Part shown: one piece after another, positions 1 through 64,000 of the stretch
Layout: each line of letters opens with the position of its first letter
How positions within the stretch are numbered: the first letter of the stretch is position 1
NCBI RefSeq assembly: GCF_044324785.1
Contig: NZ_CP172127.1
Length of the DNA stretch: 64,000 nt
Reading direction: 5' to 3' (one strand)
From: Escherichia coli
GTDB taxonomy: Bacteria; Pseudomonadota; Gammaproteobacteria; Enterobacterales; Enterobacteriaceae
The notes under the pieces: generated by a model
Seen by the model: only the letters and a program-made list of their open reading frames with translations
Told to the model about the DNA's origin: nothing
Database searches by the model: none
Made by a program: the position numbers and the translations under genes

Positions 1-1
1 A

Positions 2-574
2 GAGCAAAAAGAGGTGGTGAGCATTCTTGATAGCAGCAGCCGCAATTTGCAAAAGTTGATCGAACAACTGCTTGATTACAACCGTAAACAGGCGGACGGT
101 GCGGTGGAACTGGAGAATGTTGAGTTAGCGCCACTGGTGGAAATGGTGGTTTCTGCTCATAGCCTGCCCGCACGGGCTAAAATGATGCATACCGACGTCG
201 ATCTCAAAGCAACAGCTTGCCTGGCGGAGCCAATGCTGCTGATGAGCGTACTGGATAATCTTTACTCCAATGCGGTGCACTACGGGGCTGAATCCGGTAA
301 CATTTGCCTTCGCAGCAGTTTACATGGCGCGCGGGTTTATATTGATGTCATCAATACAGGCACACCCATTCCGCAAGAGGAACGCGCCATGATCTTTGAA
401 CCCTTTTTTCAGGGAAGCCACCAGCGAAAAGGGGCGGTGAAGGGCAGCGGTCTGGGATTAAGCATTGCCAGGGATTGTATTCGCCGTATGCAAGGGGAAC
501 TGTATCTGGTCGACGAGAGCGGGCAAGACGTTTGCTTCCGCATTGAATTGCCGTCGTCGAAAAACACGAAATAA
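2..574 (+). CDS. glrK: Sensor histidine kinase GlrK (QseE), C-terminal fragment; 5' end lies outside the window
   Basis: Open frame from window edge to stop at 574; translation has histidine-kinase ATPase motifs (NAVHYG N-box, GSGLGLSIA G-box); followed by qseG and glrR as in K-12. Confidence 0.85.
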   Translation, partial: EQKEVVSILDSSSRNLQKLIEQLLDYNRKQADGAVELENVELAPLVEMVVSAHSLPARAKMMHTDVDLKATACLAEPMLLMSVLDNLYSNAVHYGAESGNICLRSSLHGARVYIDVINTGTPIPQEERAMIFEPFFQGSHQRKGAVKGSGLGLSIARDCIRRMQGELYLVDESGQDVCFRIELPSSKNTK

Positions 575-732
575 TGCTAACAGCCTATCCCATCAGGCTA
601 TTTTATTTGCCAGTTTGGCCCTGGGCAGTGCTCGAAATCCTCACGTACGACGTGTACGCTCCGGTTTCTCCGCGCTGTCCATGTCCAGACTGCCTGCAAT
701 AATTACGCCCACTGGGATAGGCATTAAGTCTG

Positions 733-1452
733 GTGAATATGCGACACATTTTTCAACGATTATTGCCCCGACGGCTGTGGCTGGCAGGGCTGCCATGTCT
801 GGCATTGCTGGGTTGCGTGCAGAGTCACAATAAACCAGCCATTGATACGCCAGCAGAAGAAAAAATTCCGGTTTATCAACTGGCTGACTATCTTTCTACT
901 GAATGTAGCGACATCTGGGCGCTGCAAGGTAAATCAACCGAAACCAATCCGCTTTACTGGCTGCGGGCGATGGATTGTGCTGATCGTTTAATGCCTGCGC
1001 AGTCGCGTCAGCAAGCCCGCCAATATGATGACGGCAGCTGGCAAAATACCTTTAAACAAGGGATTTTGCTCGCCGATGCCAAAATTACGCCGTATGAGCG
1101 CCGCCAGCTGGTCGCGCGTATTGATGTGTTAAGTACCGAGATCCCGGCACAGGTTCGCCCACTGTATCAACTCTGGCGCGACGGTCAGGCGCTGCAACTG
1201 CAACTGGCGGAAGAGCGCCAACGCTACAGCAAACTTCAGCAGTCCAGCGACAGCGAGCTTGATACTTTGCGCCAGCAACATCACGTTCTACAACAGCAAC
1301 TGGAACTCACCACCCGCAAGCTGGAAAACCTGACCGATATTGAACGCCAGCTCTCGACCCGCAAACCGGCTGGAAATTTCTCGCCGGATACGCCGCACGA
1401 GGGTGAAAAGCCCGCGCCATCCACCCATGAGGTCACGCCTGATGAGCCATAA
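733..1452 (+). CDS. qseG: Outer-membrane lipoprotein QseG (YfhG)
   Basis: 239-aa ORF with signal peptide and lipobox (LLGC); Gln-rich coiled-coil C-terminus; position between glrK and glrR; true start may be the third codon (739). Confidence 0.8.
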   Translation: MNMRHIFQRLLPRRLWLAGLPCLALLGCVQSHNKPAIDTPAEEKIPVYQLADYLSTECSDIWALQGKSTETNPLYWLRAMDCADRLMPAQSRQQARQYDDGSWQNTFKQGILLADAKITPYERRQLVARIDVLSTEIPAQVRPLYQLWRDGQALQLQLAEERQRYSKLQQSSDSELDTLRQQHHVLQQQLELTTRKLENLTDIERQLSTRKPAGNFSPDTPHEGEKPAPSTHEVTPDEP

Positions 1453-2776
1453 ACCTGCGCATTTATTATTGGTCGATGACGATCCGGGATTGCTGAAACT
1501 GCTTGGCCTGCGTCTGACCAGCGAAGGCTACAGCGTGGTTACGGCGGAAAGTGGTGCTGAAGGATTACGGGTACTGAATCGCGAAAAAGTAGATTTAGTC
1601 ATCAGCGACCTGCGGATGGATGAAATGGACGGTATGCAGCTGTTTGCTGAAATCCAGAAAGTGCAGCCGGGAATGCCAGTAATTATTCTTACTGCGCATG
1701 GTTCTATTCCCGATGCCGTTGCTGCAACACAGCAGGGCGTTTTTAGTTTCCTCACCAAGCCTGTCGATAAAGACGCGCTATATCAGGCAATTGACGATGC
1801 GCTGGAACAATCCGCGCCAGCCACCGATGAACGCTGGCGCGAGGCGATTGTCACCCGCAGCCCGCTGATGCTGCGTTTGCTGGAACAGGCGCGGCTGGTG
1901 GCACAATCAGACGTTAGCGTTTTGATTAACGGCCAGAGCGGCACCGGGAAAGAGATTTTCGCCCAGGCTATCCACAACGCCAGCCCGCGCAACAGCAAAC
2001 CATTTATTGCTATTAACTGTGGTGCATTGCCCGAGCAATTGCTGGAGTCGGAGCTGTTTGGTCATGCGCGTGGAGCGTTTACTGGCGCTGTCAGCAATCG
2101 CGAAGGTTTATTCCAGGCGGCGGAAGGCGGTACGCTATTTCTCGATGAGATTGGCGATATGCCCGCACCGTTGCAGGTTAAACTGCTGCGCGTGTTGCAG
2201 GAGCGTAAAGTGCGCCCGCTGGGCAGTAACCGCGATATTGATATCGACGTGCGGATTATTTCTGCCACTCACCGCGACCTGCCAAAAGCGATGGCGCGCG
2301 GGGAATTCCGTGAAGATCTTTATTACCGCCTCAACGTTGTCAGCCTGAAAATTCCGGCACTGGCGGAGCGCACAGAAGACATTCCGCTACTGGCAAATCA
2401 CCTGTTGCGCCAGGCGGCAGAGCGACATAAACCGTTTGTCCGCGCGTTCTCTACCGATGCGATGAAACGCCTGATGACCGCGAGCTGGCCGGGTAATGTG
2501 CGCCAGTTGGTCAACGTGATTGAACAGTGCGTGGCGCTGACCTCATCTCCGGTGATTAGTGATGCGCTGGTGGAGCAGGCGCTGGAGGGTGAAAATACGG
2601 CGCTGCCAACCTTTGTTGAGGCACGTAATCAGTTTGAACTCAACTATTTGCGTAAGCTGCTGCAAATTACCAAAGGCAACGTCACCCACGCGGCGAGAAT
2701 GGCGGGGCGCAACCGGACAGAATTTTATAAACTGCTTTCCCGACACGAGCTGGATGCAAACGATTTCAAGGAATGA
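1442..2776 (+). CDS. glrR: Sigma-54-dependent response regulator GlrR (YfhA)
   Basis: Receiver domain (LLVDDDP), AAA+ sigma-54 activator motifs (GESGTGKE, GAFTGA), C-terminal HTH; start chosen at MSHKPAHLL giving 444 aa; overlaps qseG by 11 bp. Confidence 0.9.
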
Positions 2777-2800
2777 ATTGGCGTTATGTGTTACGTTTAG

Positions 2801-3175
<375 letters not shown>

Positions 3176-3187
3176 ACCGCGTCAAGG

Positions 3188-3213
3188 GTTGCCGGATGTT
3201 TCCATCCGGCAAC
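3188..3213. terminator. 11-bp stem-loop between the convergent glnB and hmp 3' ends; possible bidirectional terminator, no clear U-tract
   Basis: Inverted repeat gttgccggatg / catccggcaac with 4-nt loop seen directly in the sequence. Confidence 0.4.
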
Positions 3214-3219
3214 ATCAAA

Positions 3220-4410
3220 TCACAGCACCTTATGCGGGCCAAAGCATTCGTAATGAATGTTTTCCTGCTTCACGCCCAGATCCACTAACTGTTTCGCGGC
3301 AAACTGCATGAAGCCAACCGGGCCGCAGAGATAGAACTGCATTGTCGGATCGCTGAACGCACCTTCCAGTTTGCTCAAATCCATCAGACCTTCGCTATCA
3401 AACTGACCTTTAGCGCGATCGGCTTCGCTTGGCTGACGATACCAGGTGTGCGCGGTAAAGCGCGGCAGTGCTTGCCCCAGTTCCTTAACTTCATCGGCAA
3501 AGGCGTGAACATCGCCATTTTCTGCCGCATGGAACCAGTTCACTTGTGCTGTGTGGCCAGCTTTTGCCAGCGTGTCGAGCATTGCCAGCATTGGCGTTTG
3601 ACCGACACCGGCAGAGATTAACGTCACTGGTGTGTCATCTGCGACAGCCATAAAGAAATCACCTGCTGGAGCAACCAGTTTCACGACATCGCCAACATTG
3701 GCGTGATTGTGCAGCCAGTTGGATACCTGCCCGCCCTCTTCGCGTTTCACCGCAATACGATAGCCTTTGCCATCCGGTTTGCGAGTCAAAGAGTACTGAC
3801 GAATTTCCTGATGCGGGAAACCTTCCGGCTTCAGCCAGACGCCGAGATATTGCCCCGGACGGTATTCTGCCACTGCGCCACCGTCGACCGGCTCCAGTTC
3901 GAAGCTGGTGATAAGTGCGCTGCGCGGTGTTTTAGCCACAATGCGGAAATCGCGAGTACCTTCCCAGCCACCGGCTTTGCTGGCGTTTTCGTTATAGATT
4001 TCCGCCTCGCGATTGATAAATACATTAGCCAGTACGCCATAGGCTTTACCCCACGCGTCCAGCACTTCCTGGCCCGGGCTGAACATTTCGTCCAGCGTCG
4101 CCAACAGGTGTTCGCCGACGATGTTGTACTGTTCCGGTTTGATCTGGAAACTGGTGTGCTTCTGCGCGATTTTTTCTACCGCTGGCAGCAGCGCAGGCAG
4201 GTTTTCAATATTACTGGCGTAGGCGGCAATGGCGTTAAACAGGGCTTCACGTTGATCGCCATTACGCTGGTTACTCATGTTAAAAATTTCTTTGAGTTCT
4301 GGGTTATGAGTAAACATACGGTCGTAGAAATGGGCGGTTAACTTTGGCCCTGTTTCCACCAGTAAAGGGATGGTGGCTTTTACTGTAGCGATGGTTTGAG
4401 CGTCAAGCAT
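3220..4410 (-). CDS. hmp: Flavohemoglobin (nitric oxide dioxygenase)
   Basis: ORF beginning [17 protein letters not shown] (396 aa) with globin domain plus FAD/NAD reductase domain; the ORF-track N-terminal extension was trimmed to this Met. Confidence 0.95.
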
Positions 4411-4436
4411 ATGGTCTTCCTTTTTTTGCATCTTAA

Positions 4437-4459
4437 TTGATGTATCTCAAATGCATCTT
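4437..4459. promoter_or_regulatory. NsrR-type operator in the hmp promoter
   Basis: On the hmp strand the sequence reads AAGATGCATTTGAGATACATCAA, a near match to the NsrR box as I remember it, 27-49 bp upstream of the hmp start codon. Confidence 0.6.
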
Positions 4460-4737
4460 ATAAAAAATAGCCCTGCAATGTAAATGGTTCTTTGGTGTTT
4501 TTCAGAAAGAATGTGATGAAGTGAAAAATTTGCATCACAAACCTGAAAAGAAATCCGTTTCTGGTTGCAAGCTCTTTATTCTCCAAAGCCTTGCGCAGCC
4601 TGAAGGTAATCGTTTGCGTAAATTCCTTTGTCAAGACCTGTTATCGCACAATGATTCGGTTATACTGTTCGCCGTTGTCCAACAGGACCGCCTATAAAGG
4701 CCAAAAATTTTATTGTTAGCTGAGTCAGGAGATGCGG

Positions 4738-5991
4738 ATGTTAAAGCGTGAAATGAACATTGCCGATTATGATGCCGAACTGTGGCAGGCTATGGAGCAG
4801 GAAAAAGTACGTCAGGAAGAGCACATCGAACTGATCGCCTCCGAAAACTACACCAGCCCGCGCGTAATGCAGGCGCAGGGTTCTCAGCTGACCAACAAAT
4901 ATGCTGAAGGTTATCCGGGCAAACGCTACTACGGCGGTTGCGAGTATGTTGATATCGTTGAACAACTGGCGATCGATCGTGCGAAAGAACTGTTCGGTGC
5001 TGACTACGCTAACGTCCAGCCGCACTCCGGCTCCCAGGCTAACTTTGCGGTGTACACCGCGCTGCTGGAACCAGGTGATACCGTTCTGGGTATGAACCTG
5101 GCGCATGGCGGTCACCTGACTCACGGTTCTCCGGTTAACTTCTCCGGTAAACTGTACAACATCGTTCCTTACGGTATCGATGCTAGCGGTCATATCGACT
5201 ACGCCGATCTGGAAAAACAAGCCAAAGAACACAAACCGAAAATGATTATCGGTGGCTTCTCTGCATATTCCGGCGTGGTTGACTGGGCGAAAATGCGTGA
5301 AATCGCTGACAGCATCGGTGCTTACCTGTTCGTTGATATGGCGCACGTTGCGGGCCTGGTTGCTGCTGGCGTCTACCCGAACCCGGTTCCTCATGCTCAC
5401 GTTGTTACTACCACCACTCACAAAACCCTGGCGGGTCCGCGCGGTGGCCTGATCCTGGCGAAAGGTGGTAGCGAAGAGCTGTACAAAAAACTGAACTCTG
5501 CCGTTTTCCCTGGTGGTCAGGGCGGTCCGTTGATGCACGTAATCGCCGGTAAAGCGGTTGCTCTGAAAGAAGCGATGGAGCCTGAGTTCAAAACTTACCA
5601 GCAGCAGGTCGCGAAAAACGCTAAAGCGATGGTAGAAGTGTTCCTCGAGCGCGGCTACAAAGTGGTTTCCGGCGGTACTGATAACCACCTGTTCCTGGTT
5701 GATCTGGTTGATAAAAACCTGACCGGTAAAGAAGCTGACGCCGCTCTGGGCCGTGCTAACATCACCGTTAACAAAAACAGCGTACCGAACGATCCGAAGA
5801 GCCCGTTTGTGACCTCCGGTATTCGCGTGGGTACTCCGGCGATTACCCGTCGTGGCTTTAAAGAAGCCGAAGCGAAAGAACTGGCTGGCTGGATGTGTGA
5901 CGTGCTGGACAGCATCAATGATGAAGCGGTTATTGAGCGCATCAAAGGTAAAGTTCTCGACATCTGCGCACGTTACCCGGTTTACGCATAA
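4738..5991 (+). CDS. glyA: Serine hydroxymethyltransferase
   Basis: 417-aa [19 protein letters not shown]... with the PLP-lysine region ([14 protein letters not shown]); divergent from hmp. Confidence 0.95.
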
Positions 5992-6024
5992 GCGAAACGG
6001 TGATTTGCTGACAATGTGCTCGTT

Positions 6025-6048
6025 GTTCATGCCGGAAGCGGCATGAAC
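6025..6048 (+). terminator. 10-bp perfect stem-loop immediately downstream of glyA
   Basis: gttcatgccg gaag cggcatgaac; lies 34 bp after the glyA stop; the 3' flank (gcctta...) is not a U-tract. Confidence 0.45.
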
Positions 6049-6135
6049 GCCTTATCCGGCCTACAAAACTTTGCAAATTCAATATATTGCAATATCCGTG
6101 TAGGCCTGATAAGCGTAGTGCATCAGGCAATCTTA
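6049..6135. repeat. REP/BIME-type palindromic repeats between glyA and yphH
   Basis: Motifs gccttatccggcctaca and tgtaggcctgataagcgtagtgcatcaggca characteristic of enterobacterial REP elements. Confidence 0.6.
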
Positions 6136-6188
6136 GGTTTGTGATCATCAAGGCTTCCTTCGGGAAGCCTTTCTACGTTATTGCGCCA

Positions 6189-7382
6189 TCAAATCTGCCG
6201 TAACTGCGCCTCAACATACAAATAGCCAATTCCCAGCACCTGTTGTGCGCGGCTTAATTGCCCAAAGCCAATCTGTGTCGCTTTCACGCTCGGTCCTTCG
6301 TCGCGGTCGAAAGGGTTAAATCCCGTCTGGCGAATGATGGTATTAAGCCAGTTCTCACCAAAGGCACAACTGCGACCGTACAACCAAATCTGATTAATAT
6401 TGAGGATGTTGAGGAAGTTATACAGACTCAAACCAATGGCGTTGGCAGAGCGATCAACCCAACTGGTGATCCACGGTTCTCCACTCTGCCAGGCAGCGAT
6501 TAACTGCGCAGTAGTCAGTTTTTCAGGATCAAGCTGAGTATTAACCGGTTGTGATTTTAGCCATACCCGCGCCTGTTTTTTTAATGCGCTTAACGAGGCG
6601 ACGGTTTCCAGGCAGCCATAACGTCCGCAGTCGCAGACGACGCCATCCGGATTAACGATGGTGTGACCAATCTGTCCGCTACCATACAAACTGCCGCGAT
6701 AAATTTGCTCGTTAATCACGAACGACGAGCCAATGCCGTAATCAACGTTGATCACGCAGAAATCCCGGCCCTGCGAATTATTTTGCCATTTCTCCGCCAG
6801 CGCCAGCATCACGCAGTCATTATCGACCATCACCCGAATGCCGAGCTTCTCTTCCAGCAGATACTTTACCTCAACCGGCGTTGTCCACGGTGCTTGCGGC
6901 ATGGTTTGCGACACGCCAGTCACCGGATCAACCTGACCGTGGATTGCCAGCGCCAGGTTGATGGTACGGTCCGGCCACAATTTACGGTGGCGATGCCAGC
7001 ATTTTTCGATTTCGGACAGCAGCGCCTGCGGCGTCGGTGCATCAATCTGTAAATACTCAAATTCACCTTTCGGACTTAAACAGGCGTTAGCGACCTGACA
7101 CTCAATACTGGTGGGCGTCACGTTCAGGCACAGCGTCCAGTCACCTTCCGGCGCAATCAGCCATGTACCGCTACTATGCCCGCGCGTCTGGCTTTCATCG
7201 TCGATATTCACCACCCGTTTTTCGCTTTCCAGTTCCTGCAAAATATTACTGACCGCCGGAATCGAAATTTGCGCCAGCCGGGCCAGGGTTGATTTATTGG
7301 CGCGCTTTTGCCGGTACAGCAGTTCCAGAATCACGCATTTGTTATGGTGGCGAATCTGTTGATTATTAATGCAGGCTCTCAT
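6189..7382 (-). CDS. yphH: ROK-family (NagC/Mlc-like) transcriptional regulator
   Basis: About 397-aa ORF with N-terminal HTH and a ROK sugar-kinase-like fold (CxCGxxGC zinc motif: CDCGRYGCLE); divergent from yphG. Confidence 0.8.
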   Translation of the reverse strand: MRACINNQQIRHHNKCVILELLYRQKRANKSTLARLAQISIPAVSNILQELESEKRVVNIDDESQTRGHSSGTWLIAPEGDWTLCLNVTPTSIECQVANACLSPKGEFEYLQIDAPTPQALLSEIEKCWHRHRKLWPDRTINLALAIHGQVDPVTGVSQTMPQAPWTTPVEVKYLLEEKLGIRVMVDNDCVMLALAEKWQNNSQGRDFCVINVDYGIGSSFVINEQIYRGSLYGSGQIGHTIVNPDGVVCDCGRYGCLETVASLSALKKQARVWLKSQPVNTQLDPEKLTTAQLIAAWQSGEPWITSWVDRSANAIGLSLYNFLNILNINQIWLYGRSCAFGENWLNTIIRQTGFNPFDRDEGPSVKATQIGFGQLSRAQQVLGIGYLYVEAQLRQI

Positions 7383-7499
7383 CTTCACTAAACCTTGTTT
7401 AGTTAATTGCGTGATTATTCCGCGAAAACATTGCCAGATTGTTCAATACACTGCCACAAATCTTTTAATTCAGTATGTCTTGTTAATATTGAGGGCACC

Positions 7500-10400
7500 A
7501 TGACTCCAGTAAAAGTGTGGCAAGAGCGCGTTGAGATCCCGACCTATGAAACCGGGCCGCAGGATATACATCCCATGTTCCTGGAAAATCGCGTTTATCA
7601 GGGATCGTCCGGCGCGGTTTATCCCTACGGCGTGACCGATACGCTGAGCGAGCAGAAAACCCTGAAATCCTGGCAGGCGGTGTGGCTGGAAAACGACTAC
7701 ATCAAAGTGATGATCCTGCCGGAACTGGGCGGTCGGGTGCATCGCGCGTGGGATAAAGTGAAACAGCGCGATTTTGTCTATCACAATGAAGTCATTAAAC
7801 CGGCGCTGGTGGGGCTGCTGGGACCGTGGATCTCCGGCGGGATTGAGTTTAACTGGCCGCAACACCATCGCCCGACCACCTTTATGCCCGTTGATTTCAC
7901 CCTCGAAGCCCATGAAGACGGCGCACAGACGGTGTGGGTAGGCGAAACGGAGCCGATGCATGGTTTACAGGTGATGACAGGTTTCACCCTGCGTCCTGAC
8001 CGGGCGGCGCTGGAAATCGCCAGCCGCGTCTATAACGGCAACGCCACGCCGCGTCATTTCTTGTGGTGGGCCAACCCGGCAGTGAAAGGGGGTGAAGGGC
8101 ATCAGAGCGTTTTCCCACCGGATGTGACTGCGGTGTTTGATCACGGCAAACGGGCCGTCTCTGCTTTCCCCATCGCCACCGGCACTTACTACAAAGTGGA
8201 CTACTCCGCTGGAGTGGACATTTCTCGCTATAAAAATGTGCCTGTTCCAACCTCATATATGGCTGAAAAATCACAGTACGATTTTGTTGGCGCGTGGTGT
8301 CACGATGAAGATGGCGGTTTGCTGCACGTTGCCAACCACCATATTGCGCCAGGTAAAAAACAGTGGAGTTGGGGACACAGTGAATTTGGCCAGGCGTGGG
8401 ATAAGAGTCTGACCGACAATAACGGCCCGTATATCGAACTGATGACTGGTATTTTTGCCGATAACCAGCCCGATTTTACCTGGCTTGATGCTTACGAAGA
8501 GAAGCGTTTCGAGCAGTATTTCCTGCCTTATCATTCTCTGGGCATGGTGCAAAATGCCTCCCGCGATGCGGTGATAAAACTCCAGCGTAGTGAGCGGGGG
8601 ATTGAGTGGGGGCTGTATGCCATCTCTCCGTTGAACGGATACCGCCTGGCGATCCGCGAAATCGGCAAATGCAACGCGTTACTTGATGATGCCGTGGCCT
8701 TGACACCAGCGACCGCCATCCAGGGCGTGTTGCACGGTATCAATCCTGAAAGGCTGACCATTGAGCTCTCCGATGCCGACGGCAATATTGTACTGAGTTA
8801 TCAGGAACATCAGCCGCAAGAGTTGCCGTTGCCGGACGTCGCCAAAGCGCCACTGGCAGCACAAGACATTACCAGTACAGATGAAGCCTGGTTTATCGGT
8901 CAGCATCTGGAGCAATATCATCACGCCAGCCGTTCACCGTTCGATTACTACCTGCGCGGCGTGGCGCTGGATCCGCTGGATTATCGCTGTAATCTGGCGC
9001 TGGCGATGCTGGAATATAACCGCGCAGATTTCCTGCAAGCGGTGGCGTATGCCACTCAGGCGCTGAAACGCGCACATGCGCTGAACAAAAATCCGCAGTG
9101 CGGACAGGCGAGTTTGATTCGCGCCAGTGCTTACGAACGTCAGGGGCAATATCAACAAGCCGAAGAGGATTTCTGGCGTGCGGTCTGGAGCGGCAACAGT
9201 AAAGCCGGTGGCTATTATGGTCTGGCACGGCTGGCGGCGCGTAATGGTCACGTCGACGCTGGTCTGGATTTTTGCCAACAAAGTCTTCGCGCCTGCCCAA
9301 CCAATCAGGAAGTGCTTTGCCTGCATAATCTGCTGCTGGTGTTAAGTGGTCGTCAGGACAACGCGCGTTTGCAGCGTGAGAAACTGCTGCGTGATTATCC
9401 GCTGAACGCCACTCTGTGGTGGCTGAACTGGTTCGATGGTCGTAGCGAATCAGCCCTCGCGCAGTGGCGCAGTCTGTGTCAGGGACGCGACGTTAACGCC
9501 CTGATGACCGCCGGGCAACTGATTAACTGGGGAATGCCCACCCTGGCGGCAGAGATGCTGAACGCACTGGACTGCCAGCGCACGCTGCCGCTTTACTTGC
9601 AAGCCAGCATGCTGCCGAAAGCTGAACGCGGCGAACTGGTCACAAAAGCCATTTATGTCTTCCCGCAGTTTGTCCGTTTCCCGAATACGCTGGAAGAAGT
9701 GGCGGCGCTGGAGAGTATTGAAGAGTGCTGGTTTGCCCGTCATTTACTGGCCTGCTTCTACTACAACAAGCGCAGCTACAACAAAGCCATTACTTTATGG
9801 CAACGTTGCGTAGAGATGTCGCCGGAGTTTGCCGACGGCTGGCGCGGGTTAGCGATCCATGCGTGGAATAAGCAACACGATTATGAGCTGGCCGCGCGTT
9901 ATCTTGATAATGCTTATCAGCTTGCTCCGCAGGATGCACGTCTGCTTTTCGAACGGGATTTGCTGGATAAGTTAAGCGGAGCCACACCGGAGAAACGACT
10001 GGCGCGTCTGGAAAATAATCTGGAAATTGCGCTGAAACGCGACGACATGACCGCAGAACTGCTCAATTTGTGGCATCTCACGGGTCAAGCAGACAAAGCG
10101 GCGGACATTCTCGCCACGCGCAAATTCCACCCGTGGGAAGGCGGGGAAGGGAAGGTCACCAGTCAGTTTATCCTCAACCAGTTATTACGCGCCTGGCAGC
10201 ATCTTGATGCCAGAGAGCCGCAGCAGGCCAGCGAACTGCTTCATGCCGCGCTGCATTATCCGGAGAATTTAAGCGAAGGCCGTTTACCGGGGCAAACTGA
10301 CAACGACATCTGGTTCTGGCAGGCGATATGCGCCAACGCGCAGGGTGATGAAACTGAAGCGACGCGTTGTTTACGTCTGGCGGCGACTGGCGATCGCACC

Positions 10401-10781
10401 ATTAACATTCACAGTTATTACAACGATCAGCCGGTTGATTATCTCTTCTGGCAAGGAATGGCGCTGCGACTGCTGGGCGAACAACAAATCGCACAGCAAC
10501 TGTTTAGTGAAATGAAACAGTGGGCGCAAGAGATGGCGAAAACCAGTATCGAGGCGGATTTCTTTGCTGTTTCACAACCTGACCTGTTGTCGCTGTATGG
10601 CGATTTACAACAGCAGCATAAAGAAAAATGCCTGATGGTGGCGATGCTGGCGTCCGCGGGACTAGGGGAGGTTGCGCAATATGAATCTGCTCGTGCTGAA
10701 TTGACGGCGATTAATCCGGCCTGGCCGAAAGCAGCATTATTCACCACCGTGATGCCTTTTATTTTTAACCGCGTTCACTAA
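7500..10781 (+). CDS. yphG: Large conserved protein of unknown function with C-terminal TPR-like repeats
   Basis: Long ORF (1124 aa from 7407); start placed at MTPVKVW (7500), which has a GAGGG Shine-Dalgarno, giving 1093 aa; first gene of the yphGFEDCB block. Confidence 0.75.
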   Translation: MTPVKVWQERVEIPTYETGPQDIHPMFLENRVYQGSSGAVYPYGVTDTLSEQKTLKSWQAVWLENDYIKVMILPELGGRVHRAWDKVKQRDFVYHNEVIKPALVGLLGPWISGGIEFNWPQHHRPTTFMPVDFTLEAHEDGAQTVWVGETEPMHGLQVMTGFTLRPDRAALEIASRVYNGNATPRHFLWWANPAVKGGEGHQSVFPPDVTAVFDHGKRAVSAFPIATGTYYKVDYSAGVDISRYKNVPVPTSYMAEKSQYDFVGAWCHDEDGGLLHVANHHIAPGKKQWSWGHSEFGQAWDKSLTDNNGPYIELMTGIFADNQPDFTWLDAYEEKRFEQYFLPYHSLGMVQNASRDAVIKLQRSERGIEWGLYAISPLNGYRLAIREIGKCNALLDDAVALTPATAIQGVLHGINPERLTIELSDADGNIVLSYQEHQPQELPLPDVAKAPLAAQDITSTDEAWFIGQHLEQYHHASRSPFDYYLRGVALDPLDYRCNLALAMLEYNRADFLQAVAYATQALKRAHALNKNPQCGQASLIRASAYERQGQYQQAEEDFWRAVWSGNSKAGGYYGLARLAARNGHVDAGLDFCQQSLRACPTNQEVLCLHNLLLVLSGRQDNARLQREKLLRDYPLNATLWWLNWFDGRSESALAQWRSLCQGRDVNALMTAGQLINWGMPTLAAEMLNALDCQRTLPLYLQASMLPKAERGELVTKAIYVFPQFVRFPNTLEEVAALESIEECWFARHLLACFYYNKRSYNKAITLWQRCVEMSPEFADGWRGLAIHAWNKQHDYELAARYLDNAYQLAPQDARLLFERDLLDKLSGATPEKRLARLENNLEIALKRDDMTAELLNLWHLTGQADKAADILATRKFHPWEGGEGKVTSQFILNQLLRAWQHLDAREPQQASELLHAALHYPENLSEGRLPGQTDNDIWFWQAICANAQGDETEATRCLRLAATGDRTINIHSYYNDQPVDYLFWQGMALRLLGEQQIAQQLFSEMKQWAQEMAKTSIEADFFAVSQPDLLSLYGDLQQQHKEKCLMVAMLASAGLGEVAQYESARAELTAINPAWPKAALFTTVMPFIFNRVH

Positions 10782-10877
10782 ACCTTATTAACTGTAATAT
10801 TTGAGCGGCACGCGCTGCCGCTCACGCTCAAATAATTAAAATAAGCCGTTGTAAATAAAAACCCTACAGGAGGCACT

Positions 10878-11861
10878 ATGCCTAAAAAAATGAGAACAAC
10901 CCGTAATCTATTATTAATGGCTACGCTATTAGGTAGCGCACTATTCGCCAGGGCTGCGGATAAAGAAATGACCATTGGCGCAATATACCTTGATACCCAG
11001 GGATATTACGCTGGCGTGCGTCAGGGCGTTCAGGATGCGGCAAAAGATTCTTCAGTACAGGTACAGTTAATTGAAACTAACGCCCAGGGTGATATTTCGA
11101 AAGAAAGTACCTTTGTTGATACCCTCGTGGCGCGTAATGTCGATGCCATTATTTTATCGGCAGTGTCTGAAAATGGCAGTAGCCGTACCGTTCGTCGCGC
11201 CAGTGAAGCGGGTATTCCGGTGATTTGCTACAACACCTGTATTAATCAAAAAGGCGTCGATAAATATGTCTCGGCGTATCTGGTCGGCGATCCGCTGGAA
11301 TTTGGTAAAAAACTGGGTAACGCTGCCGCCGATTATTTTATTGCCAACAAAATTGACCAGCCGAAAATTGCCGTTATCAATTGCGAAGCCTTTGAAGTTT
11401 GTGTGCAACGACGTAAAGGGTTTGAAGAAGTATTAAAAGCCCGCGTTCCCGGCGCGCAAATTGTCGCTAATCAGGAAGGGACTGTTTTAGATAAAGCGAT
11501 TTCCGTTGGTGAAAAACTAATTATCTCCACGCCGGATCTCAACGCCATTATGGGCGAATCGGGCGGTGCGACACTCGGCGCGGTAAAAGCGGTACGTAAT
11601 CAAAATCAGGCCGGAAAAATTGCTGTTTTCGGTTCTGATATGACCACTGAAATTGCTCAGGAGCTGGAAAACAACCAGGTGCTGAAAGCGGTGGTGGATA
11701 TTTCCGGTAAGAAAATGGGCAATGCTGTTTTCGCGCAAACTTTGAAGGTTATCAATAAACAAGCCGACGGTGAAAAAGTGATTCAGGTGCCTATCGATCT
11801 CTATACCAAAACGGAAGACGGTAAACAGTGGCTGGCAACGCACGTTGATGGTCTGCCCTAA
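10878..11861 (+). CDS. yphF: Periplasmic sugar-binding protein of an ABC transporter
   Basis: 327-aa ORF with signal peptide (MRTTRNLLLMATLLGSALFARA) and periplasmic-binding-protein fold features. Confidence 0.85.
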   Translation: MPKKMRTTRNLLLMATLLGSALFARAADKEMTIGAIYLDTQGYYAGVRQGVQDAAKDSSVQVQLIETNAQGDISKESTFVDTLVARNVDAIILSAVSENGSSRTVRRASEAGIPVICYNTCINQKGVDKYVSAYLVGDPLEFGKKLGNAAADYFIANKIDQPKIAVINCEAFEVCVQRRKGFEEVLKARVPGAQIVANQEGTVLDKAISVGEKLIISTPDLNAIMGESGGATLGAVKAVRNQNQAGKIAVFGSDMTTEIAQELENNQVLKAVVDISGKKMGNAVFAQTLKVINKQADGEKVIQVPIDLYTKTEDGKQWLATHVDGLP

Positions 11862-11883
11862 TCGCTGATTCGCAGAGGTCCCT

Positions 11884-13395
11884 ATGTTCACGGCAACAGA
11901 GGCAGTCCCGGTAGCAAAAGTGGTGGCAGGAAATAAGCGTTATCCCGGCGTCGTTGCGTTGGATAACGTTAACTTCACGCTCAATAAAGGCGAAGTTCGT
12001 GCGCTGTTAGGCAAAAACGGCGCGGGCAAATCGACCCTCATTCGAATGCTTACCGGTAGCGAACGTCCGGATAGCGGTGATATCTGGATTGGCGAGACGT
12101 GACTGGAAGGTGACGAAGCTACGCTGACTCGCCGTGCCGCTGAACTGGGGGTACGCGCGGTTTATCAGGAGTTAAGTCTGGTGGAAGGGCTGACGGTGGC
12201 GGAAAACCTCTGCCTCGGTCAATGGCCCCGCCGCAACGGCATGATTGATTACCCGCAAATGGCGCAGGATGCCCAACGTTGCTTACTGGCGCTGGGCGTT
12301 GACGTTAGTCCTGAACAACTTGTTTCAACACTAAGCCCGGCGCAAAAGCAGCTGGTGGAAATTGCGCGGGTGATGAAAGGCGAGCCGCGCGTGGTCATTC
12401 TTGATGAACCTACCAGTTCGCTTGCCAGTGCGGAAGTTGAACTGGTGATCAGCGCGGTTAAAAAGATGTCGGCACTGGGCGTGGCGGTGATTTATGTCAG
12501 CCACCGGATGGAAGAAATTCGCCGCATTGCCTCCTGTGCCACCGTTATGCGCGATGGTCAGGTGGCGGGCGATGTGATGCTCGAAAACACCTCCACGCAT
12601 CATATTGTGTCGCTAATGCTCGGGCGCGATCACGTTGATATTGCGCCGGTTTCCCCTCAGGAAATTGTCGATCAGGCCGTGCTGGAAGTCCGTGCGTTAC
12701 GCCATAAGCCCAAGCTGGAGGATATCAGCTTTACGCTCCGTCGTGGCGAAGTACTCGGCATTGCTGGCCTGCTGGGGGCAGGGCGCAGTGAATTGTTGAA
12801 AGCCATAGTTGGGCTGGATACGTATGAACAGGGCGAAATTGTTATCAACGGCGAGAAAATCACGCGCCCCGATTACGGCGACATGCTGAAACGCGGCATT
12901 GGCTATACGCCAGAAAACCGCAAAGAAGCGGGGATCATTCCCTGGCTGGGCGTTGACGAAAATACGGTGCTGACCAATCGGCAAAAAATCAGCGCCAACG
13001 GTGTGCTGCAATGGTCCACCATCCGCCGCCTGACCGAAGAGGTGATGCAGCGGATGACGGTCAAGGCCGCCAGTAGCGAAACGCCCATCGGCACGCTTTC
13101 TGGCGGCAATCAGCAAAAAGTGGTGATCGGTCGTTGGGTCTATGCCGCCAGCCAGATTTTGTTGCTCGACGAGCCAACGCGTGGCGTCGATATCGAAGCC
13201 AAACAGCAGATTTACCGTATTGTCCGCGAGCTGGCTGCCGAAGGAAAAAGCGTGGTGTTTATCTCCAGTGAAGTGGAGGAGTTGCCGCTGGTGTGTGACC
13301 GCATCCTGTTATTACAGCACGGCACGTTCTCGCAGGAGTTTCACGCTCCGGTCAATGTGGATGAGCTGATGTCCGCCATTCTGTCTGTGCACTGA
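11884..13395 (+). pseudogene. yphE: Sugar ABC transporter ATP-binding protein with duplicated ABC domains, interrupted by an in-frame TGA at 12100-12102 (codon 73)
   Basis: ORFs 11884..12102 and 12181..13395 are in the same frame; the 26 codons between them have no stop and read as ABC ATPase sequence; Walker [10 protein letters not shown] lies upstream of the stop; uninterrupted length would be 503 aa. Confidence 0.7.
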
Positions 13396-13419
13396 TGAAT
13401 TTTACCGAGGAACCTGAAG

Positions 13420-14418
13420 ATGTCTGCTTCGTCATTACCATTGCCGCAGGGCAAGAGCGTCTCGCTCAAACAATTTGTCAGTCGCCATATTAATGAGATC
13501 GGTTTGCTGGTGGTGATTGCCATTCTTTATCTGGTCTTCTCCCTGAACGCGCCTGGCTTTATCTCATTGAATAACCAGATGAACGTGCTGCGCGATGCCG
13601 CCACCATCGGGATCGCCGCCTGGGCGATGACGCTGATTATTATCTCTGGTGAAATTGATGTCAGCGTTGGGCCGATGGTGGCTTTTGTCTCGGTGTGCCT
13701 GGCATTTTTGCTGCAATTTGAAGTTCCGCTGGCGGTGGCGTGTCTGCTGGTGTTGCTGTTAGGCGCGCTGATGGGAACGCTGGCCGGGGTGCTGCGCGGC
13801 GTGTTTAACGTACCAAGTTTCGTGGCCACGCTGGGGCTGTGGAGCGCCCTGCGCGGAATGGGGCTGTTTATGACCAACGCACTGCCAGTGCCGATTGACG
13901 AAAATGAGGTGTTGGACTGGTTGGGGGGACAATTTCTCGGTGTGCCGGTATCTGCGCTGATCATGATGGTGCTGTTTGCGCTGTTTGTGTTCATTAGCCG
14001 CAAAACCGCCTTCGGGCGCTCGGTTTTTGCCGTTGGCGGTAATGCCACGGCGGCGCAGTTATGCGGTATTAACGTTCGTCGGGTACGCATTCTTATTTTT
14101 ACCCTTTCGGGATTATTAGCAGCGGTGACCGGCATTTTGTTGGCGGCGCGCCTCGGTTCTGGTAACGCAGGTGCGGCAAACGGTCTGGAGTTTGACGTCA
14201 TCGCCGCGGTCGTGGTCGGCGGTACGGCACTTTCCGGCGGTCGCGGTTCCCTGTTCGGTACATTGCTTGGTGTGCTGGTGATTACGCTAATCGGTAACGG
14301 TCTGGTGCTGCTCGGTATTAACTCCTTTTTCCAGCAGGTGGTACGCGGCGTCATCATCGTGGTGGCGGTGCTGGCGAATATCTTGCTGACCCAGCGAAGC
14401 AGTAAAGCGAAACGCTAA
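13420..14418 (+). CDS. yphD: ABC transporter permease (ribose/monosaccharide type)
   Basis: 332-aa highly hydrophobic multi-pass protein directly downstream of the ATPase gene. Confidence 0.85.
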   Translation: MSASSLPLPQGKSVSLKQFVSRHINEIGLLVVIAILYLVFSLNAPGFISLNNQMNVLRDAATIGIAAWAMTLIIISGEIDVSVGPMVAFVSVCLAFLLQFEVPLAVACLLVLLLGALMGTLAGVLRGVFNVPSFVATLGLWSALRGMGLFMTNALPVPIDENEVLDWLGGQFLGVPVSALIMMVLFALFVFISRKTAFGRSVFAVGGNATAAQLCGINVRRVRILIFTLSGLLAAVTGILLAARLGSGNAGAANGLEFDVIAAVVVGGTALSGGRGSLFGTLLGVLVITLIGNGLVLLGINSFFQQVVRGVIIVVAVLANILLTQRSSKAKR

Positions 14419-14483
14419 ACCTTAACGCCCCTGGCGCGGGTGCGGCAGGGATGAAAATTAATCGTATTGTTAATGAGGGATTT

Positions 14484-15545
14484 ATGAAAACGATGCTGGC
14501 AGCTTATTTACCAGGAAATTCGACCGTCGATCTGCGGGAAGTTGCGGTGCCGACGCCGGGGATTAACCAGGTACTGATCAAAATGAAATCCTCCGGAATT
14601 TGCGGAAGCGATGTCCACTATATCTACCACCAGCACCGCGCTACGGCGGCGGCACCCGATAAACCGTTATACCAGGGATTTATCAACGGTCATGAACCGT
14701 GCGGGCAAATTGTGGCGATGGGGCAAGGCTGCCGCCATTTTAAAGAGGGCGACCGTGTGCTGGTGTATCATATTTCTGGCTGTGGTTTTTGCCCGAACTG
14801 CCGTCGTGGTTTTCCTATCTCTTGTACTGGCGAAGGAAAAGCGGCTTACGGCTGGCAGCGTGACGGCGGCCATGCTGAATACCTGCTGGCGGAAGAAAAA
14901 GATCTGATCCTGCTCCCGGACGCGCTGAGCTATGAAGATGGTGCGTTTATCAGTTGCGGCGTTGGTACAGCGTATGAAGGGATTTTGCGCGGCGAAGTTT
15001 CCGGCAGTGATAACGTGCTGGTGGTCGGTCTGGGGCCGGTCGGCATGATGGCGATGATGCTGGCGAAAGGTCGCGGTGCAAAACGGATCATCGGCGTTGA
15101 TATGCTGCCGGAACGTCTGGCGATGGCAAAACAGTTAGGGGTGATGGATCACGGCTATTTAGCGACCACCGAAGGTCTGCCGCAGATAATTGCTGAACTT
15201 ACCCACGGTGGCGCGGATGTTGCGCTCGATTGTTCTGGTAATGCCGCAGGTCGCTTGCTGGCACTGCGATCCACCGCTGACTGGGGACGGGTGGTTTACA
15301 TCGGAGAAACCGGAAAAGTGGAGTTCGAGGTCAGCGCCGATCTGATGCACCATCAACGGCGGATTATCGGCTCCTGGGTGACCAGTCTGTTCCATATGGA
15401 AAAATGCGCCCATGATCTGACGGACTGGAAACTGTGGCCGCGTAACGCCATTACCCATCGCTTCACGCTGGAACAGGCAGGTGATGCCTATGCGCTGATG
15501 GCGAGCGGCAAATGCGGGAAAGTTGTGATTAACTTCCCGGATTAA
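14484..15545 (+). CDS. yphC: Zinc-dependent alcohol/polyol dehydrogenase (MDR family)
   Basis: GHE zinc-ligand motif (GHEPCG), structural-zinc Cys cluster (CGFCPNCRRG), Rossmann motif (VVGLGPVG); start chosen at MKTMLAAYL (353 aa). Confidence 0.85.
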   Translation: MKTMLAAYLPGNSTVDLREVAVPTPGINQVLIKMKSSGICGSDVHYIYHQHRATAAAPDKPLYQGFINGHEPCGQIVAMGQGCRHFKEGDRVLVYHISGCGFCPNCRRGFPISCTGEGKAAYGWQRDGGHAEYLLAEEKDLILLPDALSYEDGAFISCGVGTAYEGILRGEVSGSDNVLVVGLGPVGMMAMMLAKGRGAKRIIGVDMLPERLAMAKQLGVMDHGYLATTEGLPQIIAELTHGGADVALDCSGNAAGRLLALRSTADWGRVVYIGETGKVEFEVSADLMHHQRRIIGSWVTSLFHMEKCAHDLTDWKLWPRNAITHRFTLEQAGDAYALMASGKCGKVVINFPD

Positions 15546-15556
15546 GGAGTTAGCGG

Positions 15557-16429
15557 ATGACCATCTATACCTTGTCCCACGGGTCGCTAAAGCTGGGCGT
15601 TTCTGACCAGGGCGGCGTAATCGAAGGCTTCTGGCGCGATACGACGCCGCTCTTACGTCCTGGTAAAAAAAGCGGTGTGGCAACCGATGCCTCTTGTTTT
15701 CCGCTGGTGCCATTTGCAAACCGGGTGAGCGGCAACCGTTTTGTCTGGCAGGGGCGTGAGTATCAACTGCAACCGAATGTTGAGTGGGATGCGCACTATC
15801 TGCACGGCGACGGCTGGCTGGGGCAGTGGCAATGTGTCTCGCGCAGCGAAGATAGCTTGTGTCTGGTGTATGAACATCGCAGCGGTGTTTATCACTATCG
15901 GGTAAGTCAGGCGTTTCATTTAACGGCGGATACGCTGACGGTGACGCTCTCTGTCACCAATCAAGGGGCAGAGACGCTGCCATTTGGTACCGGCTGGCAT
16001 CCTTATTTTCCGTTGTCACCACAAACGCGGATTCAGGCGCAGGCGAGCGGTTACTGGCTGGAGCGGGAGCAGTGGCTGGCGGGTGAGTTTTGCGAGCAGC
16101 TACCGCAGGAGCTGGATTTCAACCAGCTCGCGCCGTTGCCGCACCAGTGGGTAAACAATGGCTTTGCCGGATGGAATGGTCAGGCCCGCATCGAGCAGCC
16201 GCAGGAGGGTTATGCCATCATCATGGAAACGACGCCACCTGCACCATGTTATTTCATCTTTGTTTCCGACCCGGCGTTTGATAAAGGATATGCGTTTGAT
16301 TTCTTCTGTCTGGAACCGATGAGCCATGCGCCGGATGACCATCATCGCCCGGAAGGGGGTGATCTCATTGCGCTTGCACCAGGGGAATCAACAACTTCAG
16401 AGATGTCGTTGCGGGTTGCGTTACTGTAA
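15557..16429 (+). CDS. yphB: Aldose 1-epimerase family protein
   Basis: 290-aa ORF in the sugar-utilisation cluster; assigned from gene order and length rather than a specific motif. Confidence 0.8.
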   Translation: MTIYTLSHGSLKLGVSDQGGVIEGFWRDTTPLLRPGKKSGVATDASCFPLVPFANRVSGNRFVWQGREYQLQPNVEWDAHYLHGDGWLGQWQCVSRSEDSLCLVYEHRSGVYHYRVSQAFHLTADTLTVTLSVTNQGAETLPFGTGWHPYFPLSPQTRIQAQASGYWLEREQWLAGEFCEQLPQELDFNQLAPLPHQWVNNGFAGWNGQARIEQPQEGYAIIMETTPPAPCYFIFVSDPAFDKGYAFDFFCLEPMSHAPDDHHRPEGGDLIALAPGESTTSEMSLRVALL

Positions 16430-16437
16430 TTTATAAA

Positions 16438-16471
16438 ATGCCGGATAAGGCGTTCACGCCGCATCCGGCAT
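16438..16471. repeat. REP element between the convergent yphB and yphA
   Basis: Palindrome atgccggataaggcgttcacgccgcatccggcat. Confidence 0.5.
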
Positions 16472-16475
16472 GTTT

Positions 16476-16898
16476 TTAACGCCGATCGAGAGAAATTGCC
16501 CCCGGCCCGGTAATTGCCAACAGCAGGAATGCGCCAGCGATACTGACATTCTTCCAGAAATTAATCATATTTGGCCCAACCGCATCGCCGGTCATATCCC
16601 AGTAATGGTGACCAATTACCGCTGTACCCAGCGTGTAGAAAATAAACAGCACCGCCAGCGGACGGGTGAAAAAGCCAAGCACGATTAATATCGCGGCGGG
16701 CACTTCCATAACTACCGCAATAATCGCTGCCAGCATCGGCATTGGCGCGCCCAGCGAGGCCATATATTGGACCGTACCGTCAAAACCCATCATTTTGGGA
16801 AAACCAAAAATAATGAAAATTAAGACCACGGCGATACGGGCAATTAATAACAAAACGGGGCGTGCAGCACCAAAATCAAAATAACGTAGTGAGTTCAT
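16476..16898 (-). CDS. yphA: DoxX-family inner membrane protein
   Basis: Hydrophobic 140-aa protein starting [10 protein letters not shown]; the ORF-track upstream extension (MPGAWRG...) was rejected. Confidence 0.8.
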
Positions 16899-16994
16899 AA
16901 CCAATCCCTTTGCAAGATAATGTGATTTAAACGTAATACACACTCTGGTACCTCGCCACGCCCCAGGCATTGAGATATTCGCTAATTATCCTGG

Positions 16995-18206
<1,212 letters not shown>

Positions 18207-19019
18207 TTAAAGATCCAGCCCAGCCGCTACGTGGCGAATGCCGCGAATCGCTAAACCCGCATCAGCGTTGATCATCACACCGCTTAATGCGCGATTATTG
18301 CGCCGCGATGCCAACATCACATACGGACCCGTAAAATCCGCCGGTTGCGGGAAAAATTGCAGCGGTAAAATGGCGGCAATTTTCTCAGGCGTCAGAGACT
18401 GCATTATCGAGGTTTCACTTTGCCCGAGCGCCTGTGGGCCGCGCAGGTCGCTGGCCATACCACACGGGCCGACGCCATTCACCCGCACTTTCGGTGCCAG
18501 TTCATAAGCCAGTTGGCGAATAAGTCCGGTTGCGGCATGTTTACTGGCGGTGTACAGCGGGCCACCGCCGCCGGGATACCAGGCGGCGTTTGACAGTGTG
18601 AAAATCATGCTGCCTTCACTGGCGATTAACGCCGGAGCGCAGGCTTTTGCGCCCAGCAGGTAACCGAGTACGTTGACGTTAAACAGCTCGTGGAAGCCAG
18701 TTTCGAGCGTCTCTGCAGGAGTATTAACCAGTGAGGCATTGTGATCCCAGATGCCCGCATTGCCGATAAAACAATCCAGCTTGCCAGAACGAGTCAGGAT
18801 CTGATCGACCGCGCGTTGATAATCGGCATAACAGGTCACGTTACCTTCCACCGCCAGAATATGTTCGCCAAATCGCTGACGCAGACTGGCGACTTTTGCC
18901 GCCGACAGTTCCAGCGTGGCAACCTGCGCGCCTTCTTCGATAAATCGCTCGACCAGCGCCAGGCCTAATCCCGATCCGCCGCCGGTAATAAAGATGGACT
19001 CGTTATGCAGATCGCTCAT
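18207..19019 (-). CDS. hcaB: Short-chain dehydrogenase: 2,3-dihydroxy-2,3-dihydrophenylpropionate dehydrogenase
   Basis: 270-aa SDR with TGGGSGLG cofactor motif and YxxxK active site (YTASKHA). Confidence 0.9.
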
Positions 19020-19335
19020 GGCTGCGCCTCCGGTAAGTCGATGAAGATGTCACCACCTTCAACGTGTACTGGATAAGTGGTGAGCGGATCGGTGGCGGGC
19101 AGGCATAATGCTTTCCCCGTTTTCAGGCAAAAACTGGCGGCGTGCAGCGGGCACTCCACCGTGGCGTCATCTTCCAGATACCCTTCTGACATCGACGCAT
19201 TACCATGGCTGCAACGATCGTTAATGGCATAAAACTCGCCGCCTACGTTGAACAGGGCGATGACGGGCGAGGTATCGATCCGGAGAGCCTCACCCTCCGG
19301 CACATCCGCAACGGGACACGCATAAATTCGATTCA

Positions 19336-19336
<1 letters not shown>
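19016..19336 (-). CDS. hcaC: Rieske-type ferredoxin subunit of the dioxygenase
   Basis: 106-aa protein with Rieske motifs CSHG and CPLH; overlaps hcaB start by 4 bp. Confidence 0.9.
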
Positions 19337-21248
<1,912 letters not shown>

Positions 21249-21347
21249 CTATTTTTGTGCCATAAGGATGTTGCTGGTTGGTTGCTAATATGTGAAATAG
21301 TTAATTTCTACCAGCTGAGACGTTTTTTCGATAACAAGGGGAAGGTG

Positions 21348-22238
21348 ATGGAACTACGGCATTTACGCTATTTCGTCGCAGTGGCGCAGGCACTGAACTT
21401 TACCCGTGCGGCGGAAAAACTGCATACCTCACAGCCTTCGTTAAGCAGCCAGATCCGCGATCTTGAAAACTGTGTCGGTGTTCCGTTGCTGGTGAGGGAT
21501 AAGCGCAAAGTCGCGTTGACGGCGGCGGGAGAATGTTTTCTCCAGGACGCGCTGGCAATCCTCGAACAAGCGGAAAATGCCAAATTACGGGCGCGGAAAA
21601 TTGTTCAGGAAGACAGACAATTAACCATTGGCTTTGTGCCATCGGCGGAAGTGAATTTACTGCCAAAAGTATTACCGATGTTTCGTCTCAGACAGCCAGA
21701 TACCTTAATTGAGCTGGTGAGTTTAATCACCACGGAACAGGAAGAAAAAATTCGCCGTGGTGAACTCGACGTCGGCTTAATGCGCCATCCTGTTTATAGC
21801 CCGGAGATTGATTATCTGGAGCTTTTTGACGAACCATTAGTGGTGGTGTTACCGGTTGATCACCCTTTAGCACATGAAAAAGAGATCACTGCCGCGCAAC
21901 TGGATGGCGTGAATTTCGTCAGTACTGATCCAGCGTATTCCGGTTCGCTTGCGCCGATCGTTAAAGCGTGGTTTGCGCAAGAAAACAGCCAGCCAAATAT
22001 CGTCCAGGTGGCAACGAATATTCTGGTGACCATGAATCTGGTGGGGATGGGGCTGGGCGTCACTTTGATACCCGGTTATATGAATAATTTTAATACCGGC
22101 CAGGTGGTATTTCGACCCATTGCCGGAAATGTGCCTTCCATTGCTTTACTGATGGCGTGGAAGAAAGGGGAGATGAAGCCGGCATTACGCGATTTCATCG
22201 CCATTGTGCAGGAACGTTTGGCAAGCGTAACGGCATAA
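21348..22238 (+). CDS. hcaR: LysR-family activator of the hca operon
   Basis: LysR HTH (MELRHLRYFVAVAQALNFTRAAEKLHTSQPSLS); divergent from hcaE; start trimmed from the ORF-track extension to give 296 aa. Confidence 0.85.
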   Translation: MELRHLRYFVAVAQALNFTRAAEKLHTSQPSLSSQIRDLENCVGVPLLVRDKRKVALTAAGECFLQDALAILEQAENAKLRARKIVQEDRQLTIGFVPSAEVNLLPKVLPMFRLRQPDTLIELVSLITTEQEEKIRRGELDVGLMRHPVYSPEIDYLELFDEPLVVVLPVDHPLAHEKEITAAQLDGVNFVSTDPAYSGSLAPIVKAWFAQENSQPNIVQVATNILVTMNLVGMGLGVTLIPGYMNNFNTGQVVFRPIAGNVPSIALLMAWKKGEMKPALRDFIAIVQERLASVTA

Positions 22239-22397
22239 TTACGCATTATTTTTGCAACATGCGTCGCGGATCGCAGTTTTTTAGTGCTTGTGAACTGGTG
22301 TTACAGACATCGGGAAGCAGGCTCGAATATTCTTATTTTTCAACTTGCACCAACATTCGATTAACCCCAGACTAACGCCTCCTGACGGGAGGGACTC

Positions 22398-23537
22398 ATG
22401 GTTTTGCAATCCACGCGCTGGTTGGCGCTCGGCTATTTCACATACTTTTTTAGTTACGGCATTTTTCTACCTTTCTGGAGCGTCTGGCTTAAGGGGATTG
22501 GTTTAACGCCAGAAACCATCGGCCTGTTATTGGGGGCAGGTCTGGTTGCCCGTTTTCTCGGGAGCTTGCTCATCGCGCCCCGCGTCAGCGATCCTTCTCG
22601 CCTGATTTCCGCCTTGCGCGTGCTGGCACTGCTGACACTTCTCTTTGCTGTCGCATTCTGGGCGGGGGCGCACGTAGCGTGGCTGATGCTGGTGATGATT
22701 GGCTTTAACCTCTTTTTCTCACCACTGGTACCGTTGACCGATGCACTGGCGAATACGTGGCAAAAGCAGTTCCCGCTTGATTACGGCAAAGTGCGATTGT
22801 GGGGCTCGGTGGCGTTTGTCATTGGCTCGGCGCTGACGGGCAAACTGGTCAGTATGTTTGATTATCGGGTGATCCTCGCGCTGTTGACGTTGGGCGTGGC
22901 ATCCATGCTGCTCGGCTTTCTCATCCGTCCGACGATTCAGCCACAAGGGGCAAGCCGCCAGCAGGAGAGCACCGGTTGGTCTGCGTGGTTGGCGTTGGTT
23001 CGCCAGAACTGGCGCTTTCTGGCCTGCGTTTGTTTATTGCAGGGGGCGCATGCGGCCTATTACGGTTTTAGCGCCATTTACTGGCAGGCTGCTGGCTACT
23101 CGGCCTCGGCGGTGGGCTATTTGTGGTCGCTGGGCGTGGTGGCGGAAGTCATTATCTTTGCGCTGAGTAATAAACTTTTCCGCCGTTGTAGTGCACGCGA
23201 TATGCTGTTGATCTCAGCGATTTGCGGCGTAGTGCGCTGGGGCATTATGGGAGTAACTACGGCGTTGCCGTGGTTGATAGTGGTGCAAATTCTGCATTGT
23301 GGCACCTTCACGGTCTGCCACCTGGCCGCCATGCGCTATATTGCCGCTCGCCAGGGTAGCGAAGTCATCCGTTTACAGGCGGTTTACTCTGCCGTCGCGA
23401 TGGGCGGCAGTATTGCGATCATGACCGTTTTCGCCGGTTTCCTGTATCAATATCTGGGGCACGGCGTGTTCTGGGTGATGGCGCTGGTGGCGCTTCCGGC
23501 AATGTTTTTGCGCCCGAAAGTTGTTCCCTCATGCTGA
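22398..23537 (+). CDS. hcaT: MFS transporter (probable phenylpropionate permease)
   Basis: 379-aa 12-TM-like hydrophobic protein following hcaR. Confidence 0.85.
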   Translation: MVLQSTRWLALGYFTYFFSYGIFLPFWSVWLKGIGLTPETIGLLLGAGLVARFLGSLLIAPRVSDPSRLISALRVLALLTLLFAVAFWAGAHVAWLMLVMIGFNLFFSPLVPLTDALANTWQKQFPLDYGKVRLWGSVAFVIGSALTGKLVSMFDYRVILALLTLGVASMLLGFLIRPTIQPQGASRQQESTGWSAWLALVRQNWRFLACVCLLQGAHAAYYGFSAIYWQAAGYSASAVGYLWSLGVVAEVIIFALSNKLFRRCSARDMLLISAICGVVRWGIMGVTTALPWLIVVQILHCGTFTVCHLAAMRYIAARQGSEVIRLQAVYSAVAMGGSIAIMTVFAGFLYQYLGHGVFWVMALVALPAMFLRPKVVPSC

Positions 23538-24809
23538 TTCGAGCATTTTGCGGATCTGCTCCTGTTGATGTGTTGTCAGCGTCAAGTCCGTATAGATCAG
23601 CGGTGGTGAAAAGAGCGGTAACGGCATGGTATAAGGCGCAATAATCAGTGCCGCGCCGCGCGGAGCGCCTGTCTGCAAAAATACCTTTACCGACATATGT
23701 TTAATGTTGAGCGGCAGTAACGTTAGTTCGCGTAGCTGCTGCTCAATCTGCGCTTCTCGCTCGCTATCATTCCCGGTCAGTAGAATAATCTGTTTCTCAT
23801 GCAGGTCGTTTTCCTGCATTAGCCAGGCACCGAAAATCACCGCGACCAGACCGCTTTCCTCATCAGAAAGATGGACGCCGTATTCACTTTCAAATCCGGC
23901 CAGCGCCGCGCGGGTGGTGCGCACCAGGCGTGGATACAGGCGGGCGAACTCTTCCGGCAGGGTGTTATCAATACCGATGGCAAACAAACTGCGATTTAAC
24001 GCCTGGGCGAGGTGGGTATAAAGCTGATCGCACAACCCCTGTTCATCATAAAAACGAACATTTCCCAGCTCACGAAAGTGGTTTACTAGACGTTTGATAG
24101 ACTTACGCAGTTGTCTGTCCCGCTGATGCGCATCCCGCAGTGGATCGGGAACCCGCAACATGGAAAAAAGTAATGCCATAAACAGTGGCTCATCAGGCGG
24201 TACAGGCTGGAGCGCCCGACGCTGCCAGTGGCGTCCAATTTCCTGCGCTACCTGAAATTCAAGGCAGGATTCCGCCCAGCGACGTTGGAGCGGATTAAAC
24301 TGAGGCGTAATTCCAGCGTGGTGTTGCAGCAAACAATATTGCAGATACAGACACAGGAAATGAATATCGCGCGTTTCAAAGCGTTTTTGCAGCCGTCGGG
24401 AGCAGAGATTCACTAACGCTTGTAGATTGGTATCGTCGTAAAAGTTACGCGCAATTCCGCGTCGCTTCAGTTCACTCTTCAGGGCGGGGGTGAAATGGCT
24501 GGTAATAAATGACGGACACAGACGGAAACCACGTCGTAGCCAGTGAAATAAACACAAACGTTGGTTAAGCACTGTACCTTCAACCCGGTAGCTACCGTCA
24601 TAACCAGTAGTCAGTGTGAGTTGATGATAGCGCAGGATCTCACGTCCTGTTTCGCTGATATCAAGACTGGCAATATCATCATCCACACCATTAAGCTCGC
24701 TGAAAGTTGCCGTGGTGGCGGTCAACCCCGGCTGAAAGAGTGTCAGCAAGATCTGGCAGCGGCGCTGGGGAGCCGAAAGGACAGATGGTGGAGCAAGCGT
24801 AGGCATCAT
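23529..24809 (-). CDS. csiE: Stationary-phase inducible protein CsiE
   Basis: About 426-aa ORF starting MMPTLAPP; 3' end overlaps the hcaT 3' end by 9 bp (convergent). Confidence 0.85.
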   Translation of the reverse strand: MMPTLAPPSVLSAPQRRCQILLTLFQPGLTATTATFSELNGVDDDIASLDISETGREILRYHQLTLTTGYDGSYRVEGTVLNQRLCLFHWLRRGFRLCPSFITSHFTPALKSELKRRGIARNFYDDTNLQALVNLCSRRLQKRFETRDIHFLCLYLQYCLLQHHAGITPQFNPLQRRWAESCLEFQVAQEIGRHWQRRALQPVPPDEPLFMALLFSMLRVPDPLRDAHQRDRQLRKSIKRLVNHFRELGNVRFYDEQGLCDQLYTHLAQALNRSLFAIGIDNTLPEEFARLYPRLVRTTRAALAGFESEYGVHLSDEESGLVAVIFGAWLMQENDLHEKQIILLTGNDSEREAQIEQQLRELTLLPLNIKHMSVKVFLQTGAPRGAALIIAPYTMPLPLFSPPLIYTDLTLTTHQQEQIRKMLESA

Positions 24810-24999
24810 CTGTAGATCTCCCATAAGCATAATTGATAAGAATAGCTAAAGTTTGCTCAGGGAAATGGCGAAGGGAATGCTAATCATCAGAAATGTTGGC
24901 AAGCGTCACAGAATTTTTCTCATCTTAAACTGTTCTGACCAGTGGATTAGCATGTCTTAAGGTAGTTTTGTGAATGATTATCGTGCTAGCGATCATGGG

Positions 25000-25854
25000 T
25001 TAGTTCTGCGGATTCAACGCGCTAAGGATAAAATCCACTATCTGTTCGCGATAAACATCGCCGTGACGATCGGAAAAAGCATCAATGTGTTCGCCATCCG
25101 GGATTAGGATCAACCGTTTTGGCTCTTTTGCCAGGCTATACAACTTTTCGCTGTGCTGCCATGGGATAACGTGATCAGCTTTACCGTGAATCAGTAAAAG
25201 CGGGATCGGGCTGACGCTGGCGATGTAATTTTCGCCGCTGTAACTCTCATCAAGTAAGTAGCCACTGCCGGGGATCATCTGGTTGGCGATGGTCGCATAA
25301 GAGGCAAATGTGGAGTCGAGGATCACCGCACGTATGCCTTCACGATCACCCTGACCAATAACATCCAGAATATTCGCCCCGCCAATACTCTGCCCGAACA
25401 GCACCAGCCGTTGTGGGTTTACATCACTGCGATGGCGCACCACATTGATGGCACTTTGCGTATCGTCCAGCAATCCGGCCTGGGACGGCGTGCCTTTTGA
25501 TTTACCGAATCCACGATAATCAAACATAAAAACATTGAAATTACGTTCGGGTAACCAACTGACCAGCGGCCAGTGGGCGGACATATTTCCGGCATTGCCG
25601 TGAGCATGAATAATGGTAGCAATGGCGTTATCAGCAGGGCCCGTCGAAGAAGGGATAAACCAGCCTTGCAGATGAGTACCGTCCTTAGCCGTAAATTCGA
25701 CGGATTCCGCCGACCAGGGTTCGGGACCGTAGATTTTGTCGTCAGGGTAATAGAAAAAATTGATGGCGATGCGCGGTATTAAATAAATGCAGAAGGCAAC
25801 AACAAAGAGAATAAACAGAATTTTGAGAACGCGTTTGTTCACTGGCAGCGCCAT
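25000..25854 (-). CDS. yfhR: Alpha/beta-hydrolase family protein (putative peptidase/esterase)
   Basis: N-terminal membrane anchor, GQSIGG nucleophile-elbow motif (GxSxG), catalytic His near C-terminus; start at MALPVNKR gives 284 aa. Confidence 0.8.
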   Translation of the reverse strand: MALPVNKRVLKILFILFVVAFCIYLIPRIAINFFYYPDDKIYGPEPWSAESVEFTAKDGTHLQGWFIPSSTGPADNAIATIIHAHGNAGNMSAHWPLVSWLPERNFNVFMFDYRGFGKSKGTPSQAGLLDDTQSAINVVRHRSDVNPQRLVLFGQSIGGANILDVIGQGDREGIRAVILDSTFASYATIANQMIPGSGYLLDESYSGENYIASVSPIPLLLIHGKADHVIPWQHSEKLYSLAKEPKRLILIPDGEHIDAFSDRHGDVYREQIVDFILSALNPQN

Positions 25855-25998
25855 AACCTTTCCTTGCGACTTCTTTATCATCCATTAATCGGGGAAAGAT
25901 GGTGGGAGAGTGGCGAAAGAAAGTAAAGCGGTGAGGAAGTATTTCGGAATAGCGCCTGAAAGGCGAGGGCGGGTGAGTGACATCACCCGCCAGAGTCA

Positions 25999-26802
25999 TT
26001 AACGCTTCAGGGCGTCGCTTAACTCGTCACGCATGTTCGCCAGCATGGCTTTAACAACGCGCGGGTTACCAGCAACGATGTTACCGGTCAGCATGTAGTT
26101 ATGACCACCGGTGAAGTCGCTGACGATGCCGCCCGCTTCACGAACCAGCAGCTCGCCTGCGGCGAAATCCCACGGACGCAGACCGATTTCAAAGAAACCG
26201 TCAACGCGACCCGCAGCAACGTAAGCCAGATCCAGCGCCGCAGAACCGGTACGACGGAAGTCAGCGCATTCGTTGAACAGTTTGCCGACGATGTTGATGT
26301 AGGTGGTGGCGTACTGTTTTGCTTTGAACGGGAAGCCGGTCGCCAGAATAGTACCGTCGAGATCGCGAGCGGTGCTGCCGCGCAGACGGTAGCCGTTCAG
26401 CTGTGCGCCCTGACCGCGAGTGGCGGTGAACAGTTCGTTACGCATAGGATCGTAAACCACAGCAACTTCAGTGCGGCCTTTGATACGAACGGCGATAGAT
26501 ACCGCGAAGTGCGGCAGACGTTTGATAAAGTTGGTAGTGCCATCCAGTGGATCGATAACCCATTGAACATCCTGATCAGTACCTTCAAGTTCACCGCTTT
26601 CTTCGGTGATGATGGTGTGCTGTGGGTAAGATTTACGAATCGTGTCGATAATCACCGCTTCGGCAGCTTTATCTACGTTGGTCACGAAGTCGTTACTGCC
26701 TTTCTGGCTCGCTTCTACAGCGTCCGGGGTTTCATAGTTTTTGGCAATTAAATTACCCGCCTTGCGCGCTGCGCGCACGGCGATGTTCAGCATCGGATGC
26801 AT
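25999..26802 (-). CDS. suhB: Inositol monophosphatase / NusA-associated antiterminator factor SuhB
   Basis: 267-aa IMPase-family protein with metal-binding motifs (DPLDGT, WDFAAG). Confidence 0.95.
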   Translation of the reverse strand: MHPMLNIAVRAARKAGNLIAKNYETPDAVEASQKGSNDFVTNVDKAAEAVIIDTIRKSYPQHTIITEESGELEGTDQDVQWVIDPLDGTTNFIKRLPHFAVSIAVRIKGRTEVAVVYDPMRNELFTATRGQGAQLNGYRLRGSTARDLDGTILATGFPFKAKQYATTYINIVGKLFNECADFRRTGSAALDLAYVAAGRVDGFFEIGLRPWDFAAGELLVREAGGIVSDFTGGHNYMLTGNIVAGNPRVVKAMLANMRDELSDALKR

Positions 26803-26920
26803 CGGTCTCTCTCACTGGATGTTAAAGAACGGGAAAACGGCGCAGAGTATAGCAGCGAGATCGGCATCTGTCTTCGTTTTATGATAAGATGCGCGAATAA
26901 TCTTTAGACGAAGAAAGACA

Positions 26921-27661
26921 ATGCTGCAAAATATTCGAATTGTGCTGGTGGAGACGTCACACACCGGCAATATGGGTTCTGTTGCCCGTGCCATGAAAAC
27001 AATGGGATTAACCAATCTGTGGCTGGTTAATCCACTGGTGAAACCTGACTCCCAGGCGATTGCCCTGGCAGCAGGGGCCAGCGATGTGATTGGTAATGCT
27101 CATATCGTCGATACGCTCGACGAAGCGTTAGCCGGTTGTAGCCTGGTGGTGGGCACCAGCGCACGCTCCCGCACGCTGCCGTGGCCGATGCTCGACCCGC
27201 GCGAATGTGGTCTGAAAAGCGTCGCTGAAGCGGCAAATACCCCGGTGGCGCTGGTTTTTGGTCGTGAGCGTGTTGGCTTGACCAATGAAGAGTTGCAGAA
27301 ATGCCATTATCATGTCGCGATTGCTGCGAACCCGGAATACAGTTCGCTGAACCTGGCGATGGCGGTTCAGGTTATTGCCTATGAAGTGCGCATGGCCTGG
27401 CTGGCAACTCAGGAAGATGGCGAACAAGTCGAGCATGAAGAGACGCCGTATCCGCTGGTCGATGATCTGGAGCGTTTTTATGGTCATCTGGAACAAACGC
27501 TGCTGGCAACCGGTTTTATTCGTGAAAACCATCCGGGGCAGGTGATGAATAAATTGCGCCGTCTGTTTACCCGTGCGCGCCCGGAAAGCCAGGAATTGAA
27601 TATCCTGCGCGGGATTCTGGCTTCTATAGAGCAGCAGAATAAAGGTAATAAGGCCGAATAA
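26921..27661 (+). CDS. trmJ: tRNA (cytidine/uridine-2'-O)-methyltransferase TrmJ (SPOUT family)
   Basis: 246-aa SpoU-type methyltransferase ([14 protein letters not shown]); divergent from suhB. Confidence 0.9.
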
Positions 27662-27663
27662 CA

Positions 27664-27757
27664 GTGGTTGCCTGATGCGACGCTTAATGCGTCTTATCAG
27701 GCCTACAATGTACAGAACCGTAGGTCGGATAAGGTGTTCACACCGCATCCGACAACA
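27664..27757. repeat. REP/BIME cluster downstream of trmJ
   Basis: Motifs tgcctgatgcgacgcttaatgcgtcttatcaggcctaca and cggataaggtgttcacaccgcatccg. Confidence 0.55.
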
Positions 27758-27795
27758 GGTACAAACGCCACGATAAAAAAATGGCACTGAAGGTT

Positions 27796-27847
27796 AAATA
27801 CCCGACTAAATCAGTCAAGTAAATAGTTGACCAATTTACTCGGGAAT
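27796..27847. promoter_or_regulatory. Two adjacent IscR type-1-like operator sites in the iscR promoter region
   Basis: ATACCCGACTAAATCAGTCAAGTAAAT and AAATAGTTGACCAATTTACTCGGGAAT fit the IscR type-1 motif as I remember it (ATAnnnGACTnnnnnAGTCnnnTAT-like), 85-135 bp upstream of iscR. Confidence 0.5.
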
Positions 27848-27930
27848 GTCAGACTTGACCCTGCTATGCAATACCCCCACTTTTACAATAAAAAACCCCG
27901 GGCAGGGGCGAGTTTGAGGTGAAGTAAGAC

Positions 27931-28419
27931 ATGAGACTGACATCTAAAGGGCGCTATGCCGTGACCGCAATGCTTGACGTTGCGCTCAACTCTGAAGCGG
28001 GCCCGGTACCGTTGGCTGATATTTCCGAACGTCAGGGAATTTCCCTTTCTTATCTGGAACAACTGTTTTCCCGTCTGCGTAAAAATGGTCTGGTTTCCAG
28101 CGTACGTGGACCAGGCGGTGGTTATCTGTTAGGCAAAGATGCCAGCAGCATCGCCGTTGGCGAAGTGATTAGCGCCGTTGACGAATCTGTAGATGCTACC
28201 CGTTGTCAGGGTAAAGGCGGCTGCCAGGGCGGCGATAAATGCCTGACCCACGCGCTGTGGCGTGATTTGAGCGACCGTCTCACCGGTTTTCTCAACAACA
28301 TTACTTTAGGCGAACTGGTTAATAACCAGGAAGTGCTGGATGTGTCTGGTCGTCAGCATACTCACGACGCGCCACGCACCCGCACACAAGACGCGATCGA
28401 CGTTAAGTTACGCGCTTAA
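27931..28419 (+). CDS. iscR: Fe-S cluster-containing transcriptional regulator IscR (Rrf2 family)
   Basis: 162-aa [22 protein letters not shown]... with Rrf2 HTH and cluster-ligand cysteines ([16 protein letters not shown]). Confidence 0.95.
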
Positions 28420-28530
28420 TAAAAAGTATTCAGAATCAGGCCGGAGTGTTTAACACTCCGTAAACACGGTCGTACATCCAGCCGGTAGCCTGGTTCCTTG
28501 CATTGAGTGATGTACGGAGTTTATAGAGCA

Positions 28531-29745
28531 ATGAAATTACCGATTTATCTCGACTACTCCGCAACCACGCCGGTGGACCCGCGTGTTGCCGAGAAAATGA
28601 TGCAGTTTATGACGATGGACGGAACCTTTGGTAACCCGGCCTCCCGTTCTCACCGTTTCGGCTGGCAGGCTGAAGAAGCGGTAGATATCGCCCGTAATCA
28701 GATTGCCGATCTGGTCGGCGCTGACCCGCGTGAAATCGTCTTTACCTCTGGTGCAACCGAATCTGACAACCTGGCGATCAAAGGTGCAGCCAACTTTTAT
28801 CAGAAAAAAGGCAAGCACATCATCACCAGTAAAACCGAACACAAAGCGGTACTGGATACCTGCCGTCAGCTGGAGCGCGAAGGTTTCGAAGTCACCTACC
28901 TGGCACCGCAGCGTAATGGCATTATCGACCTGAAAGAACTGGAAGCAGCGATGCGTGACGACACCATCCTCGTTTCCATCATGCACGTAAATAACGAAAT
29001 CGGCGTGGTGCAGGATATCGCGGCTATCGGCGAAATGTGCCGTGCTCGCGGCATTATCTATCACGTTGATGCAACCCAGAGCGTGGGCAAACTGCCTATC
29101 GACCTGAGCCAGTTGAAAGTTGACCTGATGTCATTCTCCGGTCACAAAATCTATGGCCCGAAAGGGATCGGTGCGCTGTATGTGCGTCGTAAACCGCGCG
29201 TACGCATCGAAGCGCAAATGCACGGCGGCGGTCACGAGCGCGGTATGCGTTCCGGCACTCTGCCTGTTCACCAGATCGTTGGTATGGGCGAAGCCTATCG
29301 CATCGCAAAAGAAGAGATGGCGACCGAGATGGAACGTCTGCGCGGCCTGCGTAACCGTCTGTGGAACGGCATCAAAGATATCGAAGAAGTTTACCTGAAC
29401 GGTGACCTGGAACACGGTGCGCCGAACATTCTCAACGTCAGCTTCAACTACGTTGAAGGTGAGTCGCTGATTATGGCGCTGAAAGACCTCGCGGTTTCTT
29501 CCGGCTCCGCCTGTACGTCGGCAAGCCTCGAACCGTCCTACGTGCTGCGCGCGCTGGGGCTGAACGACGAGCTGGCACATAGCTCTATCCGTTTCTCTTT
29601 AGGTCGTTTTACTACTGAAGAAGAGATCGACTACACCATCGAGTTAGTTCGTAAATCCATCGGTCGTCTGCGTGACCTTTCTCCGCTGTGGGAAATGTAC
29701 AAGCAGGGCGTGGATCTGAACAGCATCGAATGGGCACATCATTAA
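28531..29745 (+). CDS. iscS: Cysteine desulfurase IscS
   Basis: 404 aa starting [19 protein letters not shown]-lysine ([12 protein letters not shown]) and active-site Cys loop (SSGSACTS). Confidence 0.95.
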
Positions 29746-29772
29746 TCGGTATCGGAATCAGGAGAATTTATA

Positions 29773-30159
29773 ATGGCTTACAGCGAAAAAGTTATCGACC
29801 ATTACGAGAATCCGCGTAACGTGGGTTCCTTTGACAACAACGACGAGAACGTCGGCAGCGGCATGGTGGGTGCACCGGCCTGTGGCGACGTGATGAAGTT
29901 GCAGATTAAAGTCAACGATGAAGGTATCATTGAAGACGCGCGTTTTAAAACTTACGGCTGCGGTTCTGCTATCGCTTCCAGCTCCCTGGTCACCGAATGG
30001 GTGAAAGGGAAGTCTCTCGACGAAGCGCAGGCGATCAAAAACACCGATATTGCTGAAGAACTTGAACTGCCGCCGGTGAAAATTCACTGTTCTATTCTGG
30101 CAGAAGACGCGATCAAAGCCGCCATTGCGGACTATAAAAGCAAACGTGAAGCAAAATAA
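29773..30159 (+). CDS. iscU: Fe-S cluster scaffold protein IscU
   Basis: 128 aa with GAPACGDV and LPPVKIHCS motifs. Confidence 0.95.
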   Translation: MAYSEKVIDHYENPRNVGSFDNNDENVGSGMVGAPACGDVMKLQIKVNDEGIIEDARFKTYGCGSAIASSSLVTEWVKGKSLDEAQAIKNTDIAEELELPPVKIHCSILAEDAIKAAIADYKSKREAK

Positions 30160-30175
30160 GAGTTGAGGTTTGGTT

Positions 30176-30499
30176 ATGTCGATTACACTGAGCGACAGTG
30201 CAGCAGCGCGAGTAAATACCTTTCTGGCTAACCGCGGCAAAGGGTTTGGCCTGCGTCTGGGCGTGAGAACCTCCGGATGTTCAGGTATGGCTTATGTACT
30301 GGAATTTGTTGACGAACCGACGCCGGAAGACATCGTGTTTGAAGACAAAGGCGTGAAAGTCGTGGTCGATGGCAAAAGCCTGCAATTTCTGGACGGTACG
30401 CAGCTGGACTTCGTAAAAGAAGGCCTGAACGAAGGGTTTAAATTCACCAACCCGAACGTTAAAGATGAGTGTGGTTGCGGCGAAAGCTTCCACGTTTGA
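30176..30499 (+). CDS. iscA: A-type Fe-S carrier IscA
   Basis: 107 aa, C-terminal CGCGESF motif. Confidence 0.95.
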
Positions 30500-30512
30500 T
30501 GCGCATACCGAT

Positions 30513-30556
30513 AACCCCACCGTGGTCGCCTGCGCGTGGGGTTTGTTTTACCTGAT
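30513..30556 (+). terminator. Stem-loop with U-rich tail between iscA and hscB; possible partial terminator or attenuator
   Basis: ccccacc...gcgcgtgggg followed by tttgtttt. Confidence 0.35.
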
Positions 30557-30594
30557 TCGCCGTTATCGCGGCGGATCGCAGCCCTGAGAATGTT

Positions 30595-31110
30595 ATGGAT
30601 TACTTCACCCTCTTTGGCTTGCCTGCCCGTTATCAACTCGATACCCAGGCGCTGAGCCTGCGTTTTCAGGATCTACAACGTCAGTATCATCCTGATAAAT
30701 TCGCCAGCGGAAGCCAGGCGGAACAACTCGCCGCCGTACAGCAATCTGCAACCATTAACCAGGCCTGGCAAACGCTGCGTCATCCGTTAATGCGCGCGGA
30801 ATATTTGCTTTCTTTGCACGGTTTTGATCTCGCCAGCGAGCAGCATACTGTGCGCGACACCGCGTTCCTGATGGAACAGCTGGAGCTGCGCGAAGAACTG
30901 GACGAGATCGAACAGGCGAAAGATGAAGCGCGGCTGGAAAGCTTTATCAAACGTGTGAAAAAGATGTTTGATACCCGCCATCAGTTGATGGTTGAACAGT
31001 TAGACAACGAGACGTGGGACGCGGCGGCGGATACCGTGCGTAAGCTGCGTTTTCTCGATAAACTGCGAAGCAGTGCCGAACAACTCGAAGAAAAACTGCT
31101 CGATTTTTAA
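30595..31110 (+). CDS. hscB: J-domain co-chaperone HscB
   Basis: 171 aa, J-domain with HPD motif (QRQYHPDKF). Confidence 0.95.
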
Positions 31111-31126
31111 TTTCTGGAAGCTAAAC

Positions 31127-32977
31127 ATGGCCTTATTACAAATTAGTGAACCTGGTTTGAGTGCTGCGCCGCATCAGCGTCGTCTGGCGGCCGGTATCGA
31201 CCTGGGCACAACCAACTCGCTGGTGGCGACAGTGCGCAGCGGTCAGGCCGAAACGTTAGCCGACCATGAAGGCCGTCACCTGCTGCCGTCTGTTGTTCAC
31301 TATCAACAGCAAGGGCATTCGGTGGGTTATGACGCGCGTACTAACGCAGCGCTTGACACCGCCAACACCATTAGTTCTGTTAAACGCCTGATGGGGCGCT
31401 CGCTGGCTGATATCCAGCAACGCTATCCGCATCTGCCTTATCAATTCCAGGCCAGCGAAAACGGCCTGCCGATGATTGAAACGGCGGCGGGGCTGCTGAA
31501 CCCGGTGCGCGTTTCTGCGGACATCCTCAAAGCACTGGCGGCGCGGGCAACTGAAGCCCTGGCAGGCGAGCTGGATGGTGTCGTTATCACCGTTCCGGCG
31601 TACTTTGACGATGCCCAGCGTCAGGGCACCAAAGACGCGGCGCGTCTGGCGGGGTTGCATGTTCTGCGCTTACTTAACGAACCGACCGCTGCGGCTATCG
31701 CCTACGGGCTGGATTCCGGTCAGGAAGGCGTGATCGCCGTTTATGACCTCGGCGGCGGGACGTTTGATATTTCCATTCTGCGCTTAAGTCGCGGCGTGTT
31801 TGAAGTGCTGGCGACCGGCGGTGATTCTGCGCTCGGCGGCGATGATTTCGACCATCTGCTGGCGGATTACATTCGCGAGCAGGCGGGCATTCCTGATCGT
31901 AGCGATAACCGCGTTCAGCGTGAACTGCTGGATGCTGCCATTGCGGCCAAAATCGCGCTGAGCGATGCGGACTCCGTGACCGTTAACGTTGCGGGCTGGC
32001 AGGGCGAAATCAGCCGTGAACAATTCAACGAACTGATCGCGCCACTGGTAAAACGAACCTTACTGGCTTGTCGCCGTGCGCTGAAAGACGCGGGCGTAGA
32101 AGCTGATGAAGTGCTGGAAGTGGTGATGGTTGGCGGTTCTACTCGCGTGCCGCTGGTGCGTGAACGAGTAGGCGAATTTTTCGGTCGTCCACCGCTGACT
32201 TCCATCGACCCGGATAAAGTCGTCGCTATTGGCGCGGCAATTCAGGCGGATATTCTGGTGGGTAACAAGCCAGACAGCGAAATGCTGCTGCTTGATGTGA
32301 TCCCACTGTCGCTGGGCCTCGAAACGATGGGCGGCCTGGTGGAGAAAGTGATTCCGCGTAATACCACTATTCCGGTGGCCCGCGCTCAGGATTTCACCAC
32401 CTTTAAAGATGGTCAGACGGCGATGTCTATCCATGTAATGCAGGGTGAGCGTGAACTGGTGCAGGACTGCCGCTCGCTGGCGCGTTTTGCGCTGCGTGGT
32501 ATCCCGGCGCTACCGGCTGGCGGCGCGCATATTCGCGTGACGTTCCAGGTCGATGCCGACGGTCTTTTGAGCGTGACGGCGATGGAGAAATCCACCGGCG
32601 TTGAGGCGTCTATTCAGGTCAAACCGTCTTACGGTCTGACCGACAGCGAAATCGCCTCGATGATCAAAGACTCAATGAGCTATGCCGAGCAGGACGTAAA
32701 AGCCCGTATGCTGGCAGAACAAAAAGTAGAAGCGGCGCGTGTGCTGGAAAGTTTGCACGGCGCGCTGGCTGCTGATGCCGCGCTGTTAAGCGCCGCAGAG
32801 CGTCAGGTCATCGACGATGCTGCCGCTCACCTGAATGAAGTGGCTCAGGGCGATGATGTTGACGCCATCGAACAAGCGATTAAAAACGTAGACAAACAAA
32901 CCCAGGATTTCGCCGCTCGCCGCATGGACCAGTCGGTTCGTCGTGCGCTGAAAGGCCATTCCGTGGACGAGGTTTAA
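31127..32977 (+). CDS. hscA: Hsp70-family chaperone HscA
   Basis: 616 aa from [10 protein letters not shown]; Hsp70 signatures ([17 protein letters not shown]); the ORF-track extension that overlaps hscB was rejected. Confidence 0.95.
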
Positions 32978-32978
32978 T

Positions 32979-33314
32979 ATGCCAAAGATTGTTATTTTGC
33001 CTCATCAGGATCTCTGCCCTGATGGCGCTGTTCTGGAAGCGAATAGCGGTGAAACCATTCTCGACGTTGCGCTGCGTAACGGTATCGAGATTGAACACGC
33101 CTGTGAAAAATCCTGTGCTTGCACCACCTGCCACTGCATCGTTCGCGAAGGTTTTGACTCGCTGCCGGAAAGCTCAGAGCAGGAAGACGACATGCTGGAC
33201 AAAGCCTGGGGACTGGAGCCGGAAAGCCGTTTAAGCTGCCAGGCGCGCGTTACCGACGAAGATTTAGTGGTCGAAATCCCGCGTTACACTATCAACCATG
33301 CGCGTGAGCATTAA
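32979..33314 (+). CDS. fdx: [2Fe-2S] ferredoxin Fdx
   Basis: 111 aa with adrenodoxin-type Cys ligands ([12 protein letters not shown] ... C). Confidence 0.95.
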
Positions 33315-33325
33315 CAGAGGTTAGT

Positions 33326-33526
33326 ATGGGACTTAAGTGGACCGATAGCCGCGAAATTGGCGAAGCACTGTACGATGCGTATCCCGATCTTGATCCGAAA
33401 ACGGTTCGATTCACCGATATGCATCAGTGGATTTGCGATCTGGAAGATTTCGACGACGACCCGCAGGCATCCAACGAGAAAATCCTCGAAGCGATTTTGT
33501 TAGTCTGGCTGGACGAAGCCGAATAA
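33326..33526 (+). CDS. iscX: Fe-S assembly accessory protein IscX (YfhJ)
   Basis: 66-aa acidic protein [24 protein letters not shown]. Confidence 0.9.
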
Positions 33527-33703
33527 TTTCCGCGTCATGCTTCACGCCGCAGATGCGTTGGCTGCGCTCGTTCACCCCAGTCACATAGTTATCTATGCTC
33601 CTGGGGCTTCACTCACTTGCCGCCTTACTGCAACGCGAATCATTTAGCGGAAAAATCCTGGGGCTGCCAACTGGCGGCCCTTTTACAAATAAGGATAACT
33701 AAA

Positions 33704-34987
33704 ATGACAGAAGCGATGAAAATTACCCTCTCTACCCAACCTGCCGACGCGCGCTGGGGAGAAAAAGCGACTTACAGCATTAATAATGATGGCATTACCC
33801 TGCATTTGAACGGGGTGGACGATCTGGGGCTGATCCAGCGTGCGGCGCGCAAGATTGACGGTCTGGGCATCAAGCATGTTCAGTTAAGCGGTGAAGGCTG
33901 GGATGCGGATCGTTGCTGGGCATTCTGGCAAGGTTACAAAGCCCCGAAAGGCACGCGTAAAATGGAGTGGCCGGATCTGGACGATGCCCAGCGCCAGGAA
34001 CTGGATAACCGCCTGATGATCATCGACTGGGTGCGTGACACCATCAACGCACCGGCGGAAGAACTGGGGCCATCGCAACTGGCACAGCGTGCTGTTGATC
34101 TGATCAGCAACGTCGCAGGCGATCGTGTGACTTATCGGATCACCAAAGGTGAAGATCTGCGTGAGCAAGGTTATATGGGGCTGCACACTGTCGGACGCGG
34201 TTCAGAACGTTCCCCGGTATTGCTGGCGCTGGATTACAACCCAACTGGCGATAAAGAAGCGCCAGTGTACGCGTGCCTGGTTGGTAAAGGCATCACCTTT
34301 GATTCCGGCGGCTACAGCATCAAACAGACCGCATTTATGGACTCGATGAAGTCGGACATGGGCGGCGCGGCAACGGTTACCGGGGCGCTGGCGTTTGCCA
34401 TTACGCGCGGACTGAACAAGCGCGTGAAGCTGTTCCTCTGCTGTGCGGATAACCTGATCAGCGGCAACGCGTTCAAACTGGGCGATATTATTACCTATCG
34501 CAACGGTAAAAAAGTTGAAGTGATGAACACTGATGCCGAAGGGCGTCTGGTGCTGGCTGATGGCCTGATTGATGCCAGTGCGCAGAAACCGGAACTGATC
34601 ATTGATGCGGCGACCCTCACCGGGGCGGCGAAAACCGCGCTGGGTAATGATTATCACGCGCTGTTCAGTTTTGACGATGCGCTTGCCGGTCGCTTGCTGG
34701 CGAGTGCCTCACAAGAGAATGAACCGTTCTGGCGTCTGCCGCTGGCGGAGTTCCACCGCAGCCAGCTGCCGTCTAACTTTGCGGAACTGAACAATACCGG
34801 AAGCGCGGCGTACCCGGCAGGCGCGAGCACGGCGGCGGGCTTCCTGTCGCACTTTGTTGAGAACTATCAGCAAGGCTGGCTGCATATCGACTGCTCGGCG
34901 ACTTACCGTAAAGCGCCGGTTGAACAGTGGTCTGCGGGTGCTACGGGACTTGGTGTGCGCACGATTGCTAATCTGTTAACGGCGTAA
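33704..34987 (+). CDS. pepB: Peptidase B (M17 leucyl aminopeptidase family)
   Basis: 427 aa from [11 protein letters not shown]17 signature [11 protein letters not shown]-track upstream extension rejected. Confidence 0.9.
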
Positions 34988-34995
34988 ACGTCTTA

Positions 34996-35075
34996 TTTGG
35001 CCTACAAAATTGCGAAAATCCAATAGATTGAGATTCTCTTGTAGGCCTGATAAGCGTGGCGCATCAGGCACTTGT
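34996..35075. repeat. REP/BIME element between pepB and sseB
   Basis: ttggcctacaaaattgcg ... ttgtaggcctgataagcgtggcgcatcaggca. Confidence 0.55.
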
Positions 35076-35105
35076 GCCCCGAACGTTGAATGAATTGTGG
35101 TTCTT

Positions 35106-35882
35106 ATGTCCGAAACAAAAAACGAACTTGAAGATCTGCTGGAAAAAGCAGCAACCGAACCGGCGCACCGCCCGGCCTTTTTCCGTACGCTACTGGGATC
35201 CACCGTCTGGGTGCCTGGTACGGCGGCGCAGGGCGAGGCTGTGGTTGAAGATAGCGCACTTGATTTACAGCACTGGGAAAAAGAAGACGGCACCAGTGTC
35301 ATTCCTTTTTTCACCTCGTTAGAAGCACTTCAACAGGTGGTTGAAGACGAACAGGCATTTGTCGTAATGCCCGTTCGCACATTGTTTGAGATGACCCTTG
35401 GCGAAACGCTCTTCCTTAATGCCAAACTGCCAACCGGTAAAGAATTTATGCCGCGTGAAATCAGTTTGCTGATTGGTGAAGAAGGAAATCTGCTGAGCAG
35501 CCAGGAAGTACTGGAAGGCGGTGAATCGCTGATATTATCGGAAGTTGCAGAGCCACCAGCACAAATGATTGATTCACTCACCACCTTATTTAAAACCATT
35601 AAGCCAGTGAAGCGTGCTTTTCTTTGTTCAATTAAAGAGAACGAAGAGGCACAGCCTAATTTACTTATTGGCATTGAAGCCGATGGTGATATCGAAGAAA
35701 TTATTCAGGCGGCGGGAAGTGTAGCGACCGATACATTACCTGGCGATGAACCCATCGATATTTGTCAGGTGAAAAAAGGGGAAAAAGGAATTAGCCACTT
35801 TATTACCGAACATATTGTGCCATTCTATGAACGTCGCTGGGGTGGTTTTTTGCGTGACTTTAAACAGAACCGGATAATCTAA
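35106..35882 (+). CDS. sseB: SseB (enhancer of serine sensitivity) family protein
   Basis: 258 aa from MSETKNELEDLL; position between pepB and sseA. Confidence 0.85.
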   Translation: MSETKNELEDLLEKAATEPAHRPAFFRTLLGSTVWVPGTAAQGEAVVEDSALDLQHWEKEDGTSVIPFFTSLEALQQVVEDEQAFVVMPVRTLFEMTLGETLFLNAKLPTGKEFMPREISLLIGEEGNLLSSQEVLEGGESLILSEVAEPPAQMIDSLTTLFKTIKPVKRAFLCSIKENEEAQPNLLIGIEADGDIEEIIQAAGSVATDTLPGDEPIDICQVKKGEKGISHFITEHIVPFYERRWGGFLRDFKQNRII

Positions 35883-35885
35883 AAT

Positions 35886-35912
35886 ATGCCGCCCCAAAGG
35901 GCGGCATTCGGG
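35886..35912. terminator. Bidirectional intrinsic terminator: ends sseB on the + strand and the putative ryfA transcript on the - strand
   Basis: Hairpin gccgccc caaa gggcggc; on the - strand it is followed by atatttt. Confidence 0.55.
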
Positions 35913-36199
35913 CTTACCTGCTGTTCTGAAGGTTGTTAACCACCAATAAATTGTTGCCGGAGAGACTCCGGTTATTATTTACCTCGGTTAACAGCGCACC
36001 AGAAACAATAAGTACGATACAAAAGCACCGTATCTTCATTGTGCGGTCCATGCGAAGACCGCATCACGACAGCACCACTGGCGATATTGCCGCGATAGCA
36101 AGCGCTGAGACGCGCTTGCCCTAACGGTCGCGGAACATCCTTTCCTTAAGCCAGCGCCCGCTTGCGAGACGGCGGAAAGGTCCGCAGTGGATAACACAC
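35893..36199 (-). ncRNA. ryfA: Putative ryfA transcript (about 300 nt), a small mRNA/sRNA carrying a short hydrophobic ORF
   Basis: From memory, ryfA lies next to the sseB 3' end in K-12. Candidate - strand promoter (-35 TTGTCA, 16-bp spacer, -10 TATTGT) near 36207-36234 and the terminator at 35886-35912 bound a roughly 300-nt unit. Confidence 0.45.
35914..36051 (-). CDS. Small hydrophobic ORF (45 codons; 41 from the internal Met at 36039): MDRTMKIRCFCIVLIVSGALLTEVNNNRSLSGNNLLVVNNLQNSR; candidate type I toxin-like membrane peptide (TimP-like)
   Basis: Hand-translated from the - strand; hydrophobic stretch CFCIVLIVSGALL; lies inside the putative ryfA transcript; not in the ORF track because it is under 60 aa. 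Confidence 0.35.
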   Translation of the reverse strand: MDRTMKIRCFCIVLIVSGALLTEVNNNRSLSGNNLLVVNNLQNSR

Positions 36200-36262
36200 T
36201 AACAGAACAATAATAACTCTCTTTTACTTGACAAAAAGAGAGTTACTGGCGAGTATTGTGTC

Positions 36263-36359
36263 CGCTGAGACGCGCTTGCATTACTACGGTTATACAATCT
36301 GCTGGAAAGGCCGCGAACCAAACCAGCAACAAATAACCGCCTGATTTTGGCGGTTTTTT
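36263..36359 (+). ncRNA. Candidate sRNA (about 97 nt) divergent from ryfA, with a 17-nt perfect antisense match to the ryfA 5' region; antitoxin-like (TimR-like)
   Basis: Promoter TTGACA (36228-36233), 17-bp spacer, GAGTAT; internal hairpin tgctgg...ccagca; intrinsic terminator aaccgcc tgatttt ggcggtt plus T6 at 36335-36359; 36263-36279 is identical to 36103-36119 on the same strand. Confidence 0.4.
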
Positions 36360-36539
36360 GTTGTTTAAAGAAAGTGAAATTACACGTTTAAGTAATATCT
36401 TTTACCAGTTAGTATATTTTAATATTAAGCGGGATTTGTTTATATTTGTCTGAATTCGGACTGATAAGCCAAATGAATTCAAAATCTATCCTTTTTTATC
36501 TACTTGACATCGTTGATGCATAAAGCGAGTATTGAGTAG

Positions 36540-36626
36540 ACGAGATACACTTGCAGTAATACAACCTGCTGGAAAGGCCGCGAATCAGACCAGCAATAAA
36601 AAAACCGCCAAATTCGGCGGTTTTTT
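36540..36626 (+). ncRNA. Sibling copy of the candidate sRNA (about 87 nt) with degenerate antisense region; its terminator is bidirectional and also serves sseA
   Basis: Same promoter architecture (TTGACA 36504-36509, 17-bp spacer, GAGTAT), same internal hairpin (cctgctggaaaggccgcgaa...cagca), terminator aaaaaaaccgccaaattcggcggtttttt. Confidence 0.35.
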
Positions 36627-36642
36627 ATTGCCTGTAAAAAGC

Positions 36643-37488
36643 TTATTTCAATGGCTCAACCGGTAAATCTGCCCGTGCGCCCCATTCACTCCATGCGCCG
36701 TCGTACAGTTTCACGTTTGGCACATCCAGCGTCGCGAGTGCCAACAAAACCACGGCTGCCGTTACACCAGAACCGCAACTGACGATAATAGGTTTGTCAT
36801 AACTTACGCCGCGACCAAAAAATATCGCATCCAGTTCATCGGTCGTTTTTAGTTCGCCTTCGCGCACCAGTTCCGTCCACGGAACATTCAGTGCTCCGGG
36901 AATATGTCCGCGACGTAAACCTGGGCGAGGTTCATCAACTTCTGCGTTAAAACGTGCAGCCGGGCGGGCATCGATAATTTGCGCCGTATTTTCATGGCTT
37001 GCCAATAACACATCGGTTACTTTCACCACGGCTTCAGGATTAAACGCGGCGTTAAACTCTCCTTCCGGCAGCTCTACTGCGCCTTCTTCTAATAGCAGAT
37101 CATCACGCTGCCAGCCTGCAAGTCCACCACCCAGAATCGACACTTTCTCTACACCAAAGGTGCGCAGCATCCACCATGCTCGTGGGGCTGAGAAAAGATT
37201 ACCTTCGTCATAGACAATCAGGTGCTTATCCTGGTTAACGCCTAATTCACGCATCGCCACGGCGAACGTTTCCGGGCGCGGCAGCATGTGCGGAAGCGGG
37301 GAAGTGTGATCAGAAAGCGCTTCGATATCAAAAAACACTGCGCCGGGAATATGTCCATTCAGATACTCCTGAGCAACGTTACGATCTTCCTGTCCAGGCG
37401 ACGCCATGCGGGCATCGATAATCTGAATTTCCGGGTCATCAATATGTTCGGCGAGCCAGTCGGCTCCTACAAACCATGTCGTGGACAT
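36643..37488 (-). CDS. sseA: 3-mercaptopyruvate sulfurtransferase (tandem rhodanese domains)
   Basis: 281 aa from MSTTWFVGADWL; active-site Cys loop (CGSGVTA); ORF-track upstream extension rejected. Confidence 0.9.
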   Translation of the reverse strand: MSTTWFVGADWLAEHIDDPEIQIIDARMASPGQEDRNVAQEYLNGHIPGAVFFDIEALSDHTSPLPHMLPRPETFAVAMRELGVNQDKHLIVYDEGNLFSAPRAWWMLRTFGVEKVSILGGGLAGWQRDDLLLEEGAVELPEGEFNAAFNPEAVVKVTDVLLASHENTAQIIDARPAARFNAEVDEPRPGLRRGHIPGALNVPWTELVREGELKTTDELDAIFFGRGVSYDKPIIVSCGSGVTAAVVLLALATLDVPNVKLYDGAWSEWGARADLPVEPLK

Positions 37489-37694
37489 AGGCATCTCCAT
37501 TTTTGCCGGGGTTAGGCTAAATTGTCGGATGTTTAGTGAAAGGCGACAAGCAAAAGAGGCTGATTTGGCTGTCTGAGCCACAATTCTCACTAAAATTCGG
37601 ATTGTATGGGCGTGATACTGAATTACATAACGTAAATTCTCACGCATAATAATTATTCGACGTTGCTAACGGGCCATTGTGGCAGGGATGAAAA

Positions 37695-40600
37695 ATGAAA
37701 AAGTTACGCGTAGCCGCCTGCATGCTAATGCTGGCGCTGGCAGGGTGCGACAACAACGATAACGCGCCAACAGCGGTGAAAAAAGATGCGCCTTCTGAAG
37801 TTACTAAAGCGGCCTCTTCAGAAAACGTGAGTTCAGCAAAACTCTCCGCGCCGGAGCGACAAAAACTGGCCCAACAGAGTGCCGGTAAGGCGCTGACATT
37901 GCTGGATCTCTCTGAAGTTCAACTTGATGGCGCAGCCACGCTGGTGCTGACGTTCTCCATCCCTCTCGACCCGGATCAGGATTTCTCACGCGTTATCCAT
38001 GTCGTCGATAAGAAAAGCGGCAAAGTGGATGGTGCCTGGGAGCTGTCAGATAATCTTAAAGAGTTGCGTTTACGCCACCTCGAACCGAAACGTGATTTGA
38101 TCGTCACTATTGGCAAGGAGGTCAAAGCACTCAACAACGCAACCTTCAGTAAAGATTACGAAAAAACTATAACTACCCGCGATATCCAACCCAGCGTCGG
38201 TTTTGCCAGCCGTGGCTCGTTGTTACCTGGTAAAGTTATTGAAGGGCTGCCGGTAATGGCGCTCAACGTTAACAATGTCGATGTTAACTTCTTCCGTGTT
38301 AAGCCAGAATCTCTGCCTGCATTCATTAGCCAATGGGAATACCGCAATTCGCTGGCGAACTGGCAGTCTGACAAACTGCTGCAGATGGCGGATCTGGTCT
38401 ACACCGGACGGTTTGATCTCAATCCTGCGCGTAATACCCGTGAAAAATTATTGCTGCCGCTGGGCGATATCAAACCGCTTCAGCAGGCAGGCGTGTATCT
38501 GGCTGTGATGAATCAGGCTGGACGTTACGATTACAGTAATCCCGCGACGCTGTTTACGTTAAGTGATATCGGCGTTTCAGCTCACCGTTATCACAATCGT
38601 CTGGATATCTTTACCCAAAGTCTGGAAAACGGCGCGGCCCAGCAAGGAATTGAAGTCTCTTTATTAAATGAGAAAGGGCAGACTCTGACTCAGGCAACCA
38701 GTGACGCTCAGGGGCATGTGCAGCTGGAAAATGATAAAAACGCCGCATTATTGCTGGCACGTAAAGACGGTCAGACAACGCTACTCGATTTAAAACTTCC
38801 GGCGCTGGACTTAGCAGAATTTAACATTGCTGGCGCGCCAGGCTATAGCAAACAGTTTTTCATGTTTGGCCCGCGCGATCTTTATCGCCCGGGTGAAACG
38901 GTAATCCTCAATGGTTTGCTGCGTGATGCAGACGGTAAAGCGTTGCCCAATCAACCCATCAAGTTAGACGTGATTAAACCCGATGGGCAGGTACTCAGGA
39001 GCGTCGTTAGTCAGCCGGAAAATGGCCTCTACCACTTTACCTGGCCACTCGATAGCAATGCGGCAACCGGTATGTGGCATATTCGCGCTAACACGGGCGA
39101 TAACCAGTATCGGATGTGGGATTTCCACGTCGAAGATTTTATGCCAGAGCGCATGGCGCTGAATCTGACCGGTGAGAAAACCCCGCTAACGCCGAAAGAT
39201 GAAGTGAAATTCTCCGTGGTGGGGTACTACCTGTATGGTGCGCCTGCTAATGGTAATACTTTGCAAGGGCAACTTTTCCTGCGCCCACTGCGTGAAGCTG
39301 TGTCAGCCTTACCTGGTTTCGAATTCGGCGATATAGCTGCCGAAAATCTTTCCCGCACGCTGGATGAAGTTCAGTTGACGCTGGATGATAAAGGGCGTGG
39401 CGAAGTTTCTACAGAAAGCCAGTGGAAGGAAACGCATTCCCCATTGCAGGTTATTTTCCTGGGTAGTTTGCTGGAATCGGGCGGTCGCCCAGTGACGCGC
39501 CGCGCTGAGCAGGCTATCTGGCCTGCCGATGCATTGCCGGGGATCCGTCCGCAATTCGCCTCGAAATCGGTTTACGATTATCGCACTGACAGCACGGTGA
39601 AACAGCCCATTGTTGATGAAGGCAGTAACGCCGCTTTTGACATCGTTTATAGCGATGCGCAAGGCGTAAAAAAAGCCGTGTCGGGCTTGCAGGTGCGCCT
39701 GATTCGCGAACGCCGCGATTACTACTGGAACTGGTCAGAAGATGAAGGCTGGCAGTCACAGTTTGATCAAAAAGATCTGATTGAAAATGAACAAACTCTG
39801 GATCTTCAGGCGGATGAAACCGGTAAGGTCAGTTTCCCGGTAGAGTGGGGCGCTTATCGTCTGGAAGTCAAAGCGCCGAATGAAGCGGTCAGTAGTGTGC
39901 GTTTCTGGGCTGGCTATAGCTGGCAGGACAACAGCGACGGGAGCGGTGCCGTGCGACCCGACCGTGTCACGCTGAAACTGGATAAAGCCAGTTATCGCCC
40001 TGGCGATACCATTAAGTTGCATATTGCCGCGCCAACGGCGGGTAAAGGTTATGCGATGGTCGAGTCCAATGAAGGGCCGCTGTGGTGGCAAGAGATTGAT
40101 GTTCCGGCTCAAGGGCTGGATCTGACGATTCCGGTCGATAAAACCTGGAATCGTCATGATCTGTATTTAAGTACGCTGGTGGTACGTCCTGGCGATAAAT
40201 CTCGCTCCGCGACGCCAAAACGTGCGGTTGGGGTGTTGCATTTGCCGCTTGGTGATGAAAACCGTCGCCTCGATCTGGCGCTGGAAACCCCCACCCAAAT
40301 GCGCCCCAATCAGCCATTAACCGTGAAAATTAAAGCCAGCAATAAAAACGGTGAGATGCCAAAACAGGTGAATGTGCTGGTGTCTGCCGTTGATAGCGGT
40401 GTGCTGAATATTACTGATTACGTTACCCCCGATCCGTGGCAGGCGTTCTTTGGTCAGAAACGCTATGGTGCAGACATTTACGATATTTACGGTCAGGTCA
40501 TTGAAGGTCAGGGGCGTCTGGCAGCTCTGCGTTTTGGTGGCGATGGTGATGAGCTGAAACGTGGTGGTAAACCGCCGGTCAATCACGTCAATATTGTCGC

Positions 40601-42656
40601 GCAGCAGGCGCTGCCGGTAACGCTCAACGAACAGGGTGAAGGCTCGGTTACACTGCCGATTGGTGATTTTAACGGTGAATTGCGCGTCATGGCGCAAGCC
40701 TGGACGGCAGATGACTTCGGTAGCAACGAAAGCAAAGTGATAGTTGCCGCACCGGTGATTGCTGAACTGAACATGCCGCGCTTTATGGCGAGTGGCGATA
40801 CCTCGCGTCTGACGCTGGATATCACTAATCTTACCGATAAACCGCAAAAACTGAACGTTGCCCTGACCGCCAGTGGTTTGCTTGAACTGGTCAGCGATTC
40901 ACCCGCAGCCGTTGAATTAGCGCCAGGCGTACGTACTACGCTGTTTATCCCGGTGCGAGCATTGCAAGGTTATGGCGATGGAGAAATTCAGGCCACCATT
41001 AGCGGGTTAGCGTTACCGGGTGAAACCGTTGCCGATCAGCATAAGCAGTGGAAAATCGGCGTCCGTCCGGCGTTCCCGGCACAAACGGTTAATTACGGTA
41101 CGACGTTGCAGCCTGGTGAGACATGGGCGATTCCGGCGGATGGATTGCAAAACTTCTCGCCTGTTACGCTGGAAGGGCAATTGTTGTTGAGCGGCAAACC
41201 ACCGCTGAACATCGCACGTTATATCAAAGAGTTAAAAGCGTATCCGTACGGCTGTCTTGAGCAAACCGCCAGCGGCCTGTTCCCGTCACTTTATACCAAC
41301 GCAGCCCAACTGCAGGCGTTGGGCATCAAAGGCGACAGTGATGAGAAACGCCGTGCATCGGTCGATATCGGCATTTCCCGTTTGCTGCAAATGCAACGTG
41401 ATAACGGCGGCTTTGCGCTGTGGGATAAAAACGGTGACGAAGAGTACTGGCTGACGGCTTACGTGATGGATTTCCTGGTCCGCGCAGGTGAGCAGGGTTA
41501 CAGCGTGCCGACGGACGCCATTAACCGGGGAAATGAGCGTCTGCTGCGCTATTTACAAGATCCGGGCATGATGTCGATCCCGTACGCGGATAATCTCAAA
41601 GCCAGTAAATTCGCCGTACAGTCTTACGCTGCGCTGGTGCTGGCCCGTCAGCAAAAAGCTCCACTGGGTGCGCTGCGTGAAATCTGGGAGCATCGTGCAG
41701 ATGCCGCTTCTGGTTTACCGCTGCTGCAACTTGGCGTTGCGCTGAAAACCATGGGTGATGCGACGCGTGGTGAAGAAGCAATTGCGTTGGCGCTGAAAAC
41801 GCCGCGTAATAGTGATGAGCGGATATGGCTGGGTGATTACGGTAGTCCACTGCGCGACAACGCGTTGATGCTCTCCTTGCTGGAAGAAAATAAACTGCTA
41901 CCCGATGAGCAGAACACTTTGCTGAACACGCTTTCGCAGCAGGCATTTGGTGAACGCTGGCTATCGACCCAGGAAAGCAACGCGTTGTTCCTGGCTGCCC
42001 GTACGATTCAGGATTTACCGGGTAAATGGCAGGCGCAAACCTCTTTCTCAGCTGAGCCGCTGACAGGCGAGAAAACGCTAAACAGCAATCTGAATAGCGA
42101 TCAACTTGCCACCTTGCAGGTGACCAACAGTGGCGATCAGCCGTTATGGCTGCGTGTGGATGCCAGCGGTTATCCGCAATCCGCACCTTTACCGGCGAAC
42201 AATGTGCTGCAAATCGAGCGTCATATTCTTGGTACTGATGGTAAGAGCAAATCGCTGGACTCGTTACGTAGCGGCGATCTGGTGCTGGTCTGGTTGCAGG
42301 TAAAAGCCAGTAACAGCGTGCCGGATGCGTTAGTCGTGGATCTGCTGCCTGCGGGTCTGGAACTGGAAAACCAGAATCTGGCGAACGGTAGCGCCAGCCT
42401 GGAGCAAAGTGGTGGCGAAGTGCAGAACTTACTGAACCAGATGCAGCAGGCGAGTATTAAGCACATTGAGTTCCGTGACGATCGCTTTGTGGCGGCGGTT
42501 GCCGTTGATGAATACCAACCGGTAACGCTGGTGTATCTGGCGCGGGCGGTGACGCCGGGAACGTATCAGGTGCCGCAGCCTATGGTGGAATCGATGTATG
42601 TTCCCCAATGGCGGGCGACCGGCGCGGCTGAAGATTTGCTGATTGTCAGACCGTAA
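37695..42656 (+). CDS. yfhM: Bacterial alpha-2-macroglobulin (ECAM) lipoprotein
   Basis: 1653-aa ORF with lipoprotein signal (LALAGC) and thioester motif CLEQ (YPYGCLEQTASG). Confidence 0.9.
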   Translation: MKKLRVAACMLMLALAGCDNNDNAPTAVKKDAPSEVTKAASSENVSSAKLSAPERQKLAQQSAGKALTLLDLSEVQLDGAATLVLTFSIPLDPDQDFSRVIHVVDKKSGKVDGAWELSDNLKELRLRHLEPKRDLIVTIGKEVKALNNATFSKDYEKTITTRDIQPSVGFASRGSLLPGKVIEGLPVMALNVNNVDVNFFRVKPESLPAFISQWEYRNSLANWQSDKLLQMADLVYTGRFDLNPARNTREKLLLPLGDIKPLQQAGVYLAVMNQAGRYDYSNPATLFTLSDIGVSAHRYHNRLDIFTQSLENGAAQQGIEVSLLNEKGQTLTQATSDAQGHVQLENDKNAALLLARKDGQTTLLDLKLPALDLAEFNIAGAPGYSKQFFMFGPRDLYRPGETVILNGLLRDADGKALPNQPIKLDVIKPDGQVLRSVVSQPENGLYHFTWPLDSNAATGMWHIRANTGDNQYRMWDFHVEDFMPERMALNLTGEKTPLTPKDEVKFSVVGYYLYGAPANGNTLQGQLFLRPLREAVSALPGFEFGDIAAENLSRTLDEVQLTLDDKGRGEVSTESQWKETHSPLQVIFLGSLLESGGRPVTRRAEQAIWPADALPGIRPQFASKSVYDYRTDSTVKQPIVDEGSNAAFDIVYSDAQGVKKAVSGLQVRLIRERRDYYWNWSEDEGWQSQFDQKDLIENEQTLDLQADETGKVSFPVEWGAYRLEVKAPNEAVSSVRFWAGYSWQDNSDGSGAVRPDRVTLKLDKASYRPGDTIKLHIAAPTAGKGYAMVESNEGPLWWQEIDVPAQGLDLTIPVDKTWNRHDLYLSTLVVRPGDKSRSATPKRAVGVLHLPLGDENRRLDLALETPTQMRPNQPLTVKIKASNKNGEMPKQVNVLVSAVDSGVLNITDYVTPDPWQAFFGQKRYGADIYDIYGQVIEGQGRLAALRFGGDGDELKRGGKPPVNHVNIVAQQALPVTLNEQGEGSVTLPIGDFNGELRVMAQAWTADDFGSNESKVIVAAPVIAELNMPRFMASGDTSRLTLDITNLTDKPQKLNVALTASGLLELVSDSPAAVELAPGVRTTLFIPVRALQGYGDGEIQATISGLALPGETVADQHKQWKIGVRPAFPAQTVNYGTTLQPGETWAIPADGLQNFSPVTLEGQLLLSGKPPLNIARYIKELKAYPYGCLEQTASGLFPSLYTNAAQLQALGIKGDSDEKRRASVDIGISRLLQMQRDNGGFALWDKNGDEEYWLTAYVMDFLVRAGEQGYSVPTDAINRGNERLLRYLQDPGMMSIPYADNLKASKFAVQSYAALVLARQQKAPLGALREIWEHRADAASGLPLLQLGVALKTMGDATRGEEAIALALKTPRNSDERIWLGDYGSPLRDNALMLSLLEENKLLPDEQNTLLNTLSQQAFGERWLSTQESNALFLAARTIQDLPGKWQAQTSFSAEPLTGEKTLNSNLNSDQLATLQVTNSGDQPLWLRVDASGYPQSAPLPANNVLQIERHILGTDGKSKSLDSLRSGDLVLVWLQVKASNSVPDALVVDLLPAGLELENQNLANGSASLEQSGGEVQNLLNQMQQASIKHIEFRDDRFVAAVAVDEYQPVTLVYLARAVTPGTYQVPQPMVESMYVPQWRATGAAEDLLIVRP

Positions 42657-44969
42657 ATGCCTCGCCAGTTAACAAAACGCGGCTGCTGGATAATGCTGGC
42701 AGCTGCGCCCTTTCTCCTTTTTCTTGCAGCGTGGGGAGCTGATAAACTCTGGCCTCTACCGCTGCATGAAGTCAATCCCGCACGCGTGGTTGTGGCTCAG
42801 GATGGGACGCCGCTCTGGCGCTTTGCCGATGCGGACGGCATCTGGCGTTATCCGGTAACAATCGAAGATGTTTCTCCACGTTACCTTGAAGCGCTGATCA
42901 ATTATGAAGATCGCTGGTTCTGGAAGCATCCGGGGGTGAATCCATTCTCGGTGGCGCGCGCAGCATGGCAAGATCTCACTTCGGGAAGAGTTATTTCCGG
43001 TGGCAGCACGCTCACTATGCAGGTTGCTCGTCTGCTTGATCCTCACCCCAAAACATTTGGCGGCAAAATTCGCCAGCTCTGGCGCGCGTTGCAACTGGAG
43101 TGGCATCTGTCTAAGCGTGAAATTCTGACCTTGTATCTTGACCGCGCCCCGTTTGGCGGTACGTTACAGGGGATCGGTGCGGCAAGCTGGGCTTATCTCG
43201 GGAAGTCGCCTGCAAATTTGAGCTATTCCGAGGCGGCAATGCTGGCGGTTTTGCCGCAAGCGCCCAGCCGACTACGCCCGGATCGCTGGCCGGAACGTGC
43301 CGAAGCCGCGCGTAATAAAGTGCTCGAACGGATGGCTGCGCAAGGTGTGTGGTCCCGTGAGCAGGTAAAAGAATCAAGGGAAGAACCCATCTGGCTGGCA
43401 CCCCGACAAATGCCGCAACTGGCACCGCTGTTTTCGCGCATGATGCTCGGTAAAAGCAAAAGCGACAAAATCGTTACTACGCTGGATGCCGGTCTTCAAC
43501 GACGTCTGGAAGAACTGGCGCAAAACTGGAAAGGACGATTACCACCGCGCAGCTCACTGGCGATGATCGTGGTTGATCATACCGATATGCGTGTTCGCGG
43601 CTGGGTGGGTTCGGTTGATCTCAACGATGATTCACGCTTTGGTCATGTTGATATGGTCAATGCGATCCGATCGCCAGGATCGGTGCTCAAACCGTTTGTT
43701 TATGGTCTGGCGCTGGATGAAGGCTTGATCCACCCGGCATCACTGCTGCAAGACGTTCCCCGGCGTACCGGTGATTACCGACCTGGCAACTTTGACAGCG
43801 GTTTTCATGGCCCGATCAGCATGAGCGAGGCGCTGGTGCGCTCGCTGAATTTACCTGCTGTGCAGGTGCTGGAAGCCTATGGGCCGAAACGGTTTGCTGC
43901 AAAGTTACGCAATGTTGGATTGCCGTTATATTTGCCCAACGGTGCTGCACCGAATCTTTCGCTCATTCTCGGCGGCGCTGGTGCAAAACTGGGGGATATG
44001 GCGGCGGCCTATACCGCGTTTGCTCGCCACGGCAAGGCAGGTAAATTGCGCTTACAGCCTGACGATCCGCTGCTTGAACGGCCTTTAATGTCGTCGGGGG
44101 CGGCGTGGATCATTCGCCGGATTATGGCTGATGAAGCGCAACCCTTGCCGGATGGTGCCTTGCCGCGCGTTGCCCCACTGGCATGGAAAACGGGCACCAG
44201 CTATGGCTATCGTGATGCCTGGGCGATTGGGGTTAACGCTCGCTATGTTATTGGGATCTGGACTGGCAGACCGGACGGCACGCCCGTTGTTGGTCAGTTT
44301 GGCTTTGCCAGTGCCGTACCATTGTTGAATCAGGTCAATAATATCTTACTGTCGCGCAGTGCGAATCTGCCGGAAGACCCGCGCCCGAACTCAGTCACTC
44401 GTGGCGTTATCTGCTGGCCAGGCGGACAGTCTTTGCCGGAAGGTGACGGTAACTGTCGCCGCCGCCTGGCAACCTGGCTGCTGGACGGGAGTCAGCCGCC
44501 AACTCTATTACTGCCGGAGCAGGAAGGCATTAATGGCATTCGTTTCCCCATCTGGCTGGATGAAAACGGTAAACGTGTTGCCGCTGATTGCCCTCAGGCG
44601 CGACAAGAAATGATAAATGTCTGGCCGCTACCGCTGGAACCCTGGTTGCCCGCATCAGAACGCCGCGCTGTGCGCTTACCACCGGCCTCGACAATTTGCC
44701 CGCCATACGGTCACGATGCACAACTCCCACTGCAGCTGACAGGTGTTCGCGATGGCGCGATTATTAAACGTTTACCGGGCGCAGCGGAAGCGACTTTGCC
44801 GTTGCAATCAAGTGGAGGGGCAGGTGAACGCTGGTGGTTTCTGAATGGCGAACCGTTAACTGAACGCGGGCGCAACGTGACCCTGCATTTGATGGATAAA
44901 GGCGATTATCAATTGCTGGTGATGGATGAGGTGGGGCAAATCGCGACAGTGAAATTTGTCATGCAATAG
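42657..44969 (+). CDS. pbpC: Penicillin-binding protein 1C (glycosyltransferase/transpeptidase-fold)
   Basis: 770-aa ORF; transglycosylase motif EDRWFWKHPGVN, SxxK-type motif (SVLKPF); start codon directly abuts the yfhM stop. Confidence 0.9.
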   Translation: MPRQLTKRGCWIMLAAAPFLLFLAAWGADKLWPLPLHEVNPARVVVAQDGTPLWRFADADGIWRYPVTIEDVSPRYLEALINYEDRWFWKHPGVNPFSVARAAWQDLTSGRVISGGSTLTMQVARLLDPHPKTFGGKIRQLWRALQLEWHLSKREILTLYLDRAPFGGTLQGIGAASWAYLGKSPANLSYSEAAMLAVLPQAPSRLRPDRWPERAEAARNKVLERMAAQGVWSREQVKESREEPIWLAPRQMPQLAPLFSRMMLGKSKSDKIVTTLDAGLQRRLEELAQNWKGRLPPRSSLAMIVVDHTDMRVRGWVGSVDLNDDSRFGHVDMVNAIRSPGSVLKPFVYGLALDEGLIHPASLLQDVPRRTGDYRPGNFDSGFHGPISMSEALVRSLNLPAVQVLEAYGPKRFAAKLRNVGLPLYLPNGAAPNLSLILGGAGAKLGDMAAAYTAFARHGKAGKLRLQPDDPLLERPLMSSGAAWIIRRIMADEAQPLPDGALPRVAPLAWKTGTSYGYRDAWAIGVNARYVIGIWTGRPDGTPVVGQFGFASAVPLLNQVNNILLSRSANLPEDPRPNSVTRGVICWPGGQSLPEGDGNCRRRLATWLLDGSQPPTLLLPEQEGINGIRFPIWLDENGKRVAADCPQARQEMINVWPLPLEPWLPASERRAVRLPPASTICPPYGHDAQLPLQLTGVRDGAIIKRLPGAAEATLPLQSSGGAGERWWFLNGEPLTERGRNVTLHLMDKGDYQLLVMDEVGQIATVKFVMQ

Positions 44970-45117
44970 TCTATTTTGTCCCTGATTGTTGCTTAAACTG
45001 GGTTTATTTTAAAAAAATGTTACCTTCATCAATAGTCAACGGCTCTGTTGCTCATTATAATCCGCGCCATCTCGTACGCTGGTACAGACAACAACAGAAC
45101 AATTTACAGAGGTAAAA

Positions 45118-45549
45118 ATGGCTATTGAACGTACTTTTTCCATCATCAAACCGAACGCGGTAGCAAAAAACGTGATTGGTAGTATCTTTGCGCGCTTTGA
45201 AGCTGCAGGGTTCAAAATTGTCGGCACCAAAATGCTGCACCTGACCGTTGAACAGGCTCGTGGCTTTTATGCTGAACACGATGGAAAACCGTTCTTTGAT
45301 GGTCTGGTTGAATTCATGACTTCTGGCCCGATCGTGGTTTCCGTGCTGGAAGGTGAAAATGCTGTTCAGCGTCACCGCGATCTGCTGGGCGCGACCAATC
45401 CGGCAAACGCACTGGCCGGTACTCTGCGTGCTGATTACGCTGACAGCCTGACCGAAAATGGTACCCACGGTTCTGATTCCGTCGAATCTGCCGCTCGCGA
45501 AATCGCTTATTTCTTCGGCGAAGGCGAAGTGTGCCCGCGCACCCGTTAA
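45118..45549 (+). CDS. ndk: Nucleoside diphosphate kinase
   Basis: 143 aa, [15 protein letters not shown], active-site His region NGTHGSDS. Confidence 0.95.
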
Positions 45550-45610
45550 TAATTTCGTAAATGCCGCGTGCAAACGTGGCATCCGTGCGCCAGAATTTGT
45601 ACAATGCAGC

Positions 45611-45651
45611 GCCCCCGGACGAGCAGCCGCTCACCGGGGCGTTTCTTTTTT
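45611..45651 (+). terminator. Probable intrinsic terminator downstream of ndk
   Basis: GC-rich stem gcccccgg...ccggggc followed by gtttcttttttc. Confidence 0.5.
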
Positions 45652-45698
45652 CAACCCTCCAGGGGCCATAACGTGTAATAACGAGGCCGGAATAGCAT

Positions 45699-46853
45699 AT
45701 GTCTGAACAATTAGTCACACCTGAAAACGTCACCACGAAAGATGGAAAAATCAACCTGCTGGATCTCAACCGTCAGCAGATGCGGGAGTTTTTTAAAGAT
45801 TTAGGTGAAAAACCCTTCCGCGCCGATCAGGTGATGAAGTGGATGTATCACTATTGCTGCGACAACTTTGATGAGATGACCGACATCAACAAAGTGTTGC
45901 GCGGCAAGCTGAAAGAGGTGGCGGAAATCCGTGCACCGGAAGTGGTTGAAGAACAGCGTTCATCTGACGGCACCATTAAATGGGCGATCGCCGTTGGCGA
46001 TCAGCGCGTTGAAACGGTGTATATCCCGGAAGACGACCGTGCCACGCTCTGCGTCTCTTCGCAGGTGGGGTGTGCGCTGGAGTGTAAATTCTGTTCCACC
46101 GCCCAGCAGGGCTTTAACCGCAACCTGCGGGTATCGGAAATTATCGGCCAGGTGTGGCGTGCAGCGAAAATCGTCGGCGCAGCAAAAGTCACCGGTCAGC
46201 GTCCAATCACTAACGTAGTGATGATGGGCATGGGCGAGCCGCTGCTCAACCTGAACAACGTCGTTCCGGCGATGGAAATCATGCTTGATGATTTCGGTTT
46301 TGGCCTGTCAAAACGTCGCGTCACGCTTTCCACTTCCGGTGTGGTTCCGGCGCTGGATAAACTGGGCGATATGATCGACGTTGCGCTGGCTATCTCCCTG
46401 CACGCGCCGAACGACGAAATTCGTGACGAAATTGTGCCGATCAACAAAAAGTACAATATCGAAACGTTCCTTGCGGCGGTGCGCCGTTATCTGGAGAAAT
46501 CCAACGCCAATCAGGGCCGAGTCACTATTGAATACGTGATGCTTGACCACGTTAACGACGGCACTGAACACGCGCACCAACTGGCGGAGCTACTGAAAGA
46601 TACGCCGTGTAAGATCAACCTGATCCCGTGGAACCCGTTCCCTGGCGCGCCGTATGGACGCAGTTCGAACAGCCGTATCGACCGTTTCTCAAAAGTGCTG
46701 ATGAGCTACGGTTTCACCACTATTGTGCGTAAAACTCGTGGTGATGATATCGATGCTGCCTGTGGTCAGTTGGCGGGCGATGTTATCGACCGTACGAAAC
46801 GTACCCTGCGTAAACGGATGCAGGGTGAAGCCATCGATATTAAAGCGGTCTGA
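45699..46853 (+). CDS. rlmN: Radical-SAM 23S rRNA/tRNA adenine-C2 methyltransferase RlmN
   Basis: 384 aa; radical SAM CxxxCxxC (CALECKFC) and C-terminal Cys. Confidence 0.95.
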
Positions 46854-46858
46854 TAGCC

Positions 46859-46900
46859 ATTACGCCACGGTTACTTTATGTACCGTGGCGTAATCTTTTA
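46859..46900 (+). terminator. Intrinsic terminator downstream of rlmN
   Basis: 13-bp stem attacgccacggt / accgtggcgtaat followed by ctttta. Confidence 0.6.
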
Positions 46901-47137
46901 TGAATGAAGTATTAAGTTGCAATTGTCTGGTCAATATTAACGGTGCGTTTTTGCTGACTTTAAGGCAGTATGTAACGATGCAACAGTAAGTTAGCCTTAG
47001 TGAATGTGGGCTTTGTCACGAGCACACAGACGGTCTTATACTGTATGATAACGGTTAACTTAACGGATGTTTCGCGGTGTGGGTGAGCATGATGGTTCAC
47101 CGGCATCTCAATTCTCATTTAAACGTACCTGCAGCGA

Positions 47138-48151
47138 ATGAATACTGAAGCCACGCACGACCAAAATGAAGCACTTACTACCGGCGCTCGCCTGCGTAAT
47201 GCTCGCGAACAACTAGGACTTAGTCAGCAGGCCGTTGCCGAGCGACTTTGCCTGAAGGTTTCCACGGTACGCGACATTGAAGAAGATAAGGCACCCGCCG
47301 ATCTTGCTTCAACATTCCTGCGCGGATATATCCGCTCTTATGCGCGTCTGGTACATATTCCAGAAGAAGAACTGCTGCCAGGGCTGGAAAAGCAGGCTCC
47401 ACTGCGGGCTGCAAAAGTTGCGCCGATGCAGAGTTTTTCCCTTGGTAAACGCCGCAAAAAACGTGACGGCTGGCTGATGACCTTCACCTGGCTGGTGTTG
47501 TTTGTGGTTATTGGTCTGAGCGGTGCCTGGTGGTGGCAAGACCACAAGGCTCAGCAGGAAGAGATCACCACTATGGCCGATCAATCTTCGGCAGAACTGA
47601 GCAGTAATAGCGAGCAGGGGCAGAGTGTTCCGTTAAATACGTCGACAACTACAGACCCGGCTGCAACGTCCACGCCGCCAGCGTCTGTGGATACTACCGC
47701 AACCAACACGCAAACACCTGCCGTAACTGCGCCAGCACCAGCTGTTGATCCGCAACAGAATGCGGTTGTTTCGCCTTCGCAGGCAAATGTTGATACCGCC
47801 GCGACCCCGGCACCAACGGCAACAACAACGCCAGATGGTGCTGCGCCGTTGCCAACCGATCAGGCTGGCGTGACCACGCCGGTGGCTGATCCGAATGCGC
47901 TGGTGATGAACTTTACTGCCGATTGTTGGCTGGAGGTCACTGATGCTACCGGTAAAAAACTGTTTAGCGGTATGCAGCGTAAAGACGGTAATTTGAACTT
48001 AACCGGCCAGGCACCGTACAAACTGAAAATTGGTGCGCCAGCCGCAGTACAGATCCAGTATCAAGGGAAACCTGTCGATCTGAGTCGTTTTATCAGAACT
48101 AACCAGGTTGCGCGTCTGACCCTCAATGCCGAACAATCACCGGCGCAGTAA
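47138..48151 (+). CDS. rodZ: Cytoskeleton protein RodZ (HTH, single TM, Pro/Thr/Ala-rich periplasmic linker)
   Basis: 337 aa; N-terminal Xre-type HTH, TM segment [16 protein letters not shown], low-complexity linker. Confidence 0.9.
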
Positions 48152-48177
48152 CAGACGGGTAACGCGGGAGATTTTTC

Positions 48178-49296
48178 ATGCATAACCAGGCTCCAATTCA
48201 ACGTAGAAAATCAACACGTATTTACGTTGGGAATGTGCCGATTGGCGATGGTGCTCCCATCGCCGTACAGTCCATGACCAATACGCGTACGACAGACGTC
48301 GAAGCAACGGTCAATCAAATCAAGGCGCTGGAACGCGTTGGCGCTGATATCGTCCGTGTCTCCGTACCGACGATGGACGCGGCAGAAGCGTTCAAACTCA
48401 TCAAACAGCAGGTTAACGTGCCGCTGGTGGCTGACATCCACTTCGACTATCGCATTGCGCTGAAAGTAGCGGAATACGGCGTCGATTGTCTGCGTATTAA
48501 CCCTGGCAATATCGGTAATGAAGAGCGTATTCGCATGGTGGTTGACTGTGCGCGCGATAAAAACATTCCGATCCGTATTGGCGTTAACGCCGGATCGCTG
48601 GAAAAAGATCTGCAAGAAAAGTATGGCGAACCGACGCCGCAGGCGTTGCTGGAATCCGCCATGCGTCATGTTGATCATCTCGATCGCCTGAACTTCGATC
48701 AGTTCAAAGTCAGCGTGAAAGCGTCAGACGTCTTCCTCGCTGTTGAGTCTTATCGTTTGCTGGCAAAACAGATCGATCAGCCGCTGCATCTGGGGATCAC
48801 CGAAGCGGGTGGTGCGCGCAGCGGGGCGGTTAAATCCGCCATTGGTTTAGGTCTGCTGCTGTCTGAAGGCATCGGCGACACGCTGCGCGTATCGCTGGCG
48901 GCCGATCCGGTTGAAGAGATCAAAGTCGGTTTCGATATTTTGAAATCGCTGCGTATCCGTTCGCGAGGGATCAACTTCATCGCCTGCCCGACCTGTTCGC
49001 GTCAGGAATTTGATGTTATCGGTACGGTTAACGCGCTGGAGCAACGCCTGGAAGATATCATCACTCCGATGGACGTTTCGATTATCGGCTGCGTGGTGAA
49101 TGGCCCAGGTGAGGCGCTGGTTTCTACACTCGGCGTCACCGGCGGCAACAAGAAAAGCGGCCTCTATGAAGATGGCGTGCGCAAAGACCGTCTGGACAAC
49201 AACGATATGATCGACCAGCTGGAAGCACGCATTCGTGCGAAAGCCAGTCAGCTGGACGAAGCGCGTCGAATTGACGTTCAGCAGGTTGAAAAATAA
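48178..49296 (+). CDS. ispG: 4-hydroxy-3-methylbut-2-enyl diphosphate synthase (MEP pathway)
   Basis: 372 aa, Cys ligands ([15 protein letters not shown]). Confidence 0.95.
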
Positions 49297-49386
49297 TAAC
49301 GTGATGGGAAGCGCCTCGCTTCCCGTGTATGATTGAACCCGCATGGCTCCCGAAACATTGAGGGAAGCGTTGAGGGTTCATTTTTA
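49297..49386 (+). ncRNA. sroE: Probable SroE-like 3'UTR-derived sRNA between ispG and hisS
   Basis: Two stem-loops (gggaagcg cctc cgcttccc; tgaaccc...gggttca) followed by T5 at 49381-49385; from memory, SroE sits in this spacer in K-12. Confidence 0.45.
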
Positions 49387-49406
49387 TATTCAGAAAGAGA
49401 ATAAAC

Positions 49407-50681
49407 GTGGCAAAAAACATTCAAGCCATTCGCGGCATGAACGATTACCTGCCTGGCGAAACGGCCATCTGGCAGCGCATTGAAGGCACACTGAAAAACG
49501 TGCTCGGCAGCTACGGTTACAGTGAAATCCGCTTGCCGATTGTAGAGCAGACCCCGCTATTCAAACGTGCGATTGGTGAAGTCACCGACGTGGTTGAAAA
49601 AGAGATGTACACCTTTGAGGATCGCAATGGCGACAGCCTTACTCTGCGCCCTGAAGGGACGGCGGGCTGTGTACGCGCCGGCATCGAGCATGGTCTTCTG
49701 TACAATCAGGAACAGCGTCTGTGGTATATCGGGCCGATGTTCCGTCACGAGCGTCCGCAGAAAGGGCGTTATCGTCAGTTCCATCAGTTGGGCTGCGAAG
49801 TTTTCGGTCTGCAAGGTCCGGATATCGACGCTGAACTGATTATGCTCACTGCCCGCTGGTGGCGCGCGCTGGGTATTTCCGAGCACGTAACTCTTGAGCT
49901 GAACTCTATCGGTTCGCTGGAAGCACGCGCCAATTACCGCGATGCGCTGGTGGCATTCCTTGAGCAGCATAAAGAAAAGCTGGACGAAGACTGCAAACGC
50001 CGCATGTACACTAACCCGCTGCGCGTGCTGGATTCAAAAAATCCAGAAGTGCAGGCGCTTCTCAACGACGCTCCGGCATTAGGCGATTATCTGGACGAGG
50101 AATCTCGTGAGCATTTTGCCGGTCTGTGCAAACTGCTTGAGAGCGCGGGGATCGCTTACACCGTAAACCAGCGTCTGGTGCGTGGTCTGGATTACTATAA
50201 CCGTACCGTTTTCGAGTGGGTGACTAACAGCCTCGGTTCCCAGGGCACCGTGTGTGCAGGCGGTCGTTATGACGGTCTGGTGGAACAACTGGGTGGTCGT
50301 GCAACACCGGCAGTCGGTTTTGCGATGGGCCTCGAACGTCTTGTATTGTTAGTACAGGCCGTTAATCCGGAATTTAAAGCCGATCCTGTTGTCGATATAT
50401 ACCTGGTGGCTTCAGGTGCTGATACACAATCTGCGGCTATGGCATTAGCTGAGCGTCTGCGTGATGAATTACCGGGCGTGAAACTGATGACCAACCACGG
50501 CGGCGGCAACTTTAAGAAACAGTTTGCCCGTGCTGATAAATGGGGTGCCCGCGTTGCTGTGGTGCTGGGTGAGTCTGAAGTGGCTAACGGCACAGCAGTA
50601 GTGAAGGATTTGCGCTCTGGTGAGCAAACGGCAGTTGCGCAGGATAGCGTAGCCGCGCATTTGCGCACGTTACTGGGTTAA
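49407..50681 (+). CDS. hisS: Histidyl-tRNA synthetase
   Basis: 424 aa with GTG start ([16 protein letters not shown]), class II aaRS motifs. Confidence 0.95.
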
Positions 50682-50698
50682 GGAAGGAGAAGGACAGC

Positions 50699-51319
50699 GT
50701 GGAAATTTACGAGAACGAAAACGACCAGGTAGAAGCGGTTAAACGCTTTTTTGCTGAAAATGGCAAAGCACTGGCTGTTGGGGTGATTTTGGGCGTTGGC
50801 GCACTGATTGGCTGGCGCTACTGGAACAGCCATCAGGTTGATTCTGCACGCTCCGCTTCTCTTGCCTATCAAAATGCGGTTACCGCAGTGAGCGAAGGCA
50901 AACCGGATAGCATCCCGGCGGCGGAAAAATTTGCTGCTGAAAATAAAAATACTTATGGTGCGCTGGCTTCTTTGGAACTTGCGCAGCAATTTGTTGACAA
51001 AAATGAACTAGAGAAAGCTGCCGCCCAGTTACAACAGGGGCTGGCAGACACGAGCGATGAAAATCTCAAAGCCGTGATAAATCTGCGTCTTGCTCGCGTT
51101 CAGGTACAGCTCAAGCAGGCTGATGCCGCGCTGAAAACCCTTGATACCATCAAAGGTGAAGGGTGGGCTGCCATTGTTGCCGACCTGCGTGGTGAAGCAT
51201 TGCTGAGCAAAGGTGATAAGCAAGGTGCGCGTAGTGCATGGGAAGCAGGCGTGAAAAGCGATGTTACTCCGGCACTGAGCGAAATGATGCAGATGAAAAT
51301 TAATAATTTGTCCATCTGA
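50699..51319 (+). CDS. yfgM: Membrane-anchored TPR-like protein YfgM (ancillary SecYEG translocon subunit)
   Basis: 206 aa, single N-terminal TM then alpha-helical repeats. Confidence 0.9.
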   Translation: MEIYENENDQVEAVKRFFAENGKALAVGVILGVGALIGWRYWNSHQVDSARSASLAYQNAVTAVSEGKPDSIPAAEKFAAENKNTYGALASLELAQQFVDKNELEKAAAQLQQGLADTSDENLKAVINLRLARVQVQLKQADAALKTLDTIKGEGWAAIVADLRGEALLSKGDKQGARSAWEAGVKSDVTPALSEMMQMKINNLSI

Positions 51320-51329
51320 GAGGGACCCG

Positions 51330-52508
51330 ATGCAATTGCGTAAATTACTGCTGCCAGGACTGCTTTCCGTTACCCTTTTAAGCGGCTGTTCGCTGTTTAA
51401 CAGCGAAGAAGATGTGGTAAAGATGTCCCCATTGCCAACCGTTGAAAACCAGTTTACGCCGACCACGGCGTGGAGCACTTCCGTTGGTAGCGGCATTGGC
51501 AACTTCTATTCCAATCTTCATCCGGCACTGGCGGACAACGTTGTCTATGCAGCGGACCGCGCTGGTTTAGTAAAAGCGCTGAATGCGGATGATGGCAAAG
51601 AAATCTGGTCTGTCAGCCTGGCCGAGAAAGATGGCTGGTTCTCTAAAGAGCCTGCATTACTTTCTGGCGGTGTGACCGTGTCTGGTGGGCATGTCTACAT
51701 TGGCAGCGAAAAGGCGCAGGTTTACGCGCTGAATACCAGCGATGGTACTGTGGCATGGCAAACTAAAGTCGCGGGTGAAGCACTTTCGCGCCCGGTGGTC
51801 AGCGACGGTCTGGTGTTAATCCACACCAGTAACGGTCAGTTACAAGCGCTGAACGAAGTTGACGGCGCTGTCAAATGGACAGTTAACCTCGATATGCCTT
51901 CGCTCTCTTTGCGTGGCGAGTCTGCGCCGGCAACGGCTTTTGGTGCGGCCGTCGTGGGGGGCGATAATGGTCGCGTCAGCGCAGTGCTGATGGAACAGGG
52001 CCAGATGATTTGGCAGCAGCGTATTTCCCAGGCGACCGGTTCTACCGAAATTGACCGTCTGAGCGATGTTGACACGACTCCCGTCGTTGTTAACGGCGTT
52101 GTTTTCGCGCTGGCCTATAATGGTAACCTGACGGCGCTTGATCTGCGCAGTGGTCAGATTATGTGGAAACGCGAACTGGGTTCGGTGAATGATTTCATCG
52201 TCGATGGCAATCGCATCTATCTGGTCGATCAAAATGACCGGGTGATGGCGTTGACCATTGATGGCGGCGTTACGCTGTGGACACAAAGCGATCTGCTGCA
52301 TCGCCTGCTGACTTCTCCGGTGCTGTATAATGGCAACCTGGTGGTAGGTGACAGCGAAGGTTATCTGCACTGGATTAACGTCGAAGATGGTCGTTTCGTT
52401 GCCCAGCAAAAAGTTGATAGTTCCGGTTTCCAGACTGAACCGGTTGCCGCTGACGGCAAACTGCTGATCCAGGCAAAAGACGGAACCGTGTACTCTATTA
52501 CACGTTAA
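51330..52508 (+). CDS. bamB: Outer-membrane assembly lipoprotein BamB (beta-propeller)
   Basis: 392 aa, lipobox LLSGC, repeated propeller blades. Confidence 0.95.
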   Translation: MQLRKLLLPGLLSVTLLSGCSLFNSEEDVVKMSPLPTVENQFTPTTAWSTSVGSGIGNFYSNLHPALADNVVYAADRAGLVKALNADDGKEIWSVSLAEKDGWFSKEPALLSGGVTVSGGHVYIGSEKAQVYALNTSDGTVAWQTKVAGEALSRPVVSDGLVLIHTSNGQLQALNEVDGAVKWTVNLDMPSLSLRGESAPATAFGAAVVGGDNGRVSAVLMEQGQMIWQQRISQATGSTEIDRLSDVDTTPVVVNGVVFALAYNGNLTALDLRSGQIMWKRELGSVNDFIVDGNRIYLVDQNDRVMALTIDGGVTLWTQSDLLHRLLTSPVLYNGNLVVGDSEGYLHWINVEDGRFVAQQKVDSSGFQTEPVAADGKLLIQAKDGTVYSITR

Positions 52509-52529
52509 TCGTCTCTGTCGTTCACTTTG

Positions 52530-52566
52530 AAAACGGCTCCTGGACAGGGGCCGTTTTCCTGTTTTT
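52530..52566 (+). terminator. Intrinsic terminator downstream of bamB
   Basis: Hairpin aaacggc...gccgttt followed by cctgttttt. Confidence 0.55.
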
Positions 52567-52625
52567 AACAACGACACGAATATAGCGTGCGTTGTCTGAT
52601 GATTTATAAAAATGAGGCTTTAAAC

Positions 52626-54098
52626 ATGGTACCTGTGGTCGCGCTTGTCGGGCGCCCTAACGTAGGAAAATCCACGTTATTTAACCGTCTAACTCGCACC
52701 CGAGATGCGCTGGTTGCGGATTTCCCGGGTCTGACTCGTGACCGTAAGTACGGTCGTGCAGAAATTGAAGGCCGTGAGTTTATCTGCATTGATACCGGCG
52801 GGATTGATGGTACAGAAGACGGTGTAGAAACCCGTATGGCGGAACAGTCGCTGCTGGCGATTGAAGAAGCGGACGTCGTACTGTTTATGGTGGATGCGCG
52901 CGCGGGCCTGATGCCGGCGGATGAAGCGATTGCCAAACATCTGCGCTCCCGTGAAAAACCGACCTTCCTGGTGGCAAACAAAACTGACGGTCTGGATCCC
53001 GATCAGGCAGTGGTTGATTTCTACTCGCTTGGTTTAGGGGAAATCTACCCGATCGCCGCGTCTCACGGTCGTGGCGTATTAAGTCTGCTGGAGCATGTGC
53101 TGCTGCCGTGGATGGAAGATCTCGCACCGCAAGAGGAAGTCGACGAAGACGCTGAATACTGGGCGCAATTTGAAGCAGAAGAAAACGGCGAAGAAGAAGA
53201 GGAAGATGACTTCGACCCGCAAAGTCTGCCAATCAAACTGGCGATTGTGGGTCGTCCGAACGTAGGTAAGTCTACACTCACGAACCGTATTCTTGGTGAA
53301 GAGCGCGTTGTTGTTTACGACATGCCTGGCACGACGCGTGACAGCATCTACATTCCAATGGAACGCGACGGACGTGAGTATGTACTCATTGACACCGCTG
53401 GCGTACGTAAACGCGGCAAAATCACCGATGCTGTAGAGAAGTTCTCGGTAATCAAAACGTTGCAGGCCATTGAAGATGCCAACGTGGTGATGTTGGTGAT
53501 TGATGCGCGCGAAGGTATTTCCGATCAGGATCTCTCCCTGCTGGGCTTTATTCTCAATAGTGGGCGCTCACTTGTCATTGTGGTGAATAAGTGGGATGGC
53601 CTGAGCCAGGAAGTGAAAGAGCAGGTGAAAGAAACGCTGGACTTCCGTCTGGGCTTTATCGATTTTGCTCGTGTGCACTTTATCTCTGCCTTGCACGGCA
53701 GTGGTGTTGGTAATCTGTTTGAATCAGTACGTGAAGCGTATGACAGCTCCACCCGTCGTGTGGGGACCTCTATGCTGACGCGCATCATGACGATGGCTGT
53801 TGAAGATCACCAGCCGCCGCTGGTACGTGGTCGTCGTGTGAAGCTGAAATATGCCCACGCTGGTGGTTATAACCCGCCGATTGTGGTGATTCACGGTAAC
53901 CAGGTGAAAGACCTGCCGGATTCCTACAAGCGTTACTTGATGAACTACTTCCGCAAATCGCTGGACGTAATGGGATCGCCGATTCGTATTCAGTTCAAAG
54001 AAGGGGAAAACCCGTATGCGAACAAGCGTAACACCCTGACGCCAACCCAGATGCGTAAACGTAAGCGCCTGATGAAGCATATCAAGAAAAGTAAGTAA
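52626..54098 (+). CDS. der: Ribosome-associated GTPase Der (EngA), tandem GTPase domains plus KH-like domain
   Basis: 490 aa from [16 protein letters not shown]; second P-loop GRPNVGKST; acidic linker between the GTPase domains. Confidence 0.9.
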
Positions 54099-54160
54099 TC
54101 ACTTATCTGGTTTCCCTTTCCACACGGAGAGGGAAACCGAATAACACGCGAGGAGTATTT

Positions 54161-54376
54161 ATGGCACTCAACTGTCCAACCTGCAAAATCCCTCTCGAAC
54201 GCAATGGCGAGACTGCCCACTGTGCAACTTGCGACAAAGACTTTACCGTCCAGGCACTTTGCCCTGAGTGTCATCAGCCGTTACAAGTGTTAAAAGCTTG
54301 TGGTGCTGTGGATTATTTCTGCCAACATGGGCACGGTTTAATATCTAAAAAACGCGTTGAATTTGTTATTGCTTAA
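54161..54376 (+). CDS. yfgJ: Small zinc-ribbon protein YfgJ
   Basis: 71 aa with four CxxC pairs (CPTC, CATC, CPEC, CQHG region). Confidence 0.8.
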   Translation: MALNCPTCKIPLERNGETAHCATCDKDFTVQALCPECHQPLQVLKACGAVDYFCQHGHGLISKKRVEFVIA

Positions 54377-54585
54377 TATCATGTGAATATATTGTTTTAT
54401 CATTTATATTTAATATGTGAATGGTAAAACAATCTGTTATTAGTGGAATAACTAATGTAATTGAGTGAAATCACTAATTTAAATAATTAAGAATATATTT
54501 ATTCTTTATGACATGCCTTTCTGAATAATCAGGGATACAATATTAAAGCTTATTTTTGACTGTATCATTGTCACAGGGAAAGTGC

Positions 54586-56763
54586 ATGCTGCGATGGAAA
54601 CGCTGTATTATTCTAACATTTATCTCTGGTGCTGCTTTCGCGGCACCAGAGATAAATGTTAAGCAAAACGAATCGTTACCTGATTTAGGTAGCCAGGCAG
54701 CACAGCAGGATGAACAAACCAACAAGGGTAAATCGCTGAAAGAGCGCGGAGCCGATTACGTCATCAACTCCGCCACGCAAGGGTTTGAAAACTTGACCCC
54801 TGAGGCGCTGGAATCTCAGGCCAAAAGCTATCTGCAAAGTCAAATCACCTCAACCGCACAATCTTATATTGAAGACACACTCTCTCCCTACGGTAAGGTC
54901 CGTTCGAACCTCTCCATTGGCCAGGGCGGCGATCTGGATGGCAGTTCCATCGATTATTTTGTTCCCTGGTACGATAATCAAACCACTGTTTATTTCAGTC
55001 AATTTTCTGCGCAACGAAAAGAAGATCGTACAATCGGGAATATTGGTCTTGGAGTAAGACATAATTTTGATGAATGGTTATTGGGTGGAAATATATTTTA
55101 TGATTATGATTTTACCCGAGGACATCGCCGTTTAGGTTTAGGCGGCGAAGCGTGGACTGATTATTTAAAATTCTCTGGCAACTATTATCATCCGCTTTCT
55201 GACTGGAAAGACTCTGAAGATTTCGACTTTTATGAAGAACGCCCTGCGCGCGGCTGGGATATTCGTGCCGAAGCCTGGTTACCTTCTTATCCGCAACTGG
55301 GGGGCAAAGTTGTCTTCGAGCAATATTACGGCGATGAAGTCGCCCTTTTTGGTACGGATAATTTGGAGAAAGATCCCTACGCGGTAACGCTTGGACTGAA
55401 TTATCAACCGGTGCCATTACTGACCGTTGGGACGGATTATAAAGCAGGGACCGGAGATAACAGCGATGTCAGCATTAATGCCACTCTTAATTATCAGTTC
55501 GGCGTTCCGCTAAAAGATCAATTGGATAGCGATAAAGTGAAAGCGGCTCACTCGTTGATGGGCAGTCGTCATGATTTTGTTGAGCGTAATAACTTTATTG
55601 TTCTGGAATACAAAGAAAAAGATCCGCTTGATGTCACCCTGTGGTTAAAAGCGGATGCCACCAACGAGCACCCTGAGTGCGTCATTAAGGACACTCCCGA
55701 AGCGGCCGTCGGGCTGGAAAAATGTAAATGGACCATTAACGCGCTTATCAACCACCACTACAAAATTGTCGCTGCGTCATGGCAGGCGAAAAACAATGCT
55801 GCCCGCACGCTGGTTATGCCGGTTATCAAAGAGAATACCCTGACAGAGGGTAACAATAACCACTGGAACCTGGTGCTGCCCGCCTGGCAGTACAGCTCTG
55901 ACAAAGCCGAACAAGAAAAACTCAATACCTGGCGAGTACGTCTGGCACTGGAAGATGAAAAGGGCAACCGACAGAACTCTGGCATGGTGGAAATCACCGT
56001 TCAGCAGGACCGTAAAATTGAGTTGATTGTTAATAACATCGCGAACGTGCCGGAAGAGAACAACCACAGCCATGAAGCCAGCGCCCAGGCAGATGGCGTT
56101 GATGGTGTGGTGATGGATCTCGATGTAACCGACAGCTTTGGCGATAACACCGACCGCAACGGCGATGCGCTGCCGGAAGATAACCTCACGCCGCAGCTTT
56201 ACGACGCGCAGGACAAACGAGTGACGTTAACCAACAAGCCTTGCTCGACCGACAACCCCTGCGTTTTTATCGCTAAACAAGATAAAGAAAAGGGCACTGT
56301 CACCCTCTCCAGTACCTTACCCGGCACCTATCGCTGGAAAGCAAAAGCCGCGCCCTACGACGACAGTAACTATGTGGATGTCACTTTCCTCGGGACAGAA
56401 ATTGGTGGGCTAAATGCATTTATCTATCGTGTGGGGGCAGCTAAACCCAGCAACCTGATAGGTAAAGATAAAGAACCGCTGCCGCTCAACAACACTTATC
56501 GATTTGTTTTGTGGCGTGACAGCAATAAAGACGGTGTCTTCCAGCAGGTCGAAAAACTGACTGACGAAGAGATGGCGCAGTACGACTACAAGTGGGAATT
56601 TACCGGCAAGAGCATCAATGGTGAAGTGGGTGCACAGGCGAACACATCCAATGAGGACATTGTGATTCCGGCCACTAACCGCGAAGCGGCGCAAACCTAT
56701 GGCGCACAAGCGGGAGATGGCTTGCAGGGATACGGTTTACGCGTGCTGTATACCAAAAAATAA
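54586..56763 (+). CDS. sinH: Intimin/invasin-family inverse autotransporter (SinH-like)
   Basis: Signal peptide MLRWKRCIILTFISGAAFA; region ERPARGWDIRAEAWLPSYPQLGGKVVFEQYYGD...GSRHDFVERNNFIVLEYKEK resembles the intimin/invasin beta-barrel as I remember it; C-terminal passenger; lies next to sinI and ratA. Confidence 0.7.
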   Translation: MLRWKRCIILTFISGAAFAAPEINVKQNESLPDLGSQAAQQDEQTNKGKSLKERGADYVINSATQGFENLTPEALESQAKSYLQSQITSTAQSYIEDTLSPYGKVRSNLSIGQGGDLDGSSIDYFVPWYDNQTTVYFSQFSAQRKEDRTIGNIGLGVRHNFDEWLLGGNIFYDYDFTRGHRRLGLGGEAWTDYLKFSGNYYHPLSDWKDSEDFDFYEERPARGWDIRAEAWLPSYPQLGGKVVFEQYYGDEVALFGTDNLEKDPYAVTLGLNYQPVPLLTVGTDYKAGTGDNSDVSINATLNYQFGVPLKDQLDSDKVKAAHSLMGSRHDFVERNNFIVLEYKEKDPLDVTLWLKADATNEHPECVIKDTPEAAVGLEKCKWTINALINHHYKIVAASWQAKNNAARTLVMPVIKENTLTEGNNNHWNLVLPAWQYSSDKAEQEKLNTWRVRLALEDEKGNRQNSGMVEITVQQDRKIELIVNNIANVPEENNHSHEASAQADGVDGVVMDLDVTDSFGDNTDRNGDALPEDNLTPQLYDAQDKRVTLTNKPCSTDNPCVFIAKQDKEKGTVTLSSTLPGTYRWKAKAAPYDDSNYVDVTFLGTEIGGLNAFIYRVGAAKPSNLIGKDKEPLPLNNTYRFVLWRDSNKDGVFQQVEKLTDEEMAQYDYKWEFTGKSINGEVGAQANTSNEDIVIPATNREAAQTYGAQAGDGLQGYGLRVLYTKK

Positions 56764-56817
56764 GATTGGCGTAAGGCCAGTCGGCCAGTCGCTGAAGGTT
56801 CATTAAGGAGAGCATCA

Positions 56818-64000: not shown

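What the first reader, a model, noticed from the sequence alone, without database searches (positions are those of the whole stretch)
36495..36630. Second sibling sRNA copy with conserved promoter and terminator but eroded antisense region
A second unit (promoter TTGACA-N17-GAGTAT at 36504-36532, internal hairpin cctgctggaaaggccgcgaa...cagca, terminator at 36603-36626) parallels the first copy. Its seed region reads gagatacacttgc, with three mismatches to the ryfA target, where the first copy has gagacgcgcttgc. This could be a decaying duplicate, a sibling with a different target, or a remnant of a lost second ryfA copy; from memory, tandem ryfA1/ryfA2 copies exist in Shigella dysenteriae. Its terminator is a perfect bidirectional one and also ends sseA.
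Basis: partly seen in the sequence, partly recalled or inferred. Interest (0 to 1): 0.45.

Follow-up and report, generated by a model that had tools for sequence, protein, structure and literature searches.

The report
Orphan TimR antitoxin sRNA copy
The second small-RNA unit next to sseA is an intact copy of the TimR/RyfB antitoxin RNA whose matching toxin gene (a different ryfA/timP allele) is missing from this E. coli genome but present in about 40 other strains. It is a leftover antidote, not a decaying duplicate.

Summary
Window 36504-36626 (+) holds a second TimR/RyfB-type sRNA gene: TTGACA-N17-GAGTAT promoter, 5' seed, conserved stem-loop, and a bidirectional terminator shared with sseA. 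A covariance model built only from TimR genes of other strains and species hits it at 75.5 bits (E 5e-17).

The seed is not eroded. Its first 17 nt (GACGAGATACACTTGCA) match perfectly a distinct ryfA/timP 5'UTR allele, which I call ryfA-3. That allele occurs in a metagenome contig and in 40 of 5,426 complete E. coli genomes, always with this same sRNA downstream.

About 390-400 genomes carry copy B, so roughly 90% of them, this window included, lack ryfA-3. They carry ryfA-1 plus its own TimR-1 (copy A) instead. Predicted pairing of copy B with the resident ryfA is -16 kcal/mol, against -31 to -37 for cognate pairs.

One strain (E7-1N7) carries the full array: ryfA-1/TimR-1, spacer, sseB', ryfA-3/TimR-2', spacer, TimR-3. 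Recombination between the two spacers gives exactly the window's layout.

Verdict: an orphan type I antitoxin sRNA, probably still transcribed. It is a new allele of a known family and parallels the known orphan OrzP. Expression and any present function were not tested.

The parts
36504..36532 (+). Copy B promoter: -35 TTGACA (36504-36509), 17-nt spacer, -10 GAGTAT (36527-36532)
   Evidence: Read directly from the sequence. The same hexamers and 17-nt spacing occur in every E. coli TimR allele examined, although the spacer sequences are unrelated. The annotated K-12 timR (b4811) start lies 7 nt after the same -10.
36539..36626 (+). Predicted TimR-3 (copy B) RNA, about 88 nt. The start is inferred by analogy with the K-12 timR annotation.
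   Evidence: Covariance model hit at 36539-36626, 75.5 bits, E 4.6e-17. Fold -24.7 kcal/mol, z -3.1.
36539..36555 (+). Seed GACGAGATACACTTGCA (type 3) at the 5' end
   Evidence: Perfect 17-nt identity in DNA text, hence RNA complementarity, to the ryfA-3 5'UTR in L019-L022. There are 5 differences from the resident ryfA site. Duplex energy is -31.0 kcal/mol with ryfA-3 and -16.2 with the window ryfA.
36567..36595 (+). Conserved stem-loop SL2 (CUGCUGG...CCAGCA)
   Evidence: Conserved in all 13 TimR sequences aligned. The window has a private C>T in the loop at 36585.
36599..36626 (.). Bidirectional intrinsic terminator, shared by copy B (+) and sseA (-)
   Evidence: Folds on both strands with U-runs on both sides. 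The sseA stop codon is at 36643-36645.
36361..36503 (.). AT-rich spacer between the two sRNA copies. This is the repeat that mediates loss of the ryfA-3 segment.
   Evidence: Rfam IS128 (RF00125) hit of 166 bits at 36317-36495 on the - strand. The spacer is present twice in E7-1N7. The window's spacer carries the unit-2 variants at all diagnostic positions.
36228..36360 (+). Copy A: TimR-1 with its promoter. This is the cognate antitoxin of the resident ryfA.
   Evidence: Covariance model hit of 96 bits. The seed CGCTGAGACGCGCTTGC (36263-36279) is identical in text to ryfA 36103-36119. Duplex energy is -37.2 kcal/mol.
35881..36185 (-). ryfA/timP toxin mRNA of type 1. The timP ORF is 35914-36039 and the TimR target hairpin includes 36103-36119.
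   Evidence: Rfam RF00126, 318.6 bits. The timP CDS is annotated in the near-identical strain N3.
36643..37488 (-). sseA (3-mercaptopyruvate sulfurtransferase), convergent with copy B
   Evidence: ORF list and RefSeq annotation of strain N3.

Best explanation
Copy B is an intact allele of the TimR/RyfB antitoxin sRNA of the timP-timR (ryfA-ryfB) type I toxin-antitoxin system. I call it TimR-3.

TimR sRNAs use their single-stranded 5' end to pair with stem-loop 2 of the timP (ryfA) 5'UTR, and this blocks toxin translation. E. coli carries at least four mutually non-matching seed/target pairs at the sseB-sseA locus.

TimR-3 is the partner of the ryfA-3 allele. In this genome ryfA-3, together with an intervening TimR-2' copy, is absent. 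The most likely cause is homologous recombination between the repeated TimR 3' domain plus AT-rich spacer of a tandem array like that of strain E7-1N7.

What remains is ryfA-1 with its own TimR-1 (copy A), plus TimR-3 as an orphan antidote.

Copy B is probably still transcribed, because its promoter, seed and terminator are the same as in strains where it is the only matching antitoxin. It cannot effectively pair with the resident ryfA.

Its terminator is kept in any case because it also ends sseA.

Shown here: homology, anatomy, the cognate allele, the population distribution, and an array that yields this layout by one deletion.

Inferred: transcription, lack of a current role, and the direction of the rearrangement.
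For: - The covariance model from non-window TimR sequences hits copy B at 75.5 bits, E 4.6e-17.
- K-12's annotated timR (b4811) is the positionally equivalent sseA-proximal copy, and it matches K-12's own ryfA allele.
- Seed and target co-vary in every unit examined. This holds for types 1, 2 and 4, for Citrobacter, and for Yersinia and Serratia plasmids.
- The energy matrix is dominated by its diagonal. Cognate pairs give -31 to -37 kcal/mol and non-cognate pairs -10 to -25. Copy B against the resident ryfA gives -16.2, while the target hairpin context alone folds at -19.2.
- A metagenome scan for a ryfA carrying the type-3 site found contig OGQV01000039.1. It has GACGAGATACACTTGCA in the ryfA 5'UTR and an identical TimR-3 downstream.
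- Exactly 40 of 5,426 complete E. coli genomes carry ryfA-3 at 99% identity or more. The next best allele scores 94.6%.
- Copy B is present in 391-400 genomes, always in the same context.
- E7-1N7 (L022) carries ryfA-1/TimR-1, spacer, sseB', ryfA-3/TimR-2', spacer, TimR-3. The window equals unit 1 joined to the unit-2 spacer and TimR-3.
- Experimental precedent: RyfB1 lowers RyfA1 but not RyfA2, and these differ by 5 nt in the same region (PMC5333039).
Against: - No expression data for copy B were available.
- The -10 hexamer matches only 3 of 6 consensus positions, and copy B lacks SL1.
- SNP density in copy B (3.4%) equals that of the neighbouring spacer (3.5%) across six genomes. Neither selection nor decay can be read from it.
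- The direction of the rearrangement is not proven. E7-1N7 could instead be a recombinant of the two simpler layouts.
- Only 64 kb of this genome was visible. Absence of ryfA-3 elsewhere is inferred from the closest complete genome, strain N3. N3 has a single ryfA place and is not among the ryfA-3 carriers.
- SCU-172 carries ryfA-3 with an IS1 inside the TimR-3 promoter. This suggests TimR-3 may not be strictly required even where its target is present.
Confidence: 0.8

Rival explanations
1. Copy B is a decaying duplicate of copy A whose antisense region has eroded by random mutation, so it is a pseudogene in progress.
For: There are five differences from the resident target and an 8-nt deletion that removes SL1. 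No matching target exists in the window.
Against: The same seed is perfectly complementary over 17 nt to a natural ryfA allele in 40 genomes. The seed and promoter hexamers are invariant in the six carriers aligned. The promoter spacer is unrelated to that of copy A, so copy B is not a recent copy of A. The SL1-less form is the one present in strains where it is the only cognate antitoxin.
Confidence: 0.03
2. The orphan TimR-3 is kept by selection as standing immunity. It would neutralise ryfA-3-type timP cassettes arriving by recombination or on mobile elements, an anti-addiction or compatibility role.
For: About 350 genomes keep an undamaged copy without the toxin. ryfA-3 circulates in the same lineages and at the same locus. 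timPR cassettes also sit on conjugative plasmids in Yersinia and Serratia. Extra TimR copies without an extra ryfA are common, with 7,715 TimR places against 5,587 ryfA places in 5,425 genomes.
Against: No plasmid or phage carrying a type-3 target was found. Carrier genomes are about 99% identical across the locus, so retention may simply reflect recent origin. SNP density gives no sign of constraint beyond the background.
Confidence: 0.1
3. Copy B has acquired a different trans target unrelated to ryfA, and it acts as an ordinary regulatory sRNA through its 28-nt unstructured 5' tail.
For: The 5' tail is predicted to be single-stranded. A 2026 study of avian pathogenic E. coli reports phenotypes suggesting that TimR acts aberrantly when RyfA is absent (PMC13188913).
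Against: The seed is identical to that of strains where it pairs with ryfA-3, so there is no sign of retargeting. The only other near-match in the 64 kb has 3 mismatches, at chance level.
Confidence: 0.07

Closest known systems
TimR (STnc2070) of Salmonella and E. coli K-12 timR (b4811), the antitoxin sRNA of the timP/ryfA type I toxin-antitoxin system
   Same: Same locus (sseB-sseA) and same orientation. It has the same TTGACA-17-GAGTAT promoter, the same 5'-end seed position, the same SL2 and the same terminator. K-12 b4811 occupies the same sseA-proximal slot and shares the same terminator sequence.
   Different: The seed is a different specificity (type 3), SL1 is missing, and in this genome no matching timP 5'UTR is present.
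RyfB1/RyfB2 sibling sRNAs with RyfA1/RyfA2 in Shigella dysenteriae (Fris et al. 2017, PMC5333039)
   Same: Two RyfB-type sRNAs lie in one intergenic region, each with a seed covering the variable region of a ryfA allele. Specificity is set by about 5 nt.
   Different: S. dysenteriae keeps both ryfA genes, whereas here the second ryfA is gone. The type-3 seed is neither the type-1 (window, E2348/69) nor the type-2 (K-12) allele, which differ at 5 positions and which I take to be RyfA1/RyfA2. No Shigella sequence was examined here.
Orphan OrzP (OrzPmg) of the zor-orz type I system in E. coli MG1655 (PMC11264685)
   Same: This is an antitoxin-only remnant of a duplicated type I locus. It is widespread (about 30% of E. 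coli), highly conserved, and still expressed in MG1655.
   Different: It belongs to a different toxin-antitoxin family. For copy B the genome still holds a paralogous toxin with its own antitoxin, and expression is untested.
Rfam IS128 (RF00125)
   Same: It overlaps the region between the two copies. A weak partial hit also covers the copy B terminator (21.8 bits).
   Different: IS128 is modelled on the opposite strand. It corresponds to the spacer plus the antisense of the copy A terminator. Copy B itself is not an IS128 member, since its score lies far below the gathering threshold of 80.

Membership tests
TimR/RyfB antitoxin sRNA (timPR type I toxin-antitoxin system) | Sequence and structure homology to known TimR genes | tested here: met
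   Covariance model R1 was built from 13 TimR sequences, including the annotated K-12 timR. Copy B scores 75.5 bits, E 4.6e-17. SL2 and the terminator align, and SL1 is deleted.
TimR/RyfB antitoxin sRNA (timPR type I toxin-antitoxin system) | Own sigma-70 promoter and intrinsic terminator giving an RNA of about 90-100 nt | tested here: met
   TTGACA-17-GAGTAT lies at 36504-36532. A terminator hairpin with a U-run lies at 36599-36626. This rests on sequence only.
TimR/RyfB antitoxin sRNA (timPR type I toxin-antitoxin system) | Encoded beside timP/ryfA on the opposite strand | tested here: inconclusive
   It lies in the same sseB-sseA intergenic region and on the strand opposite to ryfA. However, it starts about 350 nt from the ryfA start, with copy A and the spacer in between. 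K-12's annotated timR is equally distal.
TimR/RyfB antitoxin sRNA (timPR type I toxin-antitoxin system) | 5' seed complementary to stem-loop 2 of the timP 5'UTR in the same genome | tested here: not met
   There are 5 mismatches in the 16-17-nt core. The duplex gives -16.2 kcal/mol against -37.2 for copy A. The feature is met perfectly (17 of 17 nt, -31.0 kcal/mol) for the ryfA-3 allele of other strains.
TimR/RyfB antitoxin sRNA (timPR type I toxin-antitoxin system) | Transcribed, and represses TimP synthesis | not testable with these tools
   No expression or reporter data were available. TimR expression is shown by Northern blot only for Salmonella, CFT073 and CH138 (PMC13188913).
Orphan type I antitoxin (as OrzPmg) | Antitoxin gene retained while the cognate toxin gene is absent from the genome | tested here: met
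   ryfA-3 occurs in only 40 genomes against 391-400 with copy B. The closest complete genome, N3, has one ryfA, of type 1. For the window genome itself only 64 kb could be inspected.
Rfam IS128 (RF00125) | Score at or above the gathering threshold (80 bits) | tested here: not met
   Copy B region scores 21.8 bits, E 0.76, on the - strand, and only the terminator aligns.

The most novel reading that the evidence does not exclude
The sseB-sseA locus of E. coli may be a recombining cassette system with at least four orthogonal toxin-mRNA/antitoxin-sRNA specificities. In this reading, orphan antitoxins such as copy B are kept by selection as immunity that decides which incoming timP alleles a lineage can tolerate. 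This would be an RNA-based compatibility polymorphism rather than neutral debris.
Probability: 0.12. Interest if true: 0.6.

Novelty: new member of a known kind. Interest (0 to 1): 0.35.

Why it matters
It shows that what looks like a broken antisense RNA is a working key whose lock has been removed.

It also gives a concrete, datable picture of how type I toxin-antitoxin cassettes turn over: the toxin is lost and the antidote is kept.

RefSeq annotates nothing at this position in any of the carrier genomes checked. In K-12-like and window-like genomes, about 40% of E. coli, there are more TimR copies than ryfA genes. Knock-out and phenotype studies of 'timR' or 'ryfA' in E. coli therefore need to know which copy is the cognate one.

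The natural set of orthogonal seed/target pairs (types 1-4) is a ready-made test bed for the specificity rules of the TimR-timP interaction.

Tried and rejected
- Chimeric query. I placed the type-3 seed into the window's ryfA-1 background and searched E. coli genomes. The best hit was 96.2%, and I first read this as 'no ryfA-3 exists'. That inference was wrong. The real ryfA-3 has different flanks and would score no better than type-1 alleles. It was superseded, which used the real sequence.
- Collection scan with YGAGATACACTTGC. A plain 14-mer would have given thousands of chance hits in 298 Gb.
- Scan of GTDB species-representative genomes with a conserved ryfA hairpin pattern. The pattern was too strict and returned only 6 loci, with no Salmonella, E. 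albertii or E. fergusonii. It was useful for showing seed/target co-variation, but it contained no type 3.
- Plasmid and phage searches. timPR-like cassettes exist on Yersinia and Serratia plasmids, but with other seeds. There was no mobile type-3 target.
- Search for another target of the copy B seed inside the window. It found one 3-mismatch site, at chance level.
- SNP density comparison across six carriers. The divergence is too small to detect either constraint or decay.
- The consensus promoter and terminator scan missed copy B, so it was not used as evidence either way.
- The K-12 'RyfB' found in the literature is, from my memory, the shoB mRNA and unrelated to Shigella RyfB1. I could not confirm this in the papers held, so I did not use it.

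Full report
**What is in the window**

The region between sseB (ends 35882, + strand) and sseA (36643-37488, - strand) contains four elements.
- The ryfA/timP toxin mRNA lies on the - strand (Rfam RF00126, 318.6 bits, 35881-36185). Its timP ORF is 35914-36039.
- sRNA copy A lies at 36228-36360 (+).
- An AT-rich spacer follows. It matches Rfam IS128 on the - strand (166 bits, 36317-36495).
- The unit under review, copy B, lies at 36504-36626 (+).

**Check of the observation**

All stated elements are at the stated coordinates.
- The promoter is TTGACA 36504-36509, a 17-nt spacer, and GAGTAT 36527-36532.
- The seed text starts at 36539.
- The hairpin CUGCUGG...CCAGCA follows.
- The terminator is at 36599-36626.

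The two copies align at 82% identity. The terminator folds on both strands and lies 17 nt past the sseA stop codon.

I tested homology with a covariance model. It was built from 13 TimR sequences: K-12 (both copies), E2348/69, O157-type, strain 3CM, E. whittamii, Escherichia sp. E1V33, two Citrobacter, two plasmids, and the L019 proximal copy. No window sequence and no type-3 sequence was included.

Over the whole 64 kb the model gives two strong hits. Copy A scores 96 bits (E 3.6e-22) and copy B scores 75.5 bits (E 4.6e-17). The remaining hits are the palindromic terminators read on the other strand.

The consensus structure has a single-stranded 5' seed, a 5-bp SL1 with compensatory GC/AU changes, SL2, and a terminator. 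Copy B lacks SL1 through an 8-nt deletion.

**What family it belongs to**

In K-12 MG1655, RefSeq annotates timR (b4811, 'putative small regulatory RNA TimR') at the sseA-proximal position. That is the slot occupied by copy B, about 400 bp from ryfA.

The literature establishes three points.
- ryfA encodes the small toxin TimP.
- The divergent sRNA TimR pairs with stem-loop 2 of the timP 5'UTR and blocks translation (PMC7667032, PMC11228461).
- S. dysenteriae has RyfA1/RyfA2 with RyfB1/RyfB2. RyfB1 acts on RyfA1 but not on RyfA2, and these differ by 5 nt in the pairing region (PMC5333039).

**The seed is a specificity type, not an eroded sequence**

Reading the locus in other strains shows matched seed/target pairs.
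- Type 1 is CGCTGAGACGCGCTTGC. It occurs in the window ryfA and copy A, in E2348/69 and in E. whittamii.
- Type 2 is GCTGTGAA(A/G)CACCTGC. It occurs in the K-12 ryfA and b4811.
- Type 4 is CACTGTGGGGTGCCTG. It occurs in O157:H7.
- Further pairs occur in Citrobacter and on Yersinia and Serratia conjugative plasmids.

Copy B carries GACGAGATACACTTGCA, which I call type 3.

Duplex energies give a matrix dominated by its diagonal. Cognate pairs score -31.0 to -37.4 kcal/mol and non-cognate pairs -10.7 to -25.4. Copy B against the resident ryfA-1 scores -16.2, less than the -19.2 of the target hairpin context itself. Copy B is therefore not a backup antitoxin for the resident toxin.

**The missing partner exists**

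I scanned metagenome contigs for a ryfA-context pattern carrying the type-3 site. The scan returned one contig, OGQV01000039.1 (152 kb, locus L019).

Its ryfA 5'UTR reads ...GCAAGCGACGAGATACACTTGCATTT..., a perfect 17-nt match to copy B. Downstream lie a proximal TimR with a type-2-like seed (TimR-2'), the same spacer, and a TimR-3. Over its promoter and 5' half that TimR-3 is identical to copy B, including the same spacer/promoter junction.

I then searched with the real ryfA-3 sequence. Exactly 40 of 5,426 complete E. coli genomes carry ryfA-3 at 99% identity or more. No genome falls between 95% and 99%, and the next allele (type 2) scores 94.6%.

The copy-B-specific segment (36440-36575) is present in 400 genomes, 391 of them at full length and all at 95% identity or more. 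It always has the same context and is never annotated.

So roughly nine in ten carriers, this window included, have TimR-3 without ryfA-3. The closest complete genome is strain N3, 99.6% identical over the locus. It has a single ryfA, of type 1, and is not among the ryfA-3 carriers.

An earlier negative result from a chimeric query was invalid, because the real allele has different flanks. I record it as an error that I caught.

**How the orphan arose**

Strain E7-1N7 (L022) carries this array: sseB, ryfA-1, TimR-1, spacer, sseB' fragment, ryfA-3, TimR-2', spacer, TimR-3, sseA.

TimR-1 and TimR-2' share an identical 3' domain and terminator, followed by the roughly 150-bp spacer. Together these form a direct repeat of about 250 bp.

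The window equals unit 1 up to the TimR-1 body, joined to the unit-2 spacer and TimR-3. At every diagnostic position the window's spacer carries the unit-2 variant.

An ST69 genome has its crossover further into the spacer. This suggests more than one event, or later gene conversion.

The reciprocal simple layout (ryfA-3, TimR-2', spacer, TimR-3) is the common form among the 40 ryfA-3 genomes. I cannot tell whether the tandem array is ancestral or itself a recombinant. In either case copy B is the cognate partner of ryfA-3.

**Is it still active?**

This could not be tested here.

Arguments for activity:
- The promoter hexamers and the 17-nt spacing are the only parts of the promoter conserved among otherwise unrelated TimR promoter spacers. 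That pattern is typical of a functional promoter.
- Copy B's promoter and seed are identical to those in strains where TimR-3 is the only RNA able to pair with an intact timP-bearing ryfA-3.
- Six carriers show no change in hexamers or seed.

Arguments for caution:
- GAGTAT is a weak -10.
- SL1 is missing.
- SNP density in copy B (3.4%) equals that of the spacer (3.5%), so no constraint is detectable at this shallow divergence.
- In SCU-172 an IS1 sits between the -35 and -10 of TimR-3 although ryfA-3 is present.

**Comparison with what is known**

Copy B works like, and is homologous to, TimR/RyfB. It fails one defining feature in this genome, complementarity to the resident timP, and meets that feature for another allele.

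The closest precedent for its present state is the orphan OrzP of the zor-orz system. About 30% of E. coli genomes are antitoxin-only for that system, and the orphan is expressed in MG1655 (PMC11264685).

Extra TimR copies are also common. The TimR 3' domain gives 7,715 places in 5,425 genomes, against 5,587 places for the ryfA 5' region. About 2,000 genomes have a two-TimR layout. K-12 is one of them, and there the unannotated ryfA-proximal type-1 copy is the non-cognate one. I found no paper describing this for timPR.

**Verdict**

The feature is real. It is a new, unannotated allele of a known antitoxin sRNA family, orphaned by cassette recombination.

The 'eroded seed' reading is rejected and the 'remnant of a lost second ryfA' reading is upheld. 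Interest is moderate. It is a clear case of toxin-first loss in a type I system, and a warning for annotation and genetics at this locus, but it is not a new kind of element.

Noticed in passing
window 36317-36495 (- strand): The Rfam IS128 family (166 bits) corresponds to the AT-rich spacer plus the antisense of the copy A terminator. This spacer appears only in multi-TimR arrays and is the direct repeat flanking the ryfA-3/TimR-2' segment in E7-1N7. Whether IS128 is a real RNA, and on which strand, is unclear.
   Followed up: partly
L001 (K-12 MG1655) about 1646-1742, - strand: K-12 has an unannotated ryfA-proximal TimR copy with the type-1 seed, which does not match K-12's own type-2 ryfA. 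The annotated timR (b4811) is the distal copy. It is preceded by a stub of sseB 3' end fused to the first roughly 13 nt of a deleted second ryfA.
   Followed up: partly
L009 (Citrobacter amalonaticus AUH_CA_2023_1), around position 330 of the extract printed: The ryfA target site is fused directly to the TimR body. This looks like a deletion between the 16-nt direct repeats formed by target and seed, and it removes both promoters.
   Followed up: no
L020 (E. coli SCU-172) about 1351-1365; L021 (ST70) about 1450-2010: In SCU-172 an IS1 is inserted between the -35 and -10 of TimR-3, although ryfA-3 with an intact annotated timP is that strain's only ryfA. In ST70 an IS200/IS605 element sits at the TimR-3 terminator.
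   Followed up: no
L017 (Yersinia pseudotuberculosis pGDT4) 1428-1990; L018 (Serratia pJSRIV001_1) 1100-1560: timP/TimR-like cassettes with their own matched seeds lie on conjugative plasmids, next to transfer genes. pGDT4 also has a degenerate second copy in which a timP fragment is fused to a TimR-like 3' domain.
   Followed up: partly
L005 (E. coli 3CM) 2000-3215: This strain has a full tandem of two ryfA genes with matched TimRs (a type-2 unit, spacer, sseB' fragment, then a type-4 unit). About 160 extra ryfA places exist among 5,425 genomes.
   Followed up: partly
window 36291: Copy A in this window has a private A>T change that breaks one base pair of its SL1 hairpin (AUUAC/GUUAU instead of GUAAU). 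The five other carriers aligned have A.
   Followed up: no
window 33460-33652 (-) and 35006-35048 (+): There are sub-threshold Rfam hits to Vibrio AS5 and Shigella CssrA (42.9 and 25.5 bits) upstream of pepB. There is also one to ES036/CssrF (24.3 bits) between pepB and sseB. All are below gathering scores.
   Followed up: no

What the first reader, a model, noticed from the sequence alone, without database searches (positions are those of the whole stretch)
42654..42659. yfhM stop codon directly abuts the pbpC start codon (TAAATG)
With zero spacing, translation of pbpC is probably coupled to yfhM. This fits the proposed functional pairing of the alpha-2-macroglobulin with PBP1C in the periplasm. 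It is a known arrangement, recorded for completeness.
Basis: partly seen in the sequence, partly recalled or inferred. Interest (0 to 1): 0.15.

Follow-up and report, generated by a model that had tools for sequence, protein, structure and literature searches.

The report
yfhM–pbpC abutting junction plus hairpin
The stop codon of the E. coli alpha-2-macroglobulin gene does touch the start codon of the cell-wall enzyme gene pbpC, a known and ordinary operon arrangement, but 21 bases further on lies a previously unremarked, evolutionarily conserved RNA hairpin that probably limits how much pbpC is made.

Summary
TAA (42654-42656) ends yfhM and ATG (42657-42659) starts pbpC, with zero spacing, on an E. 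coli chromosome. RefSeq annotates it this way, and a published table of K-12 gene pairs lists the pair at distance 0. pbpC has no Shine-Dalgarno (SD) sequence (+0.4 kcal/mol), and no promoter-like site lies in the yfhM body. All 25 Enterobacteriaceae junctions with spacing 0 or +1 are SD-less. Coupling by termination-reinitiation is therefore the best reading, but it is inferred and probably inefficient. Spacing is not conserved more widely (quartiles -4/+7/+70 nt in 63 loci): ATGA overlaps in Alphaproteobacteria, and 50-60 nt spacers with an SD in Yersinia and Photorhabdus.

It is present in every Enterobacteriaceae sequence examined and covaries strongly on a codon-anchored alignment: 95.9% paired against 33-57% when slid, 7 of 13 pairs with double changes, and 0 of 500 shuffles reaching the observed value. 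Rfam has no family for it, and I found no mention of it in the papers I could search. It resembles the protective 3' hairpins embedded in downstream ORFs (Dar & Sorek 2018). In some relatives it also meets an intrinsic-terminator consensus. The junction itself is already known; the hairpin is a new member of a known kind. Interest is low to moderate.

The parts
37622..37650 (+). Candidate sigma-70 promoter of the yfhM-pbpC unit (ATTACA-17-CATAAT)
   Evidence: Consensus match only, 9 of 12. It is the only + strand promoter-like site between sseA and position 44736.
37695..42656 (+). yfhM (ECAM), alpha-2-macroglobulin lipoprotein, 1653 aa
   Evidence: ORF; Pfam bacterial A2M domain series; lipobox LALAGC and CLEQ at 1187; RefSeq annotation in homologous genomes.
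42613..42652 (+). Tentative stem-loop in the last ~40 nt of yfhM
   Evidence: RNAalifold consensus on 17 Enterobacteriaceae (A5 columns 17-56). One pair covaries (GC:6, AU:6, GU:2) and the rest are mostly invariant or have one-sided changes. Support is weak.
42654..42656 (+). yfhM stop codon TAA
42657..42659 (+). pbpC start codon ATG, abutting the stop, with no SD upstream
   Evidence: Anti-SD duplex +0.4 kcal/mol. Invariant in six E. coli. The same start fits the collinear N-termini of 24 Enterobacteriaceae sequences.
42653..42677 (+). Linker left unpaired in the consensus, holding the stop, the start and the first 21 nt of pbpC
   Evidence: RNAalifold consensus leaves A5 columns 57-82 unpaired. 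In Escherichia alone the single-sequence fold partly pairs this region.
42678..42707 (+). Conserved RNA hairpin in pbpC codons 8-17: 5' arm 42678-42689 (CGCGGCTGCTGG), loop 42690-42695 (ATAATG), 3' arm 42696-42707 (CTGGCAGCTGCG)
   Evidence: Folds. Synonymous-codon randomisation z from -0.9 to -5.5. Covariation on the codon-anchored alignment A4: 95.9% paired, 7 of 13 pairs with double changes, 0 of 500 shuffles. Recovered independently by RNAalifold. No Rfam family.
42708..42725 (+). U-rich tract CCCTTTCTCCTTTTTCTT after the hairpin (codons PFLLFL of the membrane anchor)
   Evidence: Sequence. It does not meet the terminator consensus in the window but does in L183 and E. cloacae L013. U-enrichment at synonymous sites is modest and uneven.
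42657..44969 (+). pbpC, penicillin-binding protein 1C, 770 aa
   Evidence: NCBIfam NF008414, 1561.9 bits; Pfam Transgly, Transpeptidase and BiPBP_C; motifs EDRWFWKHPG84, SVLK342, SLN396, KTG511.

Best explanation
yfhM and pbpC form one transcription unit. pbpC has no SD and no promoter of its own. Its AUG is reached mainly by ribosomes that have just terminated at the yfhM UAA and reinitiate one codon further on (termination-reinitiation). Without an SD this probably happens at low efficiency. Twenty-one nucleotides into pbpC, a conserved 12-13 bp hairpin marks the 3' boundary of the yfhM message. It most likely lowers PbpC output relative to YfhM in one of three ways: by blocking 3'-to-5' exonucleases so the yfhM segment outlives the pbpC segment, by insulating translation, or, in some lineages, by partial intrinsic termination. 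What is shown: the anatomy, the absence of an SD and of a consensus promoter, the clade-wide conservation of 0/+1 spacing, and the covariation of the hairpin. What is inferred: that reinitiation is the route of initiation, and what the hairpin does.
For: TAA|ATG and the ORFs. Gene identities. No SD: +0.4 kcal/mol against -6.0 for yfhM. No + strand promoter-like site between 37651 and 44735. Spacing is 0 in Escherichia, Citrobacter and several metagenomic relatives and +1 in Enterobacter-like lineages, and all 25 are SD-less; the +11 and +13 variants have -2.3 and -3.6 kcal/mol. Reinitiation in E. coli falls steeply with distance and is common at -8..+6 nt (PMC10666635). Hairpin evidence: present in all 28 distinct junction sequences folded; more stable than synonymous recodings in 11 of 11 sequences; strong covariation on a structure-independent alignment; recovered by RNAalifold. 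A stable structure within 70 nt after the A2M stop is enriched across Proteobacteria: 18 of 65 loci fall in their own top 5%, against 3.2 expected. It follows the A2M stop whether pbpC abuts it or sits 50-60 nt away, as in Yersinia and Photorhabdus. The closest described class, protective hairpins embedded in the downstream ORF, without a U-tract and conserved in Salmonella and Enterobacter, is in PMC5927463.
Against: There is no direct experiment on this pair. I found no 3'-end, operon-map or synthesis-rate record for the locus in the material held. SD-less reinitiation was inefficient in 4 of 5 tested E. coli pairs. The junction is unpaired in the consensus, so de novo SD-independent initiation is not excluded. 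The consensus promoter scan is crude and covers sigma-70 only, and a sigma-E SELEX peak is listed inside yfhM (PMC5493296). Stable post-stop structures are reported as depleted after non-terminal operon genes (PMC7518266), so this hairpin argues for restraint of pbpC expression rather than efficient coupling. Lineages in the 65-locus test are not independent, and the hairpin was first seen in these same sequences.
Confidence: 0.6

Rival explanations
1. Translation-gated attenuator. The hairpin plus U-rich tract is a partial intrinsic terminator for yfhM that lies inside pbpC. If the ribosome finishing yfhM reinitiates at the abutting AUG and keeps following RNA polymerase, it covers the 5' arm and transcription reads through. 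If it does not, the hairpin forms and the transcript ends. pbpC mRNA supply would then be set by reinitiation frequency.
For: The hairpin starts 21 nt after the AUG, close enough for a reinitiating ribosome to occlude it. In L183 and E. cloacae L013 it meets the terminator consensus, with a 13-bp stem followed by ATTTTTCT or CTTTTCGTTT. L014 has a textbook terminator in the A2M-pbpC spacer, and Photorhabdus a hairpin there with only a moderately U-rich tail. U is enriched at synonymous sites after the stem, mean z +1.0 against -0.16 to +0.30 in control segments.
Against: The E. coli window does not meet the terminator consensus, and three C residues separate the stem from the U-rich run. U-enrichment is absent in E. 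coli, Citrobacter, Superficieibacter and Enterobacter sp. Bisph1. U-richness is expected anyway in codons for a Leu/Phe-rich membrane anchor. No mapped 3' end was found in the held Term-seq tables.
Confidence: 0.15
2. pbpC is initiated de novo by free 30S subunits on an unstructured, SD-less start region, independently of yfhM translation. The zero spacing is just genome compaction.
For: The consensus structure leaves the stop/start and the first 21 nt of pbpC unpaired. bioBF is a precedent for a tight E. coli pair with a very weak SD that initiates de novo (PMC6728339).
Against: Spacing is held at 0/+1 in 25 Enterobacteriaceae lineages while the flanking sequence diverges, and SD-like pairing appears only when spacing opens. 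In Escherichia the region -12..+12 is mostly paired in single-sequence folds, with P(unpaired) 0.22-0.31.
Confidence: 0.15
3. pbpC has its own promoter inside the 3' part of yfhM and is expressed largely independently of it.
For: A sigma-E genomic SELEX peak is listed inside the yfhM ORF (PMC5493296). The consensus scan covers only sigma-70-type sites.
Against: There is no sigma-70-like site on the + strand between 37651 and 44735, and none in the equivalent stretches of L183 and L013. A leader starting inside yfhM would still have no SD. The SELEX peak's position relative to the junction could not be resolved from the table.
Confidence: 0.08
4. Stop-codon readthrough makes a YfhM-PbpC fusion protein, since the two ORFs are in the same frame.
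For: Both ORFs are in frame 0 and contiguous.
Against: Sister genera have +1 spacing (TAAGATG, TAATATG, TAGCATG, TAACGTG), which breaks the frame. The stop is UAA. The one over-long homologue, P0064, is a C-terminal frameshift artefact and not a fusion.
Confidence: 0.01

Closest known systems
Termination-reinitiation (TeRe) coupled gene pairs (Huber et al. 2019, PMC6728339; 2023, PMC10666635)
   Same: The genes are co-directional with a spacing inside the -8..+6 nt range where reinitiation works, with no room for a terminator or promoter between them. K-12 yfhM-pbpC is itself listed at distance 0 in the 2023 supplement.
   Different: Most such pairs overlap (ATGA or TAATG) and carry an SD inside the upstream gene, whereas this one abuts and has no SD. 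The pair is flagged 'CMPLX not', meaning it is not a known heteromeric complex. Coupling has not been measured for it.
Protective 3' RNA hairpins that shape operon stoichiometry by differential decay (Dar & Sorek 2018, PMC5927463; the malE-malF paradigm)
   Same: [quoted passage not shown]
   Different: This one sits 21-51 nt into the downstream ORF, against an average of 107 +/- 56 nt. yfhM-pbpC is absent from the held tables of that study. No decay or 3'-end data are available for it.
Ribosome termination structure, RTS (Chemla et al. 2020, PMC7518266)
   Same: A stable structure shortly downstream of a stop codon, proposed to reduce reinitiation on the next cistron.
   Different: The genome-wide RTS signal is centred about 5 nt after the stop and is depleted after non-terminal operon genes. 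Here the stem begins 21 nt after the stop and follows a non-terminal gene.
Class-1 bacterial alpha-2-macroglobulin / PBP1C gene pair (Budd et al. 2004, as cited in PMC4498604 and PMC3735191)
   Same: A2M with a lipobox and CLEQ thioester lies directly upstream of pbpC on the same strand. Of the 77 pbpC loci I surveyed, 65 have an A2M 3' end within 1.6 kb upstream.
   Different: Nothing differs at the gene level. The junction architecture varies by clade: 0/+1 without an SD, ATGA with an SD, or 50-60 nt with a hairpin-sequestered SD.

Membership tests
Class-1 bacterial A2M-PBP1C operon | A2M homologue with an N-terminal lipoprotein signal (lipobox Cys) | tested here: met
   The N-terminus is MKKLRVAACMLMLALAGC....
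Class-1 bacterial A2M-PBP1C operon | CxEQ thioester motif and bait-region/MG domain series | tested here: met
   CLEQ at residue 1187. Pfam bMG1, bMG2, bMG3, MG2, bMG5, bMG6, A2M_BRD, A2M, TED, CUB and bMG10.
Class-1 bacterial A2M-PBP1C operon | pbpC (PBP1C equivalog) immediately downstream on the same strand | tested here: met
   NF008414, 1561.9 bits against a 1121 cutoff; ORF starts at 42657.
Class-1 bacterial A2M-PBP1C operon | Co-transcription of the two genes | not testable with these tools
   Supported only by zero spacing and the lack of a promoter-like site. No transcript map could be retrieved.
Termination-reinitiation coupled pair | Co-directional genes with an overlap or a spacing of at most a few nt | tested here: met
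   Spacing is 0. The effective range is given in PMC10666635.
Termination-reinitiation coupled pair | SD motif in the 3' end of the upstream gene (typical, not obligatory, in Proteobacteria) | tested here: not met
   Anti-SD duplex is +0.4 kcal/mol. All 25 junctions with 0/+1 spacing are at -0.2 kcal/mol or weaker.
Termination-reinitiation coupled pair | Downstream translation depends on ribosomes reaching the upstream stop codon | not testable with these tools
   This needs the premature-stop reporter assay of Huber et al.
Protective 3' hairpin / differential operon decay element | Energetically stable hairpin at the 3' boundary of the upstream gene, often inside the downstream ORF | tested here: met
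   The 51-nt segment folds at -20.8 to -23.4 kcal/mol in E. coli and is more stable than synonymous recodings in 11 of 11 sequences. Position is 42678-42707.
Protective 3' hairpin / differential operon decay element | Evolutionary conservation of the structure | tested here: met
   Covariation counts and RNAalifold.
Protective 3' hairpin / differential operon decay element | RNA 3' end mapped just downstream of the hairpin, and a longer half-life for the upstream gene | not testable with these tools
   There is no entry for yfhM or pbpC in the held supplements.
Intrinsic (Rho-independent) terminator | GC-rich stem-loop immediately followed by a U-tract | tested here: inconclusive
   Not met in the E. 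coli window. Met in L183 and E. cloacae L013. The synonymous U-enrichment is uneven.
Rfam cis-regulatory families | Match to a curated covariance model | tested here: not met
   No hit at the gathering threshold, and none at E<=10 over the hairpin.

The most novel reading that the evidence does not exclude
The SD-less abutting start and the conserved hairpin work together as one device, a reinitiation-gated gate. When the ribosome that has finished yfhM restarts on pbpC, it occupies the 5' arm, the hairpin cannot form, and a full-length message is made and translated. Otherwise the hairpin forms and either terminates transcription or caps a stable yfhM-only mRNA. This would hard-wire a low, fixed PbpC:YfhM ratio. 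It would also explain why the hairpin follows the A2M stop codon in lineages with quite different junctions.
Probability: 0.15. Interest if true: 0.55.

Novelty: new member of a known kind. Interest (0 to 1): 0.3.

Why it matters
The TAAATG junction adds nothing new. It is annotated in RefSeq and already tabulated in the literature. The hairpin is a modest addition: a clearly covarying RNA structure inside a coding sequence, at the boundary between a periplasmic protease trap and the peptidoglycan synthase thought to partner it. If it sets the YfhM:PbpC ratio, it would give a concrete handle on how the proposed defence-and-repair pair is balanced. It would also add a well-supported example to the small set of coding-embedded structures that shape operon stoichiometry. 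For annotation, it explains why the first ATG is the right start even though it has no SD. The polymorphic Met13 codon that some gene callers pick lies in the hairpin loop.

Tried and rejected
1. NCBIfam gave no hit for YfhM, so I used Pfam instead.
2. The search for homologous proteins returned only Citrobacter sequences at ~86% identity, which was useless for diversity. The 50%-representative search replaced it.
3. I tested the idea that a stem masks the AUG and is opened by the upstream ribosome. That stem is confined to Escherichia and is absent from the Enterobacteriaceae consensus, so I rejected it as a conserved mechanism.
4. The in-frame ATG at codon 13 (42693) is ACG in K-12, O157 and AHS8C65RI and has no SD, so I rejected it as an alternative start.
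5. I rejected a readthrough fusion because relatives have +1 spacing.
6. The MAFFT alignment A3 did not keep the hairpin arms in register. I replaced it with the codon-anchored alignment A4.
7. Experimental data were searched without result: Adams 2021, TERMITe 2025 and Dar & Sorek 2018 have no entry for the locus in their held supplements; no supplements are held for PMC9023263 or Conway 2014; Li 2014 and Budd 2004 could not be retrieved under the PMC ids I tried.
8. The metagenome DNA-pattern scan was mostly chance hits: 17 of 120 stretches were real junctions.
9. The U-tract synonymous test was ambiguous.
Full report
**Observation.** The window reads ...GTCAGACCG TAA ATG CCTCGC..., with TAA at 42654-42656 and ATG at 42657-42659. 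The mechanical ORF list gives 37695..42656 (+, 1653 aa) and 42657..44969 (+, 770 aa). Both are in the same frame.

The upstream protein carries the bacterial alpha-2-macroglobulin domain series, a lipobox (LALAGC) and the CLEQ thioester motif at residue 1187. The downstream protein is a PbpC equivalog, scoring 1561.9 bits against a cutoff of 1121. It has the glycosyltransferase and SxxK/SxN/KTG motifs.

The window is an E. coli chromosome. It is 99.9% identical to strain C4 over 701 nt, and 5,424 of 5,426 complete genomes hold most of that stretch. RefSeq annotates zero spacing in five diverse strains. The 21 nt GTCAGACCGTAAATGCCTCGC are invariant in six strains whose flanks differ by up to 11%.

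**Is it known?** Yes. The adjacency of the ECAM gene and pbpC is stated in PMC3735191. [quoted passage not shown] The supplement of PMC10666635 lists K-12 b2520 yfhM to b2519 pbpC at distance 0.

**Signals for independent expression.** The 20 nt before the ATG pair with the 16S 3' end at +0.4 kcal/mol, which means there is no SD. Of all ATGs in the window, 88.6% do better, and yfhM itself has -6.0. On the + strand the consensus scan finds a promoter-like site just upstream of yfhM (37622-37650) and nothing more until 44736. A sigma-E SELEX peak is listed inside yfhM in PMC5493296, but I could not place it relative to the junction. The in-frame ATG at codon 13 is ACG in K-12, O157 and AHS8C65RI. 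It is nevertheless the start chosen for the database representative P0001.

**Other species.** I aligned 36 diverse PbpC sequences and scanned one genome per species, which gave 77 loci. In 65 of them an A2M 3' end lies within 1.6 kb upstream on the same strand, and 63 of these had scorable start candidates.

- Of those 63, 26 have a candidate start within -8..+6 nt: ATGA 10 times, -1 three times, 0 three times, +1 four times, and others.
- Quartiles under the most-upstream-start rule are -4 / +7 / +70.5. This is close to the published figures for COG2373 to COG4953, -4 / +9.2 / +65 with n = 337.
- The architecture follows clade. Escherichia and Citrobacter have 0. Enterobacter and Superficieibacter have +1. 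Many Alphaproteobacteria have ATGA or GTGA, often with a good SD. Yersinia and Photorhabdus have 50-60 nt with an SD. Six of the seven Pseudomonas loci have 400-800 nt between the genes; P. asuensis has only +13 to +40.
- A DNA-pattern scan of metagenome contigs added 17 Enterobacteriaceae-like junctions.
- All 25 junctions with spacing 0 or +1 have anti-SD energies of -0.2 kcal/mol or weaker. The two with +11 and +13 have -2.3 and -3.6.

So the tight, SD-less junction is conserved within Enterobacteriaceae but not beyond.

**Mechanistic background.** In E. coli reporter assays, reinitiation falls steeply with distance. A spacing of +2 nt costs 5-70% depending on the pair, and +38 nt costs 80-100%. 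Removing the SD substantially reduced reinitiation in 4 of 5 pairs. A zero-spaced, SD-less start should therefore be fed by terminating ribosomes, but at low efficiency.

**The unexpected part.** Folding 120 nt around the junction gave a z-score of -2.78, with two elements.

The first is a stem that pairs the start region with yfhM codons. It exists only in Escherichia and is absent from the consensus fold.

The second is a 12-13 bp hairpin at pbpC nt 22-51 (window 42678-42707). It appears in all 28 distinct junction sequences folded, and the arm sequences differ while staying complementary:

- E. coli: CGCGGCUGCUGG / CUGGCAGCUGCG
- E. cloacae: GCUCCCGCUGGC / GCUGGCGGGAGC
- Superficieibacter: AAAACCCGCUGGC / GCUGGCGGGUUUU
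- L183: AAAACGCCGCUGGC / GCUGGCGGCGUUU

The encoded residues change as well (RGCWIMLAAA, RSRWLWLAGA, KTRWRWLAGF).

The evidence that this is a selected RNA structure is as follows.

- The PbpC N-termini are collinear, so I could build a gap-free, codon-anchored alignment that owes nothing to the structure (A4).
- On that alignment 95.9% of cells pair, against 33-57% when the 3' partner is slid.
- Seven of 13 pairs change on both sides, one of them with five pair types.
- There are 37 compensatory cells, against 12.8 +/- 2.6 in shuffles, and 0 of 500 shuffles reach the observed value.
- The covariation score is 0.486, against 0.05-0.16 in the slid controls.
- RNAalifold finds the same helix independently.
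- Synonymous recoding gives z from -0.9 to -5.5 in 11 of 11 sequences.
- Two invariant or nearly invariant G.U pairs place the structure in the sense-strand RNA.
- Rfam has nothing here.

**What the hairpin is for.** Across 65 diverse loci, the 70 nt after the A2M stop rank in the most stable 5% of same-gene windows in 18 cases, against 3.2 expected (binomial p about 2e-9, with lineages not independent). In Yersinia and Photorhabdus the hairpin lies in the spacer, upstream of the pbpC start. It therefore follows the A2M stop rather than the pbpC start, which points to a function at the 3' end of yfhM.

Three known mechanisms fit.

- Protective 3' hairpin. These block exonucleases and make the upstream gene's mRNA outlast the downstream one. 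In 17 of 26 cases they are embedded in the downstream ORF, they lack a U-tract, and they are conserved in Salmonella and Enterobacter (PMC5927463).
- Ribosome termination structure. These insulate against reinitiation (PMC7518266). They are reported as depleted after non-terminal operon genes, so by that measure yfhM behaves like a terminal gene.
- Partial intrinsic terminator. The hairpin meets the terminator consensus in L183 and E. cloacae but not in the E. coli window. U-enrichment at synonymous sites after the stem is modest and uneven, with mean z +1.0 against -0.16 to +0.30 in controls.

All three predict less PbpC than YfhM. I could not separate them, because I found no 3'-end, decay or synthesis-rate record for this locus.

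**Verdict.** The junction is real, conserved in its clade and already known. Coupling by termination-reinitiation is the best explanation of how an SD-less pbpC gets translated, but it is inferred and probably weak. The conserved covarying hairpin 21 nt downstream is the only new element. It belongs to a known kind of operon-internal structure. Overall interest is low to moderate.

Noticed in passing
window 42693-42695: An in-frame ATG at pbpC codon 13 lies in the hairpin loop. It is polymorphic in E. coli (ATG in the window and S88, ACG in K-12, O157 and AHS8C65RI). A gene caller chose it as the start for the 758-aa representative of a 10,805-member E. coli PbpC cluster (P0001).
   Followed up: yes
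L002 (E. coli NCTC9100) about 6358-6395; equivalent to window ~42676 to ~45620: A clean deletion keeps TAAATG plus the first 19 nt of pbpC and then joins to the 3' end of ndk. It removes the hairpin, pbpC and most of ndk, and yfhM is then followed by the ndk terminator and rlmN. pbpC and ndk are dispensable in this K-12-like strain.
   Followed up: partly
L012 5427-5460 and L023 5414-5445 (Yersinia): The ~50-nt A2M-pbpC spacer holds a conserved 10-13 bp hairpin (CCCCCTTTGC...GCAAAGGGGG). Its 3' arm contains the pbpC SD (AAGGGGGA), which suggests structure-gated coupling of a different design from E. coli's.
   Followed up: partly
L016-L021 (Pseudomonas), gap between the A2M stop and pbpC: 400-800 nt separate A2M and pbpC. 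Several loci have a + strand ORF of 108-151 aa in the gap (for example L019 4976-5419 and L018 4972-5364). I did not check whether it is a real gene.
   Followed up: no
L025 (Gammaproteobacteria MAG), 5501-12896: The gene order is reversed: pbpC comes first and a full-length A2M homologue lies about 450 nt downstream on the same strand (tblastn hit 8172-12896).
   Followed up: no
window 42613-42652: A weaker stem-loop in the last ~40 nt of yfhM appears in the Enterobacteriaceae consensus fold, with one pair covarying (GC:6, AU:6). Together with the downstream hairpin it brackets an unpaired ~25-nt junction.
   Followed up: partly
window 42617-42716 compared with 42300-43000: The 100 nt around the junction vary unusually widely within E. 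coli: 89-100% identity, with K-12 at 93% and phylogroup-B2 S88 at 89%. Only 3,260 of 5,426 genomes reach the megablast word size here, whereas 5,425 of 5,426 genomes match the surrounding 701 nt, most at 95-99% identity. B2-type strains encode PFIIIL instead of PFLLFL in the membrane anchor.
   Followed up: partly
window 35881-36185 (-), 36317-36495 (-), 28420-28529 (+), 49296-49387 (+): Rfam gathering-threshold hits to ryfA, IS128, the iscR stability element and sroE. The K-12-type annotation places the small toxin gene timP in the ryfA region between sseB and sseA. The window has no tRNA genes.
   Followed up: no
window 36643-37647 (-): The longest sseA ORF is 334 aa, but RefSeq annotates 281 aa and the NCBIfam match starts at residue 54. 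The true sseA start is therefore about 53 codons further in, leaving a divergent sseA-yfhM intergenic region of about 206 nt rather than 47 nt.
   Followed up: partly

Follow-up and report, generated by a model that had tools for sequence, protein, structure and literature searches.

The structured spacer between ispG and hisS of Escherichia coli is the small RNA gene sroE and may overlap a terminator and promoter module of hisS

The structured spacer between ispG and hisS in the E. coli DNA analysed here is the catalogued small RNA gene sroE. It does not differ from its K-12 counterpart and is already known, having been listed in Rfam and annotated in K-12 for years. SroE was reportedly discovered through cDNA cloning by Vogel et al. 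in 2003. It is still without an established function, and the copy in this stretch of 64,000 nt (contig NZ_CP172127.1, hereafter the window) has little weight as a discovery. What is new is the comparative evidence for an overlap of SroE with a terminator and promoter module for hisS, of which it may largely be a by-product. On balance, and with moderate confidence, we read SroE as a fragment of the ispG 3'UTR and terminator that overlaps the promoter and leader of hisS and acts mainly in cis, any role in trans being secondary and unproven. Such a cis-acting module would insulate an essential synthetase gene from upstream transcription.

Identity of the ispG-hisS spacer

A search of the whole window against Rfam 15 gave a match to RF00371 (sroE, gathering threshold 51 bits) at 49296-49387 on the plus strand, which covered the complete model (1-92/92) with 116.6 bits and an E-value of 1.8e-28. 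The minus strand scored 16.1 bits against the same model. The locus consists of the following features.

48178..49296, plus strand: ispG coding sequence (ORF list; RefSeq annotation of the identical locus of strain N3 and of K-12)
49296..49387, plus strand: sroE, 92 nt (RF00371 match; K-12 b4761; 100% identity to K-12)
49407..50681, plus strand: hisS coding sequence (ORF list; RefSeq annotation)

Consistent with this assignment, the ncRNA sroE (b4761) at 2640595-2640686 of NC_000913.3 corresponds exactly to window positions 49296-49387, and 151 of 151 columns are identical between window 49270-49420 and K-12 MG1655. The 92-nt sequence is also the same as the SroE sequence given in the supplement of PMC6172242. 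The gene lies between ispG (gcpE) and hisS, on the strand common to both. When the locus was compared with SroE itself (RF00371, b4761), everything testable was alike, including the flanking genes and the strand, and no difference was found; every feature open to testing here is that of a member of the sroE family. The initial annotation, made from the sequence alone, had named this site as that of SroE in K-12, and the positive full-length Rfam search, the b4761 annotation and the complete identity bear it out. The interval it gave, 49297-49386, was in the right place but one base off at each end.

The ispG stop codon is a TAA ending at 49296, with a second TAA right after it, and the hisS GTG stands at 49407, in agreement with the spacer of 110 bp described earlier. 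SroE begins with the final A of the ispG TAA. Together with the listing of SroE among sRNAs processed from longer transcripts (PMC8313858), this position agrees with the label '3'UTR-derived' that the element had been given.

The 801 bases around sroE had a match in 5425 of 5426 complete E. coli genomes, with 100% identity to strain N3, and the 92 nt of sroE were present as a single copy in 5425 of the 5426. RepRanger flags SroE as a REP element (PMC12306157). We ruled out this assignment since sroE is strictly one copy per genome, and a sequence that is single-copy wherever it is present excludes a dispersed repeat.

Fold and conservation of the element

RNA folding of 49296-49387 on the plus strand gave a minimum free energy of -40.1 kcal/mol (z = -4.73), a stability that none of the 200 dinucleotide-shuffled sequences reached. 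The two stem-loops noticed in the bare sequence are both present in this fold, and the T5 run, which had been placed about 20 nt ahead of the hisS GTG, is separated from it by 21 nt. The reverse strand folds about equally well (z -4.91), as is general for hairpin regions, and it is the T-run and the Rfam score that fix the strand. The parts of the element and of the hisS start are listed below.

49305..49325, plus strand: core of hairpin 1, UGGGAAGCG-CCU-CGCUUCCCG, extended to 49300-49331 in the minimum free energy structure (fold and alignment)
49305..49310, plus strand: TGGGAA, possible weak -35 element (inferred), 17 nt upstream of TATGAT (PWM scan)
49326..49333, plus strand: single-stranded linker GTGTATGAT, near-invariant (fold; alignment A2)
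49328-49333, plus strand: TATGAT, -10-like, invariant in 23 Enterobacteriaceae loci
49334..49380, plus strand: hairpin 2, the terminator-like hairpin, with outer stem UGAACCC/GGGUUCA and variable interior (fold)
49367..49378, plus strand: 12-nt stretch complementary to SdsR (SroE 72-83), a lead only (complementarity scan)
49381..49385, plus strand: T5 run directly 3' of hairpin 2 (U-tract, SroE 3' end region; sequence)
49394..49409, plus strand: hisS ribosome-binding region (AAAGAGAAUAAAC) and GTG start (sequence; conservation)

Hairpin 2 alone has a folding energy of -22.3 kcal/mol (z -3.96) and is followed immediately by the T5 run; the annotated 3' end of SroE lies 2 nt past this run. A strict terminator scan of the window found no terminator, and it misses hairpin 2 because the loop exceeds the 3-8 nt limit of the scan. 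A 46-codon ATG open reading frame (49343-49483, plus strand) begins inside SroE and overruns the hisS start out of frame. Other genera do not keep this ATG, and the frame is therefore probably not a gene.

To place the element in a wider context, 80 species-level loci from Enterobacterales, Vibrionaceae and Orbaceae were fetched through HisS. ispG is found directly upstream of hisS in 80 of 80 loci, out to Vibrionaceae, with spacers of 13 to 411 nt, and among these loci the SroE layout is confined to Enterobacteriaceae. Rfam sroE still matched in Enterobacter asburiae, with 55.6 bits, and in Mangrovibacter, with 51.2 bits, and 14 genera from other Enterobacterales families gave no match to the model at E<=0.1.

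Within Enterobacteriaceae, an alignment of 22 sequences (alignment A2) revealed that the stem of hairpin 1 (GGGAAGC-N5-GCTTCCC) is almost invariant and its loop free, with 96.5% of cells paired and one fully compensatory change, from G-C to U-A. The outer stem of hairpin 2 (TGAACCC/GGGTTCA) is 98% paired in the same alignment. Its interior differs completely between genera in both sequence and length and always folds, the long forms reaching about -17 to -26 kcal/mol, and a T-run of T4-T8 follows in all Enterobacteriaceae. In Enterobacter, hairpin 2 is a minimal canonical terminator, and the strict scan detects the E. asburiae copy. A fixed outer stem, an interior that drifts and yet folds, and a T-run are together the signature of a terminator hairpin. 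Four pairs changed on both sides, a number equalled or exceeded in 89 of 500 shuffles; support from covariation is thin because the stems are nearly invariant. The block GCTTCCC-N-TGTATGAT is invariant at 15 of its 16 positions, in genomes whose third codon positions are on average 61% identical in ispG and 83% identical in hisS.

The start of hisS is itself conserved. A GTG is found at the matched position (1501) in 75 of the 80 species, from E. coli to Vibrio, and AGAGAA...AC GTG is kept at the hisS start across Enterobacterales. The T-run about 20 nt before this start is kept even where no hairpin precedes it, as in Photorhabdus, so it may in addition play a part in the leader of hisS.

Some spacers of other species (loci L007 1316-1500, L049 1256-1500, L077 1090-1500 and L055 1261-1500) carry insertions that look mobile. 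An element resembling the ERIC consensus lies inside the hairpin-1 loop of Pseudocitrobacter, and others like it are found in the promoter region just upstream of TATAAT in Photorhabdus caribbeanensis, where the element abuts it, and in Yersinia thracica, about 50 nt upstream. An insert of about 130 nt lies within hairpin 2 of Klebsiella sp. BIGb0407.

Candidate ispG terminator and hisS promoter

In the cis-acting reading that we favour, ispG transcripts would fold into hairpins 1 and 2 and end by intrinsic termination at the U-run, at least partly and probably leakily. The stable two-hairpin SroE fragment would then be freed by a cut in the AU-rich sequence around the stop codon of ispG. The element may thus close and protect the 3' end of the ispG mRNA and limit read-through into hisS. 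The linker DNA, with TATGAT and TGGGAA 17 nt upstream of it, is probably the hisS promoter. Transcription of hisS would start about 7 nt downstream of TATGAT (49341-49343, K-12 2640639-2640641). This point is immediately beyond the 5' arm of hairpin 2, and hisS transcripts would thus not contain the terminator and would not be stopped there. When folded, RNA with its 5' end at 49341 showed no significant structure (z -0.66). We propose that this double duty, in RNA pairing and as a promoter, is the reason why hairpin 1 and the linker are near-invariant while the interior of hairpin 2 drifts.

Published data bear on several of these steps. Two Salmonella TraDIS libraries showed the region to be required (Barquist et al., PMC3632133), which would follow if signals for hisS expression lie in it. 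Term-seq in PMC7815308 placed 3' ends within hisS and ispG, and its tables have none in K-12 2640500-2640699; the T5 run may thus stop few transcripts, or there may be little of the RNA.

That the SroE element doubles as the hisS promoter is something we infer from sequence comparison with the sister families. In Yersiniaceae, Pectobacteriaceae, Hafniaceae, Morganellaceae and Budviciaceae, a promoter of the form TTGAAx-18-TATAAT (12.8 bits by PWM, 10/12 in the strict scan) is located immediately 5' of the CGGGTTCATTTTTT block (also given as GGGTTCATTTTT). It stands 31-40 nt before the GTG in most, and farther away where the leader has extra sequence. In E. coli, the homologue of the CGGGTTCATTTTTT block is the 3' arm of hairpin 2 together with its T-run, and the T-run is present in the sister families too. 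The promoter of Rahnella, Serratia, Pectobacterium, Brenneria and Dickeya is enclosed by a long-range stem, TGAACCCGA...TCGGGTTCA, which is 82.8% paired compared with 23-53% for slid controls and has 3 pairs changed on both sides. With this nested arrangement, RNA reading through from ispG would form the terminator, and RNA from the nested promoter would begin in the 3' arm and escape it.

Enterobacteriaceae are without this inner promoter, and their sole conserved -10-like element is TATGAT, abutting the 5' arm of hairpin 2. The pair TGGGAA-17-TATGAT scores 8.1 bits, a weak match, and recurs in every Enterobacteriaceae locus; in four genera TTGGGA-18-TATGAT reaches 10.5 bits. A pure promoter model leaves unexplained why TATGAT keeps its non-consensus G throughout. 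A possible history, which we put forward tentatively and rate a little short of an even chance, is that the ancestral Enterobacterales had the hisS promoter in the loop of the terminator hairpin, that this promoter shifted in Enterobacteriaceae to the 5' side of the hairpin (TATGAT) and the terminated, processed ispG 3'UTR became visible as 'SroE', and that conservation reflects the module and not a trans regulator. In the ancestral layout, read-through from ispG would have been stopped and hisS transcripts starting in the 3' arm would have escaped.

We also considered a promoter within ispG as the source of SroE. The best promoter-like site there, TTGACG-15-AATAAT (49271-49297, 9.6 bits), was rejected: its 15-nt spacer is disfavoured, and it would start transcription near 49304, about 8 nt downstream of the SroE 5' end, and so cannot produce SroE. 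The conservation of this site is explained by the coding sequence.

We judge it quite improbable that the element holds no hisS promoter at all, with hisS expressed only by read-through from promoters upstream, the ispG:hisS ratio set by hairpin 2 as a constitutively leaky terminator, and SroE a functionless stable by-product. This explanation would accommodate the failure of the TATGAT/TGGGAA pair in the strict promoter scan, the A-U rich stem base of hairpin 2 beside the U-run (UUCA), and the Term-seq tables, in which no strong 3' end is listed at the T5 run. The spacers of 13-60 nt found in Vibrionaceae and some Erwiniaceae, which imply co-transcription of the two genes, point the same way. 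However, the invariance of GCTTCCCGTGTATGAT across genera with synonymous sites merely 61-83% identical would be left unexplained, and the sister families have a dedicated hisS promoter at the same place, so that its complete loss in Enterobacteriaceae would be surprising.

The rplL-rpoB attenuator is a partial intercistronic terminator between co-oriented genes. The ispG-hisS spacer resembles it in having a hairpin and U-run between co-oriented genes, here 21 nt before the start codon, and by this analogy partial read-through is likely. It differs in that a promoter is apparently nested in or next to the hairpin here, and clearly so in the sister families.

A T-box-like cis-regulatory leader of hisS was hypothesised by Barquist et al. 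2013 (PMC3632133), and the structured RNA directly upstream of a synthetase gene does recall T-box leaders and the thrS operator, an analogy drawn in that paper. SroE would then be a leader in which hairpin 2 acts as a conditional terminator sensing tRNA-His, histidine or HisRS. The location of SroE, which is always directly 5' of hisS, is consistent with this idea, as are the terminator 21 nt ahead of the start codon and the requirement for the region in the two Salmonella libraries. In E. coli, moreover, GGGAAGCG occurs twice, and each copy is able to pair with CGCUUCCC, providing a possible alternative structure. Several lines of evidence nevertheless make such a sensor very unlikely. The second GGGAAGCG copy reads ACGGAAGCG in another E. 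coli (locus L003) and E. albertii and GGGTTAGCG in Citrobacter and is absent in Enterobacter, so there is no conserved antiterminator. The Rfam T-box (RF00230) and His-leader models gave no match in 49100-49600 even at E<=1, no leader ORF rich in His codons was found, and the sole internal ATG is not conserved. Neither are the CAU and UGGC motifs, and the linker GUG is AUG in two Enterobacter. Furthermore, no such element is present in several Enterobacterales or in the Vibrio species sampled, whose spacers measure 17-48 nt.

Unlike T-box leaders and the thrS operator, SroE has no T-box model match, no conserved specifier or anticodon-like loop and no conserved alternative pairing. Two specific candidates were rejected on these grounds: an attenuator by alternative pairing of GGGAAGCG at 49306-13 and 49362-69 with CGCTTCCC at 49317-24, whose second copy is not conserved within Escherichia, and a T-box, tRNA-His mimic or His leader peptide, with no Rfam match at E<=1 and no conserved motifs or specifier.

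Possible base pairing in trans and other elements of the window

The targets of SroE had been called poorly defined, and this holds: PMC6172242 describes SroE as uncharacterized, its tables have 'N/A' for mechanism and Hfq binding, and one weak binder, ligB, was found among ten candidates by EMSA. Published data on the SroE transcript include RNA-seq counts and RIL-seq chimeras. SdsR:::SroE chimeras were detected in Hfq RIL-seq and enriched after 24 h of nitrogen starvation (PMC10954441 supplement), and SroE was counted among the Hfq-bound sRNAs of nitrogen-starved E. coli (PMC12539622). The Hfq association and the SdsR chimeras of SroE point to some activity in trans.

We consider it unlikely, on the other hand, that SroE is a trans-acting, Hfq-associated base-pairing sRNA or sponge derived from the ispG 3'UTR that pairs with, for example, SdsR or ligB. 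In favour of such a function, SroE 72-83 is complementary to SdsR 30-41 over 12 nt (shuffle P about 0.03), and the invariant linker GUGUAUGAUU could serve as a seed. The SdsR-complementary stretch, however, is buried in the stem of hairpin 2 and needs 4 G-U pairs, the energy of the whole-molecule SdsR-SroE duplex does not differ from that of shuffles (P 0.34), which leaves the 12-nt match as the one notable signal, and the counts of SdsR:::SroE chimeras are low. The weak binding of ligB stands against 9 of 10 predicted targets that were not bound in vitro (EMSA, PMC6172242). Overexpression of SroE gave no biofilm, motility or fimbriae phenotype, and SroE is expressed constitutively, at levels that do not vary with nutrient conditions. 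Loss of hfq in Klebsiella lowered SroE only 1.75-fold, under the threshold of that study, and its U-tail has just 5 U.

Like the 3'UTR-derived sRNAs CpxQ (from cpxP) and SroC (from gltI), SroE comes from the 3' end of a coding gene, starts at the stop codon, uses the mRNA's own terminator and is listed as processed. In contrast to these two, SroE is without a validated seed or in vivo target, has a short U-tail, shows a Hfq dependence that may be weak, and also overlaps the expression signals of the next gene.

Other parts of the window also differ from K-12 or match known RNA families. Positions 54100-64000 have no K-12 counterpart at the corresponding place, where K-12 has yfgJ and xseA after der. 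In strain N3 this region is annotated as encoding a zinc-ribbon protein, a SinI family protein, a SinH intimin-like inverse autotransporter and an adhesion-domain protein, and it was found at a coverage of at least 80% in 936 of 5426 complete E. coli genomes. On the minus strand, 35881-36495 matches Rfam ryfA (318.6 bits) and IS128 (166.4 bits); in the K-12 annotation, ryfA contains timP, a gene for a small toxic protein, with the sRNA timR close by, and there is an indel relative to K-12 at about 36471-36562. Between iscR and iscS, 28420-28529 on the plus strand matches the Rfam iscRS family, 'iscR stability element', with 131.7 bits. Finally, the 94 nt at 27661-27754 align to two K-12 sites about 180 bp apart in the iscR-trmJ spacer, indicating that K-12 has one more copy of a short repeat than this strain.

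What the first reader, a model, noticed from the sequence alone, without database searches (positions are those of the whole stretch)
54109..54138. Strong 12-bp stem-loop between der and yfgJ without a U-tract
ggtttccctttc cacacg gagagggaaacc forms a 12-bp stem (one G-U pair) 11 bp after the der stop and 23 bp before the yfgJ start, with no following T-run. It is unlikely to be an intrinsic terminator. It may be a processing or stabilising element, or a partial attenuator that sets yfgJ expression relative to der.
Basis: seen in the sequence. Interest (0 to 1): 0.25.

Follow-up and report, generated by a model that had tools for sequence, protein, structure and literature searches.

The report
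U-tract-less hairpin after der gene
A real, very stable RNA hairpin sits between the E. coli genes der and yfgJ where related bacteria have an ordinary transcription terminator; it has lost the terminator's U-run, so it most likely lets transcription continue into yfgJ and may protect the der message from decay, which would make it an ordinary, known kind of element.

Summary
Positions 54109-54138 fold into a 13-bp stem with an ACAC loop (-21.9 kcal/mol, z = -5.8). It is the second most stable 34-nt fold on the + strand of the 64-kb window, and no T-run follows it.

The window is E. coli. About 32% of complete E. coli genomes carry this der-yfgJ allele. About 68% (K-12, O157) carry an allele that diverges right after the der stop yet has a different hairpin at the same place, with the same CCCTYT/AGAGGG core and compensatory changes elsewhere in the stem. 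Citrobacter, Superficieibacter and Siccibacter have similar U-less hairpins.

Every wobble pair is G·U on the der/yfgJ sense strand, so selection acts on the sense RNA. In most other Enterobacterales, Vibrio and Pasteurellaceae the same position holds a canonical intrinsic terminator; one Salmonella locus has REP-like palindromes. The hairpin goes with the der 3' end, not with yfgJ.

Published K-12 data show der-yfgJ co-transcripts and der-ending transcripts, Rho-dependent termination after yfgJ, and no curated Term-seq 3' end at the hairpin.

Best reading: a former der terminator that lost its U-tract and now acts as a pass-through, exonuclease-blocking stem-loop. It is a new member of a known kind and of low interest.

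The parts
54109..54121 (+). 5' arm of the hairpin (GGTTTCCCTTTCC), pyrimidine-rich
   Evidence: core CCCTYT kept in all Escherichia, Citrobacter, Superficieibacter and Siccibacter versions
54122..54125 (+). loop ACAC
   Evidence: the loop varies freely among alleles (ACAC, ATAT, TTTGTG, TGAATG)
54126..54138 (+). 3' arm of the hairpin (GGAGAGGGAAACC), purine-rich
   Evidence: core AGAGGG kept
52626..54098 (+). der (ribosome biogenesis GTPase Der); its stop codon lies 10 nt before the hairpin
   Evidence: annotation of the 100%-identical strain N3, ORF list
54150..54155 (+). yfgJ Shine-Dalgarno sequence GAGGAG, 11 nt after the hairpin
   Evidence: read directly from the sequence
54161..54376 (+). 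yfgJ (71-aa double zinc-ribbon protein, PF07191), co-transcribed with der in K-12
52529..52558 (+). Context: canonical bamB-der intrinsic terminator, a contrast with a U-tract
   Evidence: corresponds to the Term-seq 3' end 2637422(-) in MG1655
54377..54585 (+). Context: AT-rich spacer after yfgJ, before sinH. No terminator-like hairpin, so der-yfgJ transcripts have no protective 3' structure other than the one at 54109-54138

Best explanation
The hairpin is the 3'-end stem-loop of the der message. It descends from, or replaces, the canonical Rho-independent terminator that follows der in most related bacteria, and it has lost the U-tract.

Without the U-tract, RNA polymerase is not released. 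Transcription runs on into yfgJ, which starts 22 nt later, and ends further downstream. In K-12 that end is Rho-dependent, about 90 nt past yfgJ. In this window it probably falls in the AT-rich spacer before sinH.

The stem-loop then acts as a barrier to 3'-to-5' exonucleases (PNPase, RNase II). Decay that enters from the unprotected 3' end removes the yfgJ segment but stops at the hairpin, leaving a der-ending mRNA.

Shown: the structure, its selection as sense-strand RNA, its position-homology to der terminators, read-through, and downstream Rho termination in K-12.

Inferred: the exonuclease-barrier function, and its consequence that der and yfgJ mRNA stability are uncoupled.
For: 1. Stable hairpin without a T-run.

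2. The stem is conserved across alleles that are only 30-50% identical around it. On 10 distinct versions, 97.5% of cells are paired, against 46-71% for slid controls, and 4 pairs change on both sides.

3. Strand asymmetry. Every non-Watson-Crick stem pair but one is G.U on the der/yfgJ sense strand and none is A.C. The sense fold is at least as stable as the antisense fold in 15 of 15 variants, and strictly more stable in 12.

4. By a strict rule, 59 of 89 loci have a canonical GC-hairpin plus T-run right after der, and several more qualify by eye. Among the 21 loci where yfgJ starts within 150 nt of der, 8 have a canonical terminator, 11 a U-less hairpin and 2 nothing.

5. In 31 loci where yfgJ is not next to der, the 70 nt before yfgJ carry no strong hairpin (median -8.5 kcal/mol, one exception). 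The element therefore belongs to der.

6. K-12 SMRT-Cappable-seq lists operons der|yfgJ and bamB|der|yfgJ (read-through) and bamB|der (der-ending). yfgJ has only one transcriptional context.

7. In K-12 a Rho-termination region lies at 2635510(-), 89 nt past the yfgJ stop.

8. Dar and Sorek 2018 describe exactly this class. Their stem-loops are as stable as those of terminators, lack U-rich tails, protect Rho-dependent transcripts from PNPase and RNase II, and are proposed to interconvert with intrinsic terminators by changing uridine content.
Against: - Adams et al. 2021 list no curated Term-seq 3' end anywhere in 2635000-2635999 on either strand, in three conditions. No dominant steady-state 3' end was therefore seen at the K-12 hairpin (2635831-2635862).
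- The der-ending SMRT-Cappable operons come without end coordinates in the held files.
- Rough read counts from the same study (81 in the der 5' region, 110 in the der 3' end plus yfgJ) show no excess of der over yfgJ.
- About 58% of K-12-type genomes carry 1-nt-deletion versions with a bulge, so selection tolerates some weakening.
- There are no experimental data at all for the window-type allele.
Confidence: 0.45

Rival explanations
1. Leaky terminator or attenuator. The hairpin still releases or pauses a fraction of polymerases despite the missing U-tract, perhaps with NusA or NusG help, and so sets yfgJ transcription below that of der.
For: It sits exactly where relatives have a real der terminator. 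K-12 has der-ending transcripts (bamB|der) as well as read-through ones. Superficieibacter and Pseudocitrobacter L007 versions keep short T-rich tails, which look like intermediates.
Against: The tail GAATAACAC has one T in its first 7-8 bases. By established knowledge, E. coli RNA polymerase needs the U-tract for hairpin-driven release. No Term-seq 3' end is found at the K-12 homologue. Rough coverage does not drop from der to yfgJ.
Confidence: 0.2
2. Leader element of yfgJ. The hairpin serves the downstream gene, as a 5' stabiliser after processing, as an insulator that keeps the yfgJ ribosome-binding site open, or as a block to re-initiation by ribosomes leaving der.
For: It ends 11 nt (window) or 4 nt (K-12) before the yfgJ Shine-Dalgarno sequence. 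yfgJ expression differs among E. coli isolates in association with upstream non-coding k-mers, and both alleles were cloned in reporters. The 5' arm is anti-SD-like, and freeing it lowers predicted RBS accessibility.
Against: In 30 of 31 loci where yfgJ is not next to der, no strong hairpin precedes it. Deleting the hairpin in silico changes RBS accessibility inconsistently: 0.48 to 0.44 in the window allele, 0.32 to 0.50 in K-12. No yfgJ-only transcript appears in SMRT-Cappable-seq. No promoter-like site is found nearby.
Confidence: 0.12
3. Decaying relic. A former terminator stem that persists by descent and has no present function.
For: Bulged and mismatched versions are common in E. coli. 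No mapped RNA end or phenotype is attached to it.
Against: The stem survives although the flanks have diverged to 30-50% identity. Four pairs have compensatory changes, and all seven wobble changes fall on the sense-compatible side, which would happen by chance about 1 time in 128.
Confidence: 0.12
4. Antisense or DNA-level role. Either the palindrome caps the convergent xseA transcript, which in K-12 reads through yfgJ antisense, or it acts as a protein-binding or recombination site at the edge of the variable region.
For: In K-12 a strong Rho-termination region for the xseA strand lies at 2635920(+), about 58 nt past the hairpin. Counts fall from 259 to 26 untreated, against 472 to 533 with bicyclomycin. 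Homology between the E. coli alleles breaks at the der stop, just before the hairpin.
Against: In this window xseA is not adjacent, because the sinH island intervenes. G.U-only imperfections weaken the antisense fold (for example -13.8 against -21.9 in S88) and argue against a strand-neutral DNA site. No 3' end is listed on that strand either.
Confidence: 0.06

Closest known systems
[quoted passage not shown]
   Same: The stem and energy are like those of an intrinsic terminator. There is no U-rich tail and no upstream A-tract. Rho-dependent termination lies downstream (K-12). The evolutionary switch they proposed, between intrinsic terminator and U-less stem-loop by loss of uridines, is what the comparative series here shows.
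   Different: This one is intercistronic, with a translated gene 22 nt downstream, rather than at the end of a transcription unit. No steady-state 3' end has been mapped at it.
The canonical Rho-independent terminator of der in other Enterobacterales, Vibrionaceae and Pasteurellaceae
   Same: Same position, within about 10-60 nt after the der stop, and same strand. Stem stability is comparable.
   Different: Those have a GC-rich stem plus a T-run of 5-9. The E. coli stem has a pyrimidine 5' arm, a purine 3' arm and no T-run.
REP/BIME intercistronic mRNA stabilisers (for example malE-malF; from established knowledge) and the REP-like pair in the Salmonella der-yfgJ spacer
   Same: A stable palindrome between two co-oriented genes that can block 3' exonucleases. 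Salmonella L085 carries REP-like palindromes in the same spacer.
   Different: It does not match the REP consensus. It is single-copy in E. coli genomes (median 1 place per genome) and occurs once in the window.
Weak or U-poor intrinsic terminators inside operons (leaky terminators)
   Same: A hairpin between genes of one operon, with both read-through and upstream-ending transcripts seen.
   Different: Even weak E. coli terminators keep several U's. This tail has almost none, and no precise 3' end is recorded.

Membership tests
Canonical intrinsic (Rho-independent) terminator | Stable GC-containing stem-loop | tested here: met
   13 bp, -21.9 kcal/mol
Canonical intrinsic (Rho-independent) terminator | U-rich tract of about 7-8 nt immediately after the stem | tested here: not met
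   The tail is GAATAACAC and the consensus scan does not flag it. The same holds in the K-12, O145, albertii-type, Citrobacter and Siccibacter versions.
Canonical intrinsic (Rho-independent) terminator | Precise in vivo RNA 3' end at the tail | tested here: not met
   For the K-12 homologue only: there is no entry in 2635000-2635999 in the curated Term-seq tables of Adams 2021. The window allele was not testable.
U-less protective stem-loop of Rho-dependent transcripts (Dar and Sorek class) | Terminator-like stem-loop lacking a U-rich tail | tested here: met
U-less protective stem-loop of Rho-dependent transcripts (Dar and Sorek class) | Rho-dependent termination downstream of the stem-loop | tested here: met
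   In K-12, a Rho region at 2635510(-), 89 nt past yfgJ. For the window allele this is inferred from the lack of any terminator after yfgJ.
U-less protective stem-loop of Rho-dependent transcripts (Dar and Sorek class) | Dominant steady-state 3' end immediately after the stem | tested here: inconclusive
   Absent from the Adams 2021 curated list. der-ending operons exist in SMRT-Cappable-seq, but their end coordinates are not in the held files. The Dar and Sorek tables are not held.
U-less protective stem-loop of Rho-dependent transcripts (Dar and Sorek class) | Longer 3' tails appear in pnp or rnb mutants | not testable with these tools
   Needs RNA-seq or 3' mapping in exonuclease mutants.
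REP/BIME elements | REP consensus sequence and many copies per genome | tested here: not met
   Single place per genome. One occurrence in the window, while true REPs at 16439, 27669, 27721 and 6025 look different.
Any curated RNA family (Rfam 15) | Match to a covariance model | tested here: not met
   No hit at the site even at E <= 10.
RNase III processing site | About two helical turns (about 20 bp) of duplex | tested here: not met
   13 bp in most alleles. Only the MSB1 variant extends to 19 bp. The length requirement is from established knowledge.
Intercistronic stabiliser hairpin of a polycistronic mRNA | Lies between two cistrons of one transcript | tested here: met
   der|yfgJ and bamB|der|yfgJ full-length reads in K-12.
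Intercistronic stabiliser hairpin of a polycistronic mRNA | Upstream segment more stable or abundant than the downstream segment | tested here: inconclusive
   Only rough window counts are available (81 against 110 reads), and they show no excess of der. No half-life data.

The most novel reading that the evidence does not exclude
The invariant CCCUYU/AGAGGG core, kept across genera while the rest of the spacer is unalignable, might not be simple descent. It could be a sequence-specific operator bound by a protein of the same pathway. One candidate is YfgJ, a double zinc-ribbon protein linked to der across many Gammaproteobacteria. Others are Der itself or a ribosome component. Binding would give feedback control of the der-yfgJ message, in the manner of ribosomal-protein operon autoregulation.
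Probability: 0.04. Interest if true: 0.6.

Novelty: new member of a known kind. Interest (0 to 1): 0.2.

Why it matters
If the reading is right, this locus is a clean natural series of how a terminator turns into a pass-through stability element. The same position after an essential gene holds a canonical terminator, a REP pair, or a U-less stem-loop in different lineages. Two deeply diverged alleles within E. coli both keep the stem.

That illustrates the terminator-to-protective-hairpin switch proposed from Term-seq data. It also offers a simple system to test whether such hairpins uncouple the stability of neighbouring cistrons.

It does not change any general view. It is a tidy example, not a surprise.

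Tried and rejected
- **Rfam.** A scan at E <= 10 found nothing at the site.
- **Dispersed repeat family.** The arm motif is unique in the window, and the K-12 version is single-copy per genome.
- **Promoter for yfgJ in the der 3' end or spacer.** No consensus-like site on the + strand, and no yfgJ-only transcript in SMRT-Cappable-seq. A preprint attributes yfgJ expression differences to predicted promoters but gives no numbers in the text.
- **RBS-insulator idea.** Predicted accessibility of the yfgJ Shine-Dalgarno sequence and AUG changes in opposite directions in the two alleles when the hairpin is deleted.
- **Terminator for the opposite strand.** No T-run on that side either.
- **3'-end tables.**
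  - Dar and Sorek 2018, the 3'-UTR valve paper, the nanopore paper and Conway 2014 have no held supplements.
  - The TERMITe supplements have no entry for yfgJ or der.
  - Ju 2019, Lalanne 2018 and Thomason 2015 are not held.
- **Cross-genus alignment.** MAFFT put three stems out of register, so the pair count used only the 10 in-register versions.
- **O157:H7 TR01 hybrid spacer.** It contains an N, and another O157:H7 genome has the normal K-12-type hairpin, so it was treated as a likely assembly artefact.

Full report
**Observation**

The window is E. coli. Positions 53950-54400 are 100% identical to strain N3. The N3 annotation gives der at 52626-54098, a 71-aa zinc-ribbon gene (yfgJ, PF07191) at 54161-54376, and then sinH, sinI and an adhesin.

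The sequence at 54109-54138 is GGTTTCCCTTTCCACACGGAGAGGGAAACC.
- It folds into 13 base pairs with one G.U pair and an ACAC loop, at -21.9 kcal/mol.
- The structure takes 97% of the ensemble. The z-score is -5.8, and 0 of 200 shuffles fold as well.
- It starts 10 nt after the der stop and ends 22 nt before the yfgJ ATG. The Shine-Dalgarno sequence GAGGAG is at 54150-54155.
- The tail GAATAACAC has almost no T, and the terminator scan does not flag the site. The same scan does flag the bamB-der terminator at 52529-52558.
- In a 34-nt sliding fold of all 64 kb, it is the second most stable structure on the + strand, ahead of REP elements and real terminators.
- The arm motif occurs only here in the window.
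- Rfam has no match even at E <= 10.

**Two E. coli alleles, one hairpin**

Megablast shows that in about two thirds of 5,426 complete E. coli genomes, homology to the window stops exactly at the der stop.
- 1,746 genomes carry the window-type allele, followed by the sinH island.
- 3,668 genomes carry the K-12 type, followed directly by convergent xseA.

Identity between the two falls from about 97% in der to 30-50% from 54096 through two thirds of yfgJ.

The K-12 spacer nevertheless has its own hairpin at the same place: GCCATTCCCTCTA tgaatg TAGAGGGAATGGC. The core TTCCCTYT/AGAGGGAA is shared, while the base and top of the stem differ by paired changes.

Further variants are all structure-preserving or nearly so:

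| Variant | Change | Effect on the stem |
|---|---|---|
| S88 | A to G | A-U becomes G.U |
| MSB1 | G to A | G.U becomes A-U |
| O145:H28 | change at the base; new loop | G.U at the base |
| albertii/Shigella-type | several changes | three G.U pairs |
| L005 | one change | one U.U mismatch |
| K-12-type (O157:H7, ETEC) | 1-nt deletion | a bulge |

On 10 in-register versions, 97.5% of cells pair, against 46-71% when the partner is slid by 1-3 columns. Four pairs change on both sides. These versions represent few independent lineages, so the result is supportive rather than a formal proof.

**Which strand, and RNA or DNA**

Across 15 hairpin versions, which include Citrobacter, Superficieibacter, Siccibacter and Pseudocitrobacter:
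- Every imperfect stem pair except the one U.U is G.U on the der/yfgJ sense strand.
- None is A.C, which would be G.U on the other strand.
- The sense fold is at least as stable as the antisense fold in 15 of 15 versions, and strictly more stable in 12.

By my count from the stems listed (not computed by any tool call), this makes about seven independent wobble events on the sense-compatible side. That would happen by chance roughly 1 time in 128.

This points to selection on the sense RNA. It argues against a DNA palindrome and against the antisense transcript.

**Comparative context**

A scan of species-representative genomes with the Der C-terminus gave 80 loci. Eleven more loci came from YfgJ homologues, seven of which have der directly upstream and entered the der-downstream count.
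- Right after der, 59 of 89 loci have a canonical GC hairpin plus T-run by a strict rule. Several more qualify by eye, with longer loops.
- yfgJ lies downstream on the same strand in many of them, from 3 nt to 2.8 kb away.
- Among the 21 loci where yfgJ starts within 150 nt of der, 8 keep a canonical terminator (for example Cronobacter, Klebsiella aerogenes, Tatumella, Aeromonas).
- 11 of the 21 have a U-less hairpin: five Escherichia alleles, C. sedlakii, C. amalonaticus, Superficieibacter, Siccibacter, Pseudocitrobacter L008 and Acerihabitans.
- 2 of the 21 have none.
- The Escherichia, Citrobacter, Superficieibacter and Siccibacter hairpins share a CCCTCTC/GAGAGGG theme.
- One Salmonella locus has a 160-nt spacer with two REP-like palindromes.
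- In 31 loci where yfgJ is not next to der, the 70 nt before yfgJ have no strong hairpin. The median best 34-nt fold is -8.5 kcal/mol, with one exception.

The element therefore travels with the der 3' end, not with yfgJ.

**Experimental data for the K-12 homologue**

In MG1655, der is at 2635884-2637356(-), yfgJ at 2635599-2635814(-), and the hairpin at 2635831-2635862.

- **SMRT-Cappable-seq** (Yan 2018, PMC6131387).
  - It lists operons der|yfgJ from two start sites inside bamB, bamB|der|yfgJ, and bamB|der.
  - yfgJ has a single transcriptional context and der has two in M9.
  - So polymerase reads through the hairpin, and some transcripts end after der. End coordinates are not in the held files.
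- **Term-seq** (Adams 2021, PMC7815308).
  - The curated tables have no 3' end anywhere in 2635000-2635999 on either strand, in three conditions.
  - They do list the bamB terminator end at 2637422(-).
- **Rho termination**, from the same paper's bicyclomycin analysis.
  - One Rho region lies at 2635510(-), 89 nt past the yfgJ stop.
  - Another lies at 2635920(+), where the convergent xseA transcript is stopped about 58 nt after crossing the hairpin.
- **Read counts.** Rough counts from those tables (81 for the der 5' part, 110 for the der 3' end plus yfgJ) show no drop across the hairpin.
- **Expression variation.**
  - A 2025 preprint finds that yfgJ expression differs among isolates in association with upstream non-coding k-mers.
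  - It cloned both alleles in GFP reporters but gives no values in the text.

**Interpretation**

The best fit is the class described by Dar and Sorek 2018. Those stem-loops are as stable as the stems of intrinsic terminators but lack the U-rich tail. They sit upstream of Rho termination zones and protect transcripts from PNPase and RNase II. The authors suggested that terminators switch type in evolution by changing uridine content. The der series shows such a switch.

I propose that the E. coli hairpin is a former der terminator without its U-tract. It lets transcription pass into yfgJ. It then stops exonucleolytic decay that enters from the unprotected 3' end, since no terminator follows yfgJ in the window.

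The barrier function is inferred. The negative Term-seq result and the flat coverage are real evidence against a strong effect. Confidence is about 0.45.

**Rivals**

| Rival | Confidence |
|---|---|
| Leaky terminator or attenuator | 0.2 |
| yfgJ leader element | 0.12 |
| Decaying relic | 0.12 |
| Antisense or DNA-level role | 0.06 |

- The yfgJ leader reading is weakened and by the inconsistent accessibility predictions.
- The relic reading is weakened by the compensatory and sense-only wobble changes.
- The antisense or DNA-level reading is plausible only for the K-12 arrangement and is weakened.

**Novelty and verdict**

None of the nine papers whose main text mentions yfgJ has it in the title or abstract, and the three read for context do not describe the hairpin. 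MG1655 RefSeq annotates nothing in the spacer. The kind of element is known. It is a new member of a known kind, and interest is low (0.2).

Noticed in passing
window 54616-54659 (+): A 20-bp hairpin, ACATTTATCTCTGGTGCTGC tttc GCGGCACCAGAGATAAATGT, at -34.0 kcal/mol. It is the most stable local fold in the whole window. It lies inside the signal-peptide codons of sinH (about codons 11-25). It is kept, with G.U changes or one mismatch, in the O145 and albertii-type alleles, and is absent from Salmonella and Superficieibacter sinH. It might control sinH translation or transcription.
   Followed up: partly
window 54096-54300: Homology between the two E. coli der-yfgJ alleles drops from about 97% to 30-50% exactly at the der stop and recovers to about 80% only in the last third of yfgJ. 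The N-terminal half of YfgJ differs strongly between alleles, and the allele is linked to presence of the sinH island. This looks like an old recombination boundary.
   Followed up: partly
L099 (E. coli O157:H7 TR01) 113-189: The der-yfgJ spacer is a hybrid of the window-type 5' half and the K-12-type 3' half, with an N in the sequence. Another O157:H7 genome (L104) has the normal K-12-type bulged hairpin. Probably an assembly artefact.
   Followed up: partly
L085 (Salmonella enterica) 1041-1200: The der-yfgJ spacer is 160 nt and contains two REP-like palindromes (BIME-like) instead of a simple hairpin.
   Followed up: no
window 52529-52558 (+): The bamB-der intergenic canonical terminator (13-bp stem plus T-run) corresponds to a strong Term-seq 3' end at 2637422(-) in MG1655 in all three conditions. 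der nonetheless lies 66 nt downstream and is also transcribed from start sites inside bamB.
   Followed up: partly
L001 / MG1655 2635599-2635920: In K-12, xseA and yfgJ converge with a 4-nt overlap. The xseA transcript runs antisense through all of yfgJ and the hairpin and is stopped by Rho inside the der 3' end. Counts fall from 259 to 26 untreated and go from 472 to 533 with bicyclomycin. The pair is listed as an excludon candidate.
   Followed up: partly
L014 (Enterobacter cloacae), about 60 nt before yfgJ: The only locus with yfgJ far from der (1.9 kb) that still has a strong U-less hairpin just upstream of the yfgJ Shine-Dalgarno sequence: GCCGGGGCAGGGCATCTGCCCCGGC, -23.2 kcal/mol. The upstream gene was not identified.
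   Followed up: no

What the first reader, a model, noticed from the sequence alone, without database searches (positions are those of the whole stretch)
54377..54585. Strongly AT-rich spacer at the core/island boundary upstream of sinH
The 210 bp between yfgJ and sinH is largely A/T with repeated ATATTT/TTTAT tracts (for example catttatatttaatatgtgaatgg, aatatatttattctttatg). This is typical of horizontally acquired promoters bound by H-NS-type silencers and marks the likely left junction of the island.
Basis: partly seen in the sequence, partly recalled or inferred. Interest (0 to 1): 0.3.

Follow-up and report, generated by a model that had tools for sequence, protein, structure and literature searches.

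The report
AT-rich promoter region of sinH adhesin
The 209-bp AT-rich gap between yfgJ and sinH in this E. coli is an ordinary intergenic region: an RNA hairpin that ends the upstream operon, followed by the promoter of a normally silent adhesin gene. Its AT-richness belongs to that promoter in six genera and is not a scar of foreign DNA.

Summary
Window 54377-54585 has GC 0.244, the lowest of any 210-bp stretch in the 64 kb and far below 12 neighbouring intergenic regions (0.35-0.66).

This is the regulatory region of sinH (called iatB in E. coli). Published work shows the gene is silent in the laboratory and is switched on by LeuO, the classical H-NS antagonist. H-NS binding is therefore plausible, but it has not been shown.

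The AT-richness does not mark foreign DNA:
- The 11.6-kb three-gene segment has core-like GC (0.508 against 0.528).
- It has no mobility genes and no flanking repeats.
- An equally AT-rich spacer of 186-236 bp precedes sinH in Escherichia, Citrobacter, Pseudocitrobacter and Superficieibacter. In Salmonella a GC-rich insert separates an equivalent AT-rich stretch of about 235 bp from yfgJ.

The gene-presence boundary does lie at 54377. Sequence divergence from K-12-type strains, however, starts abruptly at the der stop codon (54099). yfgJ here is a separate allele that is almost completely linked to the island.

The spacer has two parts. A covarying RNA hairpin (54380-54445) probably ends the der-yfgJ transcript. 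A promoter module follows: a conserved 17-bp box (54486-54502), 33 bp, a conserved TACAAT (54536-54541), a weak -35, and a leader of about 37 nt.

The finding is ordinary and of low interest.

The parts
52626..54098 (+). der (engA), the last gene that is 97-99% identical to K-12. Its stop codon is the abrupt left boundary of haplotype divergence.
   Evidence: Annotation of the 100%-identical strain N3. Identity to K-12 drops from 0.97-0.99 to 0.71 and then 0.62 after 54031-54168.
54103..54144 (+). Strong hairpin in the der-yfgJ intergenic region. K-12 has a structurally similar hairpin of different sequence at the same place.
   Evidence: RNA fold -24.9 kcal/mol, z -4.9. The K-12 counterpart is visible in the alignment.
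54161..54376 (+). yfgJ, island-linked allele (double zinc ribbon, 71 aa). The N-terminal half is only 31% identical to K-12 YfgJ.
   Evidence: Pfam PF07191, E 1e-29. Allele comparison. Linkage: 1696 of 1700 genomes matching the window's yfgJ-spacer-sinH 5' query cover at least 80% of it, and 3668 genomes carry the K-12 allele at the empty site.
54377..54585 (.). The AT-rich spacer (the finding): 209 bp, GC 0.244.
54380..54445 (+). Long AT-rich RNA hairpin directly after the yfgJ stop. The core stem pairs 54391-54409 with 54415-54433. It is probably the 3' stem-loop, insulator or weak terminator of the der-yfgJ operon. No U-tract follows it.
   Evidence: -21 kcal/mol, z -5.7, 0 of 200 shuffles fold as well. 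Significant post-yfgJ hairpins occur in 5 of the 9 other lineages folded, plus a GC-rich one in Salmonella that is not significant (z -1.4). Across 5 E. coli alleles there are 2 compensatory pairs and many U-A/U-G exchanges. The strict intrinsic-terminator scan was negative.
54406..54424 (.). Weak match (11 of 14) to the LeuO core palindrome ATATTSA-N5-TGAATAT. It aligns with better matches in other genera, including 14 of 14 in Citrobacter MGH106. An exact TGAATAT half-site also lies at 54384-54390.
   Evidence: Palindrome re-derived from the K-12 cas and leuO regions, as described in PMC6698644. Scan with shuffled controls.
54442..54482 (+). Two copies of a 19-nt direct repeat with 22-bp phasing (AGTGGAATAACTAATGTAA and AGTGAAATCACTAATTTAA). 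It is specific to the E. coli N3/B2-type alleles. Only the ATCAC core is more widely conserved.
   Evidence: alignments.
54486..54502 (+). Conserved upstream box ATTAAGAATATATTTAT (cross-genus consensus TTTAGGAATnTATTTAG). It would lie at about -62 to -46 from the predicted start site. Its binding partner is unknown.
   Evidence: Positions are at least 90% conserved across 16 sequences. Scores of 13-16 out of 16 in 15 of 17 loci, against a shuffle mean of about 10.6. It occurs only once in the window and once in each locus that has an exact match to the pattern.
54536..54541 (+). Candidate -10 hexamer TACAAT (consensus TAnAAT). A54537, A54539 and T54541 are invariant in 16 of 16 sequences. The -35 is weak (ATGCCT, 54513-54518).
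   Evidence: invariant columns. Fixed 33-34 bp spacing from the box in most loci. Best-scoring promoter under a local-composition background. No TSS data exist, so this is an inference.
54575..54579 (+). Shine-Dalgarno AGGGA, 6 nt before the sinH ATG. The predicted 5' UTR of about 37 nt (from about 54548) has no significant structure.
   Evidence: Conserved GG columns. 5' UTR fold z +1.5.
54586..56763 (+). sinH (= iatB), an intimin-like inverse autotransporter of 725 aa.
   Evidence: RefSeq annotation. Pfam IAT_beta, E 1e-108.
56818..57795 (+). sinI-family gene. A review reports it as co-transcribed with sinH.
   Evidence: Annotation. Review PMC12525524, citing Shea 2022.
57916..64000 (+). 5' part of a 2679-aa BIg21/InvE adhesin (RatA-like). 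It runs off the window end. In the identical strain N3 it ends 38 bp before the xseA stop.

Best explanation
The spacer is a two-part intergenic region that belongs functionally to sinH.

(1) First 70 nt (54380-54445). This part is transcribed as the tail of the essential der-yfgJ operon and folds into a long AT-rich RNA hairpin. The hairpin probably defines or protects that transcript's 3' end and shields the downstream promoter from read-through. This is inferred.

(2) Remaining 140 nt. This part is the sinH-sinI promoter. It consists of a conserved 17-bp upstream box (54486-54502), a 33-bp gap with only a weak -35, a conserved -10 TACAAT (54536-54541), a predicted start near 54548, and a short unstructured leader with an AGGGA ribosome-binding site. 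The weak -35 and conserved upstream box point to an activator-dependent promoter (inferred).

The whole tract of about 250 bp is extremely rich in AT and TpA steps, and it contains many competing -10-like hexamers. This is the substrate that H-NS and StpA nucleate on. The most likely mechanism for the published laboratory silence of the gene is H-NS-type occlusion of this promoter, relieved by LeuO. LeuO activation is shown in the literature for E. coli SMS-3-5. H-NS involvement is inferred.

The AT-richness is a maintained regulatory property of the sinH promoter, conserved across six genera. It is not a compositional relic of recent horizontal transfer.
For: - Composition: GC 0.244, lowest in the window. 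TpA 13.4 per 100 bp against 2.6-8.8 in 12 neighbouring intergenic regions. Above the 99.8th percentile for TpA and A/T hexamers.
- Conservation of the trait: the spacer is 186-236 bp with GC 0.21-0.31 in 15 loci from Escherichia, Pseudocitrobacter, Citrobacter and Superficieibacter. The AT trough is confined to -200..0 of the ATG in 11 of 11 species.
- In Salmonella the AT block stays next to sinH, while a GC-rich insert separates it from yfgJ.
- Promoter module: the box and TAnAAT are conserved, with invariant A, A and T. Box, 33-34 bp, TAnAAT, then about 41-44 nt to the ATG recurs in most loci, including Salmonella. TACAAT is the top promoter under a local background. The box is unique per locus.
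- Across Escherichia the spacer is better conserved than four-fold degenerate sites (0.63-0.67 against 0.46-0.53).
- Hairpin: z -5.7, recurrent in other lineages, with compensatory and G-U-compatible changes.
- Literature: iatB/SinH was not detectable in LB or M9 at 28, 37 or 42 C. All 12 up-mutants of an iatB::lacZ fusion drive leuO, and LeuO over-expression raises iatB mRNA (PMC6714894).
- No sinH TSS was detected in Salmonella in late stationary phase, and engA-yfgJ is listed as one operon (PMC3963941 supplement).
- sinH is reported as upregulated during human UTI (PMC9937491, citing Shea 2022).
Against: - No H-NS ChIP or hns-mutant expression data for this locus could be accessed. The transposon screen in Goh 2019 recovered only leuO-activating insertions and none in hns.
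- The H-NS high-affinity motif TCGATAAATT is not enriched over shuffles. That consensus was recalled from memory, and the test has little power in DNA this AT-rich.
- No TSS has been mapped, so the -10 assignment is inference. The strict sigma-70 consensus scan found no promoter.
- The hairpin has no U-tract and failed the terminator scan. It is absent in E. albertii and Superficieibacter. The covariation evidence rests on only 5 related sequences.
- Two Citrobacter lineages (C. youngae and C. gillenii) lack the box.
- LeuO raised iatB mRNA but the protein stayed undetectable, so other control layers exist.
Confidence: 0.6

Rival explanations
1. The AT-rich tract is a compositional remnant of horizontally acquired DNA that marks the left insertion junction of a genomic island. 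It is AT-rich because the island is foreign.
For: The segment is present in about 1700 and absent in 3668 of 5426 complete E. coli genomes. The presence/absence edge is exactly at the yfgJ stop.
Against: Island GC is 0.508 against 0.528 for the core, and GC3 is similar to der. There is no integrase, tRNA or IS, and no edge repeat of 9 nt or more. The same AT-rich spacer lies upstream of sinH in six genera. The divergence boundary is at the der stop, not in the spacer. In Salmonella the AT block is not adjacent to yfgJ.
Confidence: 0.07
2. The inverted repeat near 54386-54438 is primarily a DNA binding site for LeuO, an LTTR that recognises a 7-5-7 palindrome, and not an RNA hairpin. LeuO bound there and at the GAATAT-containing box about 80-105 bp downstream would displace H-NS and activate sinH.
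For: A LeuO-core-like palindrome lies at the same aligned position in many orthologues: 14 of 14 in Citrobacter MGH106 and 12 of 14 in four others, with per-sequence shuffle p of 0.00-0.04. An exact TGAATAT half-site is at 54384, and GAATAT occurs twice where 0.39 is expected. LeuO activates iatB.
Against: The window's own match is only 11 of 14 and is not self-complementary. The inverted-repeat arms (19-24 nt) are much longer than a transcription-factor palindrome. Substitutions among E. coli alleles preserve G-U-compatible RNA pairing, which is strand-specific and meaningless for protein binding. AT-rich palindromes of the ATATT...AATAT type arise easily, and 17 sequences were scanned. The two readings are not mutually exclusive.
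Confidence: 0.2
3. The conserved box (54486-54502) is a binding site for RcsB paired with an auxiliary partner. This would link sinH to envelope-stress and biofilm control, as at other H-NS-repressed loci activated by BglJ-RcsB.
For: The box contains TAAGA/TAGGA, which equals the TN(G/A)GA half of the RcsB box TN(G/A)GAN4TC(T/C)NA (PMC7913699). Its first 9 nt equal those of the RcsA-RcsB box TaAGaatatTCctA (quoted in PMC3950696). Heteromeric RcsB sites share only one half with the homodimer box, and they lie about 52-79 bp upstream of start sites. The box centre would be at about -54.
Against: The second half (ATTTA) does not match TC(T/C)NA, so the full box test fails. A half-site with four specified bases is weak evidence. 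sinH is not mentioned in the main text of the Salmonella RcsB regulon paper (0 occurrences).
Confidence: 0.1
4. The spacer has no dedicated promoter. sinH is expressed by read-through from the der-yfgJ operon, and the hairpin acts as a conditional attenuator.
For: All the genes are co-oriented. There is no canonical terminator between yfgJ and sinH. No sinH TSS was detected in Salmonella.
Against: der is essential and constitutively expressed, yet SinH is undetectable in vitro. A chromosomal iatB promoter-lacZ fusion responds to LeuO. The conserved -10 and box at fixed spacing argue for a local promoter.
Confidence: 0.08

Closest known systems
iatB promoter of E. coli SMS-3-5 (Goh et al. 2019, mSphere, PMC6714894)
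   Same: Same gene (the SinH orthologue, 725 aa) and the same locus. The gene is silent in vitro, and promoter activity is raised by LeuO over-expression.
   Different: That study mapped no TSS, binding site or promoter element and did not test H-NS. The window comes from a different strain (identical to strain N3 across the finding region; 2 mismatches over 9.9 kb). The anatomy given here (hairpin, box, -10) is new detail.
H-NS-silenced, LeuO-counter-silenced promoters (bgl, cas/Pcas, leuO, yjjQ-bglJ in E. coli)
   Same: An extremely AT-rich regulatory region, lack of expression in the laboratory, and activation when LeuO is over-produced.
   Different: At those loci H-NS binding and LeuO footprints have been demonstrated. 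Here neither has. The downstream gene body here is not AT-rich, so any H-NS filament would be confined to about 250-300 bp.
CS54 island of Salmonella Typhimurium (xseA-shdA-ratB-ratA-sinI-sinH-yfgJ; Kingsley et al. 2003) and the 'ila locus' of UPEC (Shea et al. 2022)
   Same: Same chromosomal position between yfgJ and xseA. Same sinH-sinI-large adhesin order. Same conserved box, 33 bp, -10 upstream of sinH.
   Different: The E. coli version has only three genes (no shdA or ratB in strain N3). Salmonella has an extra GC-rich insert of about 110 bp between yfgJ and the AT-rich promoter.
fdeC, another E. coli inverse autotransporter regulated by H-NS and temperature (Easton et al. 2014, cited)
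   Same: An intimin-like adhesin gene that is silent in vitro. H-NS repression has been demonstrated for that paralogous family member.
   Different: A different locus and promoter. The regulation cannot be transferred by homology.

Membership tests
H-NS (xenogeneic-silencer) target promoter | AT content far above the genome average over at least 100-200 bp | tested here: met
   GC 0.244 over 209 bp against 0.525 for the window; lowest 0.09% of 210-bp windows.
H-NS (xenogeneic-silencer) target promoter | Abundant flexible TpA steps or A/T-only runs | tested here: met
   28 TpA steps (13.4 per 100 bp) and 41 A/T hexamer starts, both above the 99.8th percentile. A/T-only runs of 16, 15 and 12 nt.
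H-NS (xenogeneic-silencer) target promoter | H-NS occupancy in vivo (ChIP) | not testable with these tools
   No ChIP data for this locus could be retrieved. The Lucchini 2006 supplements are not held and its main text does not mention the locus.
H-NS (xenogeneic-silencer) target promoter | De-repression in an hns mutant | not testable with these tools
   No such experiment was found. Goh 2019 did not test hns.
H-NS (xenogeneic-silencer) target promoter | Counter-silencing by a known H-NS antagonist | not tested
   Not testable here. The literature reports that LeuO over-expression raises iatB promoter activity and mRNA in SMS-3-5 (PMC6714894).
H-NS (xenogeneic-silencer) target promoter | The silenced gene or island is itself low-GC foreign DNA | tested here: not met
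   GC: sinH 0.484, sinI 0.518, adhesin 0.520, whole segment 0.508, core 0.528.
Integrative genomic island with a defined insertion junction | Integrase, transposase or other mobility genes | tested here: not met
   The segment holds only three adhesin-type genes.
Integrative genomic island with a defined insertion junction | Flanking direct repeats (att) or a tRNA target | tested here: not met
   No k-mer of 9 nt or more is shared between the two edges. No tRNA is annotated there.
Integrative genomic island with a defined insertion junction | Presence/absence polymorphism with a sharp homology breakpoint | tested here: inconclusive
   The polymorphism is real (about 1700 against 3668 genomes). 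The flanks, however, are themselves diverged: yfgJ at 62-81% and the last 350-700 bp of xseA at 48-87%. No single insertion point can be defined.
Sigma-70 promoter | -10 hexamer close to TATAAT with A at position 2 and T at position 6 | tested here: met
   TACAAT at 54536-54541. A, A and T are invariant in 16 of 16 sequences. It is the top candidate under a local background.
Sigma-70 promoter | -35 hexamer close to TTGACA at 16-18 bp | tested here: not met
   ATGCCT (2 of 6) at 17 bp. The strict consensus scan found no promoter. This is consistent with activator dependence.
Sigma-70 promoter | Mapped transcription start site | not testable with these tools
   No TSS for sinH in the Salmonella late-stationary-phase dRNA-seq tables. 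No E. coli data were found.
LeuO core binding site (19-bp 7-5-7 palindrome ATATTSA-N5-TGAATAT) | Match to the palindrome shared by cas site IIa and leuO site I | tested here: inconclusive
   At the aligned position the window has 11 of 14. Its best match anywhere in the spacer is 12 of 14 on the minus strand (shuffle p 0.023). Orthologues reach up to 14 of 14 at the aligned position. The position coincides with an RNA hairpin.
RcsB box TN(G/A)GAN4TC(T/C)NA | Both half-sites present with 4-nt spacing | tested here: not met
   The box reads TAAGA-ATAT-ATTTA. The left half matches and the right half does not (consensus from PMC7913699; sequence).
Intrinsic (Rho-independent) terminator | Stable stem-loop | tested here: met
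   -21 kcal/mol, z -5.7.
Intrinsic (Rho-independent) terminator | GC-rich stem followed by a U-tract | tested here: not met
   The stem is AT-rich and no T-run follows it. The terminator scan was negative.

The most novel reading that the evidence does not exclude
The 17-bp box TTTAGGAATnTATTTAG lies at a fixed 33-34 bp from a conserved -10 in Escherichia, Salmonella, Citrobacter, Pseudocitrobacter and Superficieibacter. It may be the operator of a dedicated, still unidentified activator, possibly an RcsB-partner heteromer or a second LeuO contact, that switches on the SinH adhesin/vaccine-antigen locus in the host. The covarying hairpin after yfgJ may act as an insulator that stops read-through from the essential der operon from de-silencing the promoter.
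Probability: 0.3. Interest if true: 0.4.

Novelty: new member of a known kind. Interest (0 to 1): 0.2.

Why it matters
SinH is a leading ExPEC vaccine antigen and a fitness factor in urinary tract infection. It is invisible under laboratory conditions, and its promoter has never been mapped. A concrete, conserved promoter model (box, -10, predicted start site, upstream hairpin) gives testable targets for finding the in-host signal that turns the gene on.

The analysis also corrects a common shortcut. Here an AT-rich intergenic tract next to a variable segment is a conserved regulatory feature and not evidence of foreign origin. The real haplotype boundary lies one gene to the left. Beyond that, this is an ordinary example of an AT-rich, probably H-NS/LeuO-controlled adhesin promoter.

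Tried and rejected
- Strict sigma-70 and terminator consensus scans of 54000-54800 found nothing.
- Rfam at a permissive E-value gave only spurious miRNA hits.
- The H-NS motif TCGATAAATT showed no enrichment over shuffles in any of 17 spacers. The test is uninformative in DNA this AT-rich.
- I looked for H-NS ChIP, hns-mutant, LeuO ChIP and TSS data. The Lucchini 2006 supplements are not held and its text has no mention of the locus. Kingsley 2003, Shea 2022 and Kroger 2012 are not held. The LeuO ChIP-seq supplements are not held. The Ramachandran 2014 TSS tables contain no sinH TSS.
- RcsB box: only the left half matches, so it was rejected as a full site.
- Reading the box as a second -10 (TATATT at 54494) was rejected, because the essential A at position 2 is not conserved in other genera.
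- The ATGACA at 54508 as a -35 was rejected. Its 22-bp spacing is too long and it is not conserved.
- A search for att-like repeats at the island edges found none of 9 nt or more.
- A LeuO full palindrome around the box gave poor left or right halves on manual inspection.

Full report
**1. Observation**

The window is E. coli. It is 100% identical across the finding region to strain N3 (NZ_CP031609), with 2 mismatches over the 9.9 kb compared. The gene order is der (52626-54098), a yfgJ-family double zinc-ribbon gene (54161-54376), sinH (ATG at 54586, ending 56763), a sinI-family gene (56818-57795), and a 2679-aa BIg21/InvE adhesin that runs off the window. In N3 that adhesin ends 38 bp before the convergent xseA.

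- Its GC is 0.244 against 0.525 for the window.
- It falls in the lowest 0.09% of all 210-bp windows. Only one other stretch (36280-36580) drops below 0.33.
- Twelve neighbouring intergenic regions have GC 0.35-0.66 and 2.6-8.8 TpA per 100 bp. This one has 13.4.

**2. Is it the island junction?**

In K-12, yfgJ and xseA are convergent and their stop codons overlap by 4 bp, so there is no spacer at all. BLAST and global alignments place the end of K-12 homology exactly after the yfgJ stop. In terms of gene content, the left edge is at 54377.

The flanks, however, are not the same sequence in the two states.
- Identity to K-12 is 0.96-1.00 through bamB and der. It collapses at the der stop codon to 0.71, then 0.62, then 0.81 across the der-yfgJ intergenic region and yfgJ.
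- The N-terminal half of YfgJ is only 31% identical to the K-12 protein.
- On the right, the last 60 nt of xseA are 48% identical, and identity recovers only over 350-700 bp.

Across 5426 complete E. coli genomes:
- 1700 match the query spanning the window's yfgJ, the spacer and the sinH 5' end, and 1696 of these cover at least 80% of it.
- 3668 carry the K-12 yfgJ allele at an empty site.
- At most 4 genomes break the linkage. One of them is an IS5-mediated deletion.

The 11.6-kb segment has no mobility gene, no tRNA, and no repeat of 9 nt or more shared between its edges. Its GC is 0.508, with GC3 similar to der.

These are two old haplotypes that exchange by homologous recombination. This is not an element inserted at a definable point. 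The sharp sequence boundary lies at 54099, not in the AT-rich spacer. Consistent with that, E. albertii and E. coli E69 carry an unrelated AlpA/CBASS element between der and yfgJ.

**3. The AT-richness belongs to sinH**

A scan of one genome per species returned 15 usable loci with yfgJ directly upstream of sinH. They come from Escherichia (E. coli, E. whittamii, E. albertii and unnamed Escherichia species), Pseudocitrobacter, Citrobacter and Superficieibacter. A Salmonella locus was fetched separately.
- In the 15 loci the spacer is 186-236 bp with GC 0.21-0.31, while locus GC is 0.43-0.54.
- GC profiles aligned on the sinH ATG show the trough confined to -200..0 in 11 of 11 species.
- In Salmonella the yfgJ-sinH gap is 345 bp. 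A GC-rich insert of about 110 bp follows yfgJ, and the AT-rich stretch of about 235 bp stays next to sinH.

The AT tract is therefore a conserved property of the sinH upstream region and not a junction scar.

**4. Anatomy**

*(a) Hairpin after yfgJ.* Positions 54380-54445 fold into a long hairpin of 19 consecutive pairs, at -21 kcal/mol with z -5.7.
- ST131, E69, E. whittamii, Citrobacter MGH106 and Pseudocitrobacter have significant hairpins at the same place, though not always of the same sequence. Salmonella has a GC-rich one that is not significant (z -1.4). E. albertii and Superficieibacter have none.
- Among five E. coli alleles the stem is kept through two double (compensatory) changes and many U-A to U-G changes. 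Those exchanges preserve pairing only in RNA of this strand.
- No U-tract follows the hairpin, and the terminator scan is negative.
- A Salmonella dRNA-seq table lists engA-yfgJ as one operon.

I infer a 3' stem-loop or insulator of the der-yfgJ transcript.

*(b) Lineage-specific repeat.* A 19-nt direct repeat with 22-bp phasing occupies 54442-54482. It is confined to the N3/B2-type alleles.

*(c) Conserved upstream box.* The box at 54486-54502 (consensus TTTAGGAATnTATTTAG) is conserved at 90% or more at seven positions across 16 sequences. It scores 13-16 of 16 in 15 of 17 loci, against a shuffle mean of about 10.6. It occurs only once in the window and once in each locus that has an exact match to the pattern.

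*(d) Candidate -10.* A TAnAAT hexamer lies 33-34 bp downstream of the box in most loci. In the window it is TACAAT at 54536-54541. A, A and T are invariant in 16 of 16 sequences. It is the best promoter candidate once the local composition is taken as background. Its -35 is poor (ATGCCT).

*(e) Leader.* The -10 lies about 41-44 nt from the ATG, which gives a leader of about 37 nt from the predicted start. The leader is unstructured (z +1.5) and carries AGGGA 6 nt before the ATG.

The spacer also holds 13 plus 10 TAnnnT hexamers on the two strands. This is the typical promiscuous promoter potential of AT-rich DNA.

Across Escherichia species the spacer is more conserved (0.63-0.67) than four-fold degenerate sites of sinH (0.46-0.53). 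Between close alleles it is the fastest-evolving part (0.89-0.90 against 0.96-0.99). Both patterns are as expected for a regulatory intergenic region with islands of constraint.

**5. Mechanism**

Goh et al. 2019 (PMC6714894) studied this gene as iatB.
- The protein was undetectable in LB or M9 at 28, 37 or 42 C.
- All 12 up-mutants of a chromosomal iatB::lacZ fusion were insertions driving leuO.
- LeuO over-expression raised iatB mRNA.

LeuO is the classical H-NS co-regulator and antagonist (PMC6698644). Secondary sources report that sinH is co-transcribed with sinI and is induced during human UTI.

Taken together with the composition, the best-supported model is a weak, activator-dependent sigma-70 promoter embedded in an AT/TpA-rich patch of about 250 bp. 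H-NS/StpA nucleates on the patch and occludes the promoter, and LeuO relieves this.
- Shown (literature): laboratory silence and the LeuO effect.
- Shown (this analysis): the composition and the conserved elements.
- Inferred: H-NS occupancy, the TSS, and the roles of the box and the hairpin.

**6. Candidate regulators tested**

*LeuO.* I re-derived the LeuO core palindrome from K-12: ATATTCA-TACTG-TGAATAT at cas and ATATTGA-TTTGG-TGAATAT at leuO. This fits the description in PMC6698644.
- Many orthologues have a good match at one aligned position about 30 nt after yfgJ, reaching 14 of 14 in Citrobacter MGH106.
- In Citrobacter MGH106 and Pseudocitrobacter that match is the tip of the RNA hairpin. 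In the window the aligned element scores only 11 of 14, lies about 3 nt off the hairpin's axis, and is not self-complementary.
- I rate a LeuO site there as possible but secondary.

*RcsB.* The conserved box matches only the left half of the RcsB box TN(G/A)GAN4TC(T/C)NA. It shares its first 9 nt with the RcsA-RcsB box. This is a lead, not a membership.

**7. Comparison with what is known, and verdict**

The locus is the E. coli counterpart of the Salmonella CS54 island and of the UPEC 'ila locus'. The promoter region is the one used in the iatB::lacZ fusion of Goh 2019.

What is new is descriptive:
- the two-part architecture of the spacer;
- the cross-genus box and -10 module;
- the demonstration that the AT-richness is regulatory and not a compositional relic;
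- the location of the true haplotype boundary at the der stop.

None of this would surprise a specialist. This is a new, better-described member of the well-known class of AT-rich, LeuO-responsive, probably H-NS-silenced adhesin promoters. Interest is low.

Noticed in passing
window 54099-54376; K-12 locus L003 9600-9884: yfgJ exists in E. coli as two deeply diverged alleles. The DNA is 62% identical over the 5' half and the N-terminal half of the protein is 31% identical. The divergence starts abruptly at the der stop codon. The alleles are almost completely linked to presence (about 1700 genomes) or absence (3668 genomes) of the sinH segment.
   Followed up: partly
L008 326-3387 (E. albertii NBRC 107761); L019 2737-3393 (E. 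coli E69): A different mobile element sits between der and yfgJ in these genomes. It carries an AlpA-family regulator next to yfgJ and, in E. albertii, a CBASS pair (CD-NTase with an AGS-C sensor domain, plus a Cap15 effector). The der/yfgJ junction is therefore a second insertion hotspot beside the sinH locus.
   Followed up: partly
window 54586-55485 compared with L005 and L019: E. coli sinH alleles are saturated at synonymous sites. Four-fold-site identity between N3 and strains E69 or SCPM-O-B-8794 is about 0.46-0.53, as divergent as between Escherichia species. This implies several ancient or introgressed allele lineages of a current vaccine antigen.
   Followed up: partly
window 54103-54144: There is a strong hairpin in the der-yfgJ intergenic region (-24.9 kcal/mol, z -4.9). 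K-12 has a hairpin of similar shape but different sequence at the same place, which suggests a conserved RNA structure between der and yfgJ.
   Followed up: no
window 35881-36495 (minus strand): The only other low-GC patch of the window (36280-36580) is the ryfA (RF00126, 318 bits) and IS128 (RF00125, 166 bits) small-RNA locus. It includes two similar terminator-bearing repeats at about 36290-36360 and 36560-36630.
   Followed up: partly
L002 6061-9020 (E. coli E06, NZ_CM143910): An ISKpn26 (IS5-family) insertion has deleted the 3' end of yfgJ, the whole AT-rich spacer and the 5' end of sinH. This is a natural promoter knockout of the locus in a urine isolate.
   Followed up: no
L023 5001-7189 (Salmonella enterica GCA_900456555.1): In this Salmonella genome sinH is broken into several ORFs (188, 73, 304 and 83 aa), so it is a pseudogene. 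The upstream box and -10 are nevertheless intact.
   Followed up: no
L004 (MAG labelled Collinsella sp.) and L021 (Rhizobium wenxiniae contig): Short contigs 96-98% identical to E. coli sinH are filed under unrelated taxa. They are almost certainly E. coli contamination in those assemblies.
   Followed up: no
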